Source of the DNA: a candidate division FCPU426 bacterium
Lineage (GTDB): Bacteria > Oederibacteriota > Muellerivitia > Muellerivitales > Muellerivitaceae
Direction: 5' to 3'
Length of the DNA: 64,000 nt
NCBI GenBank assembly: GCA_963796105.1
Contig: CAWCKJ010000004.1
Span: 352,001-416,000 of the forward strand
Position numbers and translations under genes: made by a program. Below the pieces are notes generated by a model. That model did no database searches. It saw only the letters and a list, made by a program, of their open reading frames with translations, and had not been told where the DNA came from. This document shows, in pieces, positions 1 through 64,000 of the stretch; positions within the stretch are counted from its first letter, which is position 1; each line of letters starts with the position of its first letter.

Positions 1-1408
1 CCATTTTATCATCCACATAGGTGACGGAAGCCCACTCCCAGACAATCCCGATGGATGTATCTCCCCCGATCCCGGCGTCAAGGGCGGGCTTGAAGCTTGA
101 AATCCTGTACTGGTGGCCCCAGGTATCGGAGTTATAGGGGGAATAGGGTGCGCCCGGTTTGTTAGTGTTCAAGGGATCGTCCAGTAAGAGTCCATATGCG
201 TCCAATGTTAACTGGAGGGAAGTTCCGCCACCTAGGTAACACCGTTTCAACTTGATTTCGCCGTTGGTTCCTACAACCCAACCTGTGTAATTGTCGAACC
301 CGTAGAAAACCCCTGTCTTATTATTATCGTCAAACCCGTTCCGAATCATGTCCGCCATTAAGGAAACCTTGAACTGGTCCATAAGTTCCGAATCGGGCCA
401 CAACAGGGCGGTGCCAATGCGAGCGCCCCGGAAAGGCCAGTCCGGCTCTTGGTTGAGGTAATTTTCATATTTATAAGTATCGTCGGCGCGCTTGTACATC
501 TCGGGCATGTAACGAAGATCAAGGTTGTTCCTGTTCCAAAGGGTCAAAGGTGTATAGGATTCCTCAAAATCCCCCACGGTCGCGGAAAACCACGAAGGGT
601 TGAATTCCATGGTTGCTCTGCGGAACATCAACCAATCAATGCCAGGATAGTTGTTCGACTCAAAGGCAGTTTGATACCTTAAAACCGCGTCCCAACGCAC
701 CTGTTTGGAAACCACCCCTATGGGTTGAAAATCGAGGTAACCGAAACCTTCCCGCTCGGCCGAGCCTAAGGAAGAATAAGCCGGATCACCCCAGTATTGC
801 CTTGAAATTCCAAAAGCTCTTCCCAACCCATGCCAAGTAATGGTGGGGTATTCTGTGATTCCCTGGAGACGCTTCCACAGGGCATATTGCGAGTTCTCCA
901 CGGCGGCTTCGTGGTCTTCCACCGTTTTTACTTCTCCTTTTACTCGAGTAAGTTCGTATTGGTATGCCTCCTGCAAGCTATGAAGGCTTTTCAACGCCTG
1001 GGCCAACACCACCGCCTCATCCGGCGTGGGCAAAGGTGTGGGAGCTGCGGTTTTGGCGGGAACAGCCGCAACGGGGGTAGCAACGGATGGAGCAGTGGCA
1101 GGGGCGGGTGTTGTAACAATCGTATCCAAGGGAGCTGGCAAGTCCAAATCAGAATCAGCCACAACGATCTCGTTGTATTTATCCTGGGCTCTCAAAATAA
1201 GATTGACAACTTCAAAGCGCGTCAAAGGGGCAATGGCAGAACCTGACGCCAGCAAACCGGCTTGTTCCAATTGCTGGAGGCGCATATAGGTCGAGTCATT
1301 GGCCGGGACAACCGTGAATAGGCTGTCGCCTGCCAAGGCAGTACTTTTCACCTGCGCCAAGATAAAGCCCAGGAATGAAAAGAGAATGATTTTAGAAATG
1401 AGCTTCAT
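1..1408 (-). CDS. SLH-like/Pro-rich/coiled-coil outer-membrane beta-barrel protein, paralog 3 (3' end outside the window)
   Basis: Not in the ORF track. Manual translation from ATG at 1408: MKLISKIILFSFLGFILAQVKSTALAGDSLFTVVPANDSTYMRLQQLEQAGLL...APLTRFEVVNLI, then a Pro/Ala/Thr linker and a coiled-coil-like segment. The same frame is open at the window edge (...GIVWEWASVTYVDDKM); the middle was not translated codon by codon. Overlaps the upstream gene by 17 bp. Confidence 0.75.
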   Translation of the reverse strand, partial: MKLISKIILFSFLGFILAQVKSTALAGDSLFTVVPANDSTYMRLQQLEQAGLLASGSAIAPLTRFEVVNLILRAQDKYNEIVVADSDLDLPAPLDTIVTTPAPATAPSVATPVAAVPAKTAAPTPLPTPDEAVVLAQALKSLHSLQEAYQYELTRVKGEVKTVEDHEAAVENSQYALWKRLQGITEYPTITWHGLGRAFGISRQYWGDPAYSSLGSAEREGFGYLDFQPIGVVSKQVRWDAVLRYQTAFESNNYPGIDWLMFRRATMEFNPSWFSATVGDFEESYTPLTLWNRNNLDLRYMPEMYKRADDTYKYENYLNQEPDWPFRGARIGTALLWPDSELMDQFKVSLMADMIRNGFDDNNKTGVFYGFDNYTGWVVGTNGEIKLKRCYLGGGTSLQLTLDAYGLLLDDPLNTNKPGAPYSPYNSDTWGHQYRISSFKPALDAGIGGDTSIGIVWEWASVTYVDDKM

Positions 1409-3680
1409 ACGTAAGTCTCCAAATTTGATCCCTGCGGTCAAAAGCAGGGTTGTCGGTCCACTTGTAATTTACGAAAAACCAATCGCACCGGAGGCCGATC
1501 TTGTCGCTGATCGGATAGAGACCACCCAGCGCAATAGTGTCGCGGGTGATGTTCATGGCCTGTAAGGAGTACTGCCCCGAAGGATCCAGGTAGAAGGCGT
1601 AGGACGCCAAGGTAGGGGGGCTTCCTCCTCCCAGGACAAATTCGCTCCCGGTGGACTGGGCCTGCTCGAATGCCACAGACCAAACCATGCGGGAAATAAA
1701 ATGGACGGGAATGTTGAAATCCACGGCTCCAATCATGGTATTCACTGTGAAGGGGCTCCCCCCCATTCCAAGATCCGTGGTTTGGTGTTTGTAATCTAGC
1801 TGCAGGTCGTAGGTCTTCCCTTTCATGTCAATGGCCTTCGCGATGTCCAGAGTAAGGGCTCCCTCATAGCCTCCGAAAACACGGGCGTTTGTCATTCCGT
1901 CTACCGCTGTAACGCCGGTTCCAGCCGGGTTTAACACGTAATTGGGTTGTATTTCCTGGGCATTCAGCAAGTAGGAAGCTTGTGGTTTCAGCCATTTTTT
2001 CTCGCCGAATTCGCCCCAAAAACCGAGCACAATTCCCTTGCGGTTCGGGGACGCATCTCCATATGGAAGGAAATTCTCGGATAGACGGTCATAAGGGGCG
2101 TAATAGGGCCGGTTAACCCCTTGGAACAGGAACCCATTCAGGTAACCCGGCAAGGCGTCATCAACACCGTTCATGGTAGTGCTCCAATAACCTTGCGAAC
2201 CCGCAGCAGGGGTATAGCGGTTGGTCTGGGCCCCGGGAGAATAAAAATTCGGTCCATTGTTGATGTACTTGCCGGTGAAATGGGCCCCTTGGATATCCAA
2301 GGAAGCGTTTCCTAATATGGCCCAATCCTGAAATTCCCTCGCCGTATCATATAAGTCATCGTAATAACGGCTGACAGCTCCTTCGGCGTTTCCAATCAAA
2401 TCAGCCTTGTCGCTGAAGACAAATGAAACTGTGCCGCTAAGACTTCCGATTTGGTATTCCTTCGGAAAGGTGTCTGGGTAATACTGGTTGGGATCGGTGT
2501 TGGAGCCCAGGTAAGGGGTATTGGCTGTATTGACATCGTCAGTAAGGATCAGGCCCGTCCCCTTTACCGTCAAGAAATCATTGAATAAGCCCAAAAAACC
2601 CTGGGCGCCGCCGTAATAACTGCTGAAATTGAAACCGCCGCCATTCATCTGGGTTCCCACCATGGCCTGCAGCCCGGCGCCACTCAGGAACATCTCCTTA
2701 GGGTTGTCAAATGAGGCGGAAGCCTGGAATCCCCTCATATGCCAATCGGGCCCATGGTCGACATAAGCCAATTCTTCCGTATCCTTGCGGGTGCGGTAAA
2801 AGGAAGTGGGGTCGATAAAGGTATAAACAGGAATATTATAGTTCCATAGCGTGAGGGGGGTATAACTCTTGAAAAAGTCACCGGCTGTGAAATTCGCGAA
2901 ATCGTTGTAATCGGTCAGGGAAATCCACCTGAGTTGGTAGGCAGGCTCGAATGGATCCTGGTAATACATACCCATGGAACGCCACAGCCTCATGCGAGCG
3001 TCAAATAATACGGTGGGAATGGGGATACTTTTCAAATCCCACTCCATGAACATGGCGGCGTTATATTCCATGGCCGGATAAATCGCGTTGGTGCCGAAAC
3101 CCCGGTAATCATAGACAAAACCCCTGGAAAATCCGCCCAAATCCGTTCCCGTGCGTTTCAGATATTCTTTTTGGAGAGCGGCAAAAACCTCGTTGCGGAC
3201 CTTGGAATCCACAATTCGTTGCTCCAGCTTGTCCACGTCTACTCCCATAGCGGTTAATTCCTTCCGGAATTCCGACACCAAGTCCGTCATGCTTTTGCTA
3301 GGAAGGGTTGATTGCGGGGTAGCTGTGGAATCCATTCCCGTTAAAGGCGGAGGCGCAGCCAGGGCAGAGGGAAGTTCCGGCGGCAAGGCTGGCTCAGATG
3401 CGGAAGGAGGGGAGGGAAGATCGAGATCAGCTTGAGCCAAATACTTTTGGGAGGCTTGGGCCGTCAATTGAGCGACCTCTAGGTTTGTCAATTGGTCGAT
3501 AGGTTTGCCCGGAGTCGGGGCCAAGCCGGATGACACCAAATCATCCACGCCCAGGTTGATCCAGGAATCCCGGATGTTCGTGGCCAAACGTCCATGATCG
3601 GCCCTTGCCGGAAATGCCGGGCTCAAGAGAATTACCCCTATAAGAATTTGAAGGCTTTTTTTCATTTCTAGTTTATCCAA
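1392..3680 (-). CDS. SLH-like/coiled-coil outer-membrane beta-barrel (OmpM/SLH-porin-like) protein, paralog 2
   Basis: 762 aa. Signal peptide, DDLVSSGL...LTNLEVAQLT, Pro-rich linker, DLVSEFRKELTAMGVDVDKLEQRI (typical SLH-porin stalk), aromatic beta-rich body, C-terminal ...LTYEAHF. Confidence 0.7.
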   Translation of the reverse strand: MDKLEMKKSLQILIGVILLSPAFPARADHGRLATNIRDSWINLGVDDLVSSGLAPTPGKPIDQLTNLEVAQLTAQASQKYLAQADLDLPSPPSASEPALPPELPSALAAPPPLTGMDSTATPQSTLPSKSMTDLVSEFRKELTAMGVDVDKLEQRIVDSKVRNEVFAALQKEYLKRTGTDLGGFSRGFVYDYRGFGTNAIYPAMEYNAAMFMEWDLKSIPIPTVLFDARMRLWRSMGMYYQDPFEPAYQLRWISLTDYNDFANFTAGDFFKSYTPLTLWNYNIPVYTFIDPTSFYRTRKDTEELAYVDHGPDWHMRGFQASASFDNPKEMFLSGAGLQAMVGTQMNGGGFNFSSYYGGAQGFLGLFNDFLTVKGTGLILTDDVNTANTPYLGSNTDPNQYYPDTFPKEYQIGSLSGTVSFVFSDKADLIGNAEGAVSRYYDDLYDTAREFQDWAILGNASLDIQGAHFTGKYINNGPNFYSPGAQTNRYTPAAGSQGYWSTTMNGVDDALPGYLNGFLFQGVNRPYYAPYDRLSENFLPYGDASPNRKGIVLGFWGEFGEKKWLKPQASYLLNAQEIQPNYVLNPAGTGVTAVDGMTNARVFGGYEGALTLDIAKAIDMKGKTYDLQLDYKHQTTDLGMGGSPFTVNTMIGAVDFNIPVHFISRMVWSVAFEQAQSTGSEFVLGGGSPPTLASYAFYLDPSGQYSLQAMNITRDTIALGGLYPISDKIGLRCDWFFVNYKWTDNPAFDRRDQIWRLTYEAHF

Positions 3681-3697
3681 AAATCCTTTTCCGAAGA

Positions 3698-6600
3698 TTA
3701 GAACAAAAACTTAACTTTGCAAAAATACTGGTTTCCGGAATAATTGTTCGCTGGAATGTAATTGTCATGGAATTCAAGGTACTTATAACGGAATTCCAAC
3801 TTGGCCCCACCCCAAGGGATGTCATAGGCAAGCCCTAATCCATAATCGTTGGTTCGATAATCCACCTGGGGGTAGGTATATTGTGATTTCCAGGTTTCAA
3901 CTCCGATGTCACCCATCAAATCCACGTTCTTGACCACGTTAATCATGATGGAACCATCGTAGACCAACTGTTCAAAGAGGTTGGAAAAACTGGTGGAAAG
4001 GGTGTAAGGAGCCAAATTGTTGGACAAGGGCGAGTTGTTGTTAACGGGGAGATTTGTAACGGAACTGGAAGCGACACCTGAAACCTGATTATCGGTGATG
4101 AAAAAGAACCCATCCACGGGAGAGGTCAAACCAAGCCATTTATCGATTTTGAGTTTGGCGGTCAAGGTAATGTAGTTGTAGGTTTTGAGGTCGTCAATAT
4201 TGGCATACATATTGTTTCCATTTGCATATTTTGCGGGATCTTGACCCGAGGTGGCAGGAGACAAACTGTATGTTCCGCCGTTGTTATAAATGGGCAAAAT
4301 GAGCGGAATCCTCTCACTGGTCATTCTAAATTGGTAGCGTACATCATCGTTGACAATGTCCGCATCGTTTCTCATGGCTTCGATGTTGTTGATGTAGGTC
4401 TGACGCAGGGGATTCACGTTGGGCGCATAGTTTCCCCAAAGGTCCAACCCCCATAAGCCCTCGTCGTCCGGGTAGTAAAAACTAAGCAATTGGGTGGGTT
4501 CGACCTCGTAATAACCTTCCTGGCCCTGTTCGGCCACATATTCCTTCTTTTGGGACACGTCAAAGTTGATGATAAAGGTATCCAGGAAACTAGGCCAACT
4601 CTTCATCCAGGTCTGTTCCCTGCCGTCCCATCCCAAGTTGACCCGCCAACCGTATCGGTCGGTCTGAAGGTTGTCCACCTCCCCGATGGCCCCATAAACG
4701 TCCTGGAAATCGCTGGGATTGAAATAAAGGCCGTGGTGGAAGAAATTAAATCCGCTCATGGTAGCCTTGCTCATGAAGTCGGCGTAATTCTCACTGAGGC
4801 CGAAGTAATAAAGGGTCAGGGGATAAAAAGCCATGGAGGCCTGACCCGCGGGCGCCTCAACTGCGTTGGAATCATTTTGGAGTTGGCCTGATTGTACATA
4901 GGCGGGGCCGGGATAGACGCTTCCCGTATAAAAATGCGAGAACCCGCCCTCGAAATCAAACAAAACCGGGGCAAGGTTCAAATGGATGTCGGCTGAGTAA
5001 TCTTTCATGTCCAGCTGGGGCATATTGGGCAGGTTGCTGACCCCAAAATTGTCATTTACCCATTCCGCGGAAATCGAGGCCCTTAAAAGACTGCCGAACA
5101 AAGGTTGGTCAATCTTGGCCCCTTCCTCCCAACGAAGGCTTTGGCTGGTTGTTTCGCCCATACGTCCCACCAGGAACCACATCCGACCGCCCGGAGCCAG
5201 CCATGGGACAGTTCTCCCTACCGCGTAAATCCCGTCAAAAACCCGGTCGCTGGTGGATTGAACATTGCCTGCCGTGGGGGAATAACTGGGCACGTAGCTG
5301 ATGTTGCTCATGAAGTCATCCCAGTTCTTCGCGTTTTTATCATCATTGAAGCTCTTGATGTTCCAGGGGTTCTCGAACCGCTTGAGGGAATTGTTGGCAT
5401 AGCCGCGACTAAAATCGCCGTAGGTGGTGTCCGGTTGGTAGGCTTCCACAGCGAAGGTGGTGTCCCATTTACCTAAGTCCCCGTAAAGATCCAAAGTACA
5501 GCTGGGATTACCGATATAAAGGGAAACAGGTCCTGTGCCGTAGACACCCCATAAGTCATAGTTGGCGGATGCGTTGTCATAGGGCAAGATTCCGCCTACT
5601 CCGAGGGAAAGGGCTCCCTTCCCCCCCAGGTCCGAGTACATCCCGCACCAGATTTCCTCCAAAGCCTTTGAGACGCTCTCGGTGGCGATACCAGAAACGT
5701 TTAAGTTTTCAAACCGAGTGTTGATATTCGTGTTGAAATTCGGGATGCCCGCCGACCTATCCGCCTTTTTCCAAATAGCGTCCACTTCGTCCTGAACCGT
5801 TTTGAGGTTATCTAACTCGTCTTCCTGGGCTTTAATCCGGGGATCATCCAAGCTTAGCCGCGAGCGAAGAAAAACAGTTTCCAAATGAAGTTGTTTCAAA
5901 AGGTCCTCTATTTCCTTCCTTAAGGCGCCAGTAGCTTCCGGGAGGTTTACTGCGGGTGTGGGATTCGGGGTGACTATAGGCGAGGCGACAGGAGTAATGA
6001 CCGGAGAAGGAGCCGATGGGGTCGCGAGAGTTGGCGCAGGGGTGTTCGCGGGCAAAGGCAAAGAAGGTTCTGGTAAAGGCGGAGCGGTCAGGGGCGTATT
6101 TTCAGGCAAAGGAAGCGCTGGCGCAGGAAGTTCCGGAGCCGGCTGAACTGGAGCAGGGGTGTTCGCAGGCAACGGCAAAGAAGATTCTGGTAAAGGTGGG
6201 GCGGCAAGCGGTGCCTCCGGCATTGGCAAAGAAGGCTCAGGTAAAGGCGGGGCTGCCAATGGCGTGTTTTCCGGAAGTGGAAGCGCGGACGGGGGAAGTT
6301 CCGGAACCGATTGAACAGGCGCGGGCGTAACCGCAGGCAACGGCAGGGAAGACTCCGGTAAAGCCGGCGCGGCCAGAGGAGCATTTTCCGGCAAAGGCGG
6401 AGCGGCCAGGGGCGTATTCACCGATAGAGGAAGAGCCGGCGCTGGTTGTGTTGAAGCAGGCAATTCCGGAGCGGAATTGAGGGGCGGCAATTGGACAGGA
6501 GTTTCCAAAGGGGATGGCACGGGAGTTAACGGGGTCGGACTCGGCAACGCTAATTCAGGAGCTTCAATCTTAGCGGCGGCCTTCTCAGTGTAAAAAGCCA

Positions 6601-6814
6601 ACTCCAACCGGGTGACTATTTTCCCCTGATCCAAAACCGCTTGATCAGCGGGATCTAAAAGGCCTAAATCCGCGAGCTTCTTCACCCTTTGGTAAAGGAG
6701 TTGGTCGGGGCCGACATTTTCCATAGGATCAGCGTTAAGCAGGCTGACTCCGCCGTTCCAAGGAAAAAAGGTTAGTAAGGAAACAATAAAATATAATTTG
6801 AGGCGAAATTTCAA
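3698..6814 (-). CDS. SLH-like/long Pro-rich/coiled-coil outer-membrane beta-barrel protein, paralog 1
   Basis: 1038 aa, TTG start with AGGAG SD. LYQRVKKLADLGLL...VTRLELAFY, about 200 aa of Pro-rich repeats, coiled coil, C-terminal ...KVKFLF. Confidence 0.7.
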   Translation of the reverse strand: MKFRLKLYFIVSLLTFFPWNGGVSLLNADPMENVGPDQLLYQRVKKLADLGLLDPADQAVLDQGKIVTRLELAFYTEKAAAKIEAPELALPSPTPLTPVPSPLETPVQLPPLNSAPELPASTQPAPALPLSVNTPLAAPPLPENAPLAAPALPESSLPLPAVTPAPVQSVPELPPSALPLPENTPLAAPPLPEPSLPMPEAPLAAPPLPESSLPLPANTPAPVQPAPELPAPALPLPENTPLTAPPLPEPSLPLPANTPAPTLATPSAPSPVITPVASPIVTPNPTPAVNLPEATGALRKEIEDLLKQLHLETVFLRSRLSLDDPRIKAQEDELDNLKTVQDEVDAIWKKADRSAGIPNFNTNINTRFENLNVSGIATESVSKALEEIWCGMYSDLGGKGALSLGVGGILPYDNASANYDLWGVYGTGPVSLYIGNPSCTLDLYGDLGKWDTTFAVEAYQPDTTYGDFSRGYANNSLKRFENPWNIKSFNDDKNAKNWDDFMSNISYVPSYSPTAGNVQSTSDRVFDGIYAVGRTVPWLAPGGRMWFLVGRMGETTSQSLRWEEGAKIDQPLFGSLLRASISAEWVNDNFGVSNLPNMPQLDMKDYSADIHLNLAPVLFDFEGGFSHFYTGSVYPGPAYVQSGQLQNDSNAVEAPAGQASMAFYPLTLYYFGLSENYADFMSKATMSGFNFFHHGLYFNPSDFQDVYGAIGEVDNLQTDRYGWRVNLGWDGREQTWMKSWPSFLDTFIINFDVSQKKEYVAEQGQEGYYEVEPTQLLSFYYPDDEGLWGLDLWGNYAPNVNPLRQTYINNIEAMRNDADIVNDDVRYQFRMTSERIPLILPIYNNGGTYSLSPATSGQDPAKYANGNNMYANIDDLKTYNYITLTAKLKIDKWLGLTSPVDGFFFITDNQVSGVASSSVTNLPVNNNSPLSNNLAPYTLSTSFSNLFEQLVYDGSIMINVVKNVDLMGDIGVETWKSQYTYPQVDYRTNDYGLGLAYDIPWGGAKLEFRYKYLEFHDNYIPANNYSGNQYFCKVKFLF
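5950..6560 (-). repeat. Coding Pro-rich repeats (PLAAPPLPE / LPLPANTPAP) within 3698..6814
   Basis: Repeated PLAAPPLPEPSLP, PENTPL and TPAPVQ motifs in the translation. Confidence 0.85.
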
Positions 6815-6822
6815 AAATCGGC

Positions 6823-6882
6823 TCCTGAAATCATTCTAACTTTTAAAACCTTTCCTGAAATCATTCTAACTTTTAAAACCTT
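6823..6882. repeat. Perfect 2 x 30-bp intergenic tandem duplication
   Basis: TCCTGAAATCATTCTAACTTTTAAAACCTT at 6823-6852 and 6853-6882. Confidence 0.95.
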
Positions 6883-6895
6883 ATAGAAGGCTCTA

Positions 6896-7669
6896 TCAAA
6901 AAAACTCAACTTCATCGATCCAATAATCGATGGCATAGGTCCCTGCGGCATTATCAGCGGAATGAGCCCACTTCAAGTAAATAAATTCTTTTAAATGCTC
7001 AGTTAATTCGGGCGGAGTAACAGGCGAACCCCAACCCTGAAGCCGAGTCAAATCGGAGAAATTCAAGACATACAAGGTCCAATCGGCGATAGGTTTTAAA
7101 TTAGCGCCGTAATGGTTGTAACACGCATTTACGCAAATGCCGCCATCAGAGGAAGGAAGTGTGGGAGCCGTGGCGATATTAAACCGGCGTTTAAGAGCTT
7201 GGTCGGCTGTCGGACATTTGTAATAAAACTGGATTCCAGAGAAATTACTGGCATCGTACAGGTCTTTCCCTTTGAAATTAAATTGCAGATCAAATTCGGG
7301 ATAAGATGCGTCCCCCTTGTCCGTAAGGCTTCCATATACATGGGCCGCCATCTTGGTGCCGTTAGCGCCTCCCTTAACCACGAAATCACTATTGACCGCG
7401 TTTCCGGCCCAGGTCAAGGTGGACCATTCACCCGCTCCATCAAGATACAGTTTGGGGTTCCCGCTCTTGGATCCATTATCAAAATTGGAAATAACGGAAG
7501 CTTCCTTTGGAACGTTCACCTTAACACTGTTTTTTTCAGGGTTCGCCAAGCCGCGGGCCAAACTAGCGTTCTTTGAGCCTTCATTCACGAATACAGCCCC
7601 ACATCCAGCCAAAAGAAAAAGCCCCAGAACCCCAAATAAAGACAAAAGCTTGGACGAGGCCATAAACAT
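6896..7669 (-). CDS. Lipoprotein with CBM11/CIA30-like carbohydrate-binding domain
   Basis: Lipobox LAGC; ISNFDNG, YDASNFSGIQFYYK, ADWTLY..NFSDL.R..GWG, DYWIDEVEFF. Confidence 0.65.
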   Translation of the reverse strand: MFMASSKLLSLFGVLGLFLLAGCGAVFVNEGSKNASLARGLANPEKNSVKVNVPKEASVISNFDNGSKSGNPKLYLDGAGEWSTLTWAGNAVNSDFVVKGGANGTKMAAHVYGSLTDKGDASYPEFDLQFNFKGKDLYDASNFSGIQFYYKCPTADQALKRRFNIATAPTLPSSDGGICVNACYNHYGANLKPIADWTLYVLNFSDLTRLQGWGSPVTPPELTEHLKEFIYLKWAHSADNAAGTYAIDYWIDEVEFF

Positions 7670-8034
7670 CCTTCACGAAAAGATGGGTAAGGAAAACGCC
7701 GGTATTTTACTAAAAAGCCCTGAAAAGCTGGAATCTTTTTTTAATAAAATTTAAAAATCAGGTGTTTTGGGAATTTATTGTTTAAAACCCTTTTCATTGG
7801 GTTTATTACCATTAAACAAGCCCAGGGTTGAATTTTACTTTTTTATTTATATTTAACGACGGGAAACAAAGCTTCAAACTCGCAAATATAGCTTCAATTC
7901 AACCAAAGTAGCGGTTCTTTAAACTCCAAATTTGAAATAAGAATGGGAGGGCATACCCTGTCCATAATTCATGAACTCTTTCAGAGTTATAAGATCTAGA
8001 GCCATGATCACTTGAATTTTCCAGTTCATTCCTT

Positions 8035-11000
8035 TTATGGCGTATCCAATTTCTTCACGGCGGTCCCTAATGGCAACCCCTTGACGTAAACAAAATCAAA
8101 AACCCGCAGGGGATCTCCCTGCTTTTCGACCATGACCGCGGCCATGTAGCGGTTGTCCCTCTCCGGATGGGGCTCGCGCGGCATATTCAAGAAAAGGCTT
8201 TTCACTTTTACCATATTCCCCGCGGGAAGCTCAAACGGCCCCAGGGTCGCCAGCTCATCCAGGTAATTTTTCGAGGTGTCTATCTGGTGGAGAACCACCC
8301 CTTTCAAGTCCTCGGGCGAATGGTTGCGGATTTCCACGCTTAACGGAACCGGCACCCCAACGGAAGCTTCCTTGGGGGCGGTGACAGTCACGTCAATGGG
8401 TAATAGCCCTTCGGCTTGTTGTAACGTCGTAAAGGCTTTTCCTCCCGCAATGGTCCATTCCATGGTGGTGTAAGGACCCCGGATTCCCCAAACCAACCGG
8501 TAAAGGTCGTGCCAAAACATTCCTAGATTGGCGTTCTCCGGAAACCAGTTCTGGAAAGTCTCGTTTTCGCGGTTATAAAGTTCCAGCGGGCCGGGAGGTT
8601 CAAGGGTTTTCTGGACCCAATTGAAGTCCACCATCTCTCCCATGGCGTACATGCCGTTTTCCCTGGATAAATAAACAGGCCAATGCCGTTTCATGGCCTC
8701 AATATGTTCTCTCGTCCCCTCGTAGAGCATGATATGGTTAAAGGCCACCCCAGCGTCAATGAACATGGCTGGATCTTGGCCGTGTTGATGTCCCATTTCC
8801 CATCCCAAGGTGAACGTGAACACCGGCTTGGTAACCTTTGCCTCATCCAAGATGCTTTTCAGGGCCAGCGACACCTTGTGGGCCCTCCACCACTCGAACA
8901 AAGCCACCACCTGGGGATTTTCCTTTAATTCCACGGTCCTGGCCAGCCAGTGAATCCGATCTTGCTTTGACATAGACCAAAAATCCATGGGGCCAGGGAC
9001 GTTCAAATCCCTGACGAACTCATCCACCATCTCATACCCGGCAAAACCTGTCCTGACATAATCCAAACCTATGATATCAACCAGGGGTTCCTGATCCATT
9101 TTCCTTAGGAAATCGATGATATCCTTGCGGCGTTTTTTATCATCCAGGGAGATGAACCTAGTCTGGATGACCTCGTCGCTGTCCGGATCGTATCCCAGCG
9201 AGAAGTCGTAAGGCGCTTGCTTCCAAGCGTCGCCTTCCACTTTAAAGGTGGTCATGTACCCAGCGAACTGCAGGCCTTTCGCGTGGGCGGCCCTCGCGTA
9301 ACGGCGGCCCGTTTCCATTTCGAGGCGGTTGTAAGGAAAATCCGCCTGCACGAAATGATCCCAAATGGAGGTTTGTCCCATCAAGTCGCAGTATAAATTT
9401 GCCCCCATGAATTTCGCCCAATCAATGGCGTTGGAGGTGCTGGAGGATCCGTTTCCATCCAAAGGCGGCACGGCGCCGTTTACCAATTGCTTCCCCCCCT
9501 CCATCGTAAGCGCGGCATAGCCGGGATAAAGCCCGTGGGGTTTCAAGTGCGCGATGGTAAACGCGGATTCAAAAGTCCGGGGAACCTTCCATTGCGGGGA
9601 AGTAATGATCACCTCGGCGATGTAAGTTCCCGCCTTGGGGTTGTAGGGAATCGGCCAATTGCCGAGAAGCTTCTTCCCCTCCTGATCCTTCCTTAAATAC
9701 AACTTGGACCTGCCATCCACCATGTTAACCGGCTCCCCGTCGCGGAACACCTCCACGGATGCGTGGATATCGGAGAAATAAGTCGAATCCTTTGGATTAA
9801 CCCTCACCTCAAAAGGCACCATTTCGTAGCGAAAAAAAGTGCGAGTGGGCATAACGGCGATGGCGTCTGGAATCATCTGGGAAACAGAGGGTGCTTGGAG
9901 GACGTTCTTGGCCCTGGAGGGGGAAAGGGTGGCCTTGGCCCAGTAGGCGCCAACACTTAATAAAAGAACAATTAAAACAGCCCAGCCGATCAGGGATCGC
10001 TCAACAAAAGCCTGGTAAATCCCTTTCCAGGATTCCCAACGCGGTGCCGGCCGCAGCAAGGGCAAAAACTCGGGGGAAGGCCATTCCAAATTCGGCTTCT
10101 GGGTGTTTTCAGGAACATCAACAATATCTTTCTCATGGCTCTCCTCATGGCCGATCCCAGCCCTGGAAAGTGGCGTTGAAACCCTCCCCGAAGCCAATGG
10201 GCTGGGGATCTCATCGGCCATTTCCGGATTGAGTTGAATGGCATTTTCCTCCTCCCATTCTTCCTGGAATGGGGTTTCAACCCATTCCGTTAGGACCCGT
10301 TTCGTTTCTGAATAGGCTTCTTCCAAATCCTTTGTTTTTTTCTCTGCCGGGAAAGAATGGGCCTTATCTATTGCTGGAGACTTCCTTGAAAAATAACTCT
10401 TGCGCCACTGGTTCATATTCCAAATCAAACCAACGATCGATCGAAACAGGAACGGGAATGATGAGAAAAACCATCGAACTGCTATCAGGGAATAACGGAA
10501 GAGGAAACTAAGACCCGTCAGGATTTTTTTAACCGCCCAGGGAATAAACGAAAAAAACGGCCAAATCCAATCCTTCCCTTTTCCCGAAAGCTTTTCCAGG
10601 ATCAAACCCACACGCGGCAAATATTTTCCAGCCTCCTTAATCACACTTTTAATATTGAGAACGGTGGGCTCGGTCTTTGGCAAGCGGAAAGGCTCCAGGT
10701 TTTTCGGGGATAAAGTGCTGATATCCCCAAGCGGGACTGATTTTTCCCGGGTGAGCCTCACCACCGTTTCCACGTGGTAGGTCTGGGGGAACATGTCCAG
10801 CGGCTGCGCCCAGTCCGCCCTGTAGCCGTGTTTGGTCAAAAGGGAAAGGTCCCGGGCCAGGGTGGAAGGGTCGCAGGAAACATAGACCAATCTTTCGGGA
10901 TGGAAAGCCGTCAAATGCGCCAGAAACTCCGGCAGGACTCCCTTGCGGGGAGGATCCATGATCACAGCGTCCAGTTGCGTCATTCCCTTATCCCGCAAGC

Positions 11001-12177
11001 CCGTCAGGACCCGGCCGACGTCGCCTTCCAGGAAATCCAGGTTGTCCCGCTGATTCAATTGCGCGTTGAATTTCGCGTCCTCGACCGCGGGAGCTGATTC
11101 TTCGATGCCGACCACGTAGTCCGCTTTGTTGGATACAGCCAGGGCTAGGGTCCCAATCCCGCAATAGAGGTCCAGGAGCATCTCCCATTTCTTCTTATGC
11201 TCCGGGTCGCCGAGCGCCTCCCTGACCACGGTATGGAGGATATCCGCCTGGGGTGTGTTCACCTGGAGGAAGGACATCAGGGACACCCTCAGTCTGAGAT
11301 CGTCGATCACCTCGAAACAGTGGTCCCTTCCGGCCAAGAGGCGCGTCGTGGTCCCGAAAACGGAATTGGTCCGGGAGGGATTGATGTTTTGAAGCACGCC
11401 CACCAATCCCGGGACTTCCTCCAAAAGCTCCGCCGAGATCCTGGGGAGGATTCGGTCCAAGGTTTCTAAGATCAGGGCCGGCTTTTGAAGGCGCTCCTCG
11501 GGGGTTTCCGAGCGGGTGATGAAGGACAACAGCATTTCCCCTGTTTTTACCCCGTGCCGGACGGCCAAGTGCCTCAGGAAACCCGTGTGTTTCTTCTCCT
11601 GGTACGGCGTCAAACCTGAGCGGTCGATTTTCCTTAGGACTTTTTGGATCAAGTCGTTGACGGGATCCCCCTGGATGGGGCAGGTCTGGTAAGGAACGAG
11701 GTGATGGGAACGGGGTTCGTAAATTCCCGAGACAAAATGTCCTTCCCGCATCGAGAGAACCGGAAGGGCCTTGTTGCGGTAAGCGTAGGGGCTGGGCGAG
11801 GGTAGGCAGGGCTGAACCAGGACGTTTGAAAGGTGGCCGATTCTTTGGAAGGCGTCCACAACAAATTGGCGCTTGGCTTGGAGCTGACGGGAATATTGCA
11901 GGTGCTGCCATTGGCATCCCCCGCACTCCTCGAATACGGAACAGGCTGGAACCACGCGGTCCGGTGATCTTTTCAGGAAGTTAAGAATCTCCCCCGTGGC
12001 GTAATGATCCTTTACTTGGTTGATCTTTACGGCCACCCTCTCGCCGGGAAGGCCGCCCGGGACAAATACGGCAAAATCACGGTAACGCCCTACTGAATCC
12101 CCCCCGAAGGCGAGGGAGTGGATGTCGATCTCGATGATGTCGCCGTGGTGTACGGGTTTGACGAATTTGGTTTCCAT
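8035..12177 (-). CDS. rlmD: 23S rRNA m5U methyltransferase (RlmD/RumA family) fused to a TM helix and a C-terminal glycoside-hydrolase-like region
   Basis: N-terminal ~477 aa has TRAM, CSVFEECGGCQWQH, SFLQVN, DLYCGIG, DPPRKG, YVSC and DMFPQTYHVE. The frame continues ~900 aa with a TM segment (LIGWAVLIVLLLSVGAYW) and DIIGLDYVR. Confidence 0.85.
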   Translation of the reverse strand: METKFVKPVHHGDIIEIDIHSLAFGGDSVGRYRDFAVFVPGGLPGERVAVKINQVKDHYATGEILNFLKRSPDRVVPACSVFEECGGCQWQHLQYSRQLQAKRQFVVDAFQRIGHLSNVLVQPCLPSPSPYAYRNKALPVLSMREGHFVSGIYEPRSHHLVPYQTCPIQGDPVNDLIQKVLRKIDRSGLTPYQEKKHTGFLRHLAVRHGVKTGEMLLSFITRSETPEERLQKPALILETLDRILPRISAELLEEVPGLVGVLQNINPSRTNSVFGTTTRLLAGRDHCFEVIDDLRLRVSLMSFLQVNTPQADILHTVVREALGDPEHKKKWEMLLDLYCGIGTLALAVSNKADYVVGIEESAPAVEDAKFNAQLNQRDNLDFLEGDVGRVLTGLRDKGMTQLDAVIMDPPRKGVLPEFLAHLTAFHPERLVYVSCDPSTLARDLSLLTKHGYRADWAQPLDMFPQTYHVETVVRLTREKSVPLGDISTLSPKNLEPFRLPKTEPTVLNIKSVIKEAGKYLPRVGLILEKLSGKGKDWIWPFFSFIPWAVKKILTGLSFLFRYSLIAVRWFFSSFPFLFRSIVGLIWNMNQWRKSYFSRKSPAIDKAHSFPAEKKTKDLEEAYSETKRVLTEWVETPFQEEWEEENAIQLNPEMADEIPSPLASGRVSTPLSRAGIGHEESHEKDIVDVPENTQKPNLEWPSPEFLPLLRPAPRWESWKGIYQAFVERSLIGWAVLIVLLLSVGAYWAKATLSPSRAKNVLQAPSVSQMIPDAIAVMPTRTFFRYEMVPFEVRVNPKDSTYFSDIHASVEVFRDGEPVNMVDGRSKLYLRKDQEGKKLLGNWPIPYNPKAGTYIAEVIITSPQWKVPRTFESAFTIAHLKPHGLYPGYAALTMEGGKQLVNGAVPPLDGNGSSSTSNAIDWAKFMGANLYCDLMGQTSIWDHFVQADFPYNRLEMETGRRYARAAHAKGLQFAGYMTTFKVEGDAWKQAPYDFSLGYDPDSDEVIQTRFISLDDKKRRKDIIDFLRKMDQEPLVDIIGLDYVRTGFAGYEMVDEFVRDLNVPGPMDFWSMSKQDRIHWLARTVELKENPQVVALFEWWRAHKVSLALKSILDEAKVTKPVFTFTLGWEMGHQHGQDPAMFIDAGVAFNHIMLYEGTREHIEAMKRHWPVYLSRENGMYAMGEMVDFNWVQKTLEPPGPLELYNRENETFQNWFPENANLGMFWHDLYRLVWGIRGPYTTMEWTIAGGKAFTTLQQAEGLLPIDVTVTAPKEASVGVPVPLSVEIRNHSPEDLKGVVLHQIDTSKNYLDELATLGPFELPAGNMVKVKSLFLNMPREPHPERDNRYMAAVMVEKQGDPLRVFDFVYVKGLPLGTAVKKLDTP

Positions 12178-12573
12178 TCAGTTATTTAGGTTACCCTTTC
12201 AAGTTCCAGGATCAATCCATTCATTCGATAATTAAACGTCAAATCAATTTGGGCTGTTTTACTGATGCGCAACTAAGCTAACTGCCTTATCGAATAAATT
12301 ATTTTAACTGTTATTTCAACCAGGGCAACCTGGGTTTTGGGGTTAAAGCTCTTCCCCATTGGTATCAAAACTCATCCTCAAGCTACAAACTGCATACTTT
12401 AAGGCCTTATATACAACTTCTTGTGGCGGCAAACCTTGCGGTAGGAAAACCGAGCAAAAGAAGGGGCTGGTATCTTACCGATTTCCATAAAAGTGTTTGG
12501 CTTTGGGAAAAAGACAAGATGAAATTTTGGATACCGTGGTAAAGGATGAAACTCGCTGAACGCGGGTTTCAGG

Positions 12574-13266
12574 TCAATGCTTGACGGCGGGGGCGGCCTT
12601 GGGCGCGGTGGCGTCGCCCTCCAACCGCAAATAGTCGAGATAAACCACGACGGGCTCCGTGGCTCCCGTAAGATCCACCCAGAACTTGATAGACCGGATG
12701 TTGCTTAAATCCAGGCGGGCTTGGATCATCTTGTCCAAGGGAACATCAATGTTGGTGACTTTCTTGGGCGTCAAGGGCCCAGTGATATCGGAAAAAACAA
12801 ACCCGTGGGAATCAGCTACTTCCATATGATAAATCACAGGATGATCCTGGGGATTGAAGACATCCAGTTTCAAATCGGCGTATTCCTGCCACTCATAAAC
12901 CTTCAATTGGGTAACGGAATTGGTGTCGAGGGACATTTGGGGGCGCCATTCAACGCCGGGAGTGGGGGTGGGGAAAAACTGGCTTTGCAGGAGAAAGGTG
13001 GCTTTCGCGCAAAGCTTGCCGTGGGTCTGGTTTTCCTTGGCGGGTTCTATTTTGACGTAGCCCCCGGTCATCCAATCGAAATCGTCATTGGGATACTCGA
13101 AATCCGTGATCACCATGCTTTTGGTCAGGTTTTTGTGATGTTTGAAAATACCCCCCAAACCCAAGCCGGTCACAAGGGCATATCCCAAAGCCAGTAAAAA
13201 AACGATTCCCAGAATCCAAAGAAATGCGCGCATTTGCTTTCCTATTTTTCCAAGAAATTCAATCAA
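12574..13266 (-). CDS. Membrane-anchored protein with CBM-like (galactose-binding-like) domain
   Basis: N-terminal TM; ITDFE, EWQEYADLKLDVFNP, RLDLSNIRSIKFW, VYLDYLRLE. Confidence 0.55.
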   Translation of the reverse strand: MIEFLGKIGKQMRAFLWILGIVFLLALGYALVTGLGLGGIFKHHKNLTKSMVITDFEYPNDDFDWMTGGYVKIEPAKENQTHGKLCAKATFLLQSQFFPTPTPGVEWRPQMSLDTNSVTQLKVYEWQEYADLKLDVFNPQDHPVIYHMEVADSHGFVFSDITGPLTPKKVTNIDVPLDKMIQARLDLSNIRSIKFWVDLTGATEPVVVYLDYLRLEGDATAPKAAPAVKH

Positions 13267-13463
13267 CCAAGTGAGGCGGAGGCATTGTATCAGCCCTTTG
13301 GGTGTCCTGCAACTTTCCTGGTTATACTTTTCCTTATATATAGCCGATTAGAATTGAACGGAATTTGGGCCGAGGGTTTGTCGTTTGGCTTTTTAAGCAT
13401 TCCTAAGCCAGGCGCCTCCAGGATTTTATCATCCTTGGATTCCACCCTGATCATGGCCTCCTG

Positions 13464-14492
13464 CTATTTCTTGGATTTGGATGACTTCCGGACAACCAAT
13501 TGGCCGGGAACCAATATTTGCCGGGGCTTCCATTGCTCCGGCTCCTTGACCTTCTCCAGCAGGATTCGAGTGGCTTCCACGCTGATGGTCCTGTAATCCT
13601 GCCGGATGGTCGTCAGGGAATAAGGAGCTTTCGAGACCTCCGGAATGTCGTCGAAACCAACCAAGTCGATATCCTTTCCCACTTTCAATTTGGCTTTTTC
13701 CAGGGCCTTGATCGCTCCCATCGCCATGAGGTCATTGGAGGCGAAAACCGCCGTAGGTTTGTCCCGAAGCGCCAGGAGTTTTTTCATGGCTTCCTCTCCG
13801 GATTCCTCGAGGAAATTTCCGCCCACGATATATTCCGGGGGGATTTTGAGCCCATGTTTTTCCATAGCGGACTGGAAGCCTGCCAGCCGGTCGGCGGCGT
13901 TGCGCGAATTGTCCACCTGCCCGGTGATAATGGCGATCTTCCTGTGTTTTAATCCCGCAAAGTGGTCCACCACCTGGCCCACCGCTTGGATGTTATCGGT
14001 ATCCACGAAATCCAAACTTGGGTCCGAGGTCCTGTAGCCCACCAGCACGATCGGCACCCGGTTGTTCAAGATCAGGCCCAGGTCCTTTTCCTCCAGGTAC
14101 GGCGAAACCATGAGGATGCCGTCCACGACGTTGTTGAAAACCCGCTTGTAAACTTCCTGCGGGTCGAAAACCCCCGCGATGGTATTGATCAATAGGCCGA
14201 ATTGGTTTTCCTGGACAACCTGGTTGACGCCGTTCAAAAGTTCCAAGTACCAGGCGCTTTCCATGTTGAACTGGTAACCCGGCCAGGAGAAAAAAACCTC
14301 GATCAGGTTGGTCTGTTTGATCACCAGTCCGCGCGCGATGGGGTTCGGCTTGAAATGTAGCTCCTCGATGGCTTGAAGGACTTTTTTCCGCGTCTCTTCC
14401 AGGACATTCGGGTTCTTGTTCAGGACCCGCGAAACAGTCGAGATGGAAACTCCCGCCTTTTGGGCGACATCATAAATGGTGTTGACAGCCAT
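13464..14492 (-). CDS. LacI-family transcriptional regulator
   Basis: TIYDVAQKAGVSISTVSRVLN HTH; AVFASNDLMAMGA, VGFDD, LTTIRQ. Confidence 0.95.
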   Translation of the reverse strand: MAVNTIYDVAQKAGVSISTVSRVLNKNPNVLEETRKKVLQAIEELHFKPNPIARGLVIKQTNLIEVFFSWPGYQFNMESAWYLELLNGVNQVVQENQFGLLINTIAGVFDPQEVYKRVFNNVVDGILMVSPYLEEKDLGLILNNRVPIVLVGYRTSDPSLDFVDTDNIQAVGQVVDHFAGLKHRKIAIITGQVDNSRNAADRLAGFQSAMEKHGLKIPPEYIVGGNFLEESGEEAMKKLLALRDKPTAVFASNDLMAMGAIKALEKAKLKVGKDIDLVGFDDIPEVSKAPYSLTTIRQDYRTISVEATRILLEKVKEPEQWKPRQILVPGQLVVRKSSKSKK

Positions 14493-14527
14493 AGGTCTCC
14501 TTGTTTCTTAAGGGAAAATATTTCCGC

Positions 14528-14540
14528 GAAAACGGTTTTC
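14528..14540. promoter_or_regulatory. Candidate LacI-type operator (autoregulation)
   Basis: Palindrome GAAAACGGTTTTC about 36 bp upstream of the lacI start; nearby TGAAAGCG half-site on the minus strand (~14563-14570). Confidence 0.45.
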
Positions 14541-14982
14541 TTCCCCGTTTCATGCTTTCATGCGCTTTCATCAGCTTACCCAATGATCTCCTGGAGTTTT
14601 TTAAAGATGGATAAAAAAAGGATTATCTCGGGCCTGATCAAAGACAACCTCATTATACCCCCGCTCGAATGGAATTTCATTTTCCTTTTGAGTCAACCAG
14701 ATCAAAAAGCCAGAACGGCGGGAAATCTTGTCAAGGGACGGTCATTCGCACCCCATACCAGCCTTCTATTCACCTGATAGCGAGGCTGGCATAGTACCGA
14801 TTTCTATATCTGTCTTATTGCAAATCGGTACAGCGTAGTGCAGGGCTTGGGGTCACTTTTGATGGCCCGAATATCATTTCAGGCCCAAGCCCGGAATTTC
14901 ATTTGCCGGTTAAACGAAGTGCAATTGGAATCGATGTAAGCAGCGAAAGGAATGTAAGCCGGACTCTTTGTTTCCAATCCGT

Positions 14983-17553
14983 TTAACGAACGACGAGCAC
15001 TTTGAATTTCGTGTTCTTGGTCGATTGGTCGGCGTAGTGGACTTTGATTCGAACAATATAAAGCCCGGACGCGGCGTGGGAAGGCATCCAGGCGTGACGG
15101 TTTGTGTTGGCGAACTCAAGATGGGCCGTTAATTCCCCCGCGACCGTGTAAATCCACCATTCACTGCTGAGGGGCTGTTTGTCGAAAAACAGCTGGATAG
15201 CCTGTCCATTCGCGGAAACGGTCGGGCCCAGAAGCAATCCATGGCTCGATGGGTTGTATAAAGGCGTGGGAGTAATCGTGGGGGTGTTCGTGATCGTGGG
15301 GGGGAGAGTAATGGTTGGAGTGAGTGTGATAGTCGGCGTGTTCGTGATCGTAAAGGTCGGGGTGGGCGATCCCCGGTAATTCATGACCAATCCCCAATCC
15401 CAAGCGGTGGAAGGCACGGTGACGTTCATGGCACCGCCCGAGGCGGTCGCGGTGCCGGTTGAGGAAAGGGCGCCGGTTTGGGTGTTGTACCAATGGGTGT
15501 TCCAGGTGCCGTTCGTGCCGACTCCGATAAATTGAACCGTTCCAGTGAGGGCCGGGGGGGCGCCGTTGGCAAGGACATACGCGTAATTGTAGTTGCGGTT
15601 GGTCACCCAGGCCGCGATGGTTTGGGCCGACTGGAGGGCGTAGGTTTTCAACCCAGCCACACAGCCCCCAAAGACATAAGTGGTGTCCATCCAATCCGTC
15701 CCCGTGTCGCTCACGAAAAGGGTCGCTGGCCCGGCTGGCACCGGCACCGAATAGGTGGTGTTGGAGACGGCCTGGCTGTTCAAGACCTGGGTCCCATTGA
15801 GGGTGATGTTGAGAATCGGCACCCCGGGCGTGGGGCAGATGTTGCCCACCTGCACCCGGAAATTACCCGCCGCCGGGTAATTACAGATGAAAGTCGGGGG
15901 GTTGACCAAGGTGGGGTGGTAGGAGCCGTAAAGCTCGGAGGACAGACTCCCCACGCCGGGGGACAAGGTGCCGTTGGAATTTACGGTGAAGCGGTTGGCG
16001 GCGGCGACGGTTCCCCACCCCAGGGACCCCGTGACGGTGAGGTCGGCGTAGGAAGAAGCCGTGACCAGGGGTTGGTTGAAGGTGAACCCCGAATGGACGA
16101 AATCCAGCAAGGAAGCGAAGGTGGAAAGCCCCTTGTAGTTGTAATAAAGGTTTTGCGGGTCGATGTAGTCGTCCCACCACCACATGGCCCCGCTCCCGTC
16201 AGACTCGCCTAGCAGGTCTCCCCACATGACGTTATGAAACTCGATTCCGCCGGGGTCCATGGACACAGGGGCGGAGGAGGAACTGACCCCGAACTCCCCC
16301 ACGTGCACGGGTTTGGAGGGGTAACTGCCCCGGTAGTTCTCGACGGTCCCGTGGATGCCGTCTTCCATGGCGGGGGAGGAATTATAAAAGTGTATCTGGG
16401 TGTAATCGATCAAGGAGGAGTTCCAAACATTCGGGTCGAACTGGCTTTCGGCGAAACTGGTGGTGACCAGGTGCAGGCTGTCGAGCGACTTGACGTAAGA
16501 GGCCATGTTTTCAAGCCAGGCGGCCACATCGGCTTGCACCGTGACGCTGGAGGTGTAATTGTCAGTCCACTCGATCTCATTGGCCAATTCCCAACACAGG
16601 GAAGGGTCATAGCCCCAGCGGGCCACGCAATAGCGCAGGTGCTGTTTCCAATAACTGATGGCGGTGGGGTTCGTGAAAAAATCCGTGGTGGTGGAACAGG
16701 GCCCCCCGTTGGTGCTGTTGTAGGGGCTTTGGGCCCAATTGGGATTGACGGTGGAGGAGACTGACCCGTGGTTCAAGAGGCACAGTTCCACCACGATGCC
16801 GTTGGTCCGGGCCTTTTCCAGGTCATAATCCAGCCGCCAGGCGTCGTACTGATAATAGGAGTAATTCCCCAGGCCCGGGGTGGAGTTTGGGTTCGTCCAC
16901 TCGATCTCGTGGTACCAGGGGCACATCCAATAACGGGCGAAATTTGCCCCCTGGGAGGACATCTTGGGAATCCACTGGTCGTAATCGAAGGTTCCCCCTC
17001 CGTAGTTGTCTTCATAGTCCCCCCAGCCCACGTCCTCCCCGATGGGAATGAATTGGGTGTTGTCGTCGTATTGGAAATAGCGTGGATCGGATGAAATCTT
17101 CGGAAAACCCTTGAGCGTGGAAGCGTTGCAATTGAAAGTTTGAGGGCCGTAGGTCCCGGTTCCCGACCCCGAATCCACCGCAGTCAGGTTATAGGTCCAG
17201 GTGCCGGTAGCGTTGGGGGAAAACCGTATCTTCCAGACGGGCGAACCGCTGGAGGTTAAAACCTCGGGCGGCCCCGAGCGGGTATAGGCCTGGTAATAAA
17301 ACCCATAGGCGGTGATGGCCTGAGAACCATTGGTGAAGACACCGTAAACGTTGATCTGGGAGGGGTTGTAAGGGTTGCCGTAGGTTGTCCCGGAAAGGGT
17401 AAAGGTCAGCTCAAATTTATCCAGGCGTTGGATGCTAGTGGAACTGGGGGTGACGCCGGTGAATACAGGCGAGGCCAGCGCTGGGTAAGTGAGGAAAGCC
17501 AGGTATGCAGTTAAGAGAGTCCGCGAAACAGAACGCACTAAAATCAAATTCAA
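14983..17553 (-). CDS. Secreted glycoside hydrolase (DUF5060-like N-terminus, GH5/clan-A-like barrel), T/P linker, C-terminal Ig/sorting-like domain
   Basis: NPYNP...GFY...WKIRFSP (DUF5060-like); RY.VARWG...WELANE (acid/base) and VGEFG (nucleophile); TPT repeats; IYTVAGEL...ASGLYIVRI. Confidence 0.8.
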   Translation of the reverse strand: MNLILVRSVSRTLLTAYLAFLTYPALASPVFTGVTPSSTSIQRLDKFELTFTLSGTTYGNPYNPSQINVYGVFTNGSQAITAYGFYYQAYTRSGPPEVLTSSGSPVWKIRFSPNATGTWTYNLTAVDSGSGTGTYGPQTFNCNASTLKGFPKISSDPRYFQYDDNTQFIPIGEDVGWGDYEDNYGGGTFDYDQWIPKMSSQGANFARYWMCPWYHEIEWTNPNSTPGLGNYSYYQYDAWRLDYDLEKARTNGIVVELCLLNHGSVSSTVNPNWAQSPYNSTNGGPCSTTTDFFTNPTAISYWKQHLRYCVARWGYDPSLCWELANEIEWTDNYTSSVTVQADVAAWLENMASYVKSLDSLHLVTTSFAESQFDPNVWNSSLIDYTQIHFYNSSPAMEDGIHGTVENYRGSYPSKPVHVGEFGVSSSSAPVSMDPGGIEFHNVMWGDLLGESDGSGAMWWWDDYIDPQNLYYNYKGLSTFASLLDFVHSGFTFNQPLVTASSYADLTVTGSLGWGTVAAANRFTVNSNGTLSPGVGSLSSELYGSYHPTLVNPPTFICNYPAAGNFRVQVGNICPTPGVPILNITLNGTQVLNSQAVSNTTYSVPVPAGPATLFVSDTGTDWMDTTYVFGGCVAGLKTYALQSAQTIAAWVTNRNYNYAYVLANGAPPALTGTVQFIGVGTNGTWNTHWYNTQTGALSSTGTATASGGAMNVTVPSTAWDWGLVMNYRGSPTPTFTITNTPTITLTPTITLPPTITNTPTITPTPLYNPSSHGLLLGPTVSANGQAIQLFFDKQPLSSEWWIYTVAGELTAHLEFANTNRHAWMPSHAASGLYIVRIKVHYADQSTKNTKFKVLVVR

Positions 17554-17740
17554 ATCCTTTTAAACCAAGGTTTCCCAGCCAACCGCATCCTATTATGCAC
17601 TAATCATTTCAATGTGGGGCTGGCGTTAATGGGGTTTTGTTCTTCTATGGGGGATAAAAGATGAAAGCGATATTATTTGTCGGATATTCGCATGAAGCGT
17701 CTTGATGGAACTTCGAGGAAGAGATGAGGAGAAACCTGGA

Positions 17741-18253
17741 TTAGTTGAACCTTTGGATGTAACCCAGTTGGAAAACGGGGACCACTTGGTTCGTCAGCAA
17801 GACGGCGTCAAGTTCCGCCGCGAGGCCTCCCCAATTGACGTCCATGCCGGCGCCCCCATAATAAAAACCCAGGCCTTTGATCACCGAACCGAGGGAAATA
17901 ATCGTGCTGATAGCCCCTCCCAAATTCAGGTAGCCACCCACCAGGGATAGATTGGCGGAAAAACTTTTCGTGTCAGTTAATTTTTTTGACAGGTCGAGTT
18001 GTACGCTTTCCATCCCCGCCGACGAAAACCCGTTCAGCTTGAAACCATAATCCTTCAAATAATATCCCCCCACCAGGTTGAAGAATGGCGGGATATCCCC
18101 GACCGTCAGTCCCAAAACGGGGTATTCCCCTGAATAAGCTGATGGGTTCGAATCAGCGGCTCCGGCCGCAAGGGGAAAAAGGAGTGTCAAACAAAAGCCC
18201 ATCGAAAACACCAAAGCCTGGCAAAACCGATAGATCATCTTAAATTTCCTCAT
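17741..18253 (-). CDS. Hypothetical exported small beta-barrel-like protein
   Basis: 170 aa, GGAGG SD, signal peptide, alternating beta pattern, ends FQLGYIQRFN. Confidence 0.55.
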   Translation of the reverse strand: MRKFKMIYRFCQALVFSMGFCLTLLFPLAAGAADSNPSAYSGEYPVLGLTVGDIPPFFNLVGGYYLKDYGFKLNGFSSAGMESVQLDLSKKLTDTKSFSANLSLVGGYLNLGGAISTIISLGSVIKGLGFYYGGAGMDVNWGGLAAELDAVLLTNQVVPVFQLGYIQRFN

Positions 18254-18478
18254 ATCCCAACCTCCACTCGCATAGGTACAGCGATTTATATTTCAGCCGA
18301 TCTGGAAAAAGTGTCCACCCATCCCGGACTATCCCACAACCCGGTTATTTTATCTTTAAGGGTTGTTCGGCCATTCCTGTTTCGGGGGTCTTTTTGGTCG
18401 GCCGTTTTCCCGCAGGGGTGAAAGTGTTTGAGGAAATTAAGAAAAACTTGAACCTGAAGCTGGCCCATTTCGACCGCC

Positions 18479-18775
18479 ATTCCAACAGGAACCCCAGAAT
18501 CTACTACTAGGTTCCCCGGACTTGCTACTAGGAACCGTCAAAACTACTACTAGGAATCCGGAACCTGCTACTAGCTACCGCCGGATCTGCTACTAGGAAC
18601 GCCGAAACCTGCTACTAGGTACCCCGGAACCTGCGGGCAGGGCTCCCGACACCTGCGGGCAGGGTTCTCGGCACCTGCAGGCAGGGCTCATGGACCTGCG
18701 GGCAGGGTTACCGGCACCTGCGGGCAGGACTCCCGGAAAGTTCTCGGGTTCCCGGCTAGTTCTCGGGTTCCTGGC
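18479..18775. repeat. 21/22-bp-phased array A: 6 x CTGCTACTAGG-type then 5 x CTGCGGGCAGG-type cores, then 2 x AGTTCTCGGGTTCC
   Basis: Cores start at 18501, 18522, 18544, 18565, 18587, 18609, 18631, 18653, 18675, 18696, 18718, with variable 10-11-nt linkers. Confidence 0.9.
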
Positions 18776-18859
18776 CAGTTTTCTTGGTAAACCATTGGCT
18801 TCTGTTCTTCATCTATATCAAATGCTCCAAGCTCAAACGCCGCTGTTCAGCGGCGGTGA

Positions 18860-19288
18860 TTATTTCCCCTTCACGCGGACCACCAGGACTGGGATGGAGG
18901 TTTTGTGCCGAACTTCCGCGATGGTGCTCCCGTGGAACAGGTCGCCGAGGAAACGGTGCCCGTGTCCCGCCATGGCGATGAGGTCGAACTTCCCGCCCTC
19001 GGCCGTCTTGAGGATTTCCTGCGGGGGATTGCCCAGCGCCAGCTCCACCGTCACGAAGAGTCCCTGTGCCCTCAAGTCCCCGGCTTTTTTCTCCAGGTAT
19101 TCCCTGTCCACGACCATTTCCTCCGATTCGGCGAGCTTGAGGGTGTCGAAATTGCGCGCGACCCAGCCGTCGGCCACGTGCAGGAGGCGCAGTTCCGAGC
19201 CGTATTTTTTAGCCAATTCAACGGCGTGCGGAAGGATAGTCTCGTCCGCCGGGCCGTTCTCCAGCGCCACCAGGATTTTTTTGTACAT
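18860..19288 (-). CDS. Universal stress protein (UspA family)
   Basis: MYKKILVAL, DLIAMAGHGH...HGSTIAEV, IPVLVV. Confidence 0.92.
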   Translation of the reverse strand: MYKKILVALENGPADETILPHAVELAKKYGSELRLLHVADGWVARNFDTLKLAESEEMVVDREYLEKKAGDLRAQGLFVTVELALGNPPQEILKTAEGGKFDLIAMAGHGHRFLGDLFHGSTIAEVRHKTSIPVLVVRVKGK

Positions 19289-19344
19289 CGAAAACCTCCG
19301 TTCTCTTATGGGGCCAGGAAACCCAGGCCGATAGCGTCATCAAG

Positions 19345-19363
19345 GGCGACCCGAAGGGTCGCC
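19345..19363. repeat. REP-like GC hairpin
   Basis: GGCGACCC-GAA-GGGTCGCC between mntH and the USP gene. Confidence 0.45.
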
Positions 19364-19423
19364 ACTTGGCCGGTGCATAAACCCCGGCCAAGTACACGGC
19401 TTGTCCCAGCTTAAGCCGGGACC

Positions 19424-20788
19424 TTAAAACAGCCGGTAAATCCCCGACAAGAAGGATGCGGGCAGGACCATATCCAAAACCAGTTTCGCGTTGAGCAGGA
19501 TAATCACCGCCGTCACCGTCCAGCCGAGGATTTTAACCCAGACCGGGTTGACGAATTCCCCCATCTTTGACTTGTCGCCGGTGAAGCGCATCAGGGGCCA
19601 GACCGCGAAGCCCAATTGCACGGAAAGCACGACCTGGCTTGCGATAAGCAGGTCCGTGGTCTTGGACTCGCCGAAATAGCCGATCACGCAAACGGCCGGT
19701 ACGATGGCCAAGCCCCGCGTGATCAACCGGCGAAGCCAGGGCCTCAGGCGGATGTTCAGGAAACCCTCCATGACGACCTGCCCCGCGAGGGTTCCGGTCA
19801 AGGTGGAATTTTGGCCCGAGGCCAGCAGGGCGACCGCGAATAGGACGCCAGCCACCGACACACCCAAGAGGGGGCTTAACAACTTATAAGCATCCTGTAT
19901 TTCCCCCACCTCCTGGTGTCCCGACCGGTAAAAGACAGCCGCCAGAACGAGGATCGCGCAGTTGACGAACAAGGCGCAAGTGAGCGCGGTGGTGGAATCA
20001 ATCGTCGCGAACTTGACGGCCTCGCGCTTCCCGCCGGGGCTGTTTTCGTATTTCCTCGTCTGCACGATGGAGGAGTGCAGGTACAGGTTGTGCGGCATGA
20101 CGGTAGCGCCGAGGATGCCGATGCTCACGTAAAGCATGCCCGGATTCCTGAGGATTTCCGGGCTGGGGAGGAACCCCAGCATCACCCCCGTGAGATCGGG
20201 CCTTGACCAGAAAATCTCGGCCCCGAAACAGAGGCTGACTGTGGCGATCAGCGTGACCACCAGCGCCTCGACGTAGCGGAAGCCCTTGTTCTGGAGGTAA
20301 AGCACCGCCATCACGTCCGCCGCTGAGATGGCGCATCCCCAGACCAGCGGTATGCCGAAGAGCAGCTGGAGCGCGATGGCGGAACCCACCACTTCCGCCA
20401 GGTCGCAGGCGGCGATCTGGATCTCGCAGAGCGCCCAAAGGAACCAGACCATCGGCCTCGGGTAATGGTCCCGGCAGGCCTGCGCCAGGTCCCGGCCGGT
20501 TGCGATGCCAAGCTTCACGCACAAGTGCTGGAGCAGGACCGCCATCAGGTTGGAGACGAATATAACACTTAGCAGGGTATAGCCGTATTTCGCGCCCCCG
20601 GCCAGGTCCGTCGCCCAATTTCCCGGGTCCATGTAGCCCACGGCCACCAAAAACCCCGGACCCGCGAAAGCGAGCATCTTGCGCCAGAAAGAGGCGGTTA
20701 CCGGCACGAGGACGCTTCGGTTCACTTCCGGCAGGGAGGATTCTCCCGCCTCCTTGCGCCAGGGGGTTTTGGGTTGGGATGAAAGCAT
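19424..20788 (-). CDS. mntH: Nramp-family divalent metal (Mn2+/Fe2+) transporter
   Basis: GYMDPGNWATD, GATVMPHNLYLHSS, GQNSTLTGTLAGQVVMEGF. Confidence 0.96.
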   Translation of the reverse strand: MLSSQPKTPWRKEAGESSLPEVNRSVLVPVTASFWRKMLAFAGPGFLVAVGYMDPGNWATDLAGGAKYGYTLLSVIFVSNLMAVLLQHLCVKLGIATGRDLAQACRDHYPRPMVWFLWALCEIQIAACDLAEVVGSAIALQLLFGIPLVWGCAISAADVMAVLYLQNKGFRYVEALVVTLIATVSLCFGAEIFWSRPDLTGVMLGFLPSPEILRNPGMLYVSIGILGATVMPHNLYLHSSIVQTRKYENSPGGKREAVKFATIDSTTALTCALFVNCAILVLAAVFYRSGHQEVGEIQDAYKLLSPLLGVSVAGVLFAVALLASGQNSTLTGTLAGQVVMEGFLNIRLRPWLRRLITRGLAIVPAVCVIGYFGESKTTDLLIASQVVLSVQLGFAVWPLMRFTGDKSKMGEFVNPVWVKILGWTVTAVIILLNAKLVLDMVLPASFLSGIYRLF

Positions 20789-20909
20789 AAATCACCAAGA
20801 GCGGAATTTAAAATGGGCGGATTCGGCTTCCCTTGGAAGCTCACCGCAAGGCAATGAACCCGTTCGATAGTGCTTCGCACTCCTCAGGGCTGGGGGGATG
20901 GGTGAAGGC

Positions 20910-21413
20910 TTACTTGCTTCCGCGCTGGACCATCAGGTCGAGGTCCTCCCTCAGGCTTTGCAGGTCCTCCTCATGCTCGACTTCCTGCTCCAGGATCGTG
21001 AGGGCCATGTTGTAGGTCACCATGTCCTTGCCCTGGGTTGCGTCCATGAGGCCCTTGTAGGTCGTGATGGCGCACTGCTCCCCCTCGATGTTCTGGTCCA
21101 GGAGGACGGCGACATAGGGATCAGCTGGCTCGTCGTATTTGCAGGGACTCAGTTCATACCAGGCCTTCGGAGAAAGCGCCGGCACCCCGCCAAGCTGGAT
21201 GATGCGGCCCGACACGAGGGCCGCATGGTTAAGCTCCTCAGTTGCGTGGAGGGTGAGCTCGGCGGCCACGGCATCCTTCATGGGTCCCTTGATGAGCTTG
21301 GCCCCGAGCCAGTATTGGTAATAGGCGAACCACTCGCTTGCGTAAGCTTGATTGAGCAGTTTGAGAAGGTGATTGACGTCAAGTCCAATGATTTCCCGGC
21401 CCCTGGTTCCCAT
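20910..21413 (-). CDS. Ferritin-like DPSL/bacterioferritin-related protein
   Basis: AYASEWFAYYQYW, EELNHA, EQCAI, QEVEHEEDL di-iron ligands; two Cys consistent with the thioferritin motif. Confidence 0.88.
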   Translation of the reverse strand: MGTRGREIIGLDVNHLLKLLNQAYASEWFAYYQYWLGAKLIKGPMKDAVAAELTLHATEELNHAALVSGRIIQLGGVPALSPKAWYELSPCKYDEPADPYVAVLLDQNIEGEQCAITTYKGLMDATQGKDMVTYNMALTILEQEVEHEEDLQSLREDLDLMVQRGSK

Positions 21414-21621
21414 AGTTCGTTCCTTTCAAGTGAGGTTAACCGAAGACGCCCATTTTAAGCCAATTAAGGACAACCGGCATTAAATCCATCGAAAACCCAT
21501 CGAACTTGCGCAGGGCAGGCCCGAAACCGGCTGAATACCTGGCTAAAAGACAACTTAAAGCTATTCGCACCGCGTACCAGCCTTCGTTTTTTCCGATTAG
21601 TTTACCCATATTGAGTCCAAA

Positions 21622-21638
21622 AGTTACGTGACGTAACT
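21622..21638. promoter_or_regulatory. Perfect 8-1-8 palindrome, candidate operator
   Basis: AGTTACGT-G-ACGTAACT about 210 bp upstream of the ferritin-like gene. Confidence 0.4.
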
Positions 21639-21711
21639 CCTTTCAGCGTTATTTGGGGAAACTACCCTGGAAATACCCCCGGAGATTGCATAGCGGAATG
21701 GATTTGATTCT

Positions 21712-24700
21712 CTAAAACCCAAAGTCCACCCCGCCCGTCAGGTTCTGCCCGGAATAATTCGTCATTCCCGCCTTGCCCTGGTAGGAGACATAGGCCTTGA
21801 AGTCCCTGCCGAACTTGGCGTCCAACCCGGCGGCCAGGACCAAGGCGTCGGTTCCCAGGGCCGGTCCTTCCACGGTAAAATTTCCCCCGCCTTCCATCGC
21901 CGCGCTCAAGCTGTCCAAGTTTCCCTGGTAAACATGCTCCCAGGCCGCGCTCAAGCTTGGCGCCAACACCACGCCTCCCGCGGCCCAGTCCCGGCTGACC
22001 CTCATCCCCAAGTCGCTTAGGAGACAGCCCGCCCCTTGCGACGGGTAGCTTAACGGCGTCTGGGATCCCGTCTCATTGAAGCCGTTGATATCCACCCTGG
22101 TGTACTGGGCCGACAGGAAAGGACCCACCTTGGCTTTCCCCAGGGTCCAATCCCACCCCGCTCCGGCTTGGCCCGAGTATTGATAACCCTGGGCTCTTCC
22201 CGACGCCGTCCCCCCGAAGGAATCGCGCTGGGTGGCGTAACTGTTGATGCCGCCAAAGGCCAGCGCCTCGGCGTGGAGCGCTCCCCCTTTCCAACCGCCA
22301 TAGAGGCCAAATTGTCCGCCCGTCACATTCACCATTCCTGTGGACTGGCTGGTTCCCGACTGAGTGTAGCCCAGCATCAACCCGACCGCCCATTCTTTCG
22401 AGAAGTGGTAGTCCAACCCCGCCACCATCCCGCCGGTGGAATACTGGTATCCCTGAGCGTTTGAGTCGCCCGTGACAGTCCCGAAGTCGCCCATCCCGTC
22501 CATGAAAACACCCAAGCGCTGGGGCTGGAGGTCCTCGGCGATTGCCTCTTCCCTCGCGGCCGAGTGCCTGCCGGCGAAAAGGGGCCCTTCCCCGTTCCAG
22601 GAGATGTTTTTGGATTCTCCCCCGGCGCCCCCGAACAACTGGTCCAGCCTTTGATCCACCATTTCCGCCTCGACCTGGGAAGAGCTGAAACTGATCCGGT
22701 ACATCGGCGTCAAGACCGCCGGTGAGATCTGGGCGTAAACCCCCAGCAAATCGGAATCGGAGAGGGTGTTCAAGTACTGGATCATGGCGGGATCGGAAAA
22801 TTTTTCGTTCAAGACATCCAACGCTCCGCCGATGGCGGCCTGGTTGGGCGTCACCCCCAGGGACCGGAAGGTCGGACCAGTCACTTGCAGGAGGATGTCC
22901 GTCGGCTGGTAAATGAGCGTCACCGAATCGGCCGTGACCATGTTCGTAATCGTGTTGAAAGTCCCTTCCACGCTTCCAGCCGTAAGGATCTCGAAATCCT
23001 CGGTCCCGTGGATATGGAGATGGTACCCGTTTTCCGATACCAGGCTCAGGGTCCCTGCCAGGCTGGCCGCGCCCGAGACCTCCAGCACGTCCCAGGCTCC
23101 CGCGTCGATTCCGCCCATCCCCATTTGCAGTGTCCCCGGCGCGGACTGGGTATAATCGCCACCGATATTGAGCGTCATGGGGCCGTTGAGGCTCAGGGTC
23201 CCGCCGTTCACCACCACGGAGCCGGTACCAAGAGCATGGCTGTTAGCCGCCACTAAGGTTCCCCCGATCAGGTCGGTTCCGCCCGTGTATGTATTTACTT
23301 CTGTCAGCGTCACCGCCCCGTTTCCCGCGATATCCAAGCCGCCGAAACCTTCGAGGATGCCCGCCAGGGACGAGCCGTTGCCATTCGTATCGAAAGTATC
23401 GGACCCGTTGAGGAACACTGTGTTCGTGACAGGCAGGCTGCTCGCCCCGGACCGCAGGGTCGTGCCGTCTTCCAAGACCAGGCTCCCCGTTCCCAAGGCG
23501 CTGTTGTTCCCCAGGCTCAAGGTCCCAGCCACCAAAGTCGTCCCGCCGCTGTAGCTGTTGGCGCCCGCGAGGGTCAAGATGCCCGCGCTGATCTTCGTCA
23601 AGGAACCAGTGCCGCTCAAGACCCCGGATAGGGACAAGCCATCGCCGTTCGTATCGAAAGTATCGGACCCATTGAGGGAGACCGCGTTCGTAACCGCCAA
23701 GCCGTCGGTCCCGGCCTGCAGGGTCGTTGCGCTATGAAGGACCAGGTTCCCCGTGCCCAGGGCGCTGTTGTTTCCCAGGTTCAAAGTCCCAGCCTCCAAG
23801 GTCGTCCCGCCGCTGTAAGTGTTGGTGCCAGACAGGGTCAGGGGCCCTCCTCCCGCGACGTCCAGGCCTTCATTGCCAGCGATCACGCCGCTGAATGAAC
23901 CTTGTTGGACCCTCAGACTCGCGGCCAAGCCTCCCATGGTGATAAAACCAGCCCCCTCCAAGTCCCCGACCACCGCGTCGGCGCTCCCAGTCAATCCGTT
24001 GCTGACAGCCCCGGTTCCCCCGGTGCCCGCTACCATGCTGAGGGCGCTTCCCGCCCCCAGGGTCAAACCCGACGCAGTCAGGGAAACAATTCCCCCATTG
24101 CCGCCATTATAGGTATCACTGTTTCCGCCAATTCCGCCCGCCAGAACCAAGCTGGAGGAGTCCCCCAAGGTCAAGACGGTTCCGATTGACACACCAGCGC
24201 TGCCCCCGTTACCGCCGTTTCCAATGCTCCCGCCTCCCGCGCTGCTGCCATTGCCGCCTGTGCCTCCTATCACGCTGACGGCGCTGGAATCCACAGACAC
24301 CGACCCATTCACTGCCAGGAAAGCCGACCCCCCAGCGCCGCCTGTTCCAGCGGCATACCAGCCATAGCTGTTTCCGCCGTTTCCGCCCGCTACAATCAGA
24401 CCGGAGGAACTTTTATCCGCCGTCACCACCAATCCAGTTCCTATAGAAGCTAAGGCGTTGCCCCCGTTCCCGGCGTTGTTCCCGTAGCTATCGGCTCCCG
24501 TTCCGCCAGCCACGTTGAGGAGGCTGGAATCTAGCGATACCGCGCCGTCCACGGCCAGGGATGCCCAGCCGCCCGACCCTCCTGTTCCCTTGGACCCGCT
24601 GTTGACCCATGGATAATCGGTCTGAGCGCTTCCGCCTGCGACGATGATGTTGGAGCCGTCAAGGACCGACAAATCCGACCCGGTGGTAACCCAAGCGTTG

Positions 24701-26424
24701 CCCCCGTTGTCGCCGTCACCCTGGGCGGAAAACTTGCCAAGGCCTCCCCCCACGCTCACCAGGCTGGAATCAACCGAAACCGCTCCCGAGACCCACAAGT
24801 CCGCGTCGCCGCCCGCCCCGCTGTTACCCTGGAAGTTTCCCCCGCTCTTCCCGCCCGCCACGGTGAATGCAGCCGCGTAATTATTCCCTGTCACATTCAA
24901 ATCCGACCCAATGGAAACCAACGCGTCACCGCCGTTACCGCCATTCGCGTAATAGCTGTAACCGCCGGCCCCACCGGACACGTTTACAGCCTCGGAGTCA
25001 TCCGACACCGCGCCGGTGACCGAAAGATCGGCGGTACCCCCGTTCCCACCGCCCCCCTGGTAATAATCGGTTCCGCCGCCCCCCCCCGCCACGCTCACTT
25101 GGGCAGCTTCAGCGCTGGATGCCGCGGACAGGCTGCCCAAGAAAACCGAGGCACCGCCGCCGTTCCCCCCAGCGGCGCCCTCCAAGGCGTAACCGTAGCC
25201 GGCGTCTCCCCCCGTAACGGCCAGGAAGCTTGTGTCCATCGACACCGCACCGGAGACGGACAAAACCGCGGAACCCGCCGCTCCCCCCGCGCCATGGCCG
25301 TTTAGCCAAATGTTGCTTCCCGAATTCCCCCCGGCCACGTAAAGCCCCGAGAAAGTGTAGCTGTCCACAAGGATCAAACCGGAACCCAGGGAAACCGACG
25401 CGTTCCCCCCGTTCCCTCCGTCTCCCCCGTGGCTGGAGCCTCCCGTTCCCCCTCCAACGCTTACCAGGCCTGAGTCAACCGTTAACGGGCCTCCAGTCAT
25501 CAGGGCCGCCGAACCGCCGCTCCCTCCGACGCCTCCCGCGCTGTCCCCGCCGGTCCCTCCCGTAAGGTTCAAACCGGTGTAATAGACCGACACGGGACCC
25601 GAGGAAGTGAAAATCGCATCGCCACCCGCCCCGCCGTTGCCGGAGGTTCCAGAAGCCGTTCCGCCGTTGCCGCCCGCGACTTGGTATGTTGAGAGACCCC
25701 CTGTATCCCCCGCAAGAATTAAGGATCCGACGTTTACGGTGGCCGCGCCGCCCGCGCCGTCATCTCCCCCGCTGTTGTCGGCCCCGGTTCCCCCCGCGAC
25801 GGTCAGGGTGCTGGGGTCCGCCGACATGGAACCTGTGACGCTCAAGTCCGCCGAGCCGCCCGCCCCTCCATTGGGGGCCCCGGACCCGCCCTCAAGCGCC
25901 AGGGTCGAGTTGGAAAGACTCAGGCTGTTGGAGGACAAGGAAACCGGATTGCCTGAGGCCGCGGAACCGTTGAATTGAACCGTGCCGACCGGGGACGAAA
26001 CATCGCCGGTACCGGTTAAATTTCCGTCAACCACCTGGACCCCGCTAATGGCCAGGGAAACACCCGCACTGTTGAAAACCTGGTATGAGTTTCCGCCATT
26101 GATCACGACACTCGCTCCGGAGTTGGTAAAGGTCACACTTTGGGTCAATGTCGGAAGGTCCGAGGACAGGATGATGGTTTGACCGGAAAGGCTTGAAAGA
26201 TCAATGGTGCCGCCGCAGGGGGCGTTGGCGTTGATTTGGTTGATGGCGTCGCCCAGTGAACCGGGACTATTGTCGCCTTCGTTGGAAGTGACGGTCACGT
26301 TTAATGGGACGCAAGGGGTGGCCCAGGTCGGCATGGTCGAGGTGAACAGGCAAAGACCCCAAAAGAAGAGGACCAATCCGGTAAAAAAAAGCCGTGCGCC
26401 GTTGGTGTGGAACCGGTATTTCAT
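21712..26424 (-). CDS. Autotransporter with Gly-rich passenger, PATR-type repeats and C-terminal beta-barrel
   Basis: Start moved to ATG 26424 (GGAGG SD; MKYRF... signal peptide). LTLSGTNTYSGGTTL repeats, TPNQAAIGGALD linker, barrel ending ...GGVDFGF. Confidence 0.92.
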   Translation of the reverse strand: MKYRFHTNGARLFFTGLVLFFWGLCLFTSTMPTWATPCVPLNVTVTSNEGDNSPGSLGDAINQINANAPCGGTIDLSSLSGQTIILSSDLPTLTQSVTFTNSGASVVINGGNSYQVFNSAGVSLAISGVQVVDGNLTGTGDVSSPVGTVQFNGSAASGNPVSLSSNSLSLSNSTLALEGGSGAPNGGAGGSADLSVTGSMSADPSTLTVAGGTGADNSGGDDGAGGAATVNVGSLILAGDTGGLSTYQVAGGNGGTASGTSGNGGAGGDAIFTSSGPVSVYYTGLNLTGGTGGDSAGGVGGSGGSAALMTGGPLTVDSGLVSVGGGTGGSSHGGDGGNGGNASVSLGSGLILVDSYTFSGLYVAGGNSGSNIWLNGHGAGGAAGSAVLSVSGAVSMDTSFLAVTGGDAGYGYALEGAAGGNGGGASVFLGSLSAASSAEAAQVSVAGGGGGTDYYQGGGGNGGTADLSVTGAVSDDSEAVNVSGGAGGYSYYANGGNGGDALVSIGSDLNVTGNNYAAAFTVAGGKSGGNFQGNSGAGGDADLWVSGAVSVDSSLVSVGGGLGKFSAQGDGDNGGNAWVTTGSDLSVLDGSNIIVAGGSAQTDYPWVNSGSKGTGGSGGWASLAVDGAVSLDSSLLNVAGGTGADSYGNNAGNGGNALASIGTGLVVTADKSSSGLIVAGGNGGNSYGWYAAGTGGAGGSAFLAVNGSVSVDSSAVSVIGGTGGNGSSAGGGSIGNGGNGGSAGVSIGTVLTLGDSSSLVLAGGIGGNSDTYNGGNGGIVSLTASGLTLGAGSALSMVAGTGGTGAVSNGLTGSADAVVGDLEGAGFITMGGLAASLRVQQGSFSGVIAGNEGLDVAGGGPLTLSGTNTYSGGTTLEAGTLNLGNNSALGTGNLVLHSATTLQAGTDGLAVTNAVSLNGSDTFDTNGDGLSLSGVLSGTGSLTKISAGILTLAGANSYSGGTTLVAGTLSLGNNSALGTGSLVLEDGTTLRSGASSLPVTNTVFLNGSDTFDTNGNGSSLAGILEGFGGLDIAGNGAVTLTEVNTYTGGTDLIGGTLVAANSHALGTGSVVVNGGTLSLNGPMTLNIGGDYTQSAPGTLQMGMGGIDAGAWDVLEVSGAASLAGTLSLVSENGYHLHIHGTEDFEILTAGSVEGTFNTITNMVTADSVTLIYQPTDILLQVTGPTFRSLGVTPNQAAIGGALDVLNEKFSDPAMIQYLNTLSDSDLLGVYAQISPAVLTPMYRISFSSSQVEAEMVDQRLDQLFGGAGGESKNISWNGEGPLFAGRHSAAREEAIAEDLQPQRLGVFMDGMGDFGTVTGDSNAQGYQYSTGGMVAGLDYHFSKEWAVGLMLGYTQSGTSQSTGMVNVTGGQFGLYGGWKGGALHAEALAFGGINSYATQRDSFGGTASGRAQGYQYSGQAGAGWDWTLGKAKVGPFLSAQYTRVDINGFNETGSQTPLSYPSQGAGCLLSDLGMRVSRDWAAGGVVLAPSLSAAWEHVYQGNLDSLSAAMEGGGNFTVEGPALGTDALVLAAGLDAKFGRDFKAYVSYQGKAGMTNYSGQNLTGGVDFGF

Positions 26425-26665
26425 GGAACAGCCTCCATTTTGGGGCGGGAAATAAAGCACGATAGGGACCTGCGACTTAAAACTTACCACTTTTTAAGCA
26501 AAAATGATAAATAACAAATATAGTTCTTGTCCGAATTTGCGGATGATTGTTCTTGAGGCCGGTACGTCCAGATCTTCTAAAAAATTATTATCCGACCAAA
26601 TGGAAAAGCAAATGATAAAAGCGGTATGGAATGGCTAAAGGACATAAAGTGATGAATTATCACTA

Positions 26666-26826
26666 CAGCAACTAGGTACCCCCAAACCTGCAACCAGGCA
26701 CCCTGGTTCTGCTACTAGGTACCGCCAATTCTTCTACTAGGTTCGCTTATGCCCACTGGGCCCACCGGCGTCCGCGGGCAGGGCCTACCGGACCTGCGGG
26801 CAGGGCTACCGACACCTGCGGGCAGG
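26666..26826. repeat. 21/22-bp-phased array B, left part (same two core types and order as array A)
   Basis: Cores at 26666, 26688, 26709, 26731 (CTACTAGG type, degenerate) and 26772, 26794, 26816 (CTGCGGGCAGG type). Confidence 0.85.
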
Positions 26827-26977
26827 ATTGCCGAAAATGTGGGCGTGTTATCCTCCCATGACGGTAGGTGACCACGTCCAGGCCGACGGTGGCTCCCGAC
26901 CTCATGAATACAGGGCCCCCAAACCGTGCCTACAGGGCTTCCGGCCCAGCTATACGGAACTGGGTCATCGGCTTACC

Positions 26978-27335
26978 GAATACTGGGTTGTACTGGGTTG
27001 GGGCTTCCAATACTGGGTTACGGGTTTTCCAAATACTGGGTTGTACTGGGTTGGGGCCTCCAATACTGGGTTGCGGGTTTTCCGAATACTGGGTTGTACT
27101 GGGTTGGGGCCTCCAATACTGGGTTGCGGGTTTTCCAAATACTGGGTTGTACTGGGTTGGGGCTTCCAATACTGGGTTGCGGGTTTTCCGAATACTGGGT
27201 TGTACTGGGTTGGGGCCTCCAATACTGGGTTGCGGGTTTTCCGAATACTGGGTTGTACTGGGTTGGGGCCTCCAATACTGGGTTGCGTGTTTCCAAATAC
27301 TAGGTTGTACTGGGTTGGGACCTCCAATACTGGGT
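26978..27335. repeat. 53-bp tandem repeat, about 6.8 copies, G-tract rich
   Basis: Unit RAATACTGGGTTGTACTGGGTTGGGGCYTCCAATACTGGGTTRCGGGTTTTCC at 26978, 27031, 27084, 27137, 27190, 27243 and 27295 (partial). Confidence 0.97.
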
Positions 27336-27453
27336 ACGGCGGAAAACCCGTCCACGTACGGCGGGAACCCGACCCCAGATGGCGGGAAACCCCGTCCCCT
27401 GCGGGCATGACCACCAGCGTCTGTGGGCAGGGCCACCAGTACCTGCGGGCAGG
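27335..27453. repeat. 21/22-bp-phased array B, right part
   Basis: Three GGCGG(G/A)AA(A/C)CC-type cores (~27338-27392), then CTG(C/T)GGGCA(G/T)G cores at 27399, 27421, 27443. Confidence 0.8.
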
Positions 27454-27522
27454 ACTTTCGGCCCATGGCCAATGAGCCTGGTTTTCGGCCATTTTCAAGG
27501 CCTCAATTTGCGGCCTGGAAAT

Positions 27523-27555
27523 AAAAAAGCCCGGGAGGAAATCCCCCGGGCTTTT
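27523..27555 (-). terminator. Rho-independent terminator of the giant autotransporter/Sel1-OmpA operon
   Basis: AAAAAAGCCCGGGAG-GAAAT-CCCCCGGGCTTTT; U-tract on the minus strand. Confidence 0.85.
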
Positions 27556-27582
27556 GAAAAACAAAAAACCTTGATTTTAAGC

Positions 27583-28887
27583 TTATAGGCCCTCGACCGT
27601 GATCTCGACCCTGCGGTTCTGAGCCATGTTTTTCTCGTTGTCGTTCGGGGCCACCGGGGACTTGCGGCCATGACCCTGGATATCAAAGAGCGAGTTTTTC
27701 GCCCCATGGTAAAGCAGGAATTCCTGGACCGTCGCGGCCCGGCGCTCGGATAGGGCCTTGTTGAAATCATCCGTCCCCCGGATGTCGCAATAACCGTCGA
27801 TCTTTACCTTGATATTCTTGTTCCAGGTCAGGAACTCCCCAAGGGTCCTGAGGTATTGCAGGTCGGAGGGGCTTAAATCCGATTTCCGGTAGTCAAAATG
27901 GATGATTCCCTTTTTCTTGACCACCACTTTCGGGTCCAGGCCGTTCTCCAGGTTGATGCGGCCCATGCTGTCCCTGGAATCGGTGTTCCCGCAGTTGGCT
28001 CCCTGCAGGTACCACTTAAGGGCCTGCTTCTCGTCCTTGTCGGTCCCCTCGCCCGTGTGGTACATGAACCCCAGGTTGTTGGCGGCGTTGGCGTTACCCT
28101 CCACCGCGGCCTTCTCGTAGCACTCCCGGGCTTTTTGGTCGTTCTTCACCACTCCCAAGCCGTGCTGGTAGAGCCAGCCCATGTCGTTTTGCGCGTCCGC
28201 CTCCCCCAATTCCAGAGCCCTTTTGTAATGACTCAAGGATGTCGCGTAGTTCTTCGTGACGCCCCAGCCCTCCTGGTAGGCCTTCCCCAGGGCCTCTTCC
28301 GCCGCCGCGTCGTTTTTCGGAGCCGCTTGCTTGAACCATTTCACGGCCTCATTGTAATTATGGGGAACGCCATATCCCATCTCGTAAACCATGCCGATAT
28401 TGCGAAGGGCCGTAATGAAACCATTGTCCGCCGATTTGTGGTACCAGCTTAAGGCTTGGGCGTAATCGGTTTTCATCCCCCAGCCGTGCGCGTTCAGCTC
28501 CCCCAGGACGTTTTGGGCCTCGGCATCATTGCCATCAGCGGCCTTTTTCAATTGCTCGATGAAATCCGCCTGGTCCGCCAGGACGATCAAGTGGCTCCAG
28601 CCCCGGTTGTTCCCCTTATCGGCGGCCCGGCTGAAATACTTGCTTCCCAGCAGGGTGTTTTTATCCACGCCCAGGCCCTTCGACAGGACCCATCCCGAAT
28701 AATCCAGAAGTTTCGGGTCGCCCGTCTTGAGCGCCCTGGCAATCAAGGCCTTCGCCTGAGGCTTGGTGATATGGTTGAATGCTTCCAACCCGTCCCCCGA
28801 TTCCTGGATGGAGCCGGACGCGAAGCCCGCCGCTGCCGCGAGGATAAGCCCGGCCCAAAGGGCCGGGTTGATGTTTTTCTTTTTCAT
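27583..28887 (-). CDS. Sel1-repeat protein with C-terminal OmpA-like peptidoglycan-binding domain
   Basis: Multiple AQN.LG..Y..G.GV.KD...A..W repeats; IHFDYRKS, IDGYCD.RG...N.ALSERRA, NRRVEI. Confidence 0.92.
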   Translation of the reverse strand: MKKKNINPALWAGLILAAAAGFASGSIQESGDGLEAFNHITKPQAKALIARALKTGDPKLLDYSGWVLSKGLGVDKNTLLGSKYFSRAADKGNNRGWSHLIVLADQADFIEQLKKAADGNDAEAQNVLGELNAHGWGMKTDYAQALSWYHKSADNGFITALRNIGMVYEMGYGVPHNYNEAVKWFKQAAPKNDAAAEEALGKAYQEGWGVTKNYATSLSHYKRALELGEADAQNDMGWLYQHGLGVVKNDQKARECYEKAAVEGNANAANNLGFMYHTGEGTDKDEKQALKWYLQGANCGNTDSRDSMGRINLENGLDPKVVVKKKGIIHFDYRKSDLSPSDLQYLRTLGEFLTWNKNIKVKIDGYCDIRGTDDFNKALSERRAATVQEFLLYHGAKNSLFDIQGHGRKSPVAPNDNEKNMAQNRRVEITVEGL

Positions 28888-28900
28888 GAAACTCTCCGTT

Positions 28901-31900
28901 TTATAGATTGAAGTGAATTTCCCCGCCGAAGGCCTGGGAATCGAAGTTGGTGCGGCCGAAGTCTCCCTGATAACGGATGGTGAAATTCAACCCGTTCTTC
29001 CACTGGAGGCCCAATCCGCCGCCCACCTGGAACCCGCTCTGGCCGATCTTGGAACCTAGCACCGTGAAGGGGCTCCCCCCGATGTTGGAAGTCACCTCTC
29101 CGCCCTGGTAGTCGAACTCATTCAACCAGGTCGCGGTCACCACCGGCAGGAAGTTGACATCCCGGCTGAGGGGAATATCGCCCGCAGCGCGGCCGCCCAA
29201 GTTGCTGGCAAAGGAATTATCACCCTGGTTCCCGTAACTCAAGTTGGAAGAGGACCCCGTTTCCTGGAACGCGTTCACATCCACATGCGTGTGCTGGATG
29301 GAACCCACGGGACCCAAGGTCCAATTTCCGGTTTGGGTCTGGTATCCCACGCCCAACTCGCCGGAATACATGCCCCCATTGGTGTTGCCCGCCGCTGTTC
29401 CGCCGAAGGCGATCCTCTGGCTGTCATAGGCGTCATAGCCCACCTCGCCTAAAAACTGGGCGAAGAAGCCTTCGGACTTGATCAAGCCGTAGAGGCCCAA
29501 TTGGCCTCCGTTGATGGCCAAGTGGCTTCCGCCGGTGGCGGTGATATTCGCGCTCTGGTTGCCCGCCAGAAGGCCGACCGCCAGGTCCCTGCTGAACTGG
29601 TAATCCACGCCGGCCGCGGTCAAGCCGCCGTAGGTGGCCTTGTAGCCCTCGCCGTTCCCGTCGCCGGTCACGTTCAGGTTTCCACCGTCGCCGCTGATGA
29701 ATCCGCCCCAGCGCTCCTCATCCTTGATTCGCGAGCTGTGGCGCGCCATTTCCAATTCGACTTCAGCAGGCAAGGTGCCGGCGAACATCTTGGAACTATC
29801 GATGCCCGCCAAATTGTTTCCACCGCCGAACCCGCCCTGGCCCGCCAGGAAGCTCGACAACCTGCTTCCCAAGGCCCCGGCCTGGAGTTCCGCCAAGCGG
29901 AAGTTCACCGTGTAAAGGGCCGCCATATTGGAGGGTGAGATCAGATCGTAAGCGTGCGGATATTGTCCCGCCGTCAAGGTCCCTAATTCCGCCATGAGCC
30001 CAGTCACCGCCTGGCTTCCGTAGAGGCCGTCCAACTCATCCGCCACGGAAATCTGGTTGTGCGTCTTGGAAAGGTCCGTAAAGGAAGCCGGCATGGCCTC
30101 CAGCACTACCTCGTGGGCCAAGTAAACCGGATATAACCTTAATCCCGTGAAGGACTCATCGATGGTTGAGAACTGGCCCGTCAACACTCCGCCCGTTCCC
30201 GCTACCGTGAAGCCCTCGCCGATGGTGGGCGTAAACCCGTCATAAGAGGTGACTTGGAGCGTTCCCGCCATGGCCGCGGTCCCTCCGATGACCAGATGGT
30301 CGTATTGCGTCAGGAGAGTTCCGCCCAACCCGAGGCTTAACGCCGCGGTGGCTGACTGGCTGTAATTCTTGCCCACCAGGATCAAGTGGTTGATCCCGTC
30401 TGTGGAAAGAGTACCGCCGTTCAGGGCCAAGCTTCCTGTACCCAGCGCGGAGCTGGAAGCGATCACCAAATTCCCGTCTTCCATGTCCGTCCCGCCGCTG
30501 TAGTTGTCCGAGCCGGAAAGAGTCAAGGTGCCCGTGCCCAGCTTGGTCAGGGAGCCTCCCATTCCGCCGGAGAGTCCTCCGTCCAGGATACTTCCGGAAA
30601 GGGCCATATCGGTGTTATTGATGCCCAATCCCAGGTTTTCCGCGCCCAGGTAGATGTTTCCGGCCCCGTTGATGGAGCCCACCGTGACGCCTGTTGAGGA
30701 GCCGCTGATGTCAAACACGCTGCTGACAGCCTGGTTGAACACCGCGTTGCCGCCCAAGGCCGTTCCGGAGAAGGCCACCAGGGAGCCGCTATTGCCGGTG
30801 ATTGTGGCAGAGGCCGCCGTCGAATCTTTCTCGAAGAGAAGGTCCCCGCTGTTGTTGATATTGGCGTACGCCGCGGAGGCGATTGCCGTTGACGTCGCGG
30901 TTTTGGCCTCGACGATTTGGTTTCCAAACTGGACCAACCCGCCGTCCGCGTTCGAGATGGCCGCTTGATCAGCGCTGGAGGCGTTGAAGAAGTAAAGCGA
31001 GGCGCCTCCCTCGTTGGTGATCGAGGCGCTGCCCGCGTCGGAATTGCCGTTGAACACCACCACCCCGTTGTTATCGTTCACGATGGTGGCGCTTCCCGCG
31101 TTGGCGTTGTTATTGAAGCCGACGGAGCCCTGGTTTTGGATGTCGGATTTGCCCGCAGTGGAGTCGTCGTTGAACTCCAGGGTGCCGCCCGACAAGCCGT
31201 TGGAATCGTTGTTAATGGTCGCGCTTCCCGCCGTTGCGTTGCCGGAGAACTGGATGTAACCGTTCCCGTCGGCAAGGTTGTTGATCACGGAATTTTGCGC
31301 CGAGGCACTCCCGTAGAAATAGAGCCGCCCGCCGTTGTTGTTGATCGTGGCGGTGCCCGCCTGGGCGCTGTCCTTGAAATCAACTTCCCCGTTCATGGTG
31401 TTGTCGAGCAGGGCGTTCCCGGCCGTCGAGTTGTCCTGGAACAAGGTGTATCCGTTGTTCTCGATGGTCAACCCGCCCGCGTTCTTGAAGTCGAAGAAAT
31501 CCAGCGACCCCAAACTGCCAACCGTCACCCAGTTGGAGGTCCCGAGGGTCCCGTTGGTGTCGACATCCAGCCAGCCGCTGGTGACAGTCGTTCCTCCGGT
31601 GTAATTGTTCGTCCCCCGCAAGATGAGGCCTGATTCCGTATCACCGACCTTCTCCAAACCGGAGGTGCCGTTGATGGAACCGCTGAAATCACCCATCTGC
31701 ACTTGCAGGGTGGATGGGCCGCCGAACAGCGTGACCGAACCCAGGCCGTACAAGCCGCCCAAGTAAACCGAGGTGCTGCCGGTCACGGAATCCGAACCGT
31801 CCATGCCAGCCTGCACATTGAAGTAGGAATTCGAGTCAATCAGGTCTAAGGACCCCATGGATACGGACGCGTTTCCGGCCGTCCCGTCAGTACCCCAAAC

Positions 31901-34900
31901 CGATCCTCCGCCGCCGCTGCCGCCATTGCCAGCCAGTACGTTGATAGAGGAAGAGTTGTTCAAGGAAACCGATCCAGTCATCAAGGAGGCGTTCCCGCCG
32001 TTTCCTCCGTTGCCGCCCATATCGGTCACATCACTCGTCAAGCCTTTGTCTGTATTCCTCACAGCGCCCGCTTCCAAGTTATAAGAACCCGAGTTCCCTC
32101 CGTCGCCGCCGTTGCCTGCCTGCACCAGCAGGAAACTGGAATCCATCGTCACCGCGCCGGTGGACAGGGAGGCGTTTCCGCCGCGGCCCCCGTTGCCGCC
32201 GTTGCCGTTGGTTCCATCAGCGCCCGTGCCTGGGGTATAGGTACCCGAGTCGCCCTCATCGGCGCTTCCGGCTGAGCCGGTGTATTCGTAGATATCCCCA
32301 ATCCCCTGGGATCCGCCCGAGCCGCCGGTTCCGCCGTTTCCGGCCACTACCGCGAGACTGGAGGAAGTGGTCAAGGCCACGGTTCCGGTCACAGTCAAGG
32401 CCGAGTTTCCGCCGTTTCCGCCGTTGCCCCCGTTGCCCCCGTTGCCGCCCATGGCGTTGCCGTCTTGGCCGTTCCCGCCGACGCCATAGTCCGCGTAACC
32501 GCCGTTACCGTCTCCGCTGTATCCCCAGCCGGCTGAGTTCGAGTTTCCGCCGTTGCCGCCGGTCCCTCCCGTCACGCTGACGGTCCCGGAATCAACCGTC
32601 AAGGAAGCCATGGTCACGGTCAGGTTCCCGCCGTTGCCGCCGTTCCCGCCGTTGCCGCTGTTTCCTCCGGTCCCGTTTCCGCCGGTCCCGTTGCCGCCAT
32701 AAGCCGTGTCACCCTCGTTATAGGCTTGGCCGCCGTTGCCCTCGCCGCCATAGCCGTCTCCGCCGTATCCGCCGTCTCCGCCATAGCCGCCGTTGCCGGC
32801 TGACAGTACCAGGGTTGAACCGTTGGAAAGGGCCGTGTTGCCCAAGACCCCGGTCAAGTCCCCGCCGTAGCCGCCGTTTCCACCGTTGCCGGCGTTTCCG
32901 CCGATTCCATTGCCGCCCACGGCGTTTCCGCCGTAATTGTTATCGGCGGAATTATAGGCATCGCCGCCTTGGGCGTAATCCCCGTCGCCCTCAGTGCCGT
33001 CATAACCGTAGCCGCCCTGCCCGCCGTTGCCGGAGGCAATCGTGATGTTCGAGGCCGAGGAGGTCACATCTCCCAAGCTGACAGTGACGCTTCCGCCGAT
33101 CCCGGCGTTCCCGCCGTTGCCGCCGTTGCCGCCGATTCCATTGCCGCCAACCGCGTTGCCGCCAACTGCGTTTCCGTCAAAGGTTTCATCGGCGGAACCC
33201 CCGTAAACTGAGGTTTCTCCGCCGTAGCCGCCGTAGCCTCCATCCGCGCCGTCGCCGCCATAACCAGCGGCCACATTGAGGGTGGAATTCCCGGACAAGG
33301 CGACGTCTCCAGCGGCCAGGCTCACGCTTCCGCCGTTGCCGCCGTTACCGCCATTGCCGCCATTTCCGCCGGCGCTGTTACCGCCAACGCCGTTACCACC
33401 CACGTTGAGGTACCCGCCAACATAGGCTTCGCCGCCGTCGGCCTCAGAGTCCCCGCCGTACATTCCTTCCCCGCTATAGCCTCCCGTTCCGCCATTGCCA
33501 GCCGTAAGGTTGACCTGGGAGGAGCCGGAGACATTGATGTTTCCCTGGTCGTCCAGGGTCAAGTTTCCGCCGTCCCCGCCGTTGCCGCCGTTGCCGCCGT
33601 TGCCGCCAATCACATTGCCGTTCGAGGCGTTCCCGCCGTAATTCTCAAGACCGTAATAGGCTTCTCCCGCGTCGGCATAGGACCCGTCAGCCCATCCGCT
33701 GTACTCAGTGGACTCCTCGTTTCCCCCGCTTCCGCCCTGGCCGCCGTTGCCAGCTGAGACCTGGAGAGTGGACTCACCCGTCAAACTTGTGTCGCCTTGA
33801 AGGGCCAAGCTGACGCTTCCGCCTTTTCCCGCGTTCCCGCCGTTGCCGCCGTTGCCTCCCGAGACATTGGCGCTTGTGGCGTTGCCGCCGTTATTTTGCA
33901 TGGAGTAGTCATCCGCCGTGGCTTCACCGCCATAATAACCACCATCGTCATAATAATAAGGTCCATAGGCGTAGTTGCCGTTACCAGCGTCTCCGCCGTT
34001 TCCGCCCTGGCCACCCAAGATTGAAAGATTCGAGGAAGCCAAGGTCACCGCGCCGGTGCTTCCGGTCACGCTCCCGCCGTTTCCGCCGTTCCCGCCGTTA
34101 CCGCCGTTGCCGCCGGTGATGTTTCCGCCGGTGGCGTTGCCCCCAATTCCGTTTCCAGGGTAATTGTCCCCATCCTCACTGATTCCGGTTCCATAATCCT
34201 CGTAGGGATCGTTGGCCCCATCGCTGTAAGCGGCGCCGCCGACACCCCCCGTGCCGCCTTGGCTTCCGCTTCCCGCCGAAAGGGTGACCACGTTACCAAG
34301 TGCCGTGATATTCCCGGTCGAGAGGGCCAAACTGCCTCCGTCGCCCCCGATTCCGCCGTTGCCGCCGTTACCGCCTATCGCGGAGCCAGCTGTCGCGTTT
34401 CCGCCCACGCCGTTTCCGCCGTTACCGTCATCGCCGTAACCGCCATATCCAGTGCCGCCGCCGGCCCAAGCGCCTTCGGCGTAGCCGCCGTCGCCGCCGT
34501 TGCCGCCGACACCGCCTTGTCCGGCTGTCACCGCGAAGGAGGCTCCGGATTGAAGTGTCAAGGAATTCATGGCCAAAGACACACTTCCGCCGTTTCCGCC
34601 ATTGCCTCCCTGTGCCCCGTCGCCTCCGATACCAGTTCCGCCCACGGCATTATCGCCGTAGCCGGTTTCGCCATCGTATCCCTCATCGCCGTAGCTGGTC
34701 CCATCCTGGTAGGCTTCCCCGCCGTAGCCGGACCCGCCGTCCCCGCCGTTGCCTCCGTTGCCGCCGTTCCCGCCTGCCAAGGATACGCTTGAGGAACTTC
34801 CCACATTGACATCACCTAATGACGCGGTCACCGCACCACCCGAGCCGCCGTTGGAGCCAACCGTTCCAGTTACGCCGACACCATCCCCGCCCTGCAATGA

Positions 34901-37900
34901 AATCTGCCACCCTTGAGGCAATCCATCTTCCTCGTAATCGTAGGAACTATAGCCATCCCCTTCACCGCCGGAATAACCGGAAGCGCCGGAATATCCCTGT
35001 CCACCGATGGCCACCAAGGAAGACTCGCTCGTCAGGGTCAAGGAACCGCTTGAAACCGATGCGTTCCCTCCGTTGCCGCCGTTTGCGTTTTCGCTGTAGC
35101 CGCCCCCTCCGCCGACCACGTAGATATTGCTGTTGTCCACCGAAACCGCGCCCGCAACAGACAAGGCCGAGTCGCCGCCGTTGCCGCCGTTGCCATAGGC
35201 ATAGTCGTACCCGCCCCAGCCCGCGATCACGTCCAGGTTGGAAGTCTCCGCGTTATTGGAAGTCAAGGTTAGGCTTCCCAGGGAAGCCATGGCGTTTCCG
35301 CCCGTGCCTTCGGTGTCGCCCGAATTTCCGAAGCCCGACTCGGCGCTTCCGGCGATCACATTGATCTCGCTCGAATCCACCGACACGGCGCCAGCAACCG
35401 TCAATGTCGCAGATCCGCCGTTGCCGCTGATCGCTGGGTCACTCCCGTCATAGGAATACCCGCCGTTGCCGCCGTACACGTTGAAAGTCGAGGTGTTATC
35501 GTTTGTATTATTCGAGGTCACAGTCAGGGTATTCATGGAAGCAGAAGCGTCACCGCCATTGCCCCCGTTGGAATAATTGGAGTAGCCGCCCTGTCCGCCG
35601 CCCACGCTGACGTTGCTGGAGTCCACCGACACAGCTCCCGCAACCATCAAGGTTGCCGCTCCGCCATTGCCGCCGTTGCCATCGCTGTAATCATCCCCGC
35701 CGTTACCGCCCACCACGTTAAGGTTGGAAGTCTCCGCGTTGTTGGAAGTTAACGTCAGGCTTCCCAGGGAAGCCGTGGCGTTTCCACCATTTCCCTCGGT
35801 GTCACCCGAATTTCCGAAGCCCGACTCGGCGCTTCCGGCGATCACATTGACTTCGCTGGAATCCACCGACACCGCGCCTGCCACCGTCAAAGTCGCTGAT
35901 CCGCCATTACCGCTGACCGCCGGGTCGCTCCCGTCATAGGAATACCCGCCGTTGCCAGCGTACACGTTGAAAGTCGAGGTGTTATCGTTTGAGTTATTGG
36001 ATGTCACAGTCAAGGTATTCATGGAAGCCGAGGCATCTCCTCCATTGCCGCCGTTGGAATAATCGGAGTAACCGCCTTGTCCGCCGCCCACGCTCACGTT
36101 GCTGGAGTCAACAGACACATCGCCAGCCACGGTTAAGGTCGCCGCGCCGCCATTGCCGCCGTTGCCATAGTAATAATCATCGCCGCCCGCGCCCCCGACC
36201 ACGTTAAAGGAGGAAGTGGTTCCCGGGTCATCAGAGGAATTGAACGAGTTTGAGGTCAATGCAAGGCTTCCCAGCGAAGCCGAGGCGTTCCCGCCAGCGC
36301 TTTCAGTTTGGTCTTCGTCGTAAGATCCATAACCATATCCAGCGTTGCCGCCGGTCACATTCACCGTGCTCGAGTCTACCGACACAGCTCCACCAGCCGA
36401 CAGGGTCGCCGAACCAGCGGTACCATCTAGGCCGTTGTCATACTCCCAATAGTTGCTTCCCGAGTTTCCGCCAATCACGTTGAGGCTGGAATAACCATTG
36501 TTGGACGTCACGGTCAAATCAGAACCGATGGACACATTCGCGTTCCCGCCGTTGCCGCCGTTGACATTGACGCCAAGAGCGCCGGTTCCACCCGTCACGT
36601 TCACCGAACTGGAATCAATTGACACGGCGTCAGAAACCGTCAAGGTTGCCGAGCCGCCAGATCCGGCCGTTCCTGTGTCAGACCAATTTCCATAATCCCA
36701 AGGATAGGCACTTTGGGCGCTTCCAGCCGCCACATCAAAGGTGGAGCCATCATTGACACTTAAATTTGTCCCAACGGAAACAGACGAGTTTCCGCCGTTA
36801 CCGCCATTGCCGTAATAATATGATGTTGTACCTGTTCCACCGCCCACGCTGACATTGCCGTTGTCCACGGACACAGCTCCGCCCGAGGTGAGATTCGCCG
36901 ATCCGCCATTTCCCGCGGTTCCGCTATAGGTTCCACCACCGGCCCCGCCCACCACTAACAAGTTGGAAGTGGAATAATTGCCGGTTACATTCAAGTCCGA
37001 CCCGACGGAAACAGAGGCGTCCCCGCCGTTCGCGGCGTAGGCATATTGGCTGTTACCGCCCGCCCCGCCATTGACGCTCAAATTGCTGGAATCCAATGAT
37101 ACCGCGCCAGAGGAAGAAAGCGCCGCATCTCCGCCGTTACCGCCGTTGCCATAAGAGTAATCGTTCCCACCGGCGCCGCCATTCACGCTTAAGTTTGCCG
37201 GGTTTCCAGTCGAATTCTGGTAATAATGATCTGAGGTCAAATCCAAACTTCCCGCGGAAACTGTTGCGTCCCCGCCGTTTCCTTCTGTGTTACCGCTATT
37301 GCCGATGCCAAACCCGGCGTCGCCGCCGGTGACGCTGACTTCGCTCGAGTCCACCGACACCGCTCCTGTCGAGGTCAAGGTCGCCGAACCGCCGGCGGGG
37401 TCATAACCATTTTGGGAAGATCCGCCATTGCCGCCATGCACATTGAATTTGGAAGTGTTTCCATTTGAGTTATCGGATGTGATCGACAAGCTGCCGACGG
37501 AAGCCGTGGCGTCCCCGCCGATTCCGCCGATAGAATAATTGCTGTAACCACCCGCGCCGCCGCCAACGCTGACGTCGCTGGAGTCCACCGACACCGCCCC
37601 TGCGACCAACAATGAGGCTGATCCGCCTTTGCCGCCATTGCCATCGCCATAATCATTACCCCCAGACCCACCCACGACGTTGAAGCTGGAAGTGGTTCCC
37701 GGATCTGTGCTTGAATTGTATGCGTTTGAAGTCAGAGTCAGGCTTCCCAGGGTCGCTGTAGCGTCGCCGCCCGCGCCCTGAGTCACGCTTGAGCTGGAGC
37801 CATCACCACTACCCCCATAACCGCCCGTCACGTTTACATTGGTGGAATCCACCGAAACAGCCCCGCCGACCGACAATGTCGCCGATCCGCCCGAGCCGCC

Positions 37901-40900
37901 GGTTCCAATTCCATAGTAATCAAAATTGCTTCCTCCACTGCCTCCGGTTAAGTTCAAGTTTGAGGAATCGTTGTTGGCCGTTACCGTCAAATTGGACCCG
38001 ATTGAGACCGATGCGTTACCGCCGCTCCCGGCGCTCCCGTTGTAGTTGTCGGCACCAGCCGCCCCAGCCACATTGACATTGCTTGTATCCAACGAAACAG
38101 AGCCGCCTACCGCCAGGGCCGCGGAACCGCCTGAGCCCGTCAATCCCGTGGGGCTGTAGGTGTACCAATAATAATTGGTGGGCACACTGCCACCCATCAC
38201 ACTGAGGTTGGAATAATCGTTGACCGTTAAATTCGACCCGACGGAAACAGACGCGTCTCCGCCGTTACCGCCGGTTCCGTAATAGGACAATCCGCCTGTT
38301 CCACCGCCAACGCTTACGTTGCTGTTATCCACCGACACAGCTCCGGAAACAGTCAAGGCCGCGGCGCCGCCGTTACCGGCGTTTCCACTATTTGAACTTC
38401 CGCCGGTCCCGCCCGCCACCACCAAACTGGAGGAATCATTATTCCCAGTCACATTCAAGTTCGAAGTAACCGCAACGTTCGCGTTCCCGCCATTGCCCCC
38501 GTTGCCTGTCGCGCTGTAGCCCCCCGTACCACCGCCCACACCTACTGAGCTGGTATCAATTGAAACTGATCCGGCCGCCGACAGGGTCGCATTGCCGCCA
38601 GCACCGGACACATTGTCAGCTCCCGCATTGCCGCCGTTTCCGCCACTCACATTCAAAGTGGAGTAACCATCGGTGCTGGTGAGGGTTAAATTCCCCGTTG
38701 AGGCCGAGGCGTTCCCACCGTTGCCTCCAGCTCCGCTGGTATTGCCTGTGCCGTTCGTCCCATAATTCAGTCCGTCGCCGTATACACTCCCCAGGGACAT
38801 CTGCCCGCCCATCCCGGCTGTGCCTCCATTGCCCCCGTTGCCCCCGGTCACGTTCAGCGTGGAATCATTCGCCGTCAAATCCCCCGTTGCCAGGGACGCG
38901 TTTCCGCCGTTGCCCCCATTGCCGGCCGTATTGTCATTTCCGCCATTCCCAGTGTTATCGCTGGAAAATTCGCTCCAGTATGCGTAACTGATGCTTCCGC
39001 CATTGCCCGCGTTACCGCCGTTGCCGCCGGATCCGGCCGTGACATTGAGCGTGCTCGCATCCAATGAAACTGCGCCCGTGCTGACTGCCGAGTTCCCCCC
39101 GTTCCCGCCGTTGCCGCCCACGTTCCCACTTCCTCCGCTGCCTGTTACGTCTGTAGAACCGTAGTCATAATATCCGCTGATGTTTCCGCCGTTGCCGGCG
39201 TTGCCGCCGTTGCCGCCGTTGCCCGCGGCTACGTTGATGGCGCTGGATACCACCGACACCGCCCCTGTTGCCGTCAAGGCCGCGTCGCCGCCATTCCCGC
39301 CATTGCCGCCGATGTTGTCGTCACTCCCACTTCCTGTGGTTGTATAACCCCCCCAGTTATAACCCGTAAACGCATTGCCCCCGGACCCGTTATCCCCGCC
39401 TGAACTTCCGGTACCTCCGGCCACGTTCAGGCTGGGTGAGCCATAAGTGTTAGTCAGGGTTAAATCCGAACCGATGGAAACCGACGCGTTCCCACCGTTT
39501 CCGCCATTTCCGGTAGCGCTATTGCCGCCCACGCCGCCGCCCACGCTCACGTTGCTGGAATCAACCGACACAGCACCCGAAACCGTCAGGGCTGCGTTGC
39601 CGCCGTTCCCTCCGGCTCCATTAGCGCTGGTTCCACTGTTCCCGCCGATCACATCAAAAGCGGAAGGTATTCCAATTTCTCCCTCACTAAGGTTGAAAGT
39701 ATTTGAAGCCACATCTAGGCTTCCCAGGTAAGCCGAGGCGTTGCCGCCGCTTCCCCCGTTGCCTGTCGCACTGTTACCGCCAGTTCCGCCGCCCACGCTG
39801 ACCAAACTGGAATCCACTGATGCCGTGCCTGTTGCCGACAGGGTCGCATTGCCGCCAGCACCGGACACATTGTCAGCTCCCGCATTGCCGCCGTTTCCGC
39901 CACTCACATTCAAAGTGGAGTAACCATCGGTGCTGGTGAGGGTTAAATTCCCCGTTGAGGCCGAGGCGTTCCCACCGTTGCCTCCAGCTCCGCTGGTATT
40001 GCCTGTGCCGTTCGTCCCATAATTCAGTCCGTCGCCGTATACACTCCCCAGGGACATCTGCCCGCCCATCCCGGCTGTGCCTCCATTGCCCCCGTTGCCC
40101 CCGGTCACGTTCAGCGTGGAATCATTCGCCGTCAAATCCCCCGTTGCCAGGGACGCGTTTCCGCCGTTGCCCCCATTGCCGGCCGTATTGTCATTTCCGC
40201 CATTCCCAGTGTTATCGCTGGAAAATTCGCTCCAGTATGCGTAACTGATGCTTCCGCCATTGCCCGCGTTACCGCCGTTGCCGCCGGATCCGGCCGTGAC
40301 ATTGAGCGTGCTCGCATCCAATGAAACTGCGCCCGTGCTGACTGCCGAGTTCCCCCCGTTCCCGCCGTTGCCGCCCACGTTCCCACTTCCTCCGCTGCCT
40401 GTTACGTCTGTAGAACCGTAGTCATAATATCCGCTGATGTTTCCGCCGTTGCCGGCGTTGCCGCCGTTGCCGCCGTTGCCCGCGGCTACGTTGATGGCGC
40501 TGGATACCACCGACACCGCCCCTGTTGCCGTCAAGGCCGCGTCGCCGCCATTCCCGCCATTGCCGCCGATGTTGTCGTCACTCCCACTTCCTGTGGTTGT
40601 ATAACCCCCCCAGTTATAACCCGTAAACGCATTGCCCCCGGACCCGTTATCCCCGCCTGAACTTCCGGTACCTCCGGCCACGTTCAGGCTGGGTGAGCCA
40701 TAAGTGTTAGTCAGGGTTAAATCCGAACCGATGGAAACCGACGCGTTCCCACCGTTTCCGCCATTTCCGGTAGCGCTATTGCCGCCCACGCCGCCGCCCA
40801 CGCTCACGTTGCTGGAATCAACCGACACAGCACCCGAAACCGTCAGGGCTGCGTTGCCGCCGTTCCCTCCGGCTCCATTAGCGCTGGTTCCACTGTTCCC

Positions 40901-42883
40901 GCCGATCACATCAAAAGCGGAAGGTATTCCAATTTCTCCCTCACTAAGGTTGAAAGTATTTGAAGCCACATCTAGGCTTCCCAGGTAAGCCGAGGCGTTG
41001 CCGCCGCTTCCCCCGTTGCCTGTCGCACTGTTACCGCCAGTTCCGCCGCCCACGCTGACCAAACTGGAATCCACTGATGCCGTGCCTGTTGCCGACAGGG
41101 TCGCATTGCCGCCAGCACCGGACACATTGTCAGCTCCCGCATTGCCGCCGTTTCCGCCACTCACATTCAAAGTGGAGTAACCATCGGTGCTGGTGAGGGT
41201 TAAATTCCCCGTTGAGGCCGAGGCGTTCCCACCGTTGCCTCCAGCTCCGCTGGTATTGCCTGTGCCGTTCGTCCCATAATTCAGTCCGTCGCCGTATACA
41301 CTCCCCAGGGACATCTGCCCGCCCATCCCGGCTGTGCCTCCATTGCCCCCGTTGCCCCCGGTCACGTTCAGCGTGGAATCATTCGCCGTCAAATCCCCCG
41401 TTGCCAGGGACGCGTTTCCGCCGTTGCCCCCATTGCCGGCCGTATTGTCATTTCCGCCATTCCCAGTGTTATCGCTGGAAAATTCGCTAAACCATGAGTA
41501 ATTGATGCTTCCACCATTGCCCGCGTTACCACCATTGCCGCCGGATCCGGCCGTGACATTGAGCGTGCTCGCATCCAATGAAACTGCGCCCGTGCTGACT
41601 GCCGAGTTCCCCCCGTTCCCGCCGTTGCCGCCCACGTTCCCACTTCCTCCGCTGCCTGTTACGTCTGTAGAACCGTAGTCATAATATCCGCTGATGTTTC
41701 CGCCGTTGCCGGCGTTGCCGCCGTTGCCGCCGTTGCCCGCGGCTACGTTGATGGCGCTGGATACCACCGACACCGCCCCTGTTGCCGTCAAGGCCGCGTC
41801 GCCGCCATTCCCGCCATTGCCTCCGATGTTGTCGTCACTCCCACTTCCTGTGGTTGTATAACCCCCCCAGTTATAACCCGTATACGCATTGCCCCCGGAC
41901 CCGTTATCCCCGCCTGAACTTCCGGTACCTCCGGCCACGTTCAGGCTGGGTGAGCCATAAGTGTTAGTCAGGGTTAAATCCGAACCGATGGAAACCGACG
42001 CGTTCCCACCGTTTCCGCCATTTCCGGTAGCGCTATTGCCGCCCGCGCCACCCGACACATTGACTTCGCTTGAATCCACTGACACCGCATCCGATGTAAT
42101 CAAAACTCCGTCGCCACCTATGCCGCCGTTGCCTGTCTCGCCTGTTGCGTTGCCGCCGTTTCCGCCGATGACTTGATTGCTTGAGGAGCCAGTGACGTTT
42201 AACGATCCCACGCTCTGGGTCGCCGCGCCGCCAGCTCCGCCGTCGCCGCTGTTGTTATCCGCGCCAGTTCCTCCGATGATAGCCACACTGCTGGGATCAA
42301 CCGACATGTTGCCGGTGACATTCAAGTTCGCCGCGCCGCCAGCGCCGCCATTGGGAATTCCGGACCCACCATTGAGTCCCAGGGTTGAATTTGAAACTGT
42401 CAAACTGTTCGAGGAGGCTGAAACAGGGCTGCTTGAACTCGCGGCACCAGTGAATTGGACTCCGCTGGAGACCAAGCCGTTTAATTGAACGCCGGATATG
42501 ACAATGGAGCTGTTGTTGGGATTGAGAACCTGGAAGGCGTTCCCGTTGTTGATCACAACATTCGCGCCGGAGTTGGTGAAAGTCGCGGGTTGGGATAAGG
42601 CCGGAAGGTCCACGGACAGGACGATGGATTGGCCTTCTATAGATGAGAGATCAATCGTGCCGCCGCAGGGACTGTTGGAATTGATTTGATTGATAGCGTC
42701 ACCCAAGGAACCGGGACTGTTGTCCCCGGCATTGGTTGTGACAGTCACATTGAGGGGACTGCAAGACACAGGTATGGCCATGGCTGGAAAAGGGCGCACC
42801 AATGCCCAAAAGCTAAATATCAAAATGCCCAATCCAATCAAAAGTGAATTTACTTTCGGAAATCGGATCTGAGTTTTTTGCAT
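28901..42883 (-). CDS. Giant (4660 aa) autotransporter adhesin-like protein with PGRS-like Gly/Asn-rich acidic passenger
   Basis: GGAGG SD, signal peptide, numerous GGNGG repeats, LTKLGTGTLTLSGSDNYSGGT PATR motif, C-terminal barrel ending ...GEIHFNL. Confidence 0.93.
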   Translation of the reverse strand: MQKTQIRFPKVNSLLIGLGILIFSFWALVRPFPAMAIPVSCSPLNVTVTTNAGDNSPGSLGDAINQINSNSPCGGTIDLSSIEGQSIVLSVDLPALSQPATFTNSGANVVINNGNAFQVLNPNNSSIVISGVQLNGLVSSGVQFTGAASSSSPVSASSNSLTVSNSTLGLNGGSGIPNGGAGGAANLNVTGNMSVDPSSVAIIGGTGADNNSGDGGAGGAATQSVGSLNVTGSSSNQVIGGNGGNATGETGNGGIGGDGVLITSDAVSVDSSEVNVSGGAGGNSATGNGGNGGNASVSIGSDLTLTNTYGSPSLNVAGGTGSSGGDNGSGGNAYTGYNWGGYTTTGSGSDDNIGGNGGNGGDAALTATGAVSVVSSAINVAAGNGGNGGNAGNGGNISGYYDYGSTDVTGSGGSGNVGGNGGNGGNSAVSTGAVSLDASTLNVTAGSGGNGGNAGNGGSINYSWFSEFSSDNTGNGGNDNTAGNGGNGGNASLATGDLTANDSTLNVTGGNGGNGGTAGMGGQMSLGSVYGDGLNYGTNGTGNTSGAGGNGGNASASTGNLTLTSTDGYSTLNVSGGNGGNAGADNVSGAGGNATLSATGTASVDSSLVSVGGGTGGNSATGNGGSGGNASAYLGSLDVASNTFNLSEGEIGIPSAFDVIGGNSGTSANGAGGNGGNAALTVSGAVSVDSSNVSVGGGVGGNSATGNGGNGGNASVSIGSDLTLTNTYGSPSLNVAGGTGSSGGDNGSGGNAFTGYNWGGYTTTGSGSDDNIGGNGGNGGDAALTATGAVSVVSSAINVAAGNGGNGGNAGNGGNISGYYDYGSTDVTGSGGSGNVGGNGGNGGNSAVSTGAVSLDASTLNVTAGSGGNGGNAGNGGSISYAYWSEFSSDNTGNGGNDNTAGNGGNGGNASLATGDLTANDSTLNVTGGNGGNGGTAGMGGQMSLGSVYGDGLNYGTNGTGNTSGAGGNGGNASASTGNLTLTSTDGYSTLNVSGGNGGNAGADNVSGAGGNATLSATGTASVDSSLVSVGGGTGGNSATGNGGSGGNASAYLGSLDVASNTFNLSEGEIGIPSAFDVIGGNSGTSANGAGGNGGNAALTVSGAVSVDSSNVSVGGGVGGNSATGNGGNGGNASVSIGSDLTLTNTYGSPSLNVAGGTGSSGGDNGSGGNAFTGYNWGGYTTTGSGSDDNIGGNGGNGGDAALTATGAVSVVSSAINVAAGNGGNGGNAGNGGNISGYYDYGSTDVTGSGGSGNVGGNGGNGGNSAVSTGAVSLDASTLNVTAGSGGNGGNAGNGGSISYAYWSEFSSDNTGNGGNDNTAGNGGNGGNASLATGDLTANDSTLNVTGGNGGNGGTAGMGGQMSLGSVYGDGLNYGTNGTGNTSGAGGNGGNASASTGNLTLTSTDGYSTLNVSGGNGGNAGADNVSGAGGNATLSAAGSVSIDTSSVGVGGGTGGYSATGNGGNGGNANVAVTSNLNVTGNNDSSSLVVAGGTGGSSNSGNAGNGGAAALTVSGAVSVDNSNVSVGGGTGGLSYYGTGGNGGDASVSVGSNLTVNDYSNLSVMGGSVPTNYYWYTYSPTGLTGSGGSAALAVGGSVSLDTSNVNVAGAAGADNYNGSAGSGGNASVSIGSNLTVTANNDSSNLNLTGGSGGSNFDYYGIGTGGSGGSATLSVGGAVSVDSTNVNVTGGYGGSGDGSSSSVTQGAGGDATATLGSLTLTSNAYNSSTDPGTTSSFNVVGGSGGNDYGDGNGGKGGSASLLVAGAVSVDSSDVSVGGGAGGYSNYSIGGIGGDATASVGSLSITSDNSNGNTSKFNVHGGNGGSSQNGYDPAGGSATLTSTGAVSVDSSEVSVTGGDAGFGIGNSGNTEGNGGDATVSAGSLDLTSDHYYQNSTGNPANLSVNGGAGGNDYSYGNGGNGGDAALSSSGAVSLDSSNLSVNGGAGGNSQYAYAANGGDASVSVGSDLNVTGNYSTSNLLVVGGAGGGTYSGTAGNGGSANLTSGGAVSVDNGNVSVGGGTGTTSYYYGNGGNGGNSSVSVGTNLSVNDGSTFDVAAGSAQSAYPWDYGNWSDTGTAGSGGSATLTVSDAVSIDSSSVNVTGGTGALGVNVNGGNGGNANVSIGSDLTVTSNNGYSSLNVIGGNSGSNYWEYDNGLDGTAGSATLSAGGAVSVDSSTVNVTGGNAGYGYGSYDEDQTESAGGNASASLGSLALTSNSFNSSDDPGTTSSFNVVGGAGGDDYYYGNGGNGGAATLTVAGDVSVDSSNVSVGGGQGGYSDYSNGGNGGDASASMNTLTVTSNNSNDNTSTFNVYAGNGGYSYDGSDPAVSGNGGSATLTVAGAVSVDSSEVNVIAGSAESGFGNSGDTEGNGGNATASLGSLTLTSNNAETSNLNVVGGNGGDDYSDGNGGNGGAATLMVAGAVSVDSSNVSVGGGQGGYSNYSNGGNGGDASASMNTLTVTSNNTNDNTSTFNVYGGNGGYSYDGSDPAISGNGGSATLTVAGAVSVDSSEINVIAGSAESGFGNSGDTEGTGGNAMASLGSLTLTSNNAETSNLDVIAGWGGYDYAYGNGGNGGDSALSVAGAVSVDNSNIYVVGGGGGYSENANGGNGGNASVSSGSLTLTSESSLVAIGGQGYSGASGYSGGEGDGYSSYDYEEDGLPQGWQISLQGGDGVGVTGTVGSNGGSGGAVTASLGDVNVGSSSSVSLAGGNGGNGGNGGDGGSGYGGEAYQDGTSYGDEGYDGETGYGDNAVGGTGIGGDGAQGGNGGNGGSVSLAMNSLTLQSGASFAVTAGQGGVGGNGGDGGYAEGAWAGGGTGYGGYGDDGNGGNGVGGNATAGSAIGGNGGNGGIGGDGGSLALSTGNITALGNVVTLSAGSGSQGGTGGVGGAAYSDGANDPYEDYGTGISEDGDNYPGNGIGGNATGGNITGGNGGNGGNGGNGGSVTGSTGAVTLASSNLSILGGQGGNGGDAGNGNYAYGPYYYDDGGYYGGEATADDYSMQNNGGNATSANVSGGNGGNGGNAGKGGSVSLALQGDTSLTGESTLQVSAGNGGQGGSGGNEESTEYSGWADGSYADAGEAYYGLENYGGNASNGNVIGGNGGNGGNGGDGGNLTLDDQGNINVSGSSQVNLTAGNGGTGGYSGEGMYGGDSEADGGEAYVGGYLNVGGNGVGGNSAGGNGGNGGNGGNGGSVSLAAGDVALSGNSTLNVAAGYGGDGADGGYGGYGGETSVYGGSADETFDGNAVGGNAVGGNGIGGNGGNGGNAGIGGSVTVSLGDVTSSASNITIASGNGGQGGYGYDGTEGDGDYAQGGDAYNSADNNYGGNAVGGNGIGGNAGNGGNGGYGGDLTGVLGNTALSNGSTLVLSAGNGGYGGDGGYGGDGYGGEGNGGQAYNEGDTAYGGNGTGGNGTGGNSGNGGNGGNGGNLTVTMASLTVDSGTVSVTGGTGGNGGNSNSAGWGYSGDGNGGYADYGVGGNGQDGNAMGGNGGNGGNGGNGGNSALTVTGTVALTTSSSLAVVAGNGGTGGSGGSQGIGDIYEYTGSAGSADEGDSGTYTPGTGADGTNGNGGNGGRGGNASLSTGAVTMDSSFLLVQAGNGGDGGNSGSYNLEAGAVRNTDKGLTSDVTDMGGNGGNGGNASLMTGSVSLNNSSSINVLAGNGGSGGGGSVWGTDGTAGNASVSMGSLDLIDSNSYFNVQAGMDGSDSVTGSTSVYLGGLYGLGSVTLFGGPSTLQVQMGDFSGSINGTSGLEKVGDTESGLILRGTNNYTGGTTVTSGWLDVDTNGTLGTSNWVTVGSLGSLDFFDFKNAGGLTIENNGYTLFQDNSTAGNALLDNTMNGEVDFKDSAQAGTATINNNGGRLYFYGSASAQNSVINNLADGNGYIQFSGNATAGSATINNDSNGLSGGTLEFNDDSTAGKSDIQNQGSVGFNNNANAGSATIVNDNNGVVVFNGNSDAGSASITNEGGASLYFFNASSADQAAISNADGGLVQFGNQIVEAKTATSTAIASAAYANINNSGDLLFEKDSTAASATITGNSGSLVAFSGTALGGNAVFNQAVSSVFDISGSSTGVTVGSINGAGNIYLGAENLGLGINNTDMALSGSILDGGLSGGMGGSLTKLGTGTLTLSGSDNYSGGTDMEDGNLVIASSSALGTGSLALNGGTLSTDGINHLILVGKNYSQSATAALSLGLGGTLLTQYDHLVIGGTAAMAGTLQVTSYDGFTPTIGEGFTVAGTGGVLTGQFSTIDESFTGLRLYPVYLAHEVVLEAMPASFTDLSKTHNQISVADELDGLYGSQAVTGLMAELGTLTAGQYPHAYDLISPSNMAALYTVNFRLAELQAGALGSRLSSFLAGQGGFGGGNNLAGIDSSKMFAGTLPAEVELEMARHSSRIKDEERWGGFISGDGGNLNVTGDGNGEGYKATYGGLTAAGVDYQFSRDLAVGLLAGNQSANITATGGSHLAINGGQLGLYGLIKSEGFFAQFLGEVGYDAYDSQRIAFGGTAAGNTNGGMYSGELGVGYQTQTGNWTLGPVGSIQHTHVDVNAFQETGSSSNLSYGNQGDNSFASNLGGRAAGDIPLSRDVNFLPVVTATWLNEFDYQGGEVTSNIGGSPFTVLGSKIGQSGFQVGGGLGLQWKNGLNFTIRYQGDFGRTNFDSQAFGGEIHFNL
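35080..36170 (-). repeat. Diverged in-frame 486-bp (162 aa) duplication in the passenger
   Basis: Segments near 35238 and 35724 are near-identical at a 486-bp offset; boundaries approximate. Confidence 0.8.
38577..42044 (-). repeat. In-frame 1257-bp (419 aa) tandem repeat, about 2.76 copies
   Basis: The same sequence and shadow ORFs recur at 38698, 39955 and 41212 (offset 1257). Confidence 0.95.
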
Positions 42884-43197
42884 AAAATAGCCTCCAAGGC
42901 TTTTGTGGGGTTAAATGAGAAGTTAAACGAAAAACTAAGTTGCAGAAACATACCCTAGTTTTTTGAAAAAAGGAAGTCTCCAAAATGAAAAATTTGATCA
43001 ATTTTCAACAATTTAACCCAATAATATTTTTACCAAAATTCTTCTAAAAAAGCCTTTTCTTACCTAAATGCCTTAAGCTTTTGGTCTTTAGGACCCGTTT
43101 TCGATGTTTATTTAGATGGCCAAATCCCTTGTTTAGAAAAAAGAAGGCTTTAGCCCTAGAATGCATCATTCTAAAACCATTAAAGGATTGGAAATAA

Positions 43198-44016
43198 ATG
43201 GGTTCTTTATTAAATTCAGCCATTGAGGCCGCCAAAATCGCGGGAAAAATCCAAAAACAGTATTACGGCCGTTCCATCAATATCCAATACAAGTCCAAGA
43301 ATTACCTGAACCTGGTCACGGAAGTGGACAAGGCCTGCGAGAAAAGGGTCCTCTCCTTCCTCGAAAGGAAATTCCCATCCCATAACTTCTGGGGGGAGGA
43401 AACTGGAAGGGGAAACGGCCGCTCCGAATATACCTGGGTCGTGGACCCCTTGGACGGGACCACCAATTACGCCCACAGCTACCCGTTCTTTTGCTGCTCG
43501 GTGGCTTTGGTGAGAAATTTGAAGCCTTTTATCGGCGTGGTTTACGATCCGATGCTGGGAGAATGTTTCACGGCGGAAAAAGGAAATGGAGCATTCCTGA
43601 ACGGCAAACGGCTCAGGGTTTCAAAGACCTTGCGGTTGTCCCAGAGCCTCCTGGCGACCGGATTCGCCTACGCTGTCCGGGAAACCCACTACAATCTGGA
43701 CAATTTCCGAACTTTCGTCTTAAAAGCACAGGGAGTCCGCCGGGACGGCTCCGCCGCGTTGAACCTATGCTACGTGGCAGCGGGAAGGTTCGACGGCTTT
43801 TGGGAAAGGGGCATCCAGGCCTGGGATATGGCCTCCGGAGTCTTGATGATCACCGAGTCGGGTGGAAAAGTGACTGACATTTCCGGAAAGCCTTTCAATC
43901 TTTTGGGCGAGAACGCCATCGCCAGCAATGGGAAGATCCATTCGGAGATTTTCAAGATCCTGCAAAATGGGAAGGACGAGAAGAACTGGACCTTAAAACA
44001 CATCCGAAAAATTTAA
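43198..44016 (+). CDS. suhB: Inositol monophosphatase family (SuhB-like)
   Basis: LVTEVD, GEE, WVVDPLDGTTNY, RRDGSAALNLCYVAAGRFDGFWE, WDMASG. Confidence 0.9.
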   Translation: MGSLLNSAIEAAKIAGKIQKQYYGRSINIQYKSKNYLNLVTEVDKACEKRVLSFLERKFPSHNFWGEETGRGNGRSEYTWVVDPLDGTTNYAHSYPFFCCSVALVRNLKPFIGVVYDPMLGECFTAEKGNGAFLNGKRLRVSKTLRLSQSLLATGFAYAVRETHYNLDNFRTFVLKAQGVRRDGSAALNLCYVAAGRFDGFWERGIQAWDMASGVLMITESGGKVTDISGKPFNLLGENAIASNGKIHSEIFKILQNGKDEKNWTLKHIRKI

Positions 44017-44033
44017 GTTTTTCCCCTGAATTT

Positions 44034-44834
44034 TTAAATTTCAAGGACAACTCGCGTGCCGATTCCCATCCGTAGTTTCTTGGCGGCGTTGCCGTTGTTT
44101 ACGGAAATCTCCAAGTTACCGCTTGACCCCATCAAAGCAATCAAGTTTCCCCTCCCGGTCTGGGAGTAATGGGTCGCCAAGTTTCGAAGGACCATCTTGC
44201 CGATTTTCAAGCGAAAGGACGAAGTCTGGTCCAGCGGCCGGGTCTTTAGCGTCGGCAAATGTTTTCCCGTCAGGTTCGTGACCAGATTTCCGAAGTGATC
44301 CACCCACAACACTTCCCCAACCCAACCCTTTGGAGTTTTACGCGGTTCCGGAATTTCAACCGCAACCCACCGGCTTAACTTTTTCCCCAGTCTTGAGAAA
44401 GGCAATCCCTTCGCCAAACGCGCCGCCACCGGCGCAAAAACATCCCGGCCGTGAAAGGTGGAGCTGTGCTTGGCAAGCTGGTGTTTTTTTTCGGTCAATT
44501 CGACTACCGCTTCGATTCCCCATTCCCCCAACGCGGTGGGAATCAGGCCGTTATCCGGTCCCACGAAATAGCGGCCTTGGGATTTCACGGCTATCGCCTT
44601 GCGGGAACTTCCAACCCCCGGATCCACCACAACCAAATGGATGGTTCCCCTGGGGAAATATTCCAGAACCGACTTTAAGAGGAAAGCTCCCGGGAGAATA
44701 GCCTGGGGAGGAACTTCATGGGTGAGGTCAACGAGACGGGCTTGTGGGCATATTCCGAGAATGACGCCTTTCATAGTTCCTACGAAAGTGTCTTGAGTGC
44801 CGAAATCAGTTAAAAGTGTAATGATGGCGGAAAT
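44034..44834 (-). CDS. SAM hydroxide adenosyltransferase (DUF62; chlorinase/fluorinase superfamily), probable ATT start
   Basis: VVDPGVGS.R, GPDNG, STFHGRDVFAP, VDHFGNL; conserved ITLLTDFG lies upstream of the ORF-track Met. Confidence 0.9.
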   Translation of the reverse strand: MSAIITLLTDFGTQDTFVGTMKGVILGICPQARLVDLTHEVPPQAILPGAFLLKSVLEYFPRGTIHLVVVDPGVGSSRKAIAVKSQGRYFVGPDNGLIPTALGEWGIEAVVELTEKKHQLAKHSSTFHGRDVFAPVAARLAKGLPFSRLGKKLSRWVAVEIPEPRKTPKGWVGEVLWVDHFGNLVTNLTGKHLPTLKTRPLDQTSSFRLKIGKMVLRNLATHYSQTGRGNLIALMGSSGNLEISVNNGNAAKKLRMGIGTRVVLEI

Positions 44835-44878
44835 ACAAAAGACTCCTAAAACATGGTGATGGAAACCCTGACAGTTTT

Positions 44879-45748
44879 TTAGCCAGCCCAGCCTTGGAGG
44901 AATTCCTCTATTAGATTTGGCAGGTCATCATGGTATCCGCCCTCCAACAAGGCGAAGCTGGGTATATTAAAGTCCTTCAATAACTTGCCGATGGTCCTGT
45001 AATCCTCTTTAGTCAATCCGAACTGGGCCAAGGGGTCCTTCTCATAGGTGTCGAACCCCATGGAAACCCCGATCAAGTCGGGTTGGAAAGCCCGAATCTC
45101 ACCCATGGCTTTTTCCAGCGCAGGGAAATAATCGCCCTCCTGGGTCCCCGGTGGCAGCGGATAGTTCCTGCAGTTATCCATGGACCTTTGCCCCGTGCCG
45201 GGATAAGCCGGAAATTGGTGGAGGGAAACAAAAAGAAGCCCCGGTTTCCCGAAGCAAAAATCCTGGGTGCCGTTCCCATGGTGTACGTCCAAGTCCAGCA
45301 CCGCCGCCTTTTGAGCCTTCCCTTCCTTTATCAAGGCCTGGAGTGAAACCGCCATTGAGTTGAAATAGCAGAAACCCATGGATTGGCCTGGGGTGGCGTG
45401 GTGCCCTGGGGGGCGCATCAAAGAGAATATTTTCACGCCTTTGAGGGCCTCCCGGGACGCCTCAAGGGCAGCGCCGGCGGAAAGAAGGCTCGAATTGAAT
45501 ACTCCCGGGCCGCCAGGTGTGTCCATGTCGATAAAATCCTCGTTCCGAACCAGATTCACCAAATCTTCCCCATGCACGGCCCGGATGGCTTCCATCGGCG
45601 CCGGTTGGGGTTCCTGGAACAAATCGGAGGGAAGGATTTTTCTCAAATGGGCCAGGCTTCGGACGACGCGGCCGGAATGTTCGGGGTGACCGGGTGAATC
45701 GTAACCGATTTTCGGGGTCGAGATGATTTTAAGGTTATTTTTTCCCAT
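44879..45748 (-). CDS. Histone deacetylase family protein
   Basis: HPEH, RPPGHHA, GFCYFN, DLDVHHGNGTQ, LEGGY. Start placed at ATG 45748, overlapping the PilZ gene end. Confidence 0.92.
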   Translation of the reverse strand: MGKNNLKIISTPKIGYDSPGHPEHSGRVVRSLAHLRKILPSDLFQEPQPAPMEAIRAVHGEDLVNLVRNEDFIDMDTPGGPGVFNSSLLSAGAALEASREALKGVKIFSLMRPPGHHATPGQSMGFCYFNSMAVSLQALIKEGKAQKAAVLDLDVHHGNGTQDFCFGKPGLLFVSLHQFPAYPGTGQRSMDNCRNYPLPPGTQEGDYFPALEKAMGEIRAFQPDLIGVSMGFDTYEKDPLAQFGLTKEDYRTIGKLLKDFNIPSFALLEGGYHDDLPNLIEEFLQGWAG

Positions 45749-46193
45749 CTTGACGGCCGAGTCTTTCTGCCAAGAGGAACTTATCCAGCCGGACGACATC
45801 TTGGCGGTTAATGGCGAGAATCTTGATTCCGGCCCGGTAGGTGGACCCCGAACTTCCAGTGGCGCCGACATCCACCCGGATCACCTCAGCCAAGAGGGTC
45901 AAGGGAACCGGCCGGTCGGGAAGGTAAAGCTTGATCTCCAGGGCGGTATCAGGCGGAAATTCCTCCGGGCCCACGAGGGACATTCCGCCCATGGAAATAT
46001 CACGGGTAACCGCGTGAAGAGTGACCGACTTTTTGGAGAGATCCGGTAAATGGTCCACGGTGGATTCCCGGTAGGAAGGATTCGCCAGGATTTTCACCAA
46101 TTCGCTCTTAGGAATCATCGTATAGGTGACCTTGATGGCGGCGTCGATACGCTCAAATTGCCGTTTTTCCATCCACCCCGTCAGAATGTCCAT
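45735..46193 (-). CDS. PilZ-domain protein
   Basis: RQFER (RxxxR) and DISMGG (DxSxxG) motifs. Confidence 0.88.
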   Translation of the reverse strand: MDILTGWMEKRQFERIDAAIKVTYTMIPKSELVKILANPSYRESTVDHLPDLSKKSVTLHAVTRDISMGGMSLVGPEEFPPDTALEIKLYLPDRPVPLTLLAEVIRVDVGATGSSGSTYRAGIKILAINRQDVVRLDKFLLAERLGRQDGKK

Positions 46194-46266
46194 TTCAACT
46201 CCAAAACAAGTAGGGTCAGGACCCCATGAAGGCTTTCAATGCCTGAACGACGTCCGCTAGCTATCT

Positions 46267-46476
46267 TTATTTTTTCCAATGGATACAGGTAACCGGACAA
46301 CAGTCCATGGCTTCCTGGATTTTCTCTTCCGTATCCCCCTGGGGGTTAAAAACTTCCGACAAGCCATCCGTCGTCATTCGGAATACGCCGGGAGTCATGA
46401 CCACGCAGGACTCGCATCCGGTGCATTCATTCGGGTCAACGAATGAAATCCTATTCGTTTTCTGGGCGTTGCTCAT
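46267..46476 (-). CDS. Single-cluster ferredoxin
   Basis: CTGCESC...P.VF...CPVTCIHW. Confidence 0.9.
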   Translation of the reverse strand: MSNAQKTNRISFVDPNECTGCESCVVMTPGVFRMTTDGLSEVFNPQGDTEEKIQEAMDCCPVTCIHWKK

Positions 46477-46587
46477 AATGATTTTAATCCTTCACCTTTA
46501 CAAACGAGATTGTTGGATTTCCGCCAAGATTTGCTGAGCGGCGGCTGGATCATAGCCTGGTCTCGGAATTTTAAAAGAATGGCTCTT

Positions 46588-47592
46588 TTAAAATTGGACC
46601 GCGAAACCCGTACTGCCCGCGATATCGGACCCGTTGGACTCGCCCACCACATCCCATTTGAATCCCTCGCCGACCTCAAACCCAAGAATGAATTTCGGCT
46701 CCAAAATAACCGGTTGACCCGAATTCTGGACATTGATATCGAAATTGGAGGAGTTGGGATTGATGGTTGCCGTCACCTGGCCGGTCACCGTTGATCGAAC
46801 CCAGCCGGAATTTCTTTGAAACCCGACCGCGGCGTAGGGAAAAAACTCCCCCCAGTCTTCCCCGACGATCAAGCGGGCGCCGAAACTTTTAACGTTCCAA
46901 TCCAGGTCATAGTTCGTGTCCCCCGTGATGGAGTCTTGATACTGGGTTCCGCTGTCGGTATAGGTTGAGTTTTGCTGGACGCTTGTGTTAATCGTGGTTT
47001 TTCCGTAAAGGATATCCCAACTGGTTCCAACCGCGATCACAGGAAGCGGAAAACGGTCAAGGATTCGGTACCGCATATCCACGCCCCACCCGGTGTATTG
47101 TCCGGAAAATCCCGCCGCTGGAACGTTGAGCTGGGGCATGTAAAGCAGTTTCGCCCCCACATCCAAACCATTGATGATGCCGATTCGGAAGGTCGCCACG
47201 GGAAAGGGCGCTGGAAGCACCGAGGGGACATCAACATTGGAGGAAGCTACCAGGGCTTTGAGTTGTAGATTATCGATATTCGATATATTAATCACATCAG
47301 CCCCAGCCCCCACTCCTATCTGCAATTTAGGATTTCCCACAATGTCAAATATCTTGGGCGCGTTTTGCCAGCCGAGGGTCGAGAAAAAGGCGATGCTTTT
47401 GGTGAATTGGCCGTTCACAAAACTCGTGATTGAAACATAGTCGGCCTGCATTTGATTTTGAAAATCCGTCAGTACTTGAGCGGATGCCCTTTGAAGTGGG
47501 AATACCCAAAGACTACCACTCAAGGCTAAGAATAAAAGGCGCTTTTGATGAATCACCCTGAGGCCTTCCTTAATCCTTTGATGAATACTCAT
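46588..47592 (-). CDS. Exported beta-barrel-like hypothetical protein (DUF6588-like)
   Basis: Signal peptide, P.P...RIG...GLDVG.K pattern, C-terminal Phe. Confidence 0.5.
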   Translation of the reverse strand: MSIHQRIKEGLRVIHQKRLLFLALSGSLWVFPLQRASAQVLTDFQNQMQADYVSITSFVNGQFTKSIAFFSTLGWQNAPKIFDIVGNPKLQIGVGAGADVINISNIDNLQLKALVASSNVDVPSVLPAPFPVATFRIGIINGLDVGAKLLYMPQLNVPAAGFSGQYTGWGVDMRYRILDRFPLPVIAVGTSWDILYGKTTINTSVQQNSTYTDSGTQYQDSITGDTNYDLDWNVKSFGARLIVGEDWGEFFPYAAVGFQRNSGWVRSTVTGQVTATINPNSSNFDINVQNSGQPVILEPKFILGFEVGEGFKWDVVGESNGSDIAGSTGFAVQF

Positions 47593-47775
47593 TCTAATTT
47601 AAGGGATAGCAACTCAAATTTAAAGCGTTTAAAGACGCTTGTTTATTCAACAATTGTATGGGTTAAATAATCTAAAGAGGTAACAAGAAAGGGAATTCGG
47701 CGTTTCACGGCCTTTTTAAACTATTCGCGTTTTTCCTTACAATTCGCGCCCTTTTGGGTTTCTTTTGCAAGGAAG

Positions 47776-50001
47776 TTAAAGCCCCGGTCCGCCGGAGATT
47801 CCTTCTTGATTTACATTCACTTTTAATTTCTCCTGGACGGATTTCAACGCGAGCAAAACTTCAGGCTTCAACTCTTTTTCCGCCTCCTTGCTCAATTTAG
47901 TCAAGAATTTTTCCACATAATGCGATCGGTAATGGCCTAATGCCTGGACCGCGGCGGTCCGAAGCGCCATGCCCCTCTCTTTCTTAATTTCCAGGAACTT
48001 ATAACTATCCGCCCATTCCACCAGCTCATTGATCGCGTAGGGTTCCTGCAATTCACCCAAAACTTGGCAGGTTTCCATCAAGAAGTTTTCCCGCGCCTTC
48101 GATTCCATGGGGAATTTTTTCGCTGTCGCGATGAGGGTCCTGGAATCCCCCTCCAAGCCGAGCTTGCCCAAAATTCTCATGGCCGGAATGGCAAATTCGT
48201 CCTCCGGATTGTCCAAAAGCTGGATTAAAAGTGTCCTGTACTCCTGCTTTTCCCAGAATTGAATCATTTCAAGAATCTTACGCCGGGTTTCCGGCTCAAA
48301 AGTCTTCCAATTTGAGGTTATATACTCAGGCATGGACTTGGGCGGGGATGCCTTCTTGAAGATCTCGAGGAAACGCTCCAGCTTGACCGTGCTTTGATTC
48401 TCCTGGAGCCACTTTTCAAAAACCGGAACGCCCGTGATTTCCATCCGGTTAAGAAGATCCACCGCCTTTTTCCAATCCTGTGACGCCACGGGAGCCTGCT
48501 GGGTGATTTGAATCAGGAAGGGCCCGGAGAGAGTATGAAGCAAGAGGAAAAGCTTCGCGAACGCGACCTTTTCCTCCTCCTTTTCCGGTTCCCGGGAAAA
48601 AAGCTCCTGTAATTGGGTCGGTCCAAAAATCATGTCCAGTGTGGCTTGAGCCAACTCATCCTGGCCTTCAAAAAGAGGAGGCTTCTTATCAGAAAGTTTT
48701 TTTAAAACCGAGGCCGTTTGGAAAAGCTCTTCCCACTCGGGATGGCGGATCTCCTCGGGCAGCCAGTTCTGCAGCAAAGTGAGTCCGATGGGATATGCTT
48801 CCGAAGCCGGCTGACCGGTCAAGTAAGACCTTAAATTCCGGAACCCCTCCAGCTGGTCGGGCCGAGGAACTTTCAGCCATTGAAGGCGGTTCAAGTGCCG
48901 CAAAGAGACGCTTTGCGCGCTCGCGTCCGCTGACAAGATGCTTTTCCATAGGCTCTGCCAAACTTTTCCAAATCTTTCCGATTCCTTCTCTTCCTGAAGC
49001 CGGGAAATCCGGCTGTCCACCTCGGATTCCTTTTGACGGTCGGTCAGGATGGACAGGTCGCCGGCATCCACAGCGCTGAGGACGGGATCTATCTCGAAAA
49101 GAGTCAGGCGGTCGTCGGCGGCCTGGACCTGAGTCTCCTCCGTTTCCTCACCAAGTTTGAAACCCTGGCTTTCCCCCAAAAGAACGAGTCTCCTCAATAA
49201 ATCATCCATGTTAAATTGTAAACTCTTCAATTCTCCAGGTTCACTCACTGCGGCCAAATTTTTTCTCAAAGCCCCGAAGCTCCTGATGATTTCACCCCAA
49301 TCCGCGCCCCCGGCTCCCCCAGAGCTTCCGGGACTCCCTCCGGAAAGCCCTCCCTTTCCGGGAGTATCGGATGTCGGGTAAAGTCCTTCCTGTAATAGCC
49401 ATCCCCCCATATTGTCGACCATTTTCTTGGCCACTTCCCTTTTATTGCTTTCAGGTCTTACCTTCGCGAAAATTTGCAGAAAATACTGGAGCGCTTCCAA
49501 AGCTTCCTGCATATTTTCCTCGCCATCCACTTCCTCTCCCACTTGCACGACCTTTTCCCCTTCCCGAATGGCGACGAAAACCTTTTCGTTGACCTCGATA
49601 TGATCCAGGCGGTTATTCTCCAGCGCCTTGAAAAAGGACATCCCCTCGGTCAATCCCCTCGGTTTCAGGAGGCCAAAAAAAGCTTTCATCTCATCGGTTT
49701 GAATTCCCCGGTGAAAAGTCACGTTGTGGATCTTGTGGGTCAGGAACAGGTCCTTGATCATGTTGGTGGAGCCTGTGGTTTTCTCATTCAGGGCGGAACC
49801 CTCCACCACCAAGCGGCCCTCGGATTCGCCGATGGAAAGGCTGGGAAGGGAAAGAAATAACGCCTCCAGGGATTGCAGGAAGCGCTCCAGGGACTGAAGC
49901 ACCATGTTATTATCGTTGGAATAGAGAAAAAAATTCGAGAGAGCGACCCTGAGATCGCGCACAGCGGTCGAAGCGGGCTGGATTTGTTCTGGAGTCAGCA
50001 A
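47776..50001 (-). CDS. HEAT-repeat-like alpha-helical hypothetical protein
   Basis: 741 aa, helical composition, LRTAAVQALG and AMRILGKLG repeats. Confidence 0.6.
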   Translation of the reverse strand: MLTPEQIQPASTAVRDLRVALSNFFLYSNDNNMVLQSLERFLQSLEALFLSLPSLSIGESEGRLVVEGSALNEKTTGSTNMIKDLFLTHKIHNVTFHRGIQTDEMKAFFGLLKPRGLTEGMSFFKALENNRLDHIEVNEKVFVAIREGEKVVQVGEEVDGEENMQEALEALQYFLQIFAKVRPESNKREVAKKMVDNMGGWLLQEGLYPTSDTPGKGGLSGGSPGSSGGAGGADWGEIIRSFGALRKNLAAVSEPGELKSLQFNMDDLLRRLVLLGESQGFKLGEETEETQVQAADDRLTLFEIDPVLSAVDAGDLSILTDRQKESEVDSRISRLQEEKESERFGKVWQSLWKSILSADASAQSVSLRHLNRLQWLKVPRPDQLEGFRNLRSYLTGQPASEAYPIGLTLLQNWLPEEIRHPEWEELFQTASVLKKLSDKKPPLFEGQDELAQATLDMIFGPTQLQELFSREPEKEEEKVAFAKLFLLLHTLSGPFLIQITQQAPVASQDWKKAVDLLNRMEITGVPVFEKWLQENQSTVKLERFLEIFKKASPPKSMPEYITSNWKTFEPETRRKILEMIQFWEKQEYRTLLIQLLDNPEDEFAIPAMRILGKLGLEGDSRTLIATAKKFPMESKARENFLMETCQVLGELQEPYAINELVEWADSYKFLEIKKERGMALRTAAVQALGHYRSHYVEKFLTKLSKEAEKELKPEVLLALKSVQEKLKVNVNQEGISGGPGL

Positions 50002-50162
50002 GAATAGAATCCTTCATTCCCGGGATAAATAAGGCGGTAAACCATCTCTTATTATTTGCCCATCGTTTTAAAAAGAAAACCAAATTATATAGACGCCAAC
50101 AGACGCATTTCTCACAAATTGACCATTAAAAGACCCATGGGCGTGAAATACCCTCCGCAAAT

Positions 50163-50193
50163 AAAAAAGGGCGGTGATATCTCGCCGCCCTTT
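50163..50193 (-). terminator. Rho-independent terminator of pilin copy A
   Basis: AAAAAAGGGCGGTGA-TATC-TCGCCGCCCTTT. Confidence 0.85.
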
Positions 50194-50218
50194 AAACTGA
50201 CTTAATATCTAATTATTT

Positions 50219-50674
50219 TCATTCAAACCCATAGAACGAGTAGGGGATTTGCTTTGAGTCTTGAACCGTGCTGTTGACGAATACATTTCCCATCGTGCTA
50301 TCGTACAACCAACCAGTTCCATTCGCCGTTGGGACTGAAACCATCGTCGTCATCGACACGATGGCGCCAGCGGGACTAGTTGCCCCAACCACGAAAGACC
50401 CTGTCACCTTGACGGGCGAAATATTGTCCAAATACTTGCTGAAGGAATAACTACTGAAGGCCTGCAAAGTCGTGGGCCAAACACCCTGGGCATCGCCGTA
50501 ATAGATCGACGCCGCGGATTTCAGGCTTCCCAGATTTCCCTTCGTGGACCCTTCGCGTGATTTTTCCAGCATCTGCGCGAAACGCGGGATAGCGATAGCC
50601 GCCAAAATACCGATAATCGCCACGACGATCATCAATTCAATCAACGTGAACCCTTTTGCCTTCAAACGAAACAT
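50219..50674 (-). CDS. Type IV pilin/pseudopilin, copy A
   Basis: KG|FTLIELMIVVAIIGILAAIAIP prepilin cleavage/methylation motif. Confidence 0.93.
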   Translation of the reverse strand: MFRLKAKGFTLIELMIVVAIIGILAAIAIPRFAQMLEKSREGSTKGNLGSLKSAASIYYGDAQGVWPTTLQAFSSYSFSKYLDNISPVKVTGSFVVGATSPAGAIVSMTTMVSVPTANGTGWLYDSTMGNVFVNSTVQDSKQIPYSFYGFE

Positions 50675-51149
50675 GTTCAGCCCCCTTTTATATTTTAAAA
50701 TCTACTTATTCAAATCTTTTTGCCGATCGAAAACCTTCTAAAAATTTTCACCTAAAATCGTCATTAAAAGATGTTCGATTCAACTGAAACTTCCGGCTTT
50801 CAACAGCGTTATTATCATAACCCACCGTAGTGTATTCATCCTCAATCAAATTTCGCATTTTAAGGTAATCGATCCCATAAAGGCATCCAGATTAATCGCA
50901 GGTAAAACCTTTTCTCTTGGAAAATCCGCCGTCGCAGTACCCTAAAATCAATTTTCTTTGGACATTTGTTTGAGGTCAAAAATATAAGCGGTTTATTTCT
51001 TTTTGAACTTTGCTGGATTCAACATATATTTTTTCAGGAGAAGCTGAAAATTCCTTCGGGCCAAACCCGATCAGGAGGCGGCTTTTGAAATATTTCCCCA
51101 GCATTCCTTCAGAATATACTGAATGATGTGCGGCGTTGTTTCAGGCCAT

Positions 51150-51183
51150 AAAAAAAGGGCGGCGAAAATTCGCCGCCCTTTTT
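51150..51183 (-). terminator. Rho-independent terminator of pilin copy B
   Basis: AAAAAAAGGGCGGCGAA-AA-TTCGCCGCCCTTTTT. Confidence 0.88.
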
Positions 51184-51207
51184 AACTTCCTTAATTTCTA
51201 AACCATC

Positions 51208-51663
51208 TCACTCAAACCCGTAGAACGAATACGGGATCTGCTTTGAGTCCTGAACAGTGCTGTTGACGTACACATTTCCCATCGTGCTGTCGTACAACCA
51301 GCCAGTTCCATTCGTCGTTGGGACTGAAACCATCGTCGTCATCGACACGATGGCGCCAGCGGGGCTTGTTGCTCCAACCACAAAGGACCCCGTCACCTTC
51401 ACAGGCGAAATATTGTCCAAATACTTGCTGAAGGAATAACTACTGAAGGCCTGCAAAGTCGTGGGCCAAACTCCCTGGGCATCGCCATAATAGATCGACG
51501 CCGCAGACTTCAGACTTCCCAGATTTCCCTTCGTGGACCCTTCGCGAGATTTTTCCAGCATCTGCGCGAAACGCGGGATGGCGATAGCCGCCAAAATTCC
51601 GATGATCGCGACAACGATCATCAGTTCAATCAACGTGAAACCCTTTGCTTTCAATCGAAACAT
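51208..51663 (-). CDS. Type IV pilin/pseudopilin, copy B
   Basis: Same motif; 149/151 aa identical to copy A; AGGAGG SD. Confidence 0.93.
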   Translation of the reverse strand: MFRLKAKGFTLIELMIVVAIIGILAAIAIPRFAQMLEKSREGSTKGNLGSLKSAASIYYGDAQGVWPTTLQAFSSYSFSKYLDNISPVKVTGSFVVGATSPAGAIVSMTTMVSVPTTNGTGWLYDSTMGNVYVNSTVQDSKQIPYSFYGFE

Positions 51664-51766
51664 TTTTCAACCTCCTAAGTTGAATAAGTTCTTACAGGTA
51701 TTTTACCCCTAAAAGCACATGAATTCCATCAAAGCTCTTGCAAAGCTCCACAAATGAGGAAAATCC

Positions 51767-52174
51767 CTACTTTTTCTCGACCAAGTCCATTCCGCACTTG
51801 GGACATTTTCCTGGTTGGTCGCTGGTAAACCCGTCCATTTCGCATATATAAGTTTTTTTCACCGCCTCTGACTTGGGAGCTGGTTTGGCTCTAGACTTTT
51901 TTTCCAAGTCCATCCCACACTTCGGGCATTTCCCATCCGCCGTCTTGGGACCGCTATAATCGCCCATGGGGCAGACCCAGACTTCTTTGGCGGCTTCTTT
52001 AGTCACCTTTTTCTTGGACTTTTTCACTTTGGTCACTGCTTTATGCGACGCAGCCGGTGTCGCGTCGGCAACGGGCGTGATCATCACTTTCGCCTTGCTC
52101 ATCTCATCGGCCCAAACAGATTGTACGACCAGTAAAAACGCCGCTCCCGCCAACAAACTCAAAAATTTTCTCAT
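51767..52174 (-). CDS. Exported protein with two heavy-metal-binding (HMBD-like) domains
   Basis: Signal peptide; WVCPM...GKCPKCGMDL and YICEM...PGKCPKCGMDL. Confidence 0.85.
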   Translation of the reverse strand: MRKFLSLLAGAAFLLVVQSVWADEMSKAKVMITPVADATPAASHKAVTKVKKSKKKVTKEAAKEVWVCPMGDYSGPKTADGKCPKCGMDLEKKSRAKPAPKSEAVKKTYICEMDGFTSDQPGKCPKCGMDLVEKK

Positions 52175-52254
52175 GACTTTACTCCTTTAAATTTTTTTCC
52201 CGTATTCCCGTCAAGGAACCGGGGCATCCCCTCCATGCCAAACCGGGATAAATC

Positions 52255-55200
52255 CTATCCGATCCGTTGAATCCACTTCCAAAGACCCTTCGGCTTCTCC
52301 AGATTCACTTCGGTATGCCATTTCCAAAGCGCGAACAACACCGGGTAGACCAGCAGTTCCAGGATGAAAGAGGTGAAAACCCCTCCCACCATTGGGGCCG
52401 CGATTCGTTTCATGACGTCCGCGCCAACTCCCGTCGAAAATAAGATAGGTACGAGGCCGAACCAGGCCGCCGACACCGTCATGAGTTTCGGCCGTAAGCG
52501 CTTGACCGCGCCGTGCATGACCGAATCCTCCAAGTCCCCGATGGTATTCATTTTTCCCATTTCTTTAAAATGCTTGTAGGAAAGGTTGAGATATAGAAGC
52601 ATCACCACCCCTGTCTCGGCGTCCAACCCGGCGAGCGCGATCACCCCCACCCAGACCGCCACCGATGTGTTGTAACCTAATATCCATAATAACCACACCG
52701 CGCCAACCAGGGAAAAAGGGACCGCCAAAAGCACGATGACGGTTTCCATGAAGCTCTTGGTGTTGAAGTAAATCAGCAGAAAAACGATGAGAAGCGTCAG
52801 GGGGATCATGATCTTGAAGCGTTGTGCGGCCCGGACCATATACTCGTACTGGCCGCTCCAGGCTAGGCTGGTGCCCACGGGCAACTGCACCTTTTCCCGG
52901 ATAAGTTTCTTGGCAGCCTGCACATAAGTGCCGGGATCAATCCCCTCGATATCCACGTAAACGTATCCCGCCAACAGCCCGTTCTCGTCCCGGATCATTC
53001 CGGGCCCCAGGGACAAGCCGACGTCGGCCAATTGGCCCAACTGGACCTTGCTTCCGGAGGGTGTCGTCACCAGGACCCTTCTTAATTTGTCCACGTCGTC
53101 CCGGTAGTCCCGCGCGTACCTCACGCTCACCGAATAGCGCTCCCGGCCCTCCACGGCTGTGGTGATCGTATCCCCCCCGATGGCCATCTCGATGATCTCG
53201 TTCACGTCCTCTATCTTGAGGCCGAAACGCGCGATCTGGTCCCGGCGGGGCTTGATGTCGATGAAATACCCGCCCGTGACCCGCTCGGCGTAAACGCTCA
53301 GGGTCCCTTTCAGGGTCTTCAGCGTGTTCTCAAGCTCAATCCCCGCCCGCTCGATGGCCTTGAAGTCCGTCCCCAAAACCTTGATGCCGATGGGTGTCCT
53401 CACCCCCGTGGTGAGCATGTTGATGCGGTTGATAATGGGCATGGTCAGGGCGTTGGTATAGCCTGGGAATTGCAGGGCCTCGTTCAGGTCGTGCAGGAGT
53501 TTTTCCTGGGTCATGCCCTTTCGCCATTGGTTCTCCGGCTTCAGCAGGATAGTGGTTTCCACCATCGAAAACGGGGCCGGATCCAGGGAGGTCTCGGCCC
53601 GCCCCGCCTTGCCGAAAACACGCTCCACCTCCGGAAAGGATTTTATGATCTTGTCCTGCGTTTGAAGAATCCGGGCCGCCTCAGTCACTGAGACGCCAGG
53701 CAGGGTGGTGGGCATGTATAGCAAGGAGCCTTCCCAAAGGGGCGGCATGAACTCGCTCCCCAATCTTGAAAAAGGGACGAGGGTGATCAGGACCAGCCCG
53801 AGTGCCGCGAGAATCATCTTTATCCTGTTTTCCAAAACCCACTTGGCTGGGCGGCTGTAAAGGCGGTCCAGGAACCGGTTCAGGGGATGTTCTTCCTCGG
53901 TTAATATTTTTCCTTTGAGGAATATCACCATCAAGAAAGGCGTCACCGTGATGGCGAGAAACGCCGCGAAAAACATGGAAAGGGTCTTGGTATAAGCCAA
54001 TGGCGAAAACAAACGGCCTTCCTGTCCCTGGAGCGCGAAGACCGGGAGAAACCCCACCGTGATGACCAGCAGGGTGTTGAAAAGGGACGGCCCCACTTCC
54101 TTGGCGGCATGGAGAATCACCTCGGTTCGGTCCTCTTTTTCACCGCTTTTTTCCCATTCCTCCAGCCTCTTGCAGGCGTTCTCCACCATGATGATGGAAG
54201 CGTCCACCATGGCCCCGATGGCGATGGCGATGCCCCCCAGGCTCATGATGTTTGAGGAGACCCCCAGGTATTTCATGCAGACGAACGACATCAGGATGGC
54301 TAAGGGCAGGGTCAGGATGATGACCAGGGCGCTGGGCAAGTGCCAAAGGAATATGAGGCACACCACCGAGACCGCGATGGCCAGCTTGATAAGTTCGTGT
54401 GTAAGGGTATCAATGGATTTGTTGATGAGTTCTGAGCGGTCGTAAACCGGCACGATCTCCACACCCCCGGGCAGGGACGGCTTGATTTCCTCGATTTTTT
54501 GTTTTACCCGTTCAATAACCTGGAGCGCGTTCTCCCCGTAGCGGGCCGTCACAATGCCGCCCACCACTTCACCCTGGCCGTCGAGTTCCGCTACGCCCCT
54601 CCGGACTTCCGGCCCCGTTTGAATCCGGGCGATATCCCTCAGGAGAATGGGGGTCCCCTGCTTGTCCCGTCCTACAGCCACCTTTTCTAGGTCCTCCACG
54701 CCCTTCAAGTAACCCAGGCCCCGGATCATGTACTCCGTGCCGTTGATTTCCAAAAGTCTGCCGCCTACGTCCCGGTTGGAGTTGCGTACGGCGTCCAAGA
54801 CCTGTCCGAACGTTAGGTCGTAGGATGCCAGGGTGTTGGGATTCACGTCCACCTGGTATTGCTTGGTCATGCCGCCAACCGAGGCGACTTCGGCCACTCC
54901 CGGCAGGCTTTGGAGCTGGTATCTCAGGTTCCAATCCTGGTAGCTTTTCAGTTCCGAAAGGGTGTGTTTACCGCTCCTGTCCACCAGGGCGTACTGATAC
55001 ACCCACCCCACTCCCGTGGCATCAGGGCCCATTTCCAACTTCACGCCTTCCGGCAGGGTTCCTTGCACCTTCGACAGGTACTCCAGGACCCGGCTCCTAG
55101 CCCAGTAAACATCCGTGCCGTCCTGGAAAATGATGTAAACATAGGTGTATCCGAAATCCGAAAAGGCCCGGATGCTTTTGACTTTGGGGGCCCCCAGCAA

Positions 55201-55413
55201 AGCCCTGACGATGGGATAAGCCACTTGGTCTTCCAAAATGTCCGGGCTTTTCATCCACTTGGCGTACACGACGACCTGGGTGTCGGAGATATCGGGGATC
55301 GCGTCCAGGGGAATATTCTTCATGGCCCAGATTCCCCAAAAAATAACGGCCAGCATTCCCAGCGAAACAATGAATTTGTTCCTACCGCACCACTCGATAA
55401 TTTTAGCAATCAC
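52255..55413 (-). CDS. cusA: Heavy-metal RND efflux permease, CusA/SilA type
   Basis: LDAIPDISD.QV, GPDATGVGWVYQY, NIMSLGGIAIAIGAMVDA, RLRPKLMT, MKRIAAPMVGG. Confidence 0.95.
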   Translation of the reverse strand: MIAKIIEWCGRNKFIVSLGMLAVIFWGIWAMKNIPLDAIPDISDTQVVVYAKWMKSPDILEDQVAYPIVRALLGAPKVKSIRAFSDFGYTYVYIIFQDGTDVYWARSRVLEYLSKVQGTLPEGVKLEMGPDATGVGWVYQYALVDRSGKHTLSELKSYQDWNLRYQLQSLPGVAEVASVGGMTKQYQVDVNPNTLASYDLTFGQVLDAVRNSNRDVGGRLLEINGTEYMIRGLGYLKGVEDLEKVAVGRDKQGTPILLRDIARIQTGPEVRRGVAELDGQGEVVGGIVTARYGENALQVIERVKQKIEEIKPSLPGGVEIVPVYDRSELINKSIDTLTHELIKLAIAVSVVCLIFLWHLPSALVIILTLPLAILMSFVCMKYLGVSSNIMSLGGIAIAIGAMVDASIIMVENACKRLEEWEKSGEKEDRTEVILHAAKEVGPSLFNTLLVITVGFLPVFALQGQEGRLFSPLAYTKTLSMFFAAFLAITVTPFLMVIFLKGKILTEEEHPLNRFLDRLYSRPAKWVLENRIKMILAALGLVLITLVPFSRLGSEFMPPLWEGSLLYMPTTLPGVSVTEAARILQTQDKIIKSFPEVERVFGKAGRAETSLDPAPFSMVETTILLKPENQWRKGMTQEKLLHDLNEALQFPGYTNALTMPIINRINMLTTGVRTPIGIKVLGTDFKAIERAGIELENTLKTLKGTLSVYAERVTGGYFIDIKPRRDQIARFGLKIEDVNEIIEMAIGGDTITTAVEGRERYSVSVRYARDYRDDVDKLRRVLVTTPSGSKVQLGQLADVGLSLGPGMIRDENGLLAGYVYVDIEGIDPGTYVQAAKKLIREKVQLPVGTSLAWSGQYEYMVRAAQRFKIMIPLTLLIVFLLIYFNTKSFMETVIVLLAVPFSLVGAVWLLWILGYNTSVAVWVGVIALAGLDAETGVVMLLYLNLSYKHFKEMGKMNTIGDLEDSVMHGAVKRLRPKLMTVSAAWFGLVPILFSTGVGADVMKRIAAPMVGGVFTSFILELLVYPVLFALWKWHTEVNLEKPKGLWKWIQRIG

Positions 55414-55431
55414 AAAACACCTCTCTTACCA

Positions 55432-55681
55432 CAGGGACCCATGCCAACCTTCCCTAAAGCTATCAAGGTGGTCGATATAATCCCACATTTCCCTATCTGT
55501 AATATAGAGATGTGGGACAGGGACAAATCTAAATTAAAAACAATTCTAATGTTTTCGAAGACAGCTTTTAAAATCATCCTGGAGAAATTATACGCCTTAA
55601 TAAAAATCGCCTTTTTCTTCAGCGCCGTTCCTCCCATTTGAAAAATGGGAAGATTTATTGAGTTTTTAAACTGGGTCTCTG
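55432..55681. mobile_element. Possible MITE-like 250-bp insert between cusB and cusA
   Basis: AT-rich; imperfect terminal inverted repeats CAGGGACCCA / TGGGTCTCTG (9/10); no transposase. Confidence 0.3.
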
Positions 55682-55700
55682 AGTCTATGTGGTTCATGTT

Positions 55701-56753
55701 TTATTTTTCCCCCGCGAAAGCCGCTGTGAGTTTCGAATCCGCGTCGATAAGGAAATTAGCCCCGTCCACGACTTTCTGTCCCTCTTTCAGTCCCGAGGTT
55801 ACTTCCCACCACCCGCTTCCCTGGTAACCCACGGTTATTTCCCGGGGGGTGAAAATTCCCGGTTCTGTTTGCAGGAACACGTAACGGTGGGTCCCCGTAT
55901 CCATGACCGCGGATTGGGGCACGCTTAAAAGGGGTCCCGTGGTTGCCTCGATATCCACATCGGCGAAAAGACCGGCCTTCATGGGCTTGTCCAGCGCCAC
56001 CCGCACCCTCGTCACACGCGATTGGGTCTCATCGTAGGGGTAAATGTGGGTGATCTTTCCTTCTATTCTTTCACCCGATCCGCTTAAGGAAGTCACCACG
56101 GCCTTCTGCCCATCTTTTACGAATGGCAAGTCCAAGGCATACACGTCGGCCACGACGTACCGGTCTGAGGATTGAAGGGAATTCCTCGCCGCGAAATTCC
56201 CAGCCAGGGCCGCGAAATCCCCTTCCCCTCCCGCGAAACGCCCGCCCGTGTGGATGACGCGGGTAATGGGCGCCTTTTGGACCGTCGCGAATCTCACCCC
56301 TATCAACTGTTGTTTGTAAGGGCTGATTTTGACCGCAGCCAGGCCCTGAAGCGCTTCGGGGGCCCCTTCCTCTGCCACGGATTCTTCCTCATAAACCGGC
56401 ACCAGGTCCATGCCGTCCGGCGCCTTACCCGGCTTGTCGCTTTTAAATCCGGGGTTCATGGCGTCGGCCCAATATTTGACCTTCTTTTCTTTCGCCGGCG
56501 TGGCGGCCGACGGCGTCCCCCCATCCAAGGGAATCAGGGTCATTCCGCAAATGGGGCAATCCCCGGGTTTTTCCCGGCGGATTTGGGGATGCATGGCGCA
56601 GGTATAAATGGTTTTTTTTGCCTGGGCCTGGCCGGGGTGCCTGCCGTTGTAATAGGCCGTTACACCGATGGCGCCTCCCACGATGACGATAAGTAACAAT
56701 AGCCAGAACAAAACCTTGGTGCCTTTTCCCGATTTCAGATTAGGGCTTTCCAT
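55701..56753 (-). CDS. cusB: CusB-like periplasmic adaptor with N-terminal HMBD, apparently internally shortened
   Basis: YTCAMHPQI...CPICGMTL, YWADAMNP...GMDLVPVY, QQLIGV, VPQSAV..TG, NFLIDADS. Confidence 0.8.
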   Translation of the reverse strand: MESPNLKSGKGTKVLFWLLLLIVIVGGAIGVTAYYNGRHPGQAQAKKTIYTCAMHPQIRREKPGDCPICGMTLIPLDGGTPSAATPAKEKKVKYWADAMNPGFKSDKPGKAPDGMDLVPVYEEESVAEEGAPEALQGLAAVKISPYKQQLIGVRFATVQKAPITRVIHTGGRFAGGEGDFAALAGNFAARNSLQSSDRYVVADVYALDLPFVKDGQKAVVTSLSGSGERIEGKITHIYPYDETQSRVTRVRVALDKPMKAGLFADVDIEATTGPLLSVPQSAVMDTGTHRYVFLQTEPGIFTPREITVGYQGSGWWEVTSGLKEGQKVVDGANFLIDADSKLTAAFAGEK

Positions 56754-58002
56754 TTTCGTCTCCTTTCAAATCTCCCACTTCATAATCCAGCTCGGCCAGG
56801 GCTTTCCCGTAATCGGCTTGGGCCTCGTAATAATTGGTCACGGTCTCGAGGTAAGTGTTGTAAGTCTCGATGAACTCCGGAAGAGGCATCTCTTCGTTGC
56901 GATAGGCCAGTTGCGTGGCTTCCCAGGCCCTTTGGGTCTGTTTGAGGAGGCCCCCTCGCTCGTAAAGCCCGAGGATTCGCCAGGCTGACTCGGCATTGAC
57001 GTAGGCGTCCTCCGCCATGTGGATGACCTCGTTTTGCTTTCCCTTAAGGTCATACCGGGCCGCGGACAATTCATCGGAAGCGGCTCCGGCCGCCGGAGCC
57101 TGCTTGGCTAAGAAAAAGAGCGGGATGCTCACCCCCACCCTGTACCCGTAATCGGAGAAACCGCCGTTGGGGTCCCTCACGCCCGAAAGCCAGACGTCGA
57201 AATCGGGCAGATAATCCATCCCCGCCAGGTTTCTGCGCGCCTGCTGGGCCTCAATGGCCCTTTGGTAAACCGTGATTTCCGAGTTCTGTTCCAGGGCCTT
57301 CCGAACGTAATCCTCTTCCTTGCCCGTGAAAGCGGGAAGCGGAGGCGCTTCTCCCAAAGTATAGAGGGTCCCATGGGGCAGGCTGAACAGGTGGTTCAAG
57401 TTGAATTGGGATACCTTGAGGGCCCGGCTGTTGGTGATAAGTCCGTTCACCGCCTTGGCCGTTTCCATCTGCGCGCGGACGGTTTTCACCGACAGCCACT
57501 GGCCGCTGAGTTCCTTGGATTCCAGGACCTGGCTCAGTCCCTTCCAGCTTTTCTCGGCCTCCTGGAGTATGCCGAACACCTTCGTGCGGTAATAGAACTC
57601 CCAATAGGCCTGCCGGGCTTGCAGGGTGATGGAACGTCTCTCGTCGGAAGCCATCGCCTTGGCTTTCTTGGCCTCGGCTCCATACACGTCCGCCTGGGCG
57701 ATCCCCTTGCCGGGAAATCCCAGCTTTTCCTCCACCATCCACTGTTCCATTCCCGGGTTGGTCGTGTCGACCATCAGCATGGGATCGGATGGAAAAAGGG
57801 ATGGAAGGATTTTTTTCTCCGCCGCGTTGGCCCTGTCGTCCGCCGCGTGGATGTGCGGATTCCCCGCCAATGCCAACTCTTCCGCTTTCTGCAGGGTCAA
57901 AGCCACGGTTGTGGATTGGGATGACGCTTCCTGGGCAAGGCAATGGCCGGTAAGCCACCCGCCTAGTATGGCGCTTAAAATGATTAAATTCGGGATTTTC
58001 AT
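56740..58002 (-). CDS. TolC-family outer membrane efflux protein
   Basis: Start moved to ATG 58002 (AAAGGAG SD). LTLQKAEELALAGNP, YLPDFDV, VSIPLF; first gene of the OMF-MFP-RND trio. Confidence 0.85.
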   Translation of the reverse strand: MKIPNLIILSAILGGWLTGHCLAQEASSQSTTVALTLQKAEELALAGNPHIHAADDRANAAEKKILPSLFPSDPMLMVDTTNPGMEQWMVEEKLGFPGKGIAQADVYGAEAKKAKAMASDERRSITLQARQAYWEFYYRTKVFGILQEAEKSWKGLSQVLESKELSGQWLSVKTVRAQMETAKAVNGLITNSRALKVSQFNLNHLFSLPHGTLYTLGEAPPLPAFTGKEEDYVRKALEQNSEITVYQRAIEAQQARRNLAGMDYLPDFDVWLSGVRDPNGGFSDYGYRVGVSIPLFFLAKQAPAAGAASDELSAARYDLKGKQNEVIHMAEDAYVNAESAWRILGLYERGGLLKQTQRAWEATQLAYRNEEMPLPEFIETYNTYLETVTNYYEAQADYGKALAELDYEVGDLKGDENGKP

Positions 58003-58096
58003 GATACTCACTCCTTTCAAATCGGCGTAATGCGCGCGATTTATTCCTTCCAGTGGACGCAATCATCCCTGGAATGGAAAAGCAAAAAGGAGTGAA

Positions 58097-58453
58097 TCAG
58101 ATTCGAAGAATGGACAACCCTGGGGGAGAAGTATCGAAAACAGGAACGGCTTTAGGAACAACGGCCAGCCTTACCGGAACAACCGCGAAAGCCGACCGGA
58201 TTTGAACCGTTGTCGCGATATTCGGGTTAACGGAACCGGTTTGAACCGCCGATTGGTTCATGGTTTGGCAAGCCAAGCTGTGGGTTTTTTTCGAATGGCA
58301 ACAGCCTATCTTTCCCGTCTTGGAATGGGAACAGCATGCTGGAACCTGGTTTTGAATCATCGGGTTCGCCGAGCAAAGGGGGCAAGGCATTAAAGCCAAC
58401 ACGACCCCTGCCGCAAGGAACGTTCTATATATATGTAAGAAGAATTTGCCCAT
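58097..58453 (-). CDS. Small Cys/His-rich exported protein preceding the cus operon (DUF2946-like)
   Basis: Hydrophobic N-terminus, CPLC, CCSH, CCH, C-terminal TSPP...LRI. Confidence 0.6.
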   Translation of the reverse strand: MGKFFLHIYRTFLAAGVVLALMPCPLCSANPMIQNQVPACCSHSKTGKIGCCHSKKTHSLACQTMNQSAVQTGSVNPNIATTVQIRSAFAVVPVRLAVVPKAVPVFDTSPPGLSILRI

Positions 58454-58565
58454 GCATTAAAGGTACGCCTGGAAGCCCGGTTCCGTCAAGGAGAACCATT
58501 CCCCATCCTCCCATCCCGGCCTCATCGCCTCAGTTGGACAGGCCTATGGTGGTTACCAGAGGTGA

Positions 58566-59177
58566 TTAGTCACCTTTTCCCCGCCGCTGGGCCACCATTG
58601 CGCCGGATGCCCCTCCCAACAGGATCAGGCCCAGCCAGATTAAAAACCTCGTGTTGTCGCTCCCTAGGGACGCGCCGAACTTATCGTTAATGAACCTTCC
58701 CAGGAGAAAACAAAGAAATCCGCCTAAGCCGGAATAAAAGAGGATCCAGAACAGCTCCCCCCAGGAATGGAAGCGCTGGCTGATGCCCAGGATGGGTTGG
58801 AGAACGGGGAAATAAATGAAAGCGAACAAAACTCCCAGGATGATCTCATGGTGGATCAAGGCGTAATAATAAGGGCTTCCGGTCATGAGCAGGATATAGG
58901 CGGCCCAGAAATAAGCCGAGACGCCCAGGCCCCAATTGAGGACAAAACCCAAAGGCCATAGGACGATTCCCAGGAAACCGCCGGTGCCTTTCCATCGGTA
59001 GGCGTATAGAATCGGATATCCAGCCAGCCAAAAGAGATCGCCGTAAAAAAAGTTCTTTTCCCACAGAGCGTCCGCGATGGGATGAAACCGAAGGAGGATA
59101 AAACCAGCGAGAGAAAGCCCTTCGAATACAAGGAATCGAACCACCGACCGGTTTGCTTTGGGATTTTTCCCGGCCAT
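58566..59177 (-). CDS. Hypothetical polytopic membrane protein (paralog of 59191..59820)
   Basis: About 6 hydrophobic segments; shared motifs with the neighbour. Confidence 0.7.
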   Translation of the reverse strand: MAGKNPKANRSVVRFLVFEGLSLAGFILLRFHPIADALWEKNFFYGDLFWLAGYPILYAYRWKGTGGFLGIVLWPLGFVLNWGLGVSAYFWAAYILLMTGSPYYYALIHHEIILGVLFAFIYFPVLQPILGISQRFHSWGELFWILFYSGLGGFLCFLLGRFINDKFGASLGSDNTRFLIWLGLILLGGASGAMVAQRRGKGD

Positions 59178-59190
59178 GAAAACCCTCCCT

Positions 59191-59820
59191 TTAGCCTTTT
59201 CTTGTCTTATTGCTGAACCAAATCACCACCGCGATCCCCAGGAGGATGAAGACCATCCAGATCAGGCAGCGGATCTCATCATTTCCGAAAAACATTCCCC
59301 ACTTGGTGTTGAGGGTGCGGCCCAGCCAATAACCCCCGAAACTGCCGCTGACCGCGTCGGAAATCATTCCAACGGATCTCCAAAAGGTCACGTTGTCCCC
59401 GCCCACACCCCAAAGGTGCTCGACCAGGACAAAATAGACTAGGACGAAAACGGGCCCCAGGAACATGAAATCCTGCTTGAATACAAGATAACAGGAGGCC
59501 AAACCCAGGGCATAACCTGTAACGTAAAGGACGTAAGCCACCCAACAGTAGCAGGAAATCAGCAATACCACCCGTAAGGCGATGCTCAAGGGGGAGATCA
59601 AGAATTTCAACACCAACGGAATCTTTAATTGATTGTAGAAATATAAAACCGGATAGAGGGCCACAAAAACAACCGCGTTTGTCAAAAAGAAGAGAGGGGT
59701 TACTTCGTTCGCGGGAGCGTATTGGAGAATATGAAAGAACCCTACGATCCCTATGATCTCCCACAATATGAACCTCGAAAAAGGCGGGTTCGGATCTAGC
59801 GAGGTCATTTCTTTACTCAA
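59191..59820 (-). CDS. Hypothetical polytopic membrane protein
   Basis: About 6 hydrophobic segments; tight operon spacing. Confidence 0.7.
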   Translation of the reverse strand: MSKEMTSLDPNPPFSRFILWEIIGIVGFFHILQYAPANEVTPLFFLTNAVVFVALYPVLYFYNQLKIPLVLKFLISPLSIALRVVLLISCYCWVAYVLYVTGYALGLASCYLVFKQDFMFLGPVFVLVYFVLVEHLWGVGGDNVTFWRSVGMISDAVSGSFGGYWLGRTLNTKWGMFFGNDEIRCLIWMVFILLGIAVVIWFSNKTRKG

Positions 59821-59821
59821 T

Positions 59822-60220
59822 TTACCCCTCCGGTGATGATGGATTCTTTTCCGTCGCGCAACCGCAAACCTGACAATGGTAAATCATAATCCAATTGCCG
59901 GTTTGTTTGTCATATTTTGAGCTTGGATGGTTGACCCTGGACCCGCACCAGGAACAATGGGCTTTCATCCATTTCAACCTGCTTGTTCCCCAGAGAAGGG
60001 CCAAGCCAGCTCCCAAGGCCAATCCGGTCAATGGGAAGATCATTTTTTCGGACAACCCATAATGCGGCCAAAGGAGATTGGCGCCCATGAGTATGGCTAA
60101 AATCCAAAGAAGGAAAAACCTGGGCCAAGGAACACGTTCCGCCAAGAATAGAATTCGATTTAAGTTTTTTATATTCCGCGTTTTTTTCGCATACACCCTC
60201 TTTGTCCCTCCCCGCCTCAT
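59822..60220 (-). CDS. Hypothetical two-TM protein with C-terminal Zn-ribbon
   Basis: Two TMs, then CSWC...CQVC; start uncertain. Confidence 0.6.
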   Translation of the reverse strand: MRRGGTKRVYAKKTRNIKNLNRILFLAERVPWPRFFLLWILAILMGANLLWPHYGLSEKMIFPLTGLALGAGLALLWGTSRLKWMKAHCSWCGSRVNHPSSKYDKQTGNWIMIYHCQVCGCATEKNPSSPEG

Positions 60221-60508
60221 ACTTTTCCATTCAAGAATTAATCAAGATTAATTGCTTTACAAACTATCAGTGACTCGCGAATTAACATGACATAAATCAT
60301 ATTAATCAGCCCCCCGAATTATTCCTTCATCAAACCCGCGGCCCGATTTTTCAGTTACCCAGTAGAAACCAAATCTCCCGGCTTATAAAAACTTTCCAAA
60401 AACGATCGATTTTTTCCCTTAATTTCAAATGGTTCTTTTAACAAATTATATTTTTATGGTTACCTTTAGTTACCAATATAACAAAAGTAAACTTCGAAAA
60501 CTTGGTTC

Positions 60509-60524
60509 TGTGATCCAAATCACA
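60509..60524. promoter_or_regulatory. CRP/FNR-family binding site
   Basis: TGTGA-TCCAAA-TCACA matches the TGTGA-N6-TCACA consensus, in an AT-rich divergent promoter region. Confidence 0.65.
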
Positions 60525-60652
60525 TAAAACTTCTTATTCTTAATTTAAAAGAAGGTTACAGAAAGGTTAACGGCAGGGGGTTCCCGTGGAATCACTCTCG
60601 GCAAACCGAAACCCTATTGGCCGAAGCCTCAACTTAACTCAAGGAGTCTTTC

Positions 60653-61399
60653 ATGAAACTAAAATGGGCGGTAGCAAGCTTGATTCTTTCCGCGGGGGCA
60701 GTGGGTGTAATCCGGGCGGATTCCACCGGGAATACCCTCGGGAACCAGTTGACCTCCAACAACGTCGTTCCCATTACCGAACGGCCCGCGACGATCGTGG
60801 GGGCCATCCCGGAAATTTCCGCCCCCGAGGGAAACTCCCTGCTCACCCTCCAATCCGGAAGCGCGCTCTACCTGGCGGGGGATTCCACGCTCCATAAATA
60901 TGAAATGGGAGCGAAGTCCCTCCGGGGCTCAGCGGTATTAATGGCATCCTCAAAATCATTGAAAGCCGAAGGCGGCCTTCTCAATGCTCTGAAGGCGGGA
61001 AACGTGAAAACCATGGAACTGGATGTTCCTGTCACCTTCCTCAAATCGAAGGAAAGCGGATTGGATAGCAACGCCTACAAGAGCCTGTTAGCCGCCGGCA
61101 ATCCCCTCATCAAATTCGTCTTGAAGACTGAGTCCGTAACGGAAGGCAAGGACGCGGCTTCTTACTTCATGACCGCCCAGGGCGACTTGTCCGTCGCCGG
61201 CGCTTCTCAGCCCGTCACTTTAAACGCGGAGATCCAGGTCAAGGACGGACAGGTTCGCATCAAGGGCGTGCAGAAATTGAAAATGACCGATTACAAAATC
61301 ACCCCCCCGAAAATCAGCCTGCTGATCGCCTCCATTGTTTGCACGGACGAGATCGAGATCCATTACGACGTGACTTTCGCCCCGTCGGCGAAGGAATAA
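60653..61399 (+). CDS. YceI-like lipid/polyisoprenoid-binding protein
   Basis: GDSTLH, VPV..LKS...GLD, GDLSVAG, KMTDYKITPP; signal peptide; AAGGAG SD. Confidence 0.85.
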   Translation: MKLKWAVASLILSAGAVGVIRADSTGNTLGNQLTSNNVVPITERPATIVGAIPEISAPEGNSLLTLQSGSALYLAGDSTLHKYEMGAKSLRGSAVLMASSKSLKAEGGLLNALKAGNVKTMELDVPVTFLKSKESGLDSNAYKSLLAAGNPLIKFVLKTESVTEGKDAASYFMTAQGDLSVAGASQPVTLNAEIQVKDGQVRIKGVQKLKMTDYKITPPKISLLIASIVCTDEIEIHYDVTFAPSAKE

Positions 61400-61544
61400 A
61401 GGGGAGAGATGATCCGGGTCCTCCCTGAGGACCCGGTTTATTGAAGGAACTTTGGGCCGGTCATAAGGCTGGTGAGAATGAGGACTCCGGGGGAGCCGGA
61501 GGATCCCATGGGACCCAAAGGGCAGCACAAATTAAACGGAGGAG

Positions 61545-62972
61545 TTGGAAATGAAAAATTTTCAGAAAGTCTTGATGGCGGCGGCCTTTCTGCTGAGCTT
61601 CACGCCCAGTTTGAGGGCGGCCGAGTTATTCAAGAACGACGATCTTGATTTGTCGTTTGGGGGCCGGCTCCAACTGACGGGCGACCTGGAATTGGTGACC
61701 ACCGACCTGATAAGAGAGCATGTCCGGGTATTTCTGTGGGATGAGGAGGATAGGCTCTTCACCAGCGGAAACTACCAGGGCTACAAATGGAACTTCGAGG
61801 TGGCCTTCGGCGGGGAAGCCATCAACAGCAGTAACAACCAGTTGAACCTGCTGGACGCCAGTGCGGATATTCCCCTGATCCCCGACATGGTGACGGTAAA
61901 AGTCGGACAGTTCAAGGTGCCGGGAAACCTGGAAAGCGCCGACTATGAGGGCAACCAGCTTTTCACGGAAAAGTCCCCCATCTTCAACCTTTTCTTCAAC
62001 CAGGGTTATGACACCGGAATTGCCCTTTACGGACACCTAGGAAACCTGGAAGGCCAGGCCGGAATGGTGCAAGGCGGGCCGGATGTGATTCAGCGTTATT
62101 TGCCGGAAGTCTTGAACTTTCCCACCCCGATGTTTCTCAGGATCGGGTATGACGAAATCCAGGACGATCCTTTCCACCCCAAGCAAACCGGCTTTGAGAA
62201 ACCCAAGAAAAGCCAGTTCGCCATCCATGCCACCGGTTATTTGGCCGCTGATAGCAACGCGGGCCATAGCGAGGACCTGGGATTGGGCGGCGGATACCTT
62301 TCCACCTTCAACGCCAACAGCCAGTACGGCAACGTGCTGATTTCCTCGGTGTTCAACCCCTACCTTTCGGCGGCGGGAGTCGCGCCGGTCAGCGCCCTTT
62401 ACTACCAGGCCGGGTTGGATTTCCAATACCGTATGCCGGTGGCTGATACCACCTTCACCATGCAGGGGCAGGCCATGATCGGTCACTACAACGCGACCGT
62501 TCCAAACCCGACGAACTACGAGACACCCGTTTCCATCCTGGGCAAGCCTGAGGTCCCCGGAAAGCAATACGCCTTGAACATCGGCGGCGGCGAGTTTATG
62601 GCTTCCATCGGGGACAAGCCCTGGGAATTCGCGGGCCGTTTCGCGGTGGTGATTCCGGATGTGGGAATGGTAGGCACCTACGTCACCCGGCACCCGAATG
62701 GATCGGCGGCAGCCACGCTTTTCGCGCCGGTCTTCATGGATAGCAGTCCGATCTATGAGCTCACATTCCCGTCCATCACCTGGCACATGAACAACGACTG
62801 CAAGCTGGTGGCGGAGACCATGTTCATGATCGACACCCCGGCGGTCAGGAGCGACGACGGAACCTACCTCATCGCGGAAATGCCGGGCTCGGCGAACTCC
62901 GGGATCAATCTTGCCAATTACCGGGACATCCTGGTGCCGGTCGGCCGGATGATGTTCCAGTTCCAGTTTTAA
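61545..62972 (+). CDS. Outer-membrane porin (OprO/P-like fold)
   Basis: Signal peptide, FGGRLQ, LLDA..D, KVGQFKVP, C-terminal MFQFQF. The real start may be ATG 61551. Confidence 0.7.
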   Translation: MEMKNFQKVLMAAAFLLSFTPSLRAAELFKNDDLDLSFGGRLQLTGDLELVTTDLIREHVRVFLWDEEDRLFTSGNYQGYKWNFEVAFGGEAINSSNNQLNLLDASADIPLIPDMVTVKVGQFKVPGNLESADYEGNQLFTEKSPIFNLFFNQGYDTGIALYGHLGNLEGQAGMVQGGPDVIQRYLPEVLNFPTPMFLRIGYDEIQDDPFHPKQTGFEKPKKSQFAIHATGYLAADSNAGHSEDLGLGGGYLSTFNANSQYGNVLISSVFNPYLSAAGVAPVSALYYQAGLDFQYRMPVADTTFTMQGQAMIGHYNATVPNPTNYETPVSILGKPEVPGKQYALNIGGGEFMASIGDKPWEFAGRFAVVIPDVGMVGTYVTRHPNGSAAATLFAPVFMDSSPIYELTFPSITWHMNNDCKLVAETMFMIDTPAVRSDDGTYLIAEMPGSANSGINLANYRDILVPVGRMMFQFQF

Positions 62973-63161
62973 CAGGCTGCCAAAAGTGGGAATGGGCCCA
63001 CAAAGCAGCCTGTGACCCCAAAGATTCCGCAGTCTTTGGTTTGCGGGTACATAGGGGCTCTTCCCTATGAGCGCTGTTGAATCGTGGGGTTACCATAAAA
63101 GTTGTCAGCTGAAAAAGTTCCCTCAGGGACTTTTTCAGCCAATAGTTAAGTAAAGAAGAGG

Positions 63162-63833
63162 TTGCCCATGGGGATAAAATTCAGCTTTAAACTTCTCCTC
63201 AGGGCTTTATTGGCAGCAGCCTGCGCCGCGGTTCTCTCCCGGGGCGTAGGCTACTCTGCCGATGATATCTCCATGGCTTTTAACGAAAGCTGGGGGCATT
63301 ACTCGGTGGAAGCGTCATTTTTCACTGACGCGGAAAACAAGACCGTCTGGGACGTCTTGACGGACTATGACCATATTCCCCAATTCGTCCATAGCATGAA
63401 GATCAGCAAGGTTGAGGGCGGCGGCAGGGGCAATTATGTCCTTCGCCAGGAAGGCGAGGGAGGGTTCCTTTTCTTCTCCAAAAGGGTCCATCTCCTGCTG
63501 GATGTCCACGAAACACCCTATCAATCCATATTCTTCACGGATAACAGTCATACCGATTTCAACTTTTACCAGGGTAATTGGAATATTGTTCCGGCCACTT
63601 CGGGACATGGTTTGGAGGTCATTTATACCCTGGACGCCAAGCAGAATTTCTCGGCTCCGGCATTTATTTCCACTGGTATTGTCCAGGGGAACGTGAAGGA
63701 CCTGCTGGAGTCCCTTCAGAAGGAAATCGCGAAACGCCAAATTTCAGCGGACGCCGAAAAGCTGAGGGAGAAAACCGCCACCTTGAAATTCGCCTCAAAA
63801 CCAAAACCCGCCTCGACTTCCGAGATTCATTAA
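63162..63833 (+). CDS. SRPBCC/polyketide cyclase-family ligand-binding protein, with signal peptide
   Basis: VWDVLTDYDHIPQFV, DFNFYQGNW. Confidence 0.82.
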   Translation: MPMGIKFSFKLLLRALLAAACAAVLSRGVGYSADDISMAFNESWGHYSVEASFFTDAENKTVWDVLTDYDHIPQFVHSMKISKVEGGGRGNYVLRQEGEGGFLFFSKRVHLLLDVHETPYQSIFFTDNSHTDFNFYQGNWNIVPATSGHGLEVIYTLDAKQNFSAPAFISTGIVQGNVKDLLESLQKEIAKRQISADAEKLREKTATLKFASKPKPASTSEIH

Positions 63834-64000
63834 TCAATACCTGATTTTCTAATCCCGCTGAATTTCCCGGTTTCAAAACATTAAACCGGGCTTTTTCATT
63901 TTATTTACCTCGTCTTCGGCTTTTCAAAGCTTGAGGGGCCTTCCCTCCCGTCCCAGCCTCCCTTAGTTTTCCCTCCGGCGTTTTCTTCATGAGGCTCCAT

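Follow-up and report, generated by a model that had tools for sequence, protein, structure and literature searches.

The window analysed here, a 64,000-nucleotide stretch of a candidate division FCPU426 genome, contains a gene that joins an RNA methyltransferase to a glycosidase-like domain in one reading frame. Is this frame a real gene, what are its two halves, and do they stay together once the protein is made? The coding sequence (8035..12177, minus strand) specifies 1380 amino acids between an ATG start and a TAA stop, the single RlmD-fusion frame that the initial annotation had observed. An RlmD module (residues 1-478) is followed by a linker (479-726), a hydrophobic segment (727-749) and a three-domain module of approximately 630 residues, referred to below as the tail. 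The fusion is a single intact gene, and its architecture is conserved across the family and in an order-mate. A full-text literature search recovered no paper describing RlmD or an rRNA methyltransferase fused to an exported glycoside-hydrolase-type module. Fused proteins of 1200-1500 amino acids are publicly annotated just as 'RlmD', a label under which an exported enzyme family, for which Pfam has no model, goes unseen.

Residues 1-478 (10744..12177, minus strand) form an RlmD/RumA-type m5U RNA methyltransferase module, recognised by TIGR00479 (rumA), by Pfam and by alignment to the RlmCD structure 5xj1 (E 1.7e-66). The TIGR00479 match scores 401.4 bits against a cut-off of 183.55 and places residues 24-470 on model positions 3-432; the model represents the 23S rRNA U1939 C5-methyltransferase family, within which sequence cannot tell U1939 from dual U747/U1939 specificity. 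The TRAM domain occupies residues 10-65 (11983..12150, minus strand; PF01938, E 1.2e-11) and the Pfam tRNA_U5-meth_tr match covers residues 309-477. Four cysteines (C79-x5-C85-x2-C88 and C166), which we take to be [4Fe-4S] ligands as in E. coli RumA, are present and are kept in relatives. The SAM motif DLYCGIGT (D336-T343), DPPR (408-411), the catalytic cysteine C435 in YVSCD and E470 in HVETV are also present and fall at matching motifs of 5xj1; the general-base Glu is marked in solved structures by Glu-to-Gln mutant chains. The motifs reported earlier (TRAM, Fe-S cysteines, SAM binding, YVSC cysteine) are intact, and the module ends near nt 10744, where its end had been placed to within a nucleotide (10745). 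No other gene in the genome scores above the TIGR00479 cut-off.

The linker (residues 479-726; 10000..10743, minus strand) was delimited by column conservation, length spread and dN/dS. It consists of a semi-conserved LEPFRLPK directly after RlmD and then a low-complexity spacer. Column conservation in the linker is 0.13-0.49 versus approximately 0.8 in the domains, and its length ranges from 88 to 409 amino acids across 52 full-length proteins. In all 52 of the aligned proteins the linker is open. The argument that an open linker of about 250 residues speaks against simple read-through is strengthened by this count, as 250 codons are very unlikely to stay open by chance. An aromatic/basic amphipathic stretch is real at residues 537-595 (10393..10569, minus strand), with a Kyte-Doolittle peak of only 1.42 and a hydrophobic moment of 0.37-0.49 versus 0.07-0.15 for the hydrophobic segment described below. 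This stretch is specific to the window protein and its close kin, and many relatives have no hydrophobic peak there. The acidic character noted for the linker corresponds to a net charge of -9 over residues 621-660. A second hydrophobic linker peak of at least 1.6 occurs in 20 of the 52 relatives; if it spanned the membrane, the topology would be inverted.

The one strong hydrophobic segment of the protein (residues 729-747, Kyte-Doolittle 2.17) lies at nt 9931..9999 (minus strand, residues 727-749), in agreement with the single transmembrane segment proposed at about 9940-9995. Across the aligned proteins its features are of the signal peptidase I type: the n-region is positively charged, the h-region is short, and a helix breaker is followed by small residues at positions -3 and -1. 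K or R precedes the segment at aligned position 728 in 40 of the 52 proteins, the uncharged hydrophobic core is 14 amino acids long in 35, and Gly or Pro stands at -7 to -4 in 46. Position -3 is Ala in 45 proteins (Gly in 4; Ser, Thr and Val in 1 each) and position -1 is Ala in 51. In the window protein the motif is A-K-A, with a predicted signal peptidase I site after A749. The segment looks more like a cleavable signal peptide than like an anchor, judging by its sequence. Cleavage here would separate RlmD from the tail after export.

That the tail is extracytoplasmic, as previously suggested, is supported by its stand-alone relatives, which carry an N-terminal signal peptide or lipobox. Of 56 distinct stand-alone tail homologues so equipped, 11 carry a lipobox and the others a signal peptide or an N-terminal anchor, and such headless tails occur in many phyla. 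The family is rare, with 255 representatives at E <=0.001 among 1.84 billion proteins.

The tail folds as a TIM barrel with remote homology to GHL10. In the AlphaFold2 model (pLDDT 89.4) beta-sandwiches flank the barrel on either side, which bears out the sandwich-like flanks described before. The N-terminal sandwich spans residues 760-875 (9553..9900, minus strand; strands at model residues 5-116), the (beta/alpha)8 barrel residues 878-1265 (8383..9546, minus strand) and the C-terminal sandwich residues 1266-1368 (8074..8382, minus strand; model strands 502-609). The barrel has the (beta/alpha)8 fold of the solved GHL10 member Cwp19 (5oq2), its best fold match, although several glycoside-hydrolase families tie in the fold comparison. 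The GHL10 likeness first drawn from the motif DIIGLDYVR is borne out by profile comparison. When the tail alignment A1 was compared by hhalign with eight true GHL10 domains, the probability was 96.3% (E 1.7e-9, 248 columns), whereas the controls, DUF4434 and an unrelated lipoprotein, gave 5.4% and 0.16%. DUF4434 had been an Atlas lead for the tail and is rejected at this value. GH66, an Atlas and Foldseek lead, resembles the tail by fold.

The GLDYVR motif (G1037-R1042; 9052..9069, minus strand) sits at the end of barrel strand 4 and is aligned to GHL10 HLDYIRY. D1039, Y1040 and R1042 (A1 invariants D280, Y281 and R283) are invariant in 22 tail-family members. By sequence alignment alone, the invariant D1039-Y1040 and Y1152 correspond to the GHL10 LDY and MxY columns (compare Asp196/Tyr197 and Tyr297 of Cwp19). 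The tail family also has invariants of its own in A1, namely E893, WW1096/1097, H1132, D1135, D1141, D1184 and WHD1222-1224. The GHL10 Pfam model (PF02638) has no match in the window protein, in the 22 tail-family members or in the loci by six-frame genome searches, and the tail matches no Pfam or NCBIfam family. Searches of the tail against solved structures by single sequence and by profile gave nothing significant, the best being a GH29 segment (E 0.064).

Related genomes do have the fusion. Of 24 genomes from the same family, 21 encode both halves within a single open frame, two have them on fragments at contig edges, and the last, which is 80% complete, lacks both. The fused frame is present in the order-mate G025 as well. 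Among database proteins of 759-2415 amino acids there are 59 tail matches, nearly all with TRAM and the U5-methyltransferase domain. Purifying selection acts strongly on both halves and is relaxed in the linker, which yet stays open: against a same-genus relative, for which dS is saturated, dN/dS is 0.062 in RlmD, 0.040 in the tail and 0.378 in the linker. The AU test does not reject one common origin for the fusion when a distant third family is included (p 0.629). Most likely a single event produced it, in which rlmD came to be read through into the gene of a secreted protein lying downstream, so that the old signal peptide would have become internal. The fusion may persist for want of a separate translation start for the tail. 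In sampled genomes of other families, stand-alone tail genes were not found beside rlmD.

The gene is followed by two conserved neighbours. The nearer encodes a 257-amino-acid predicted lipoprotein (6896..7669, minus strand; lipobox LLAGC), identified by tblastn synteny. Counting duplicates, 21 loci of relatives have it on the downstream side of the fusion, and C23 is invariant in all 17 aligned proteins (the window's and those of 16 distinct relatives). The second (3698..6814, minus strand), recognised by synteny and sequence, encodes a 1038-amino-acid protein with a Pro-rich repeat region and has no Pfam or NCBIfam match. A promoter and terminator scan, given no weight here, yielded counts below shuffled expectation; one promoter-like site precedes the start, and the linker has none on the coding strand. 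In a search of sequencing runs, one DNA run matched a 0.06 share of the sampled words and no RNA run was listed.

Taken as a whole, the locus is probably best explained as an intact, conserved RlmD gene with a GHL10-related glycosidase-like tail that is predicted to be exported via an internal signal peptide and likely cut by signal peptidase I after A-K-A. The RlmD head would fold in the cytoplasm and methylate U1939 of 23S rRNA. As the hydrophobic segment emerges, the chain would be brought to the Sec translocon and the tail threaded out across the inner membrane. Signal peptidase I could then free a mature hydrolase that starts near T750, and RlmD would be left with the linker and a short hydrophobic stub at its end. 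The freed hydrolase may act on an envelope or periplasmic glycan; the GHL10 member Cwp19 is known to have substrates of the peptidoglycan type. Obligatory co-expression is, we infer, the only coupling that the data require.

Three other explanations must be weighed. The earlier interpretation stands as to a real fusion gene with intact RlmD, an extracytoplasmic tail and a GHL10-like barrel. The stable membrane tether and the link between glycan binding and RNA methylation that it proposed are hypothetical. The other possibility it raised, that rlmD recently lost its stop codon, does not stand: the fusion is common to the whole family and the order-mate. More generally, there is next to no chance that the frame is an artefact or a decaying gene, whether by assembly or sequencing error or by recent stop loss with read-through. 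Errors or breaks do occur, as one relative has a frameshift inside the tail (P0059 and P0068 on the same contig), but the same architecture recurs in independently assembled genomes across the family and order, and dN/dS is approximately 0.05 in both halves. It is also very improbable that the tail is translated separately from an internal start codon in the linker, so that the long frame overstates the real protein. The database protein P0061 (721 amino acids, on an 82-kb contig) begins within the linker, and the window protein has Met at residues 588 and 653. However, no Met is conserved before the signal segment, and when Met codons were counted only 19 of the 52 proteins had one <=35 amino acids upstream. 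A start of its own would moreover let the linker tolerate stops and frameshifts, yet it is open in all 52 proteins and in the 21 same-family genomes.

The remaining explanation, possible though on balance unlikely, is an uncleaved bitopic inner-membrane protein whose RlmD or RlmD-derived head and periplasmic glycosidase-like tail act together. The state of an envelope glycan might, for example, control an RNA-binding or ribosome-maturation activity, or the head might control the tail. In the window protein the hydrophobic core reaches 19 residues, more than in any other of the 52, a length sufficient for stable anchoring, and the long flexible linker could serve as a tether. Further support comes from a distant family, f9, in whose RlmD-like head the SAM motif, DPPR, the catalytic Cys and the Glu are gone, with TRAM and four cysteines remaining; Pfam recognises TRAM alone. 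This catalytically dead head is nearly as conserved between two genomes as the tail (67% versus 74% identity), and it sits directly on the membrane segment, 12 residues away, with no A-x-A motif. Its retention is hard to explain were the head merely a passenger. Against joined halves, the segment in the window's clade has the dimensions and -3/-1 residues of a cleaved signal peptide, an unconserved linker of such variable length would be a poor signal conduit, and stand-alone tails work headless in many phyla. A related proposal, tentative and rather doubtful, is that an RlmD-derived RNA-binding Fe-S head and a secreted envelope enzyme form a functional unit, in which the head controls whether or when the periplasmic glycosidase is exported or active, or reports the state of the envelope to ribosome maturation. 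Such a unit would explain why the head stays under selection in a sister lineage after the loss of methyltransferase chemistry. The dead but conserved f9 head makes the possibility of joined halves testable.

The architecture sets an internal signal peptide, apparently cleavable, behind a folded cytoplasmic enzyme. Separation of the halves, which we favour, would make the product a natural polyprotein matured by signal peptidase. Were they to remain joined, it would provide a physical link between ribosome maturation and the cell envelope.

Each part of the protein has a known counterpart. The head shares the TRAM, central and SAM methyltransferase domains with RlmD (RumA) of E. coli and RlmCD of Streptococcus pneumoniae (PDB 1uwv/2bh2; 5xj1); the catalytic Cys in VSC(D/N) and the Glu in HVETV align, and the four cysteines resemble those of RumA-type Fe-S enzymes. 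The enzymes of known structure are soluble proteins of 433-454 amino acids, whereas the window protein runs 900 residues further through the linker, the signal-like segment and the exported module. The hydrophobic segment has in common with Sec signal peptides cut by signal peptidase I the positive n-region, short h-region, helix breaker and A-x-A. Unlike ordinary Sec signal peptides it comes only after some 730 residues, with a folded cytoplasmic enzyme ahead of it, and its cleavage is predicted. The tail is linked to GHL10, and to Cwp19 of Clostridioides difficile, by profile homology, with LDY(I/V)R at strand 4 and (M/L)xY at strand 6 aligned to GHL10 positions. Cwp19 is exported behind a signal peptide (PMC5765458). 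The tail family differs from GHL10 in having beta-sandwiches on both sides of the barrel and an invariant set of its own. This sandwich-barrel-sandwich layout is compared with the C-terminal domain of PgaB (GH153) and with three-domain glycosidases such as GH66 dextranases, and in Foldseek it matches GH66, GH2, GH5 and GH13 (E ~1e-13). Whole-model TM-scores with the PgaB/GH66-type enzymes are only about 0.3 and no sequence relation to them was found.

Judged from its sequence, the fusion gene (8035-12177, minus strand) is a real, old and selected gene in which a cytoplasmic RlmD, an rRNA methyltransferase, is followed by an internally signalled GHL10-like enzyme that is predicted to be exported. 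It is one frame of 1380 codons with an ATG start. TIGR00479 (the RlmD equivalog) covers residues 24-470 at 401 bits (cut-off 183.55). Pfam places a TRAM domain at residues 10-65 and a U5-methyltransferase domain at 309-477, and gives no match past residue 477. The solved structures nearest to this half are the chains of S. pneumoniae RlmCD (5xj1; E 1.7e-66 over residues 12-476) and of E. coli RumA (1uwv; 4.2e-41). The motifs of RlmCD align with YVSC435D and HVE470TV of the window protein, and the Glu of the latter is marked by Glu-to-Gln mutant chains of RlmCD. Cys 79, 85, 88 and 166 are present, as are the SAM motif and DPPR. The gene is the sole TIGR00479 match above cut-off in its genome; four further matches are generic methyltransferase domains. 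Residues 729-747 form the sole strong hydrophobic segment (Kyte-Doolittle 2.17), and an aromatic/basic stretch at 537-595 reaches a maximum of 1.42, its hydrophobic moment showing it to be amphipathic. The domain matches, motifs and hydrophobicity figures therefore agree with the initial annotation, which had given the frame, the RlmD motifs, the hydrophobic segment and the amphipathic stretch correctly.

The two halves were searched for separately in each of 40 related genomes, a check that the initial annotation had proposed. Of the 24 genomes that belong to the window's family, 21 have both halves in a single open frame (frames of 1153-1527 aa, the shortest cut by a contig end), and an order-mate, G025, has a fused frame of 1243 aa. 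In G005 and G012 the halves are on fragments ending at contig edges, and neither half was found in G018 (80% complete). A large protein collection contains 59 proteins of 759-2415 aa that match the tail, nearly all with the TRAM and methyltransferase domains, and the source annotation of these fused proteins is 'RlmD'. Among 52 full-length proteins that were aligned, linker length varies between 88 and 409 residues, in every case with the frame open, and column conservation is approximately 0.8 in both domains as against 0.13-0.3 in the linker. Relative to a member of the same genus, dN/dS is 0.062 in RlmD and 0.040 in the tail; the hydrophobic segment has a value of 0.136 and the linker one of 0.378 (Nei-Gojobori; dS exceeds 1, so the values are rough). 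A recent stop-codon loss, considered initially, is not compatible with a fused frame common to the family and G025 and with low dN/dS in both halves; together with the always-open linker, these observations also exclude a sequencing error or a pseudogene. In one relative a frameshift within the tail domain splits the fused gene (P0059 and P0068, 943 aa and 475 aa, on one contig), and in another the gene call starts inside the linker (P0061). Genuine breaks and sequencing errors both fit these two cases.

An alignment of 22 members of the tail family gave a confident structure model (pLDDT 89.4, pTM 0.89) in which a (beta/alpha)8 barrel has a beta-sandwich on either side. Its Foldseek hits at E ~1e-13 are three-domain glycosidases of GH66, GH2, GH5 and GH13, and the TM-scores over the whole model are near 0.3. 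The protein atlas pointed to GHL10 (0.88), DUF4434 (0.86) and GH66 (0.81). Neither the 22 members nor the loci gave a match to the GHL10 Pfam model. A profile-profile comparison with eight true GHL10 domains from related genomes gave a probability of 96.3% (E 1.7e-9, 248 columns), in which GLDYVRT is aligned to the GHL10 HLDYIRY and the strand-6 Tyr columns are aligned as well. The report on Cwp19, for which peptidoglycan-degrading activity is described, names as key GHL10 residues Asp196-Tyr197, which follow strand 4, and Tyr297, which follows strand 6 (PMC5765458). The tail is thus classified as a sister family that has diverged from GHL10 and has invariant acidic and aromatic residues of its own. 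The GHL10-like barrel suggested at the outset is thus recovered both in the profile match and in the model. DUF4434 was rejected as a relative (5.4% in the same test), and an unrelated lipoprotein control gave 0.16%. The family is small, since an exhaustive profile search of 1.84 billion representatives found just 255 proteins at E up to 0.001.

Genomes outside the window's order encode the tail as a separate protein of 500-830 aa; the labels of these records include Firestonebacteria, Goldbacteria, Zixibacteria, Coatesbacteria, Elusimicrobia and Spirochaetia. An RlmD match occurs in only some of the 91 frames with the tail domain (a count that includes duplicates): those from the window's clade and from a distant family, f9. 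Each of the 56 distinct stand-alone tails has a signal peptide, a lipobox (11 by pattern) or an anchor at its N-terminus, and for this reason the tail domain is considered extracytoplasmic. As RlmD is necessarily cytoplasmic, the hydrophobic segment would run from inside to outside. Ahead of the segment there is no conserved Met (one lies within 35 aa in 19 of the 52 fused proteins); this, with the always-open linker, speaks for a tail that is made only when translation continues from RlmD. In 20 of 52 relatives the first part of the linker contains another hydrophobic peak, of at least 1.6, which others lack.

The f9 proteins are encoded in two genomes, G032 and G038 (L021:1855-5367, plus strand; L022:123-3566, minus strand). 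Their tail is preceded in frame by an RlmD-like domain that is ~24% identical to the window's RlmD. In the alignment this head retains TRAM and all four Cys; it has a deletion of the SAM motif, and DPPR is replaced by HTKS/HSRN, VSCDP by VTESA/VAESA, and HVE by GLR/GMR; Pfam identifies TRAM only. No other RlmD match was found with this query in either genome (89% and 83% complete). The two heads are 67% identical, compared with 74% for the tails, so the dead head remains under constraint. A mild phenotype is described for the rlmD deletion in E. coli (PMC7056703), which fits the loss of catalysis in f9. The tree built from 80 tail domains does not resolve the fork between the f9 pair and the main fused clade. 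Constraining all fused tails to a single clade was not rejected by the AU test (p 0.629), and the constrained tree was 5.4 log-likelihood units better. One ancient fusion would be compatible with the data but is not proven. The tail domain of P0113 (a database protein of 1102 aa) starts at residue 481, after a 480-residue head that has no Pfam match and is faintly like the f9 head (E 0.001, two-sequence comparison). This protein may represent a third, more decayed fused lineage.

In the set of 52 fused proteins the hydrophobic segment is preceded by K/R, has an uncharged core of 14 residues in 35 (range 14-19), and carries Gly or Pro at -7 to -4 in 46. It ends in small-x-Ala, with Ala at -3 in 45, Gly in four and Ser, Thr or Val in one each, and Ala at -1 in 51. 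In shape the segment is like a signal peptide that signal peptidase I cleaves, and it is rather too short to span the membrane stably. Cleavage at the predicted A-K-A site, which ends at A749, would leave the halves to act independently, and we favor this as the most likely mechanism, with some reserve. A serious rival, which we hold to be rather unlikely, is an uncleaved bitopic protein with functionally coupled halves. Its main support is the dead but conserved head of f9, which lies 12 residues from a hydrophobic core of 18 residues in a segment without the A-x-A motif. The core of the window protein is the longest of the 52, at 19 residues, and an uncleaved anchor is therefore less easily dismissed for this protein.

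Throughout the family the fusion gene is followed directly downstream by a predicted lipoprotein of 257 aa (6896-7669, minus strand), whose LLAGC lipobox is conserved in 17 aligned proteins, the window's included. It has weak atlas leads to CBM30 and galactose-binding-like modules (0.91). A 1038-aa protein (3698-6814, minus strand), also downstream and conserved across the family, has a signal-like N-terminus and ~200 residues of Pro-rich repeats (PLPE.., APPLPE..). By eye, its aromatic-rich C-terminal part, with Phe last, recalls an outer-membrane barrel and periplasmic spacer. Upstream on the same strand are a 230-aa protein with an N-terminal anchor (12574-13266, minus strand) and a LacI-family regulator (13464-14492, minus strand), both of which recur in this position in four relative loci. 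Except for LacI, Pfam and NCBIfam gave no family match for the conserved neighbours. The window also encodes an 856-aa protein (14983-17553, minus strand) with an N-terminal DUF5060 (E 1.8e-12) and a sub-threshold C-terminal match to a T9SS sorting domain, and an Nramp-family metal transporter (19424-20788, minus strand, E 2.8e-133).

A literature search found no paper on an architecture of RlmD, internal signal and glycosidase-like tail. The other long proteins that contain RlmD occur only sporadically, as single clusters in which it is joined to ComEC, Maf, PHP or protease domains. These sporadic proteins (P0091-P0106) include ~800-aa RlmD forms in Paenibacillus as well as single clusters with Maf, PHP, trypsin-like, outer-membrane-efflux or ComEC/metallo-beta-lactamase domains. 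The search for long RlmD proteins turned up a single large and conserved fusion, that of RlmD to the tail.

Follow-up and report, generated by a model that had tools for sequence, protein, structure and literature searches.

The phased array at positions 18479..18775 of the window, the 64,000-nucleotide stretch analysed here (contig C4:352001-416000 of the source genome, G000), is best explained, in a reading that we hold with moderate confidence, as a non-coding, directional binding platform for a predicted membrane-anchored family of proteins with a ParB-type helix-turn-helix (HTH) domain, with block A and block B each likely to be bound by a different paralog. Because comparable arrays lie directly upstream of nearly every gene of this family (class N), the window array is likely a stray docking strip. 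The gene-linked arrays occur in nine genomes of one family, where each paralog goes with its own version of the conserved core of the unit, or head.

Units, phasing and dispersal of the array

The eleven units and the spacing of 21, 22, 21, 22, 22, 22, 22, 22, 21 and 22 bp given in a preliminary description of this DNA were reproduced exactly, with the heads of block A ending at 18511, 18532, 18554, 18575, 18597 and 18619 and those of block B at 18641, 18663, 18685, 18706 and 18728. Both kinds of head are one 12-mer, CCTGC-N4-AGG, whose middle changes from TACT in A to GGGC in B while the phase is kept. The reported switch from six A cores to five B cores therefore stands; a uniform core sequence does not, as the A head is exactly CTGCTACTAGG in two of six units (the others being CTACTACTAGG twice, TTGCTACTAGG and CTGCTACTAGC) and the B head is exact in four of five. 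Mean pairwise identity amounts to 0.84 for A heads (0.96 over their last 8 bases) and 0.97 for B heads, against 0.62 and 0.67 for the linkers of blocks A and B, all eleven of which are distinct, as had been noted. Two minus-strand genes flank the array, one for a universal stress protein (Usp) and one for a 170-aa hypothetical protein, and the features of the region are as follows.

17741..18253, minus strand: downstream gene, a 170-aa hypothetical protein of no Pfam or NCBIfam family; start codon uncertain
18478..18499, minus strand: worn twelfth unit, CCTGTTGGAATG on the minus strand, near an E-type head; it ends at 18489, in phase with block A
18500..18629, minus strand: block A, six units; the head, CCTAGTAGCAG on the minus strand, is that of the array directly upstream of G001 C45:76490 (locus L213)
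18630..18738, minus strand: block B, five units; head CCTGCCCGCAG on the minus strand, best fitting the L074 array (G000 C4:1196536) and its G001 ortholog, L217
18731..18780, minus strand: third block, 2.6 copies of a 19-bp GGAAC-type repeat
18860..19288, minus strand: upstream gene, universal stress protein (PF00582), following an Nramp transporter
26664..27455, minus strand: second mosaic of the window, with A-like units, B units, 53-bp TACTGGGTTG repeats (6.8 copies, 96% matches) and further B units

The second mosaic sits between an autotransporter gene and a Sel1-OmpA gene. Elsewhere in the window, a 26-nt inverted repeat (20808-20833 and 21433-21458, 81% complementary) surrounds a 167-aa ferritin-like gene, a frame at 8035-12177 fuses a TRAM and tRNA/rRNA U5-methyltransferase part (its first ~480 aa) to ~900 aa without a Pfam match, and a 4660-aa Gly/Asn-rich autotransporter-like frame at 28901-42883 contains long internal duplications.

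When the intergenic region was simulated 20,000 times with a first-order Markov model, chains of phased heads reached three at most, compared with the eleven observed. Stops interrupt all six frames across the array and, in the family at large, 22-bp steps exceed 21-bp ones, in agreement with the non-coding character first proposed and at odds with a decayed gene of 7-aa repeats, one of two refutations that the preliminary description had named. The other, a low-quality artefact, is countered by the recurrence of the same heads and block switches in G001, a sister species of the same genus whose separate assembly argues against an assembly artefact; among short pieces from small shares of four public DNA runs, none bridged the window array. 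An Rfam scan of the window and a scan of 18200-18950 for sigma-70-like promoters gave 0 matches each, no HTH remnant was found at 17500-19000, and RNA folding of the array revealed no stable hairpin (z -1.54 on the plus and -1.36 on the minus strand versus 100 shuffles). A 13-mer from the third block, GTTCTCGGGTTCC, has six copies in the genome, each no more than 800-900 bp away from a class N gene or head cluster.

The genome-wide motif scan and copy mapping that had been proposed as a check place the array in a dispersed family. The G000 assembly (16 contigs, 96.8% complete) holds 49 clusters of at least three heads, counted with 13 head motifs, on 8 contigs, and 32 of them contain at least two head types; CCTGCGGGCAGG occurs 42 times versus 1.2 expected and CTGCTACTAGG nine times versus 0.13. 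In 30 arrays with TGC-N3-YAGG heads (20 from G000 and 10 from ten regions of G001), 285 of 298 steps measure 21 or 22 bp when 17-27 bp are allowed, and the mean of 21.7 bp is consistent with the suggested two helical turns per unit. Among these arrays 22-bp steps outnumber 21-bp steps by 195 to 90 and 323 of 328 heads retain A at position 10 (A10), a conservation that is partly built in, since units were chained by a head score favouring conserved heads. Codon constraint was rejected on the step counts and the conservation of A10, and adenine-specific, DGR-like change of the linkers was not observed, variation affecting all four bases.

The dyad remarked upon in block B is borne out for that block, which is near-dyadic, and fails as a general design, for the array family is directional: its 11-12-bp heads read CC-N-(A/G/C)GCA(G/T) on the gene strand, and CCTGC-N4-AGG is on the non-coding strand in 26 of 30 clusters between co-directional genes (27 of 30 with head type J reoriented). 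Many arrays have a 43-bp, two-unit period. At G000:C12:89599-90415, 37 near-perfect copies (99%) of a 22-bp family unit form a recent expansion, and three other B arrays have one end module in common. No bracketing inverted repeats were found among the 25 longest of 304 pairs, nor any obvious regulon among the genes behind orphan arrays; an array within 1.5 kb upstream of homologs of the 170-aa gene is present in G000 only (1 of 15 loci).

A doublet pattern of the TGC-N3-YAGG heads has 66 matches in G000, 114 in G001 and one in a single other genome, and is absent from the remaining 58 of 61 genomes. Two B-doublet matches in viral contigs are not 22-bp arrays, and the search of viral contigs gave no relatives of the HTH domain. 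A GTDB-wide scan for A/A' doublets, from which genomes near the window's were possibly left out, returned four loci. Three of them (L067, L068 and L069, from Alphaproteobacteria, Prevotella and Bacteroidaceae) are 10-11-bp tandem triplets of A/A' heads, probably unrelated to the array family. The fourth, from Bathyarchaeota (L066:2390-2900), is an array phased at 21-23 bp whose units share the A head of the window, TTCCTAGTAGCAGG, before a second block with TGTTCC-N9-GGAACA; it lies upstream of an ABCE1-like gene and has no match to the HTH profile in 5 kb. The matches listed from a metagenome triplet scan (14 of 64 parts, 119 loci) are mostly unrelated simple repeats.

The array-linked protein family

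Among the genes beside the mosaics, clustering brought out a family of five members, four of which have an array upstream by count and the fifth by inspection. A profile built from the N-terminal domain of this family (31 rows, alignment A2) separates two classes: class N (E<1e-38), in which the protein begins with the HTH domain, and class P (E>1e-17), with ~100-130 extra N-terminal residues that match ParB_N. Within the phylum, class N turned up in 9 of 99 genomes, each of them from the window's family (9 of 31 family genomes). By one fixed periodicity score for 21/22/43-bp phasing, applied to 700 bp upstream, a phased array precedes 36 of the 38 class N genes whose flank reaches 250 bp, or 37 of 39 when L079 (143 bp of flank) is added. 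The same score is positive for 4 of 41 class P rows, many of them from the same genomes as class N genes, and for 12 of 599 G000 genes drawn at random. Of the two class N genes that score negative, L086 has a 53-bp array and L216 an array that an insertion has shifted 1.5 kb away; two of the class P positives are pieces of one frameshifted class N gene and another is an 84-aa fragment, which leaves L077 as the sole full-length class P row having an array. This locus (G000:C4:1322060-1323705) encodes a 250-aa ParB-like protein with a weak domain match, and the array upstream of it has multiple blocks. Arrays of class N mostly end 20-150 bp ahead of the start codon.

Sixty-one clusters at 50% identity score E<1e-30 with the domain profile; names were looked up for ten, of which six are nameless and four are called 'hypothetical protein'. 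G000 has six class N genes, four of which end before the C-terminal PH/PDZ part described below, and fifteen further regions around array matches or a fragment match contain no class N gene. Orphan ParB_N-HTH proteins of 300-900 aa without arrays, as at G000:C3:513318-516080 and many class P loci, reach up to about ten copies per genome, and several have membrane helices and the same PH-like/PDZ tail as class N. The array-linked class N family is apparently undescribed so far. Full-text literature searches, in which subscription papers are sparsely covered, returned nothing relevant on such a protein-array system, and the main text of a ParB-fold survey that is centred on the CTPase fold, and whose supplements may list class P, lacks the words 'transmembrane', 'PDZ' and 'repeats' (PMC12704722).

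Structure prediction suggests the nature of the domain. An AlphaFold model of the HTH region (pLDDT 84) has Noc, ParB, Spo0J and SopB as its top Foldseek rows (probability 0.9-1.0, E 0.05-1), and VIA-align matches it to the DNA-binding domain of ParB (Z 7.9, rmsd 11.5, 107 aligned), KorB (Z 7.8, rmsd 3.2, 102 aligned) and Spo0J (Z 7.3, rmsd 2.9, 93 aligned). These matches are middling, with Foldseek E above 0.001 and Z under 8, and a sequence search of the PDB with the domain profile gave nothing useful; the class N domain is thus predicted to have a ParB/Noc/KorB-type HTH fold. ParB_N (PF02195) has no match in L213 or in the five G000 paralogs scanned, whereas four of the five class P proteins tested match it at E<1e-4 (three over the cut-off) and the fifth at E 0.0014; the ParB_N-bearing relatives have a weak HTH_ParB score as well. 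A hydrophobic segment follows the domain in 35 of 39 class N proteins, and the C-terminal 270 residues (model pLDDT 87) combine a PH-like fold (Z 9.2, rmsd 3.4, 102 aligned) with a PDZ domain. The predicted layout is therefore HTH, linker, membrane helix, PH-like and PDZ, the last two parts being inferred to face outward.

With each class N paralog having its own head, heads can be compared with recognition helices. When helices are sorted by eye into four classes, these pair with four classes of head in all but three of the 39 genes, and two of the three have 43-bp arrays alternating two heads. Helix [SG][QHR][IL]T versus RGCA heads gives counts of 9/0/3/27, KSQV versus CGGA(A/G) 3/0/0/36, (R/K)ML versus ACCCAGT 3/0/0/36 and the MV/ML-S type versus GT(A/T)(A/G)AC 7/0/0/32, although Fisher values on these counts overstate the association because the helix classes were drawn on the same genes. 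In a partial Mantel test of head on helix given scaffold (37 genes, L086 and L250 being left out as they lacked aligned units), rho was 0.12-0.14 and p 0.005-0.009; a cruder version on 38 genes gave a weaker signal. The scaffold correlates with the head as highly as the helix or more so (rho 0.18-0.22), and a sliding scan for head correlation has no clear peak at the recognition helix, so that shared descent explains part of the pattern. More telling than this unsupervised test are two sister pairs of the scaffold tree, L240/L228 and L230/L284, within which helix and head change together, in each case matching unrelated paralogs. Moreover, a held-out gene, L285 (helix SNGMIAN), has its head as in L253 (STGMIAN), both being of the same genus. 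For ParB and Noc, a few residues in or near the HTH suffice to switch specificity, according to the part of the published account used here (PMC7383237).

Origin of the window array and rival readings

The window array itself is an orphan, without an adjacent class N gene. Its block A scores 0.80 against the profile of the L213 array and 0.44 against the next best, and block B scores best (0.65) against the L074 array, whose heads vary around CYGYCSRCAK, on a scale where low-information profiles reach 0.4-0.6 too. At L213 (G001 C45:76490), about 24 A units, split by an insertion, end ~50 bp before a class N gene; one B head stands at the far end, and the B-then-A order equals that of the minus strand of the window. 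The insertion sequence that splits these A units (L213:975-2329) has a GCAAATTT-type duplication at its ends. L213 (helix SDGRITI) groups with L074 (helix SDSQITD) and L217 in the tree (90/88). No gene was found directly behind a pure B array in G000 or G001, and the 96.8% complete G000 assembly contains no ortholog of the paralog with the A head, tblastn reaching at best 44% identity across the HTH part, so that the assignment of B rests on resemblance; none of the six G000 class N genes is found behind an A or pure B array. Judging from these sequence comparisons, blocks A and B are likely the sites of two sister paralogs.

In-phase exchange between arrays probably gave rise to the window array, whose locus is a synteny break with respect to G001. 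There, the Nramp and Usp genes stand together at another place without an array after them, and the ortholog of the 170-aa gene has a different array and a class N gene ending ~1.5 kb upstream. Cassettes move: in G001, the ortholog of cassette C4:1196536 and its array follow a gene whose G000 counterpart stands before a different cassette, C4:724398. Five G001 arrays occupy sites where G000 also has an array, four of them with other heads; distant loci share exact stretches of 20-37 bp with the window array, and block order varies between loci. Gene-less two-block arrays exist in other genera, in G023 (with A-like heads) and G011. The latter (L308:3297-3649, contig C69) has GGTAAACA heads and then GGCGGCAT heads, in a genome with only a fragment match to the class N profile. 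In-phase exchange and gene loss would explain the cassette moves, shared stretches, changes of block order and truncated paralogs, although no intermediates of such exchange were seen.

Between nearest-neighbour units, B units have 2 head versus 41 linker differences and A' units 6 versus 20; D units, with 4 versus 5, have no head protection. That gene-less B arrays keep their heads suggests continued binding, and could alternatively reflect head-biased conversion. The original proposal that conserved cores amid divergent linkers signal selection for protein binding is thus upheld as to head constraint and has gained a candidate family of binders, binding itself being what we infer. In the mechanism that we propose, one head would be bound per two helical turns, all on one DNA face, and a multi-subunit complex would assemble on the many fixed sites rather than through CTP-driven sliding. 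Where an array precedes the gene of its own protein, binding would control the promoter that follows the array and keep the locus attached to the inner membrane, and the PH-like/PDZ part outside would likely serve as a sensor. Array-plus-gene cassettes would be born, swap sites and decay fast, and in-phase recombination or conversion between the arrays of different paralogs would leave gene-less, block-switching arrays, whose orphan heads may stay constrained because related paralogs still bind.

Other readings give the dispersed arrays a different weight. They could have a selected function of their own, as a Noc-like map of chromosome-membrane anchors in which mixed blocks let several paralogs tether one locus: the excess of 49 clusters over six class N genes in G000, the persistence of sites between species while heads change, the protected heads of gene-less B arrays and the predicted membrane helix next to a Noc-like fold would all fit. 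Class N genes are however patchy (9 of 31 family genomes) and often truncated, and orphan arrays are far more numerous in the window's IS-rich genus than in other genera by the three patterns tested, which makes such a map unlikely. Quite unlikely, in our estimate, are arrays that serve as a recombination or insertion platform, like Neisseria NIME or REP/BIME mosaics, with the HTH genes as chance cargo. Mobile genes do lie near arrays, as a mosaic is within 900 bp of 10 of 29 genes labelled as IS21 helpers, 5 of 11 labelled IS3-type and 4 of 17 labelled, by their motifs, RAYT-like or Y1-transposase-like, and arrays border segments that vary between species, the window array itself being at a synteny break; yet a platform leaves unexplained the phased arrays, fixed in orientation and with a head that follows the helix, directly upstream of 37 of 39 class N genes, in contrast to ParB_N-type relatives in the same genomes, and the arrays form no stable hairpin (z -1.5 and -1.4).

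A neutral minisatellite shaped by slippage and gene conversion, with no protein partner, could account for the exact 20-37-bp stretches common to distant loci and for near-perfect recent expansions such as the 37 copies (99%) on C12, and is very unlikely given a period fixed at 21-22 bp across unrelated heads and genera, the contrast between heads and linkers and the linkage to genes, the upstream-array counts weakening it further. A decayed gene of 7-residue repeats or a structured RNA is largely refuted, and we would give either next to no credence. Several A-head variants are indeed synonymous in the frame reading L-L-L-G, but the ratio of 22-bp to 21-bp steps (195 to 90), the stops in all frames and the preservation of what would be a wobble base (A10, 323 of 328 heads) speak against coding, as the want of an Rfam match and folding no better than that of shuffles do against RNA. 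A wider form of the favoured binding-platform reading, which we put forward tentatively and regard as doubtful, is that of a new DNA-address system: an offshoot of ParB that traded its sliding clamp for phased arrays and gained an anchor and a sensor, with dozens of orthogonal pairs, and in which shuffled arrays would act as combinatorial membrane addresses.

Significance and comparison with known systems

A repeat family without explanation gains a candidate reader. If binding holds, some 40 ParB-fold domains, each with its own site, would constitute a natural series, a test bed for the divergence of ParB/Noc specificity that might also supply orthogonal DNA labels. The family and its relatives divide cleanly into proteins that keep the CTPase domain and have no array and those that lost it and have one, which makes it testable whether fixed arrays replace CTP-driven spreading, and also whether a transmembrane ParB tethers DNA. 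Membrane-integrated regulators of the ToxR/CadC type and RodZ have a cytoplasmic HTH, one membrane helix and an outer domain, a layout similar to that of class N with a different HTH fold; we know of no long phased arrays associated with them.

The initial comparison with iteron or parC arrays is not supported, as no rep or par gene is adjacent, about 50 copies are dispersed, and the array lies on a 1.6-Mb contig with a dnaA-like gene, its flanking proteins having no rep-like Pfam match. The stable unit hairpins of REP/BIME elements are likewise lacking (z -1.54, -1.36). In the parts of the accounts drawn on here, SopB-sopC of plasmid F also combines a ParB-type HTH with a tandem site array, which consists of 12 x 43 bp with 16-bp inverted repeats, is read by a CTPase-bearing ParB and stands beside parA on a plasmid (PMC3177203). 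The window's family has 11-12-bp directional heads every 21.7 bp, a predicted membrane helix and many paralogs, and is chromosomal; the linked protein shares the ParB-type HTH by predicted fold, with middling scores, but class N begins with the HTH and has no ParB_N CTPase, only block B is near-dyadic in place of a 16-bp palindrome, and neither parA nor parB adjoins the window array. Noc of Bacillus subtilis, by the portions of its description used, resembles class N in being a ParB paralog of changed specificity with dispersed chromosomal sites and membrane attachment, and differs in needing CTP, spreading from a 16-bp NBS and reaching the membrane via an amphipathic helix (PMC8429893, PMC7383237). 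Class N has many dispersed sites as well (49 clusters on 8 contigs in G000), yet these are pre-arrayed, the CTPase domain is missing, an internal hydrophobic segment (35 of 39), predicted to be transmembrane, and outer PH-like and PDZ parts replace the amphipathic helix, and up to ~9 specificities coexist per genome. With no CTPase domain in the linked proteins, no 16-bp palindrome and no parA or rep gene beside it, the window array falls outside both the SopB-sopC and the Noc-NBS systems.

Two repeat families resemble the arrays in distribution, as far as the cited portions of the reports describe them. NIME dRS3/RS elements are also lineage-specific intergenic mosaics at syntenic sites, with variable content and an attraction for IS elements; they are built of 20-bp dRS3 inverted repeats and 50-150-bp RS spacers, without helical phase or an adjacent cognate HTH gene (PMC1797815), whereas the units here are contiguous and 21-22 bp long instead of inverted repeats alternating with spacers. 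The BrickBuilt MITE of Porphyromonas gingivalis likewise has intergenic tandem units of ~22-23 bp at many loci, but as one unit within a conserved leader and tail with inverted ends (PMC4596501), in contrast to the many heads and free linkers of the present arrays, for which no common ends were found. A parallel to the mode of binding proposed for class N is BldC of Streptomyces, a soluble 68-aa protein with a MerR-like fold and 9-bp sites, which, in the part of the work consulted, binds direct repeats, in variable number, directionally and head to tail (PMC5859096); class N proteins probably assemble on their arrays in a similar head-to-tail manner.
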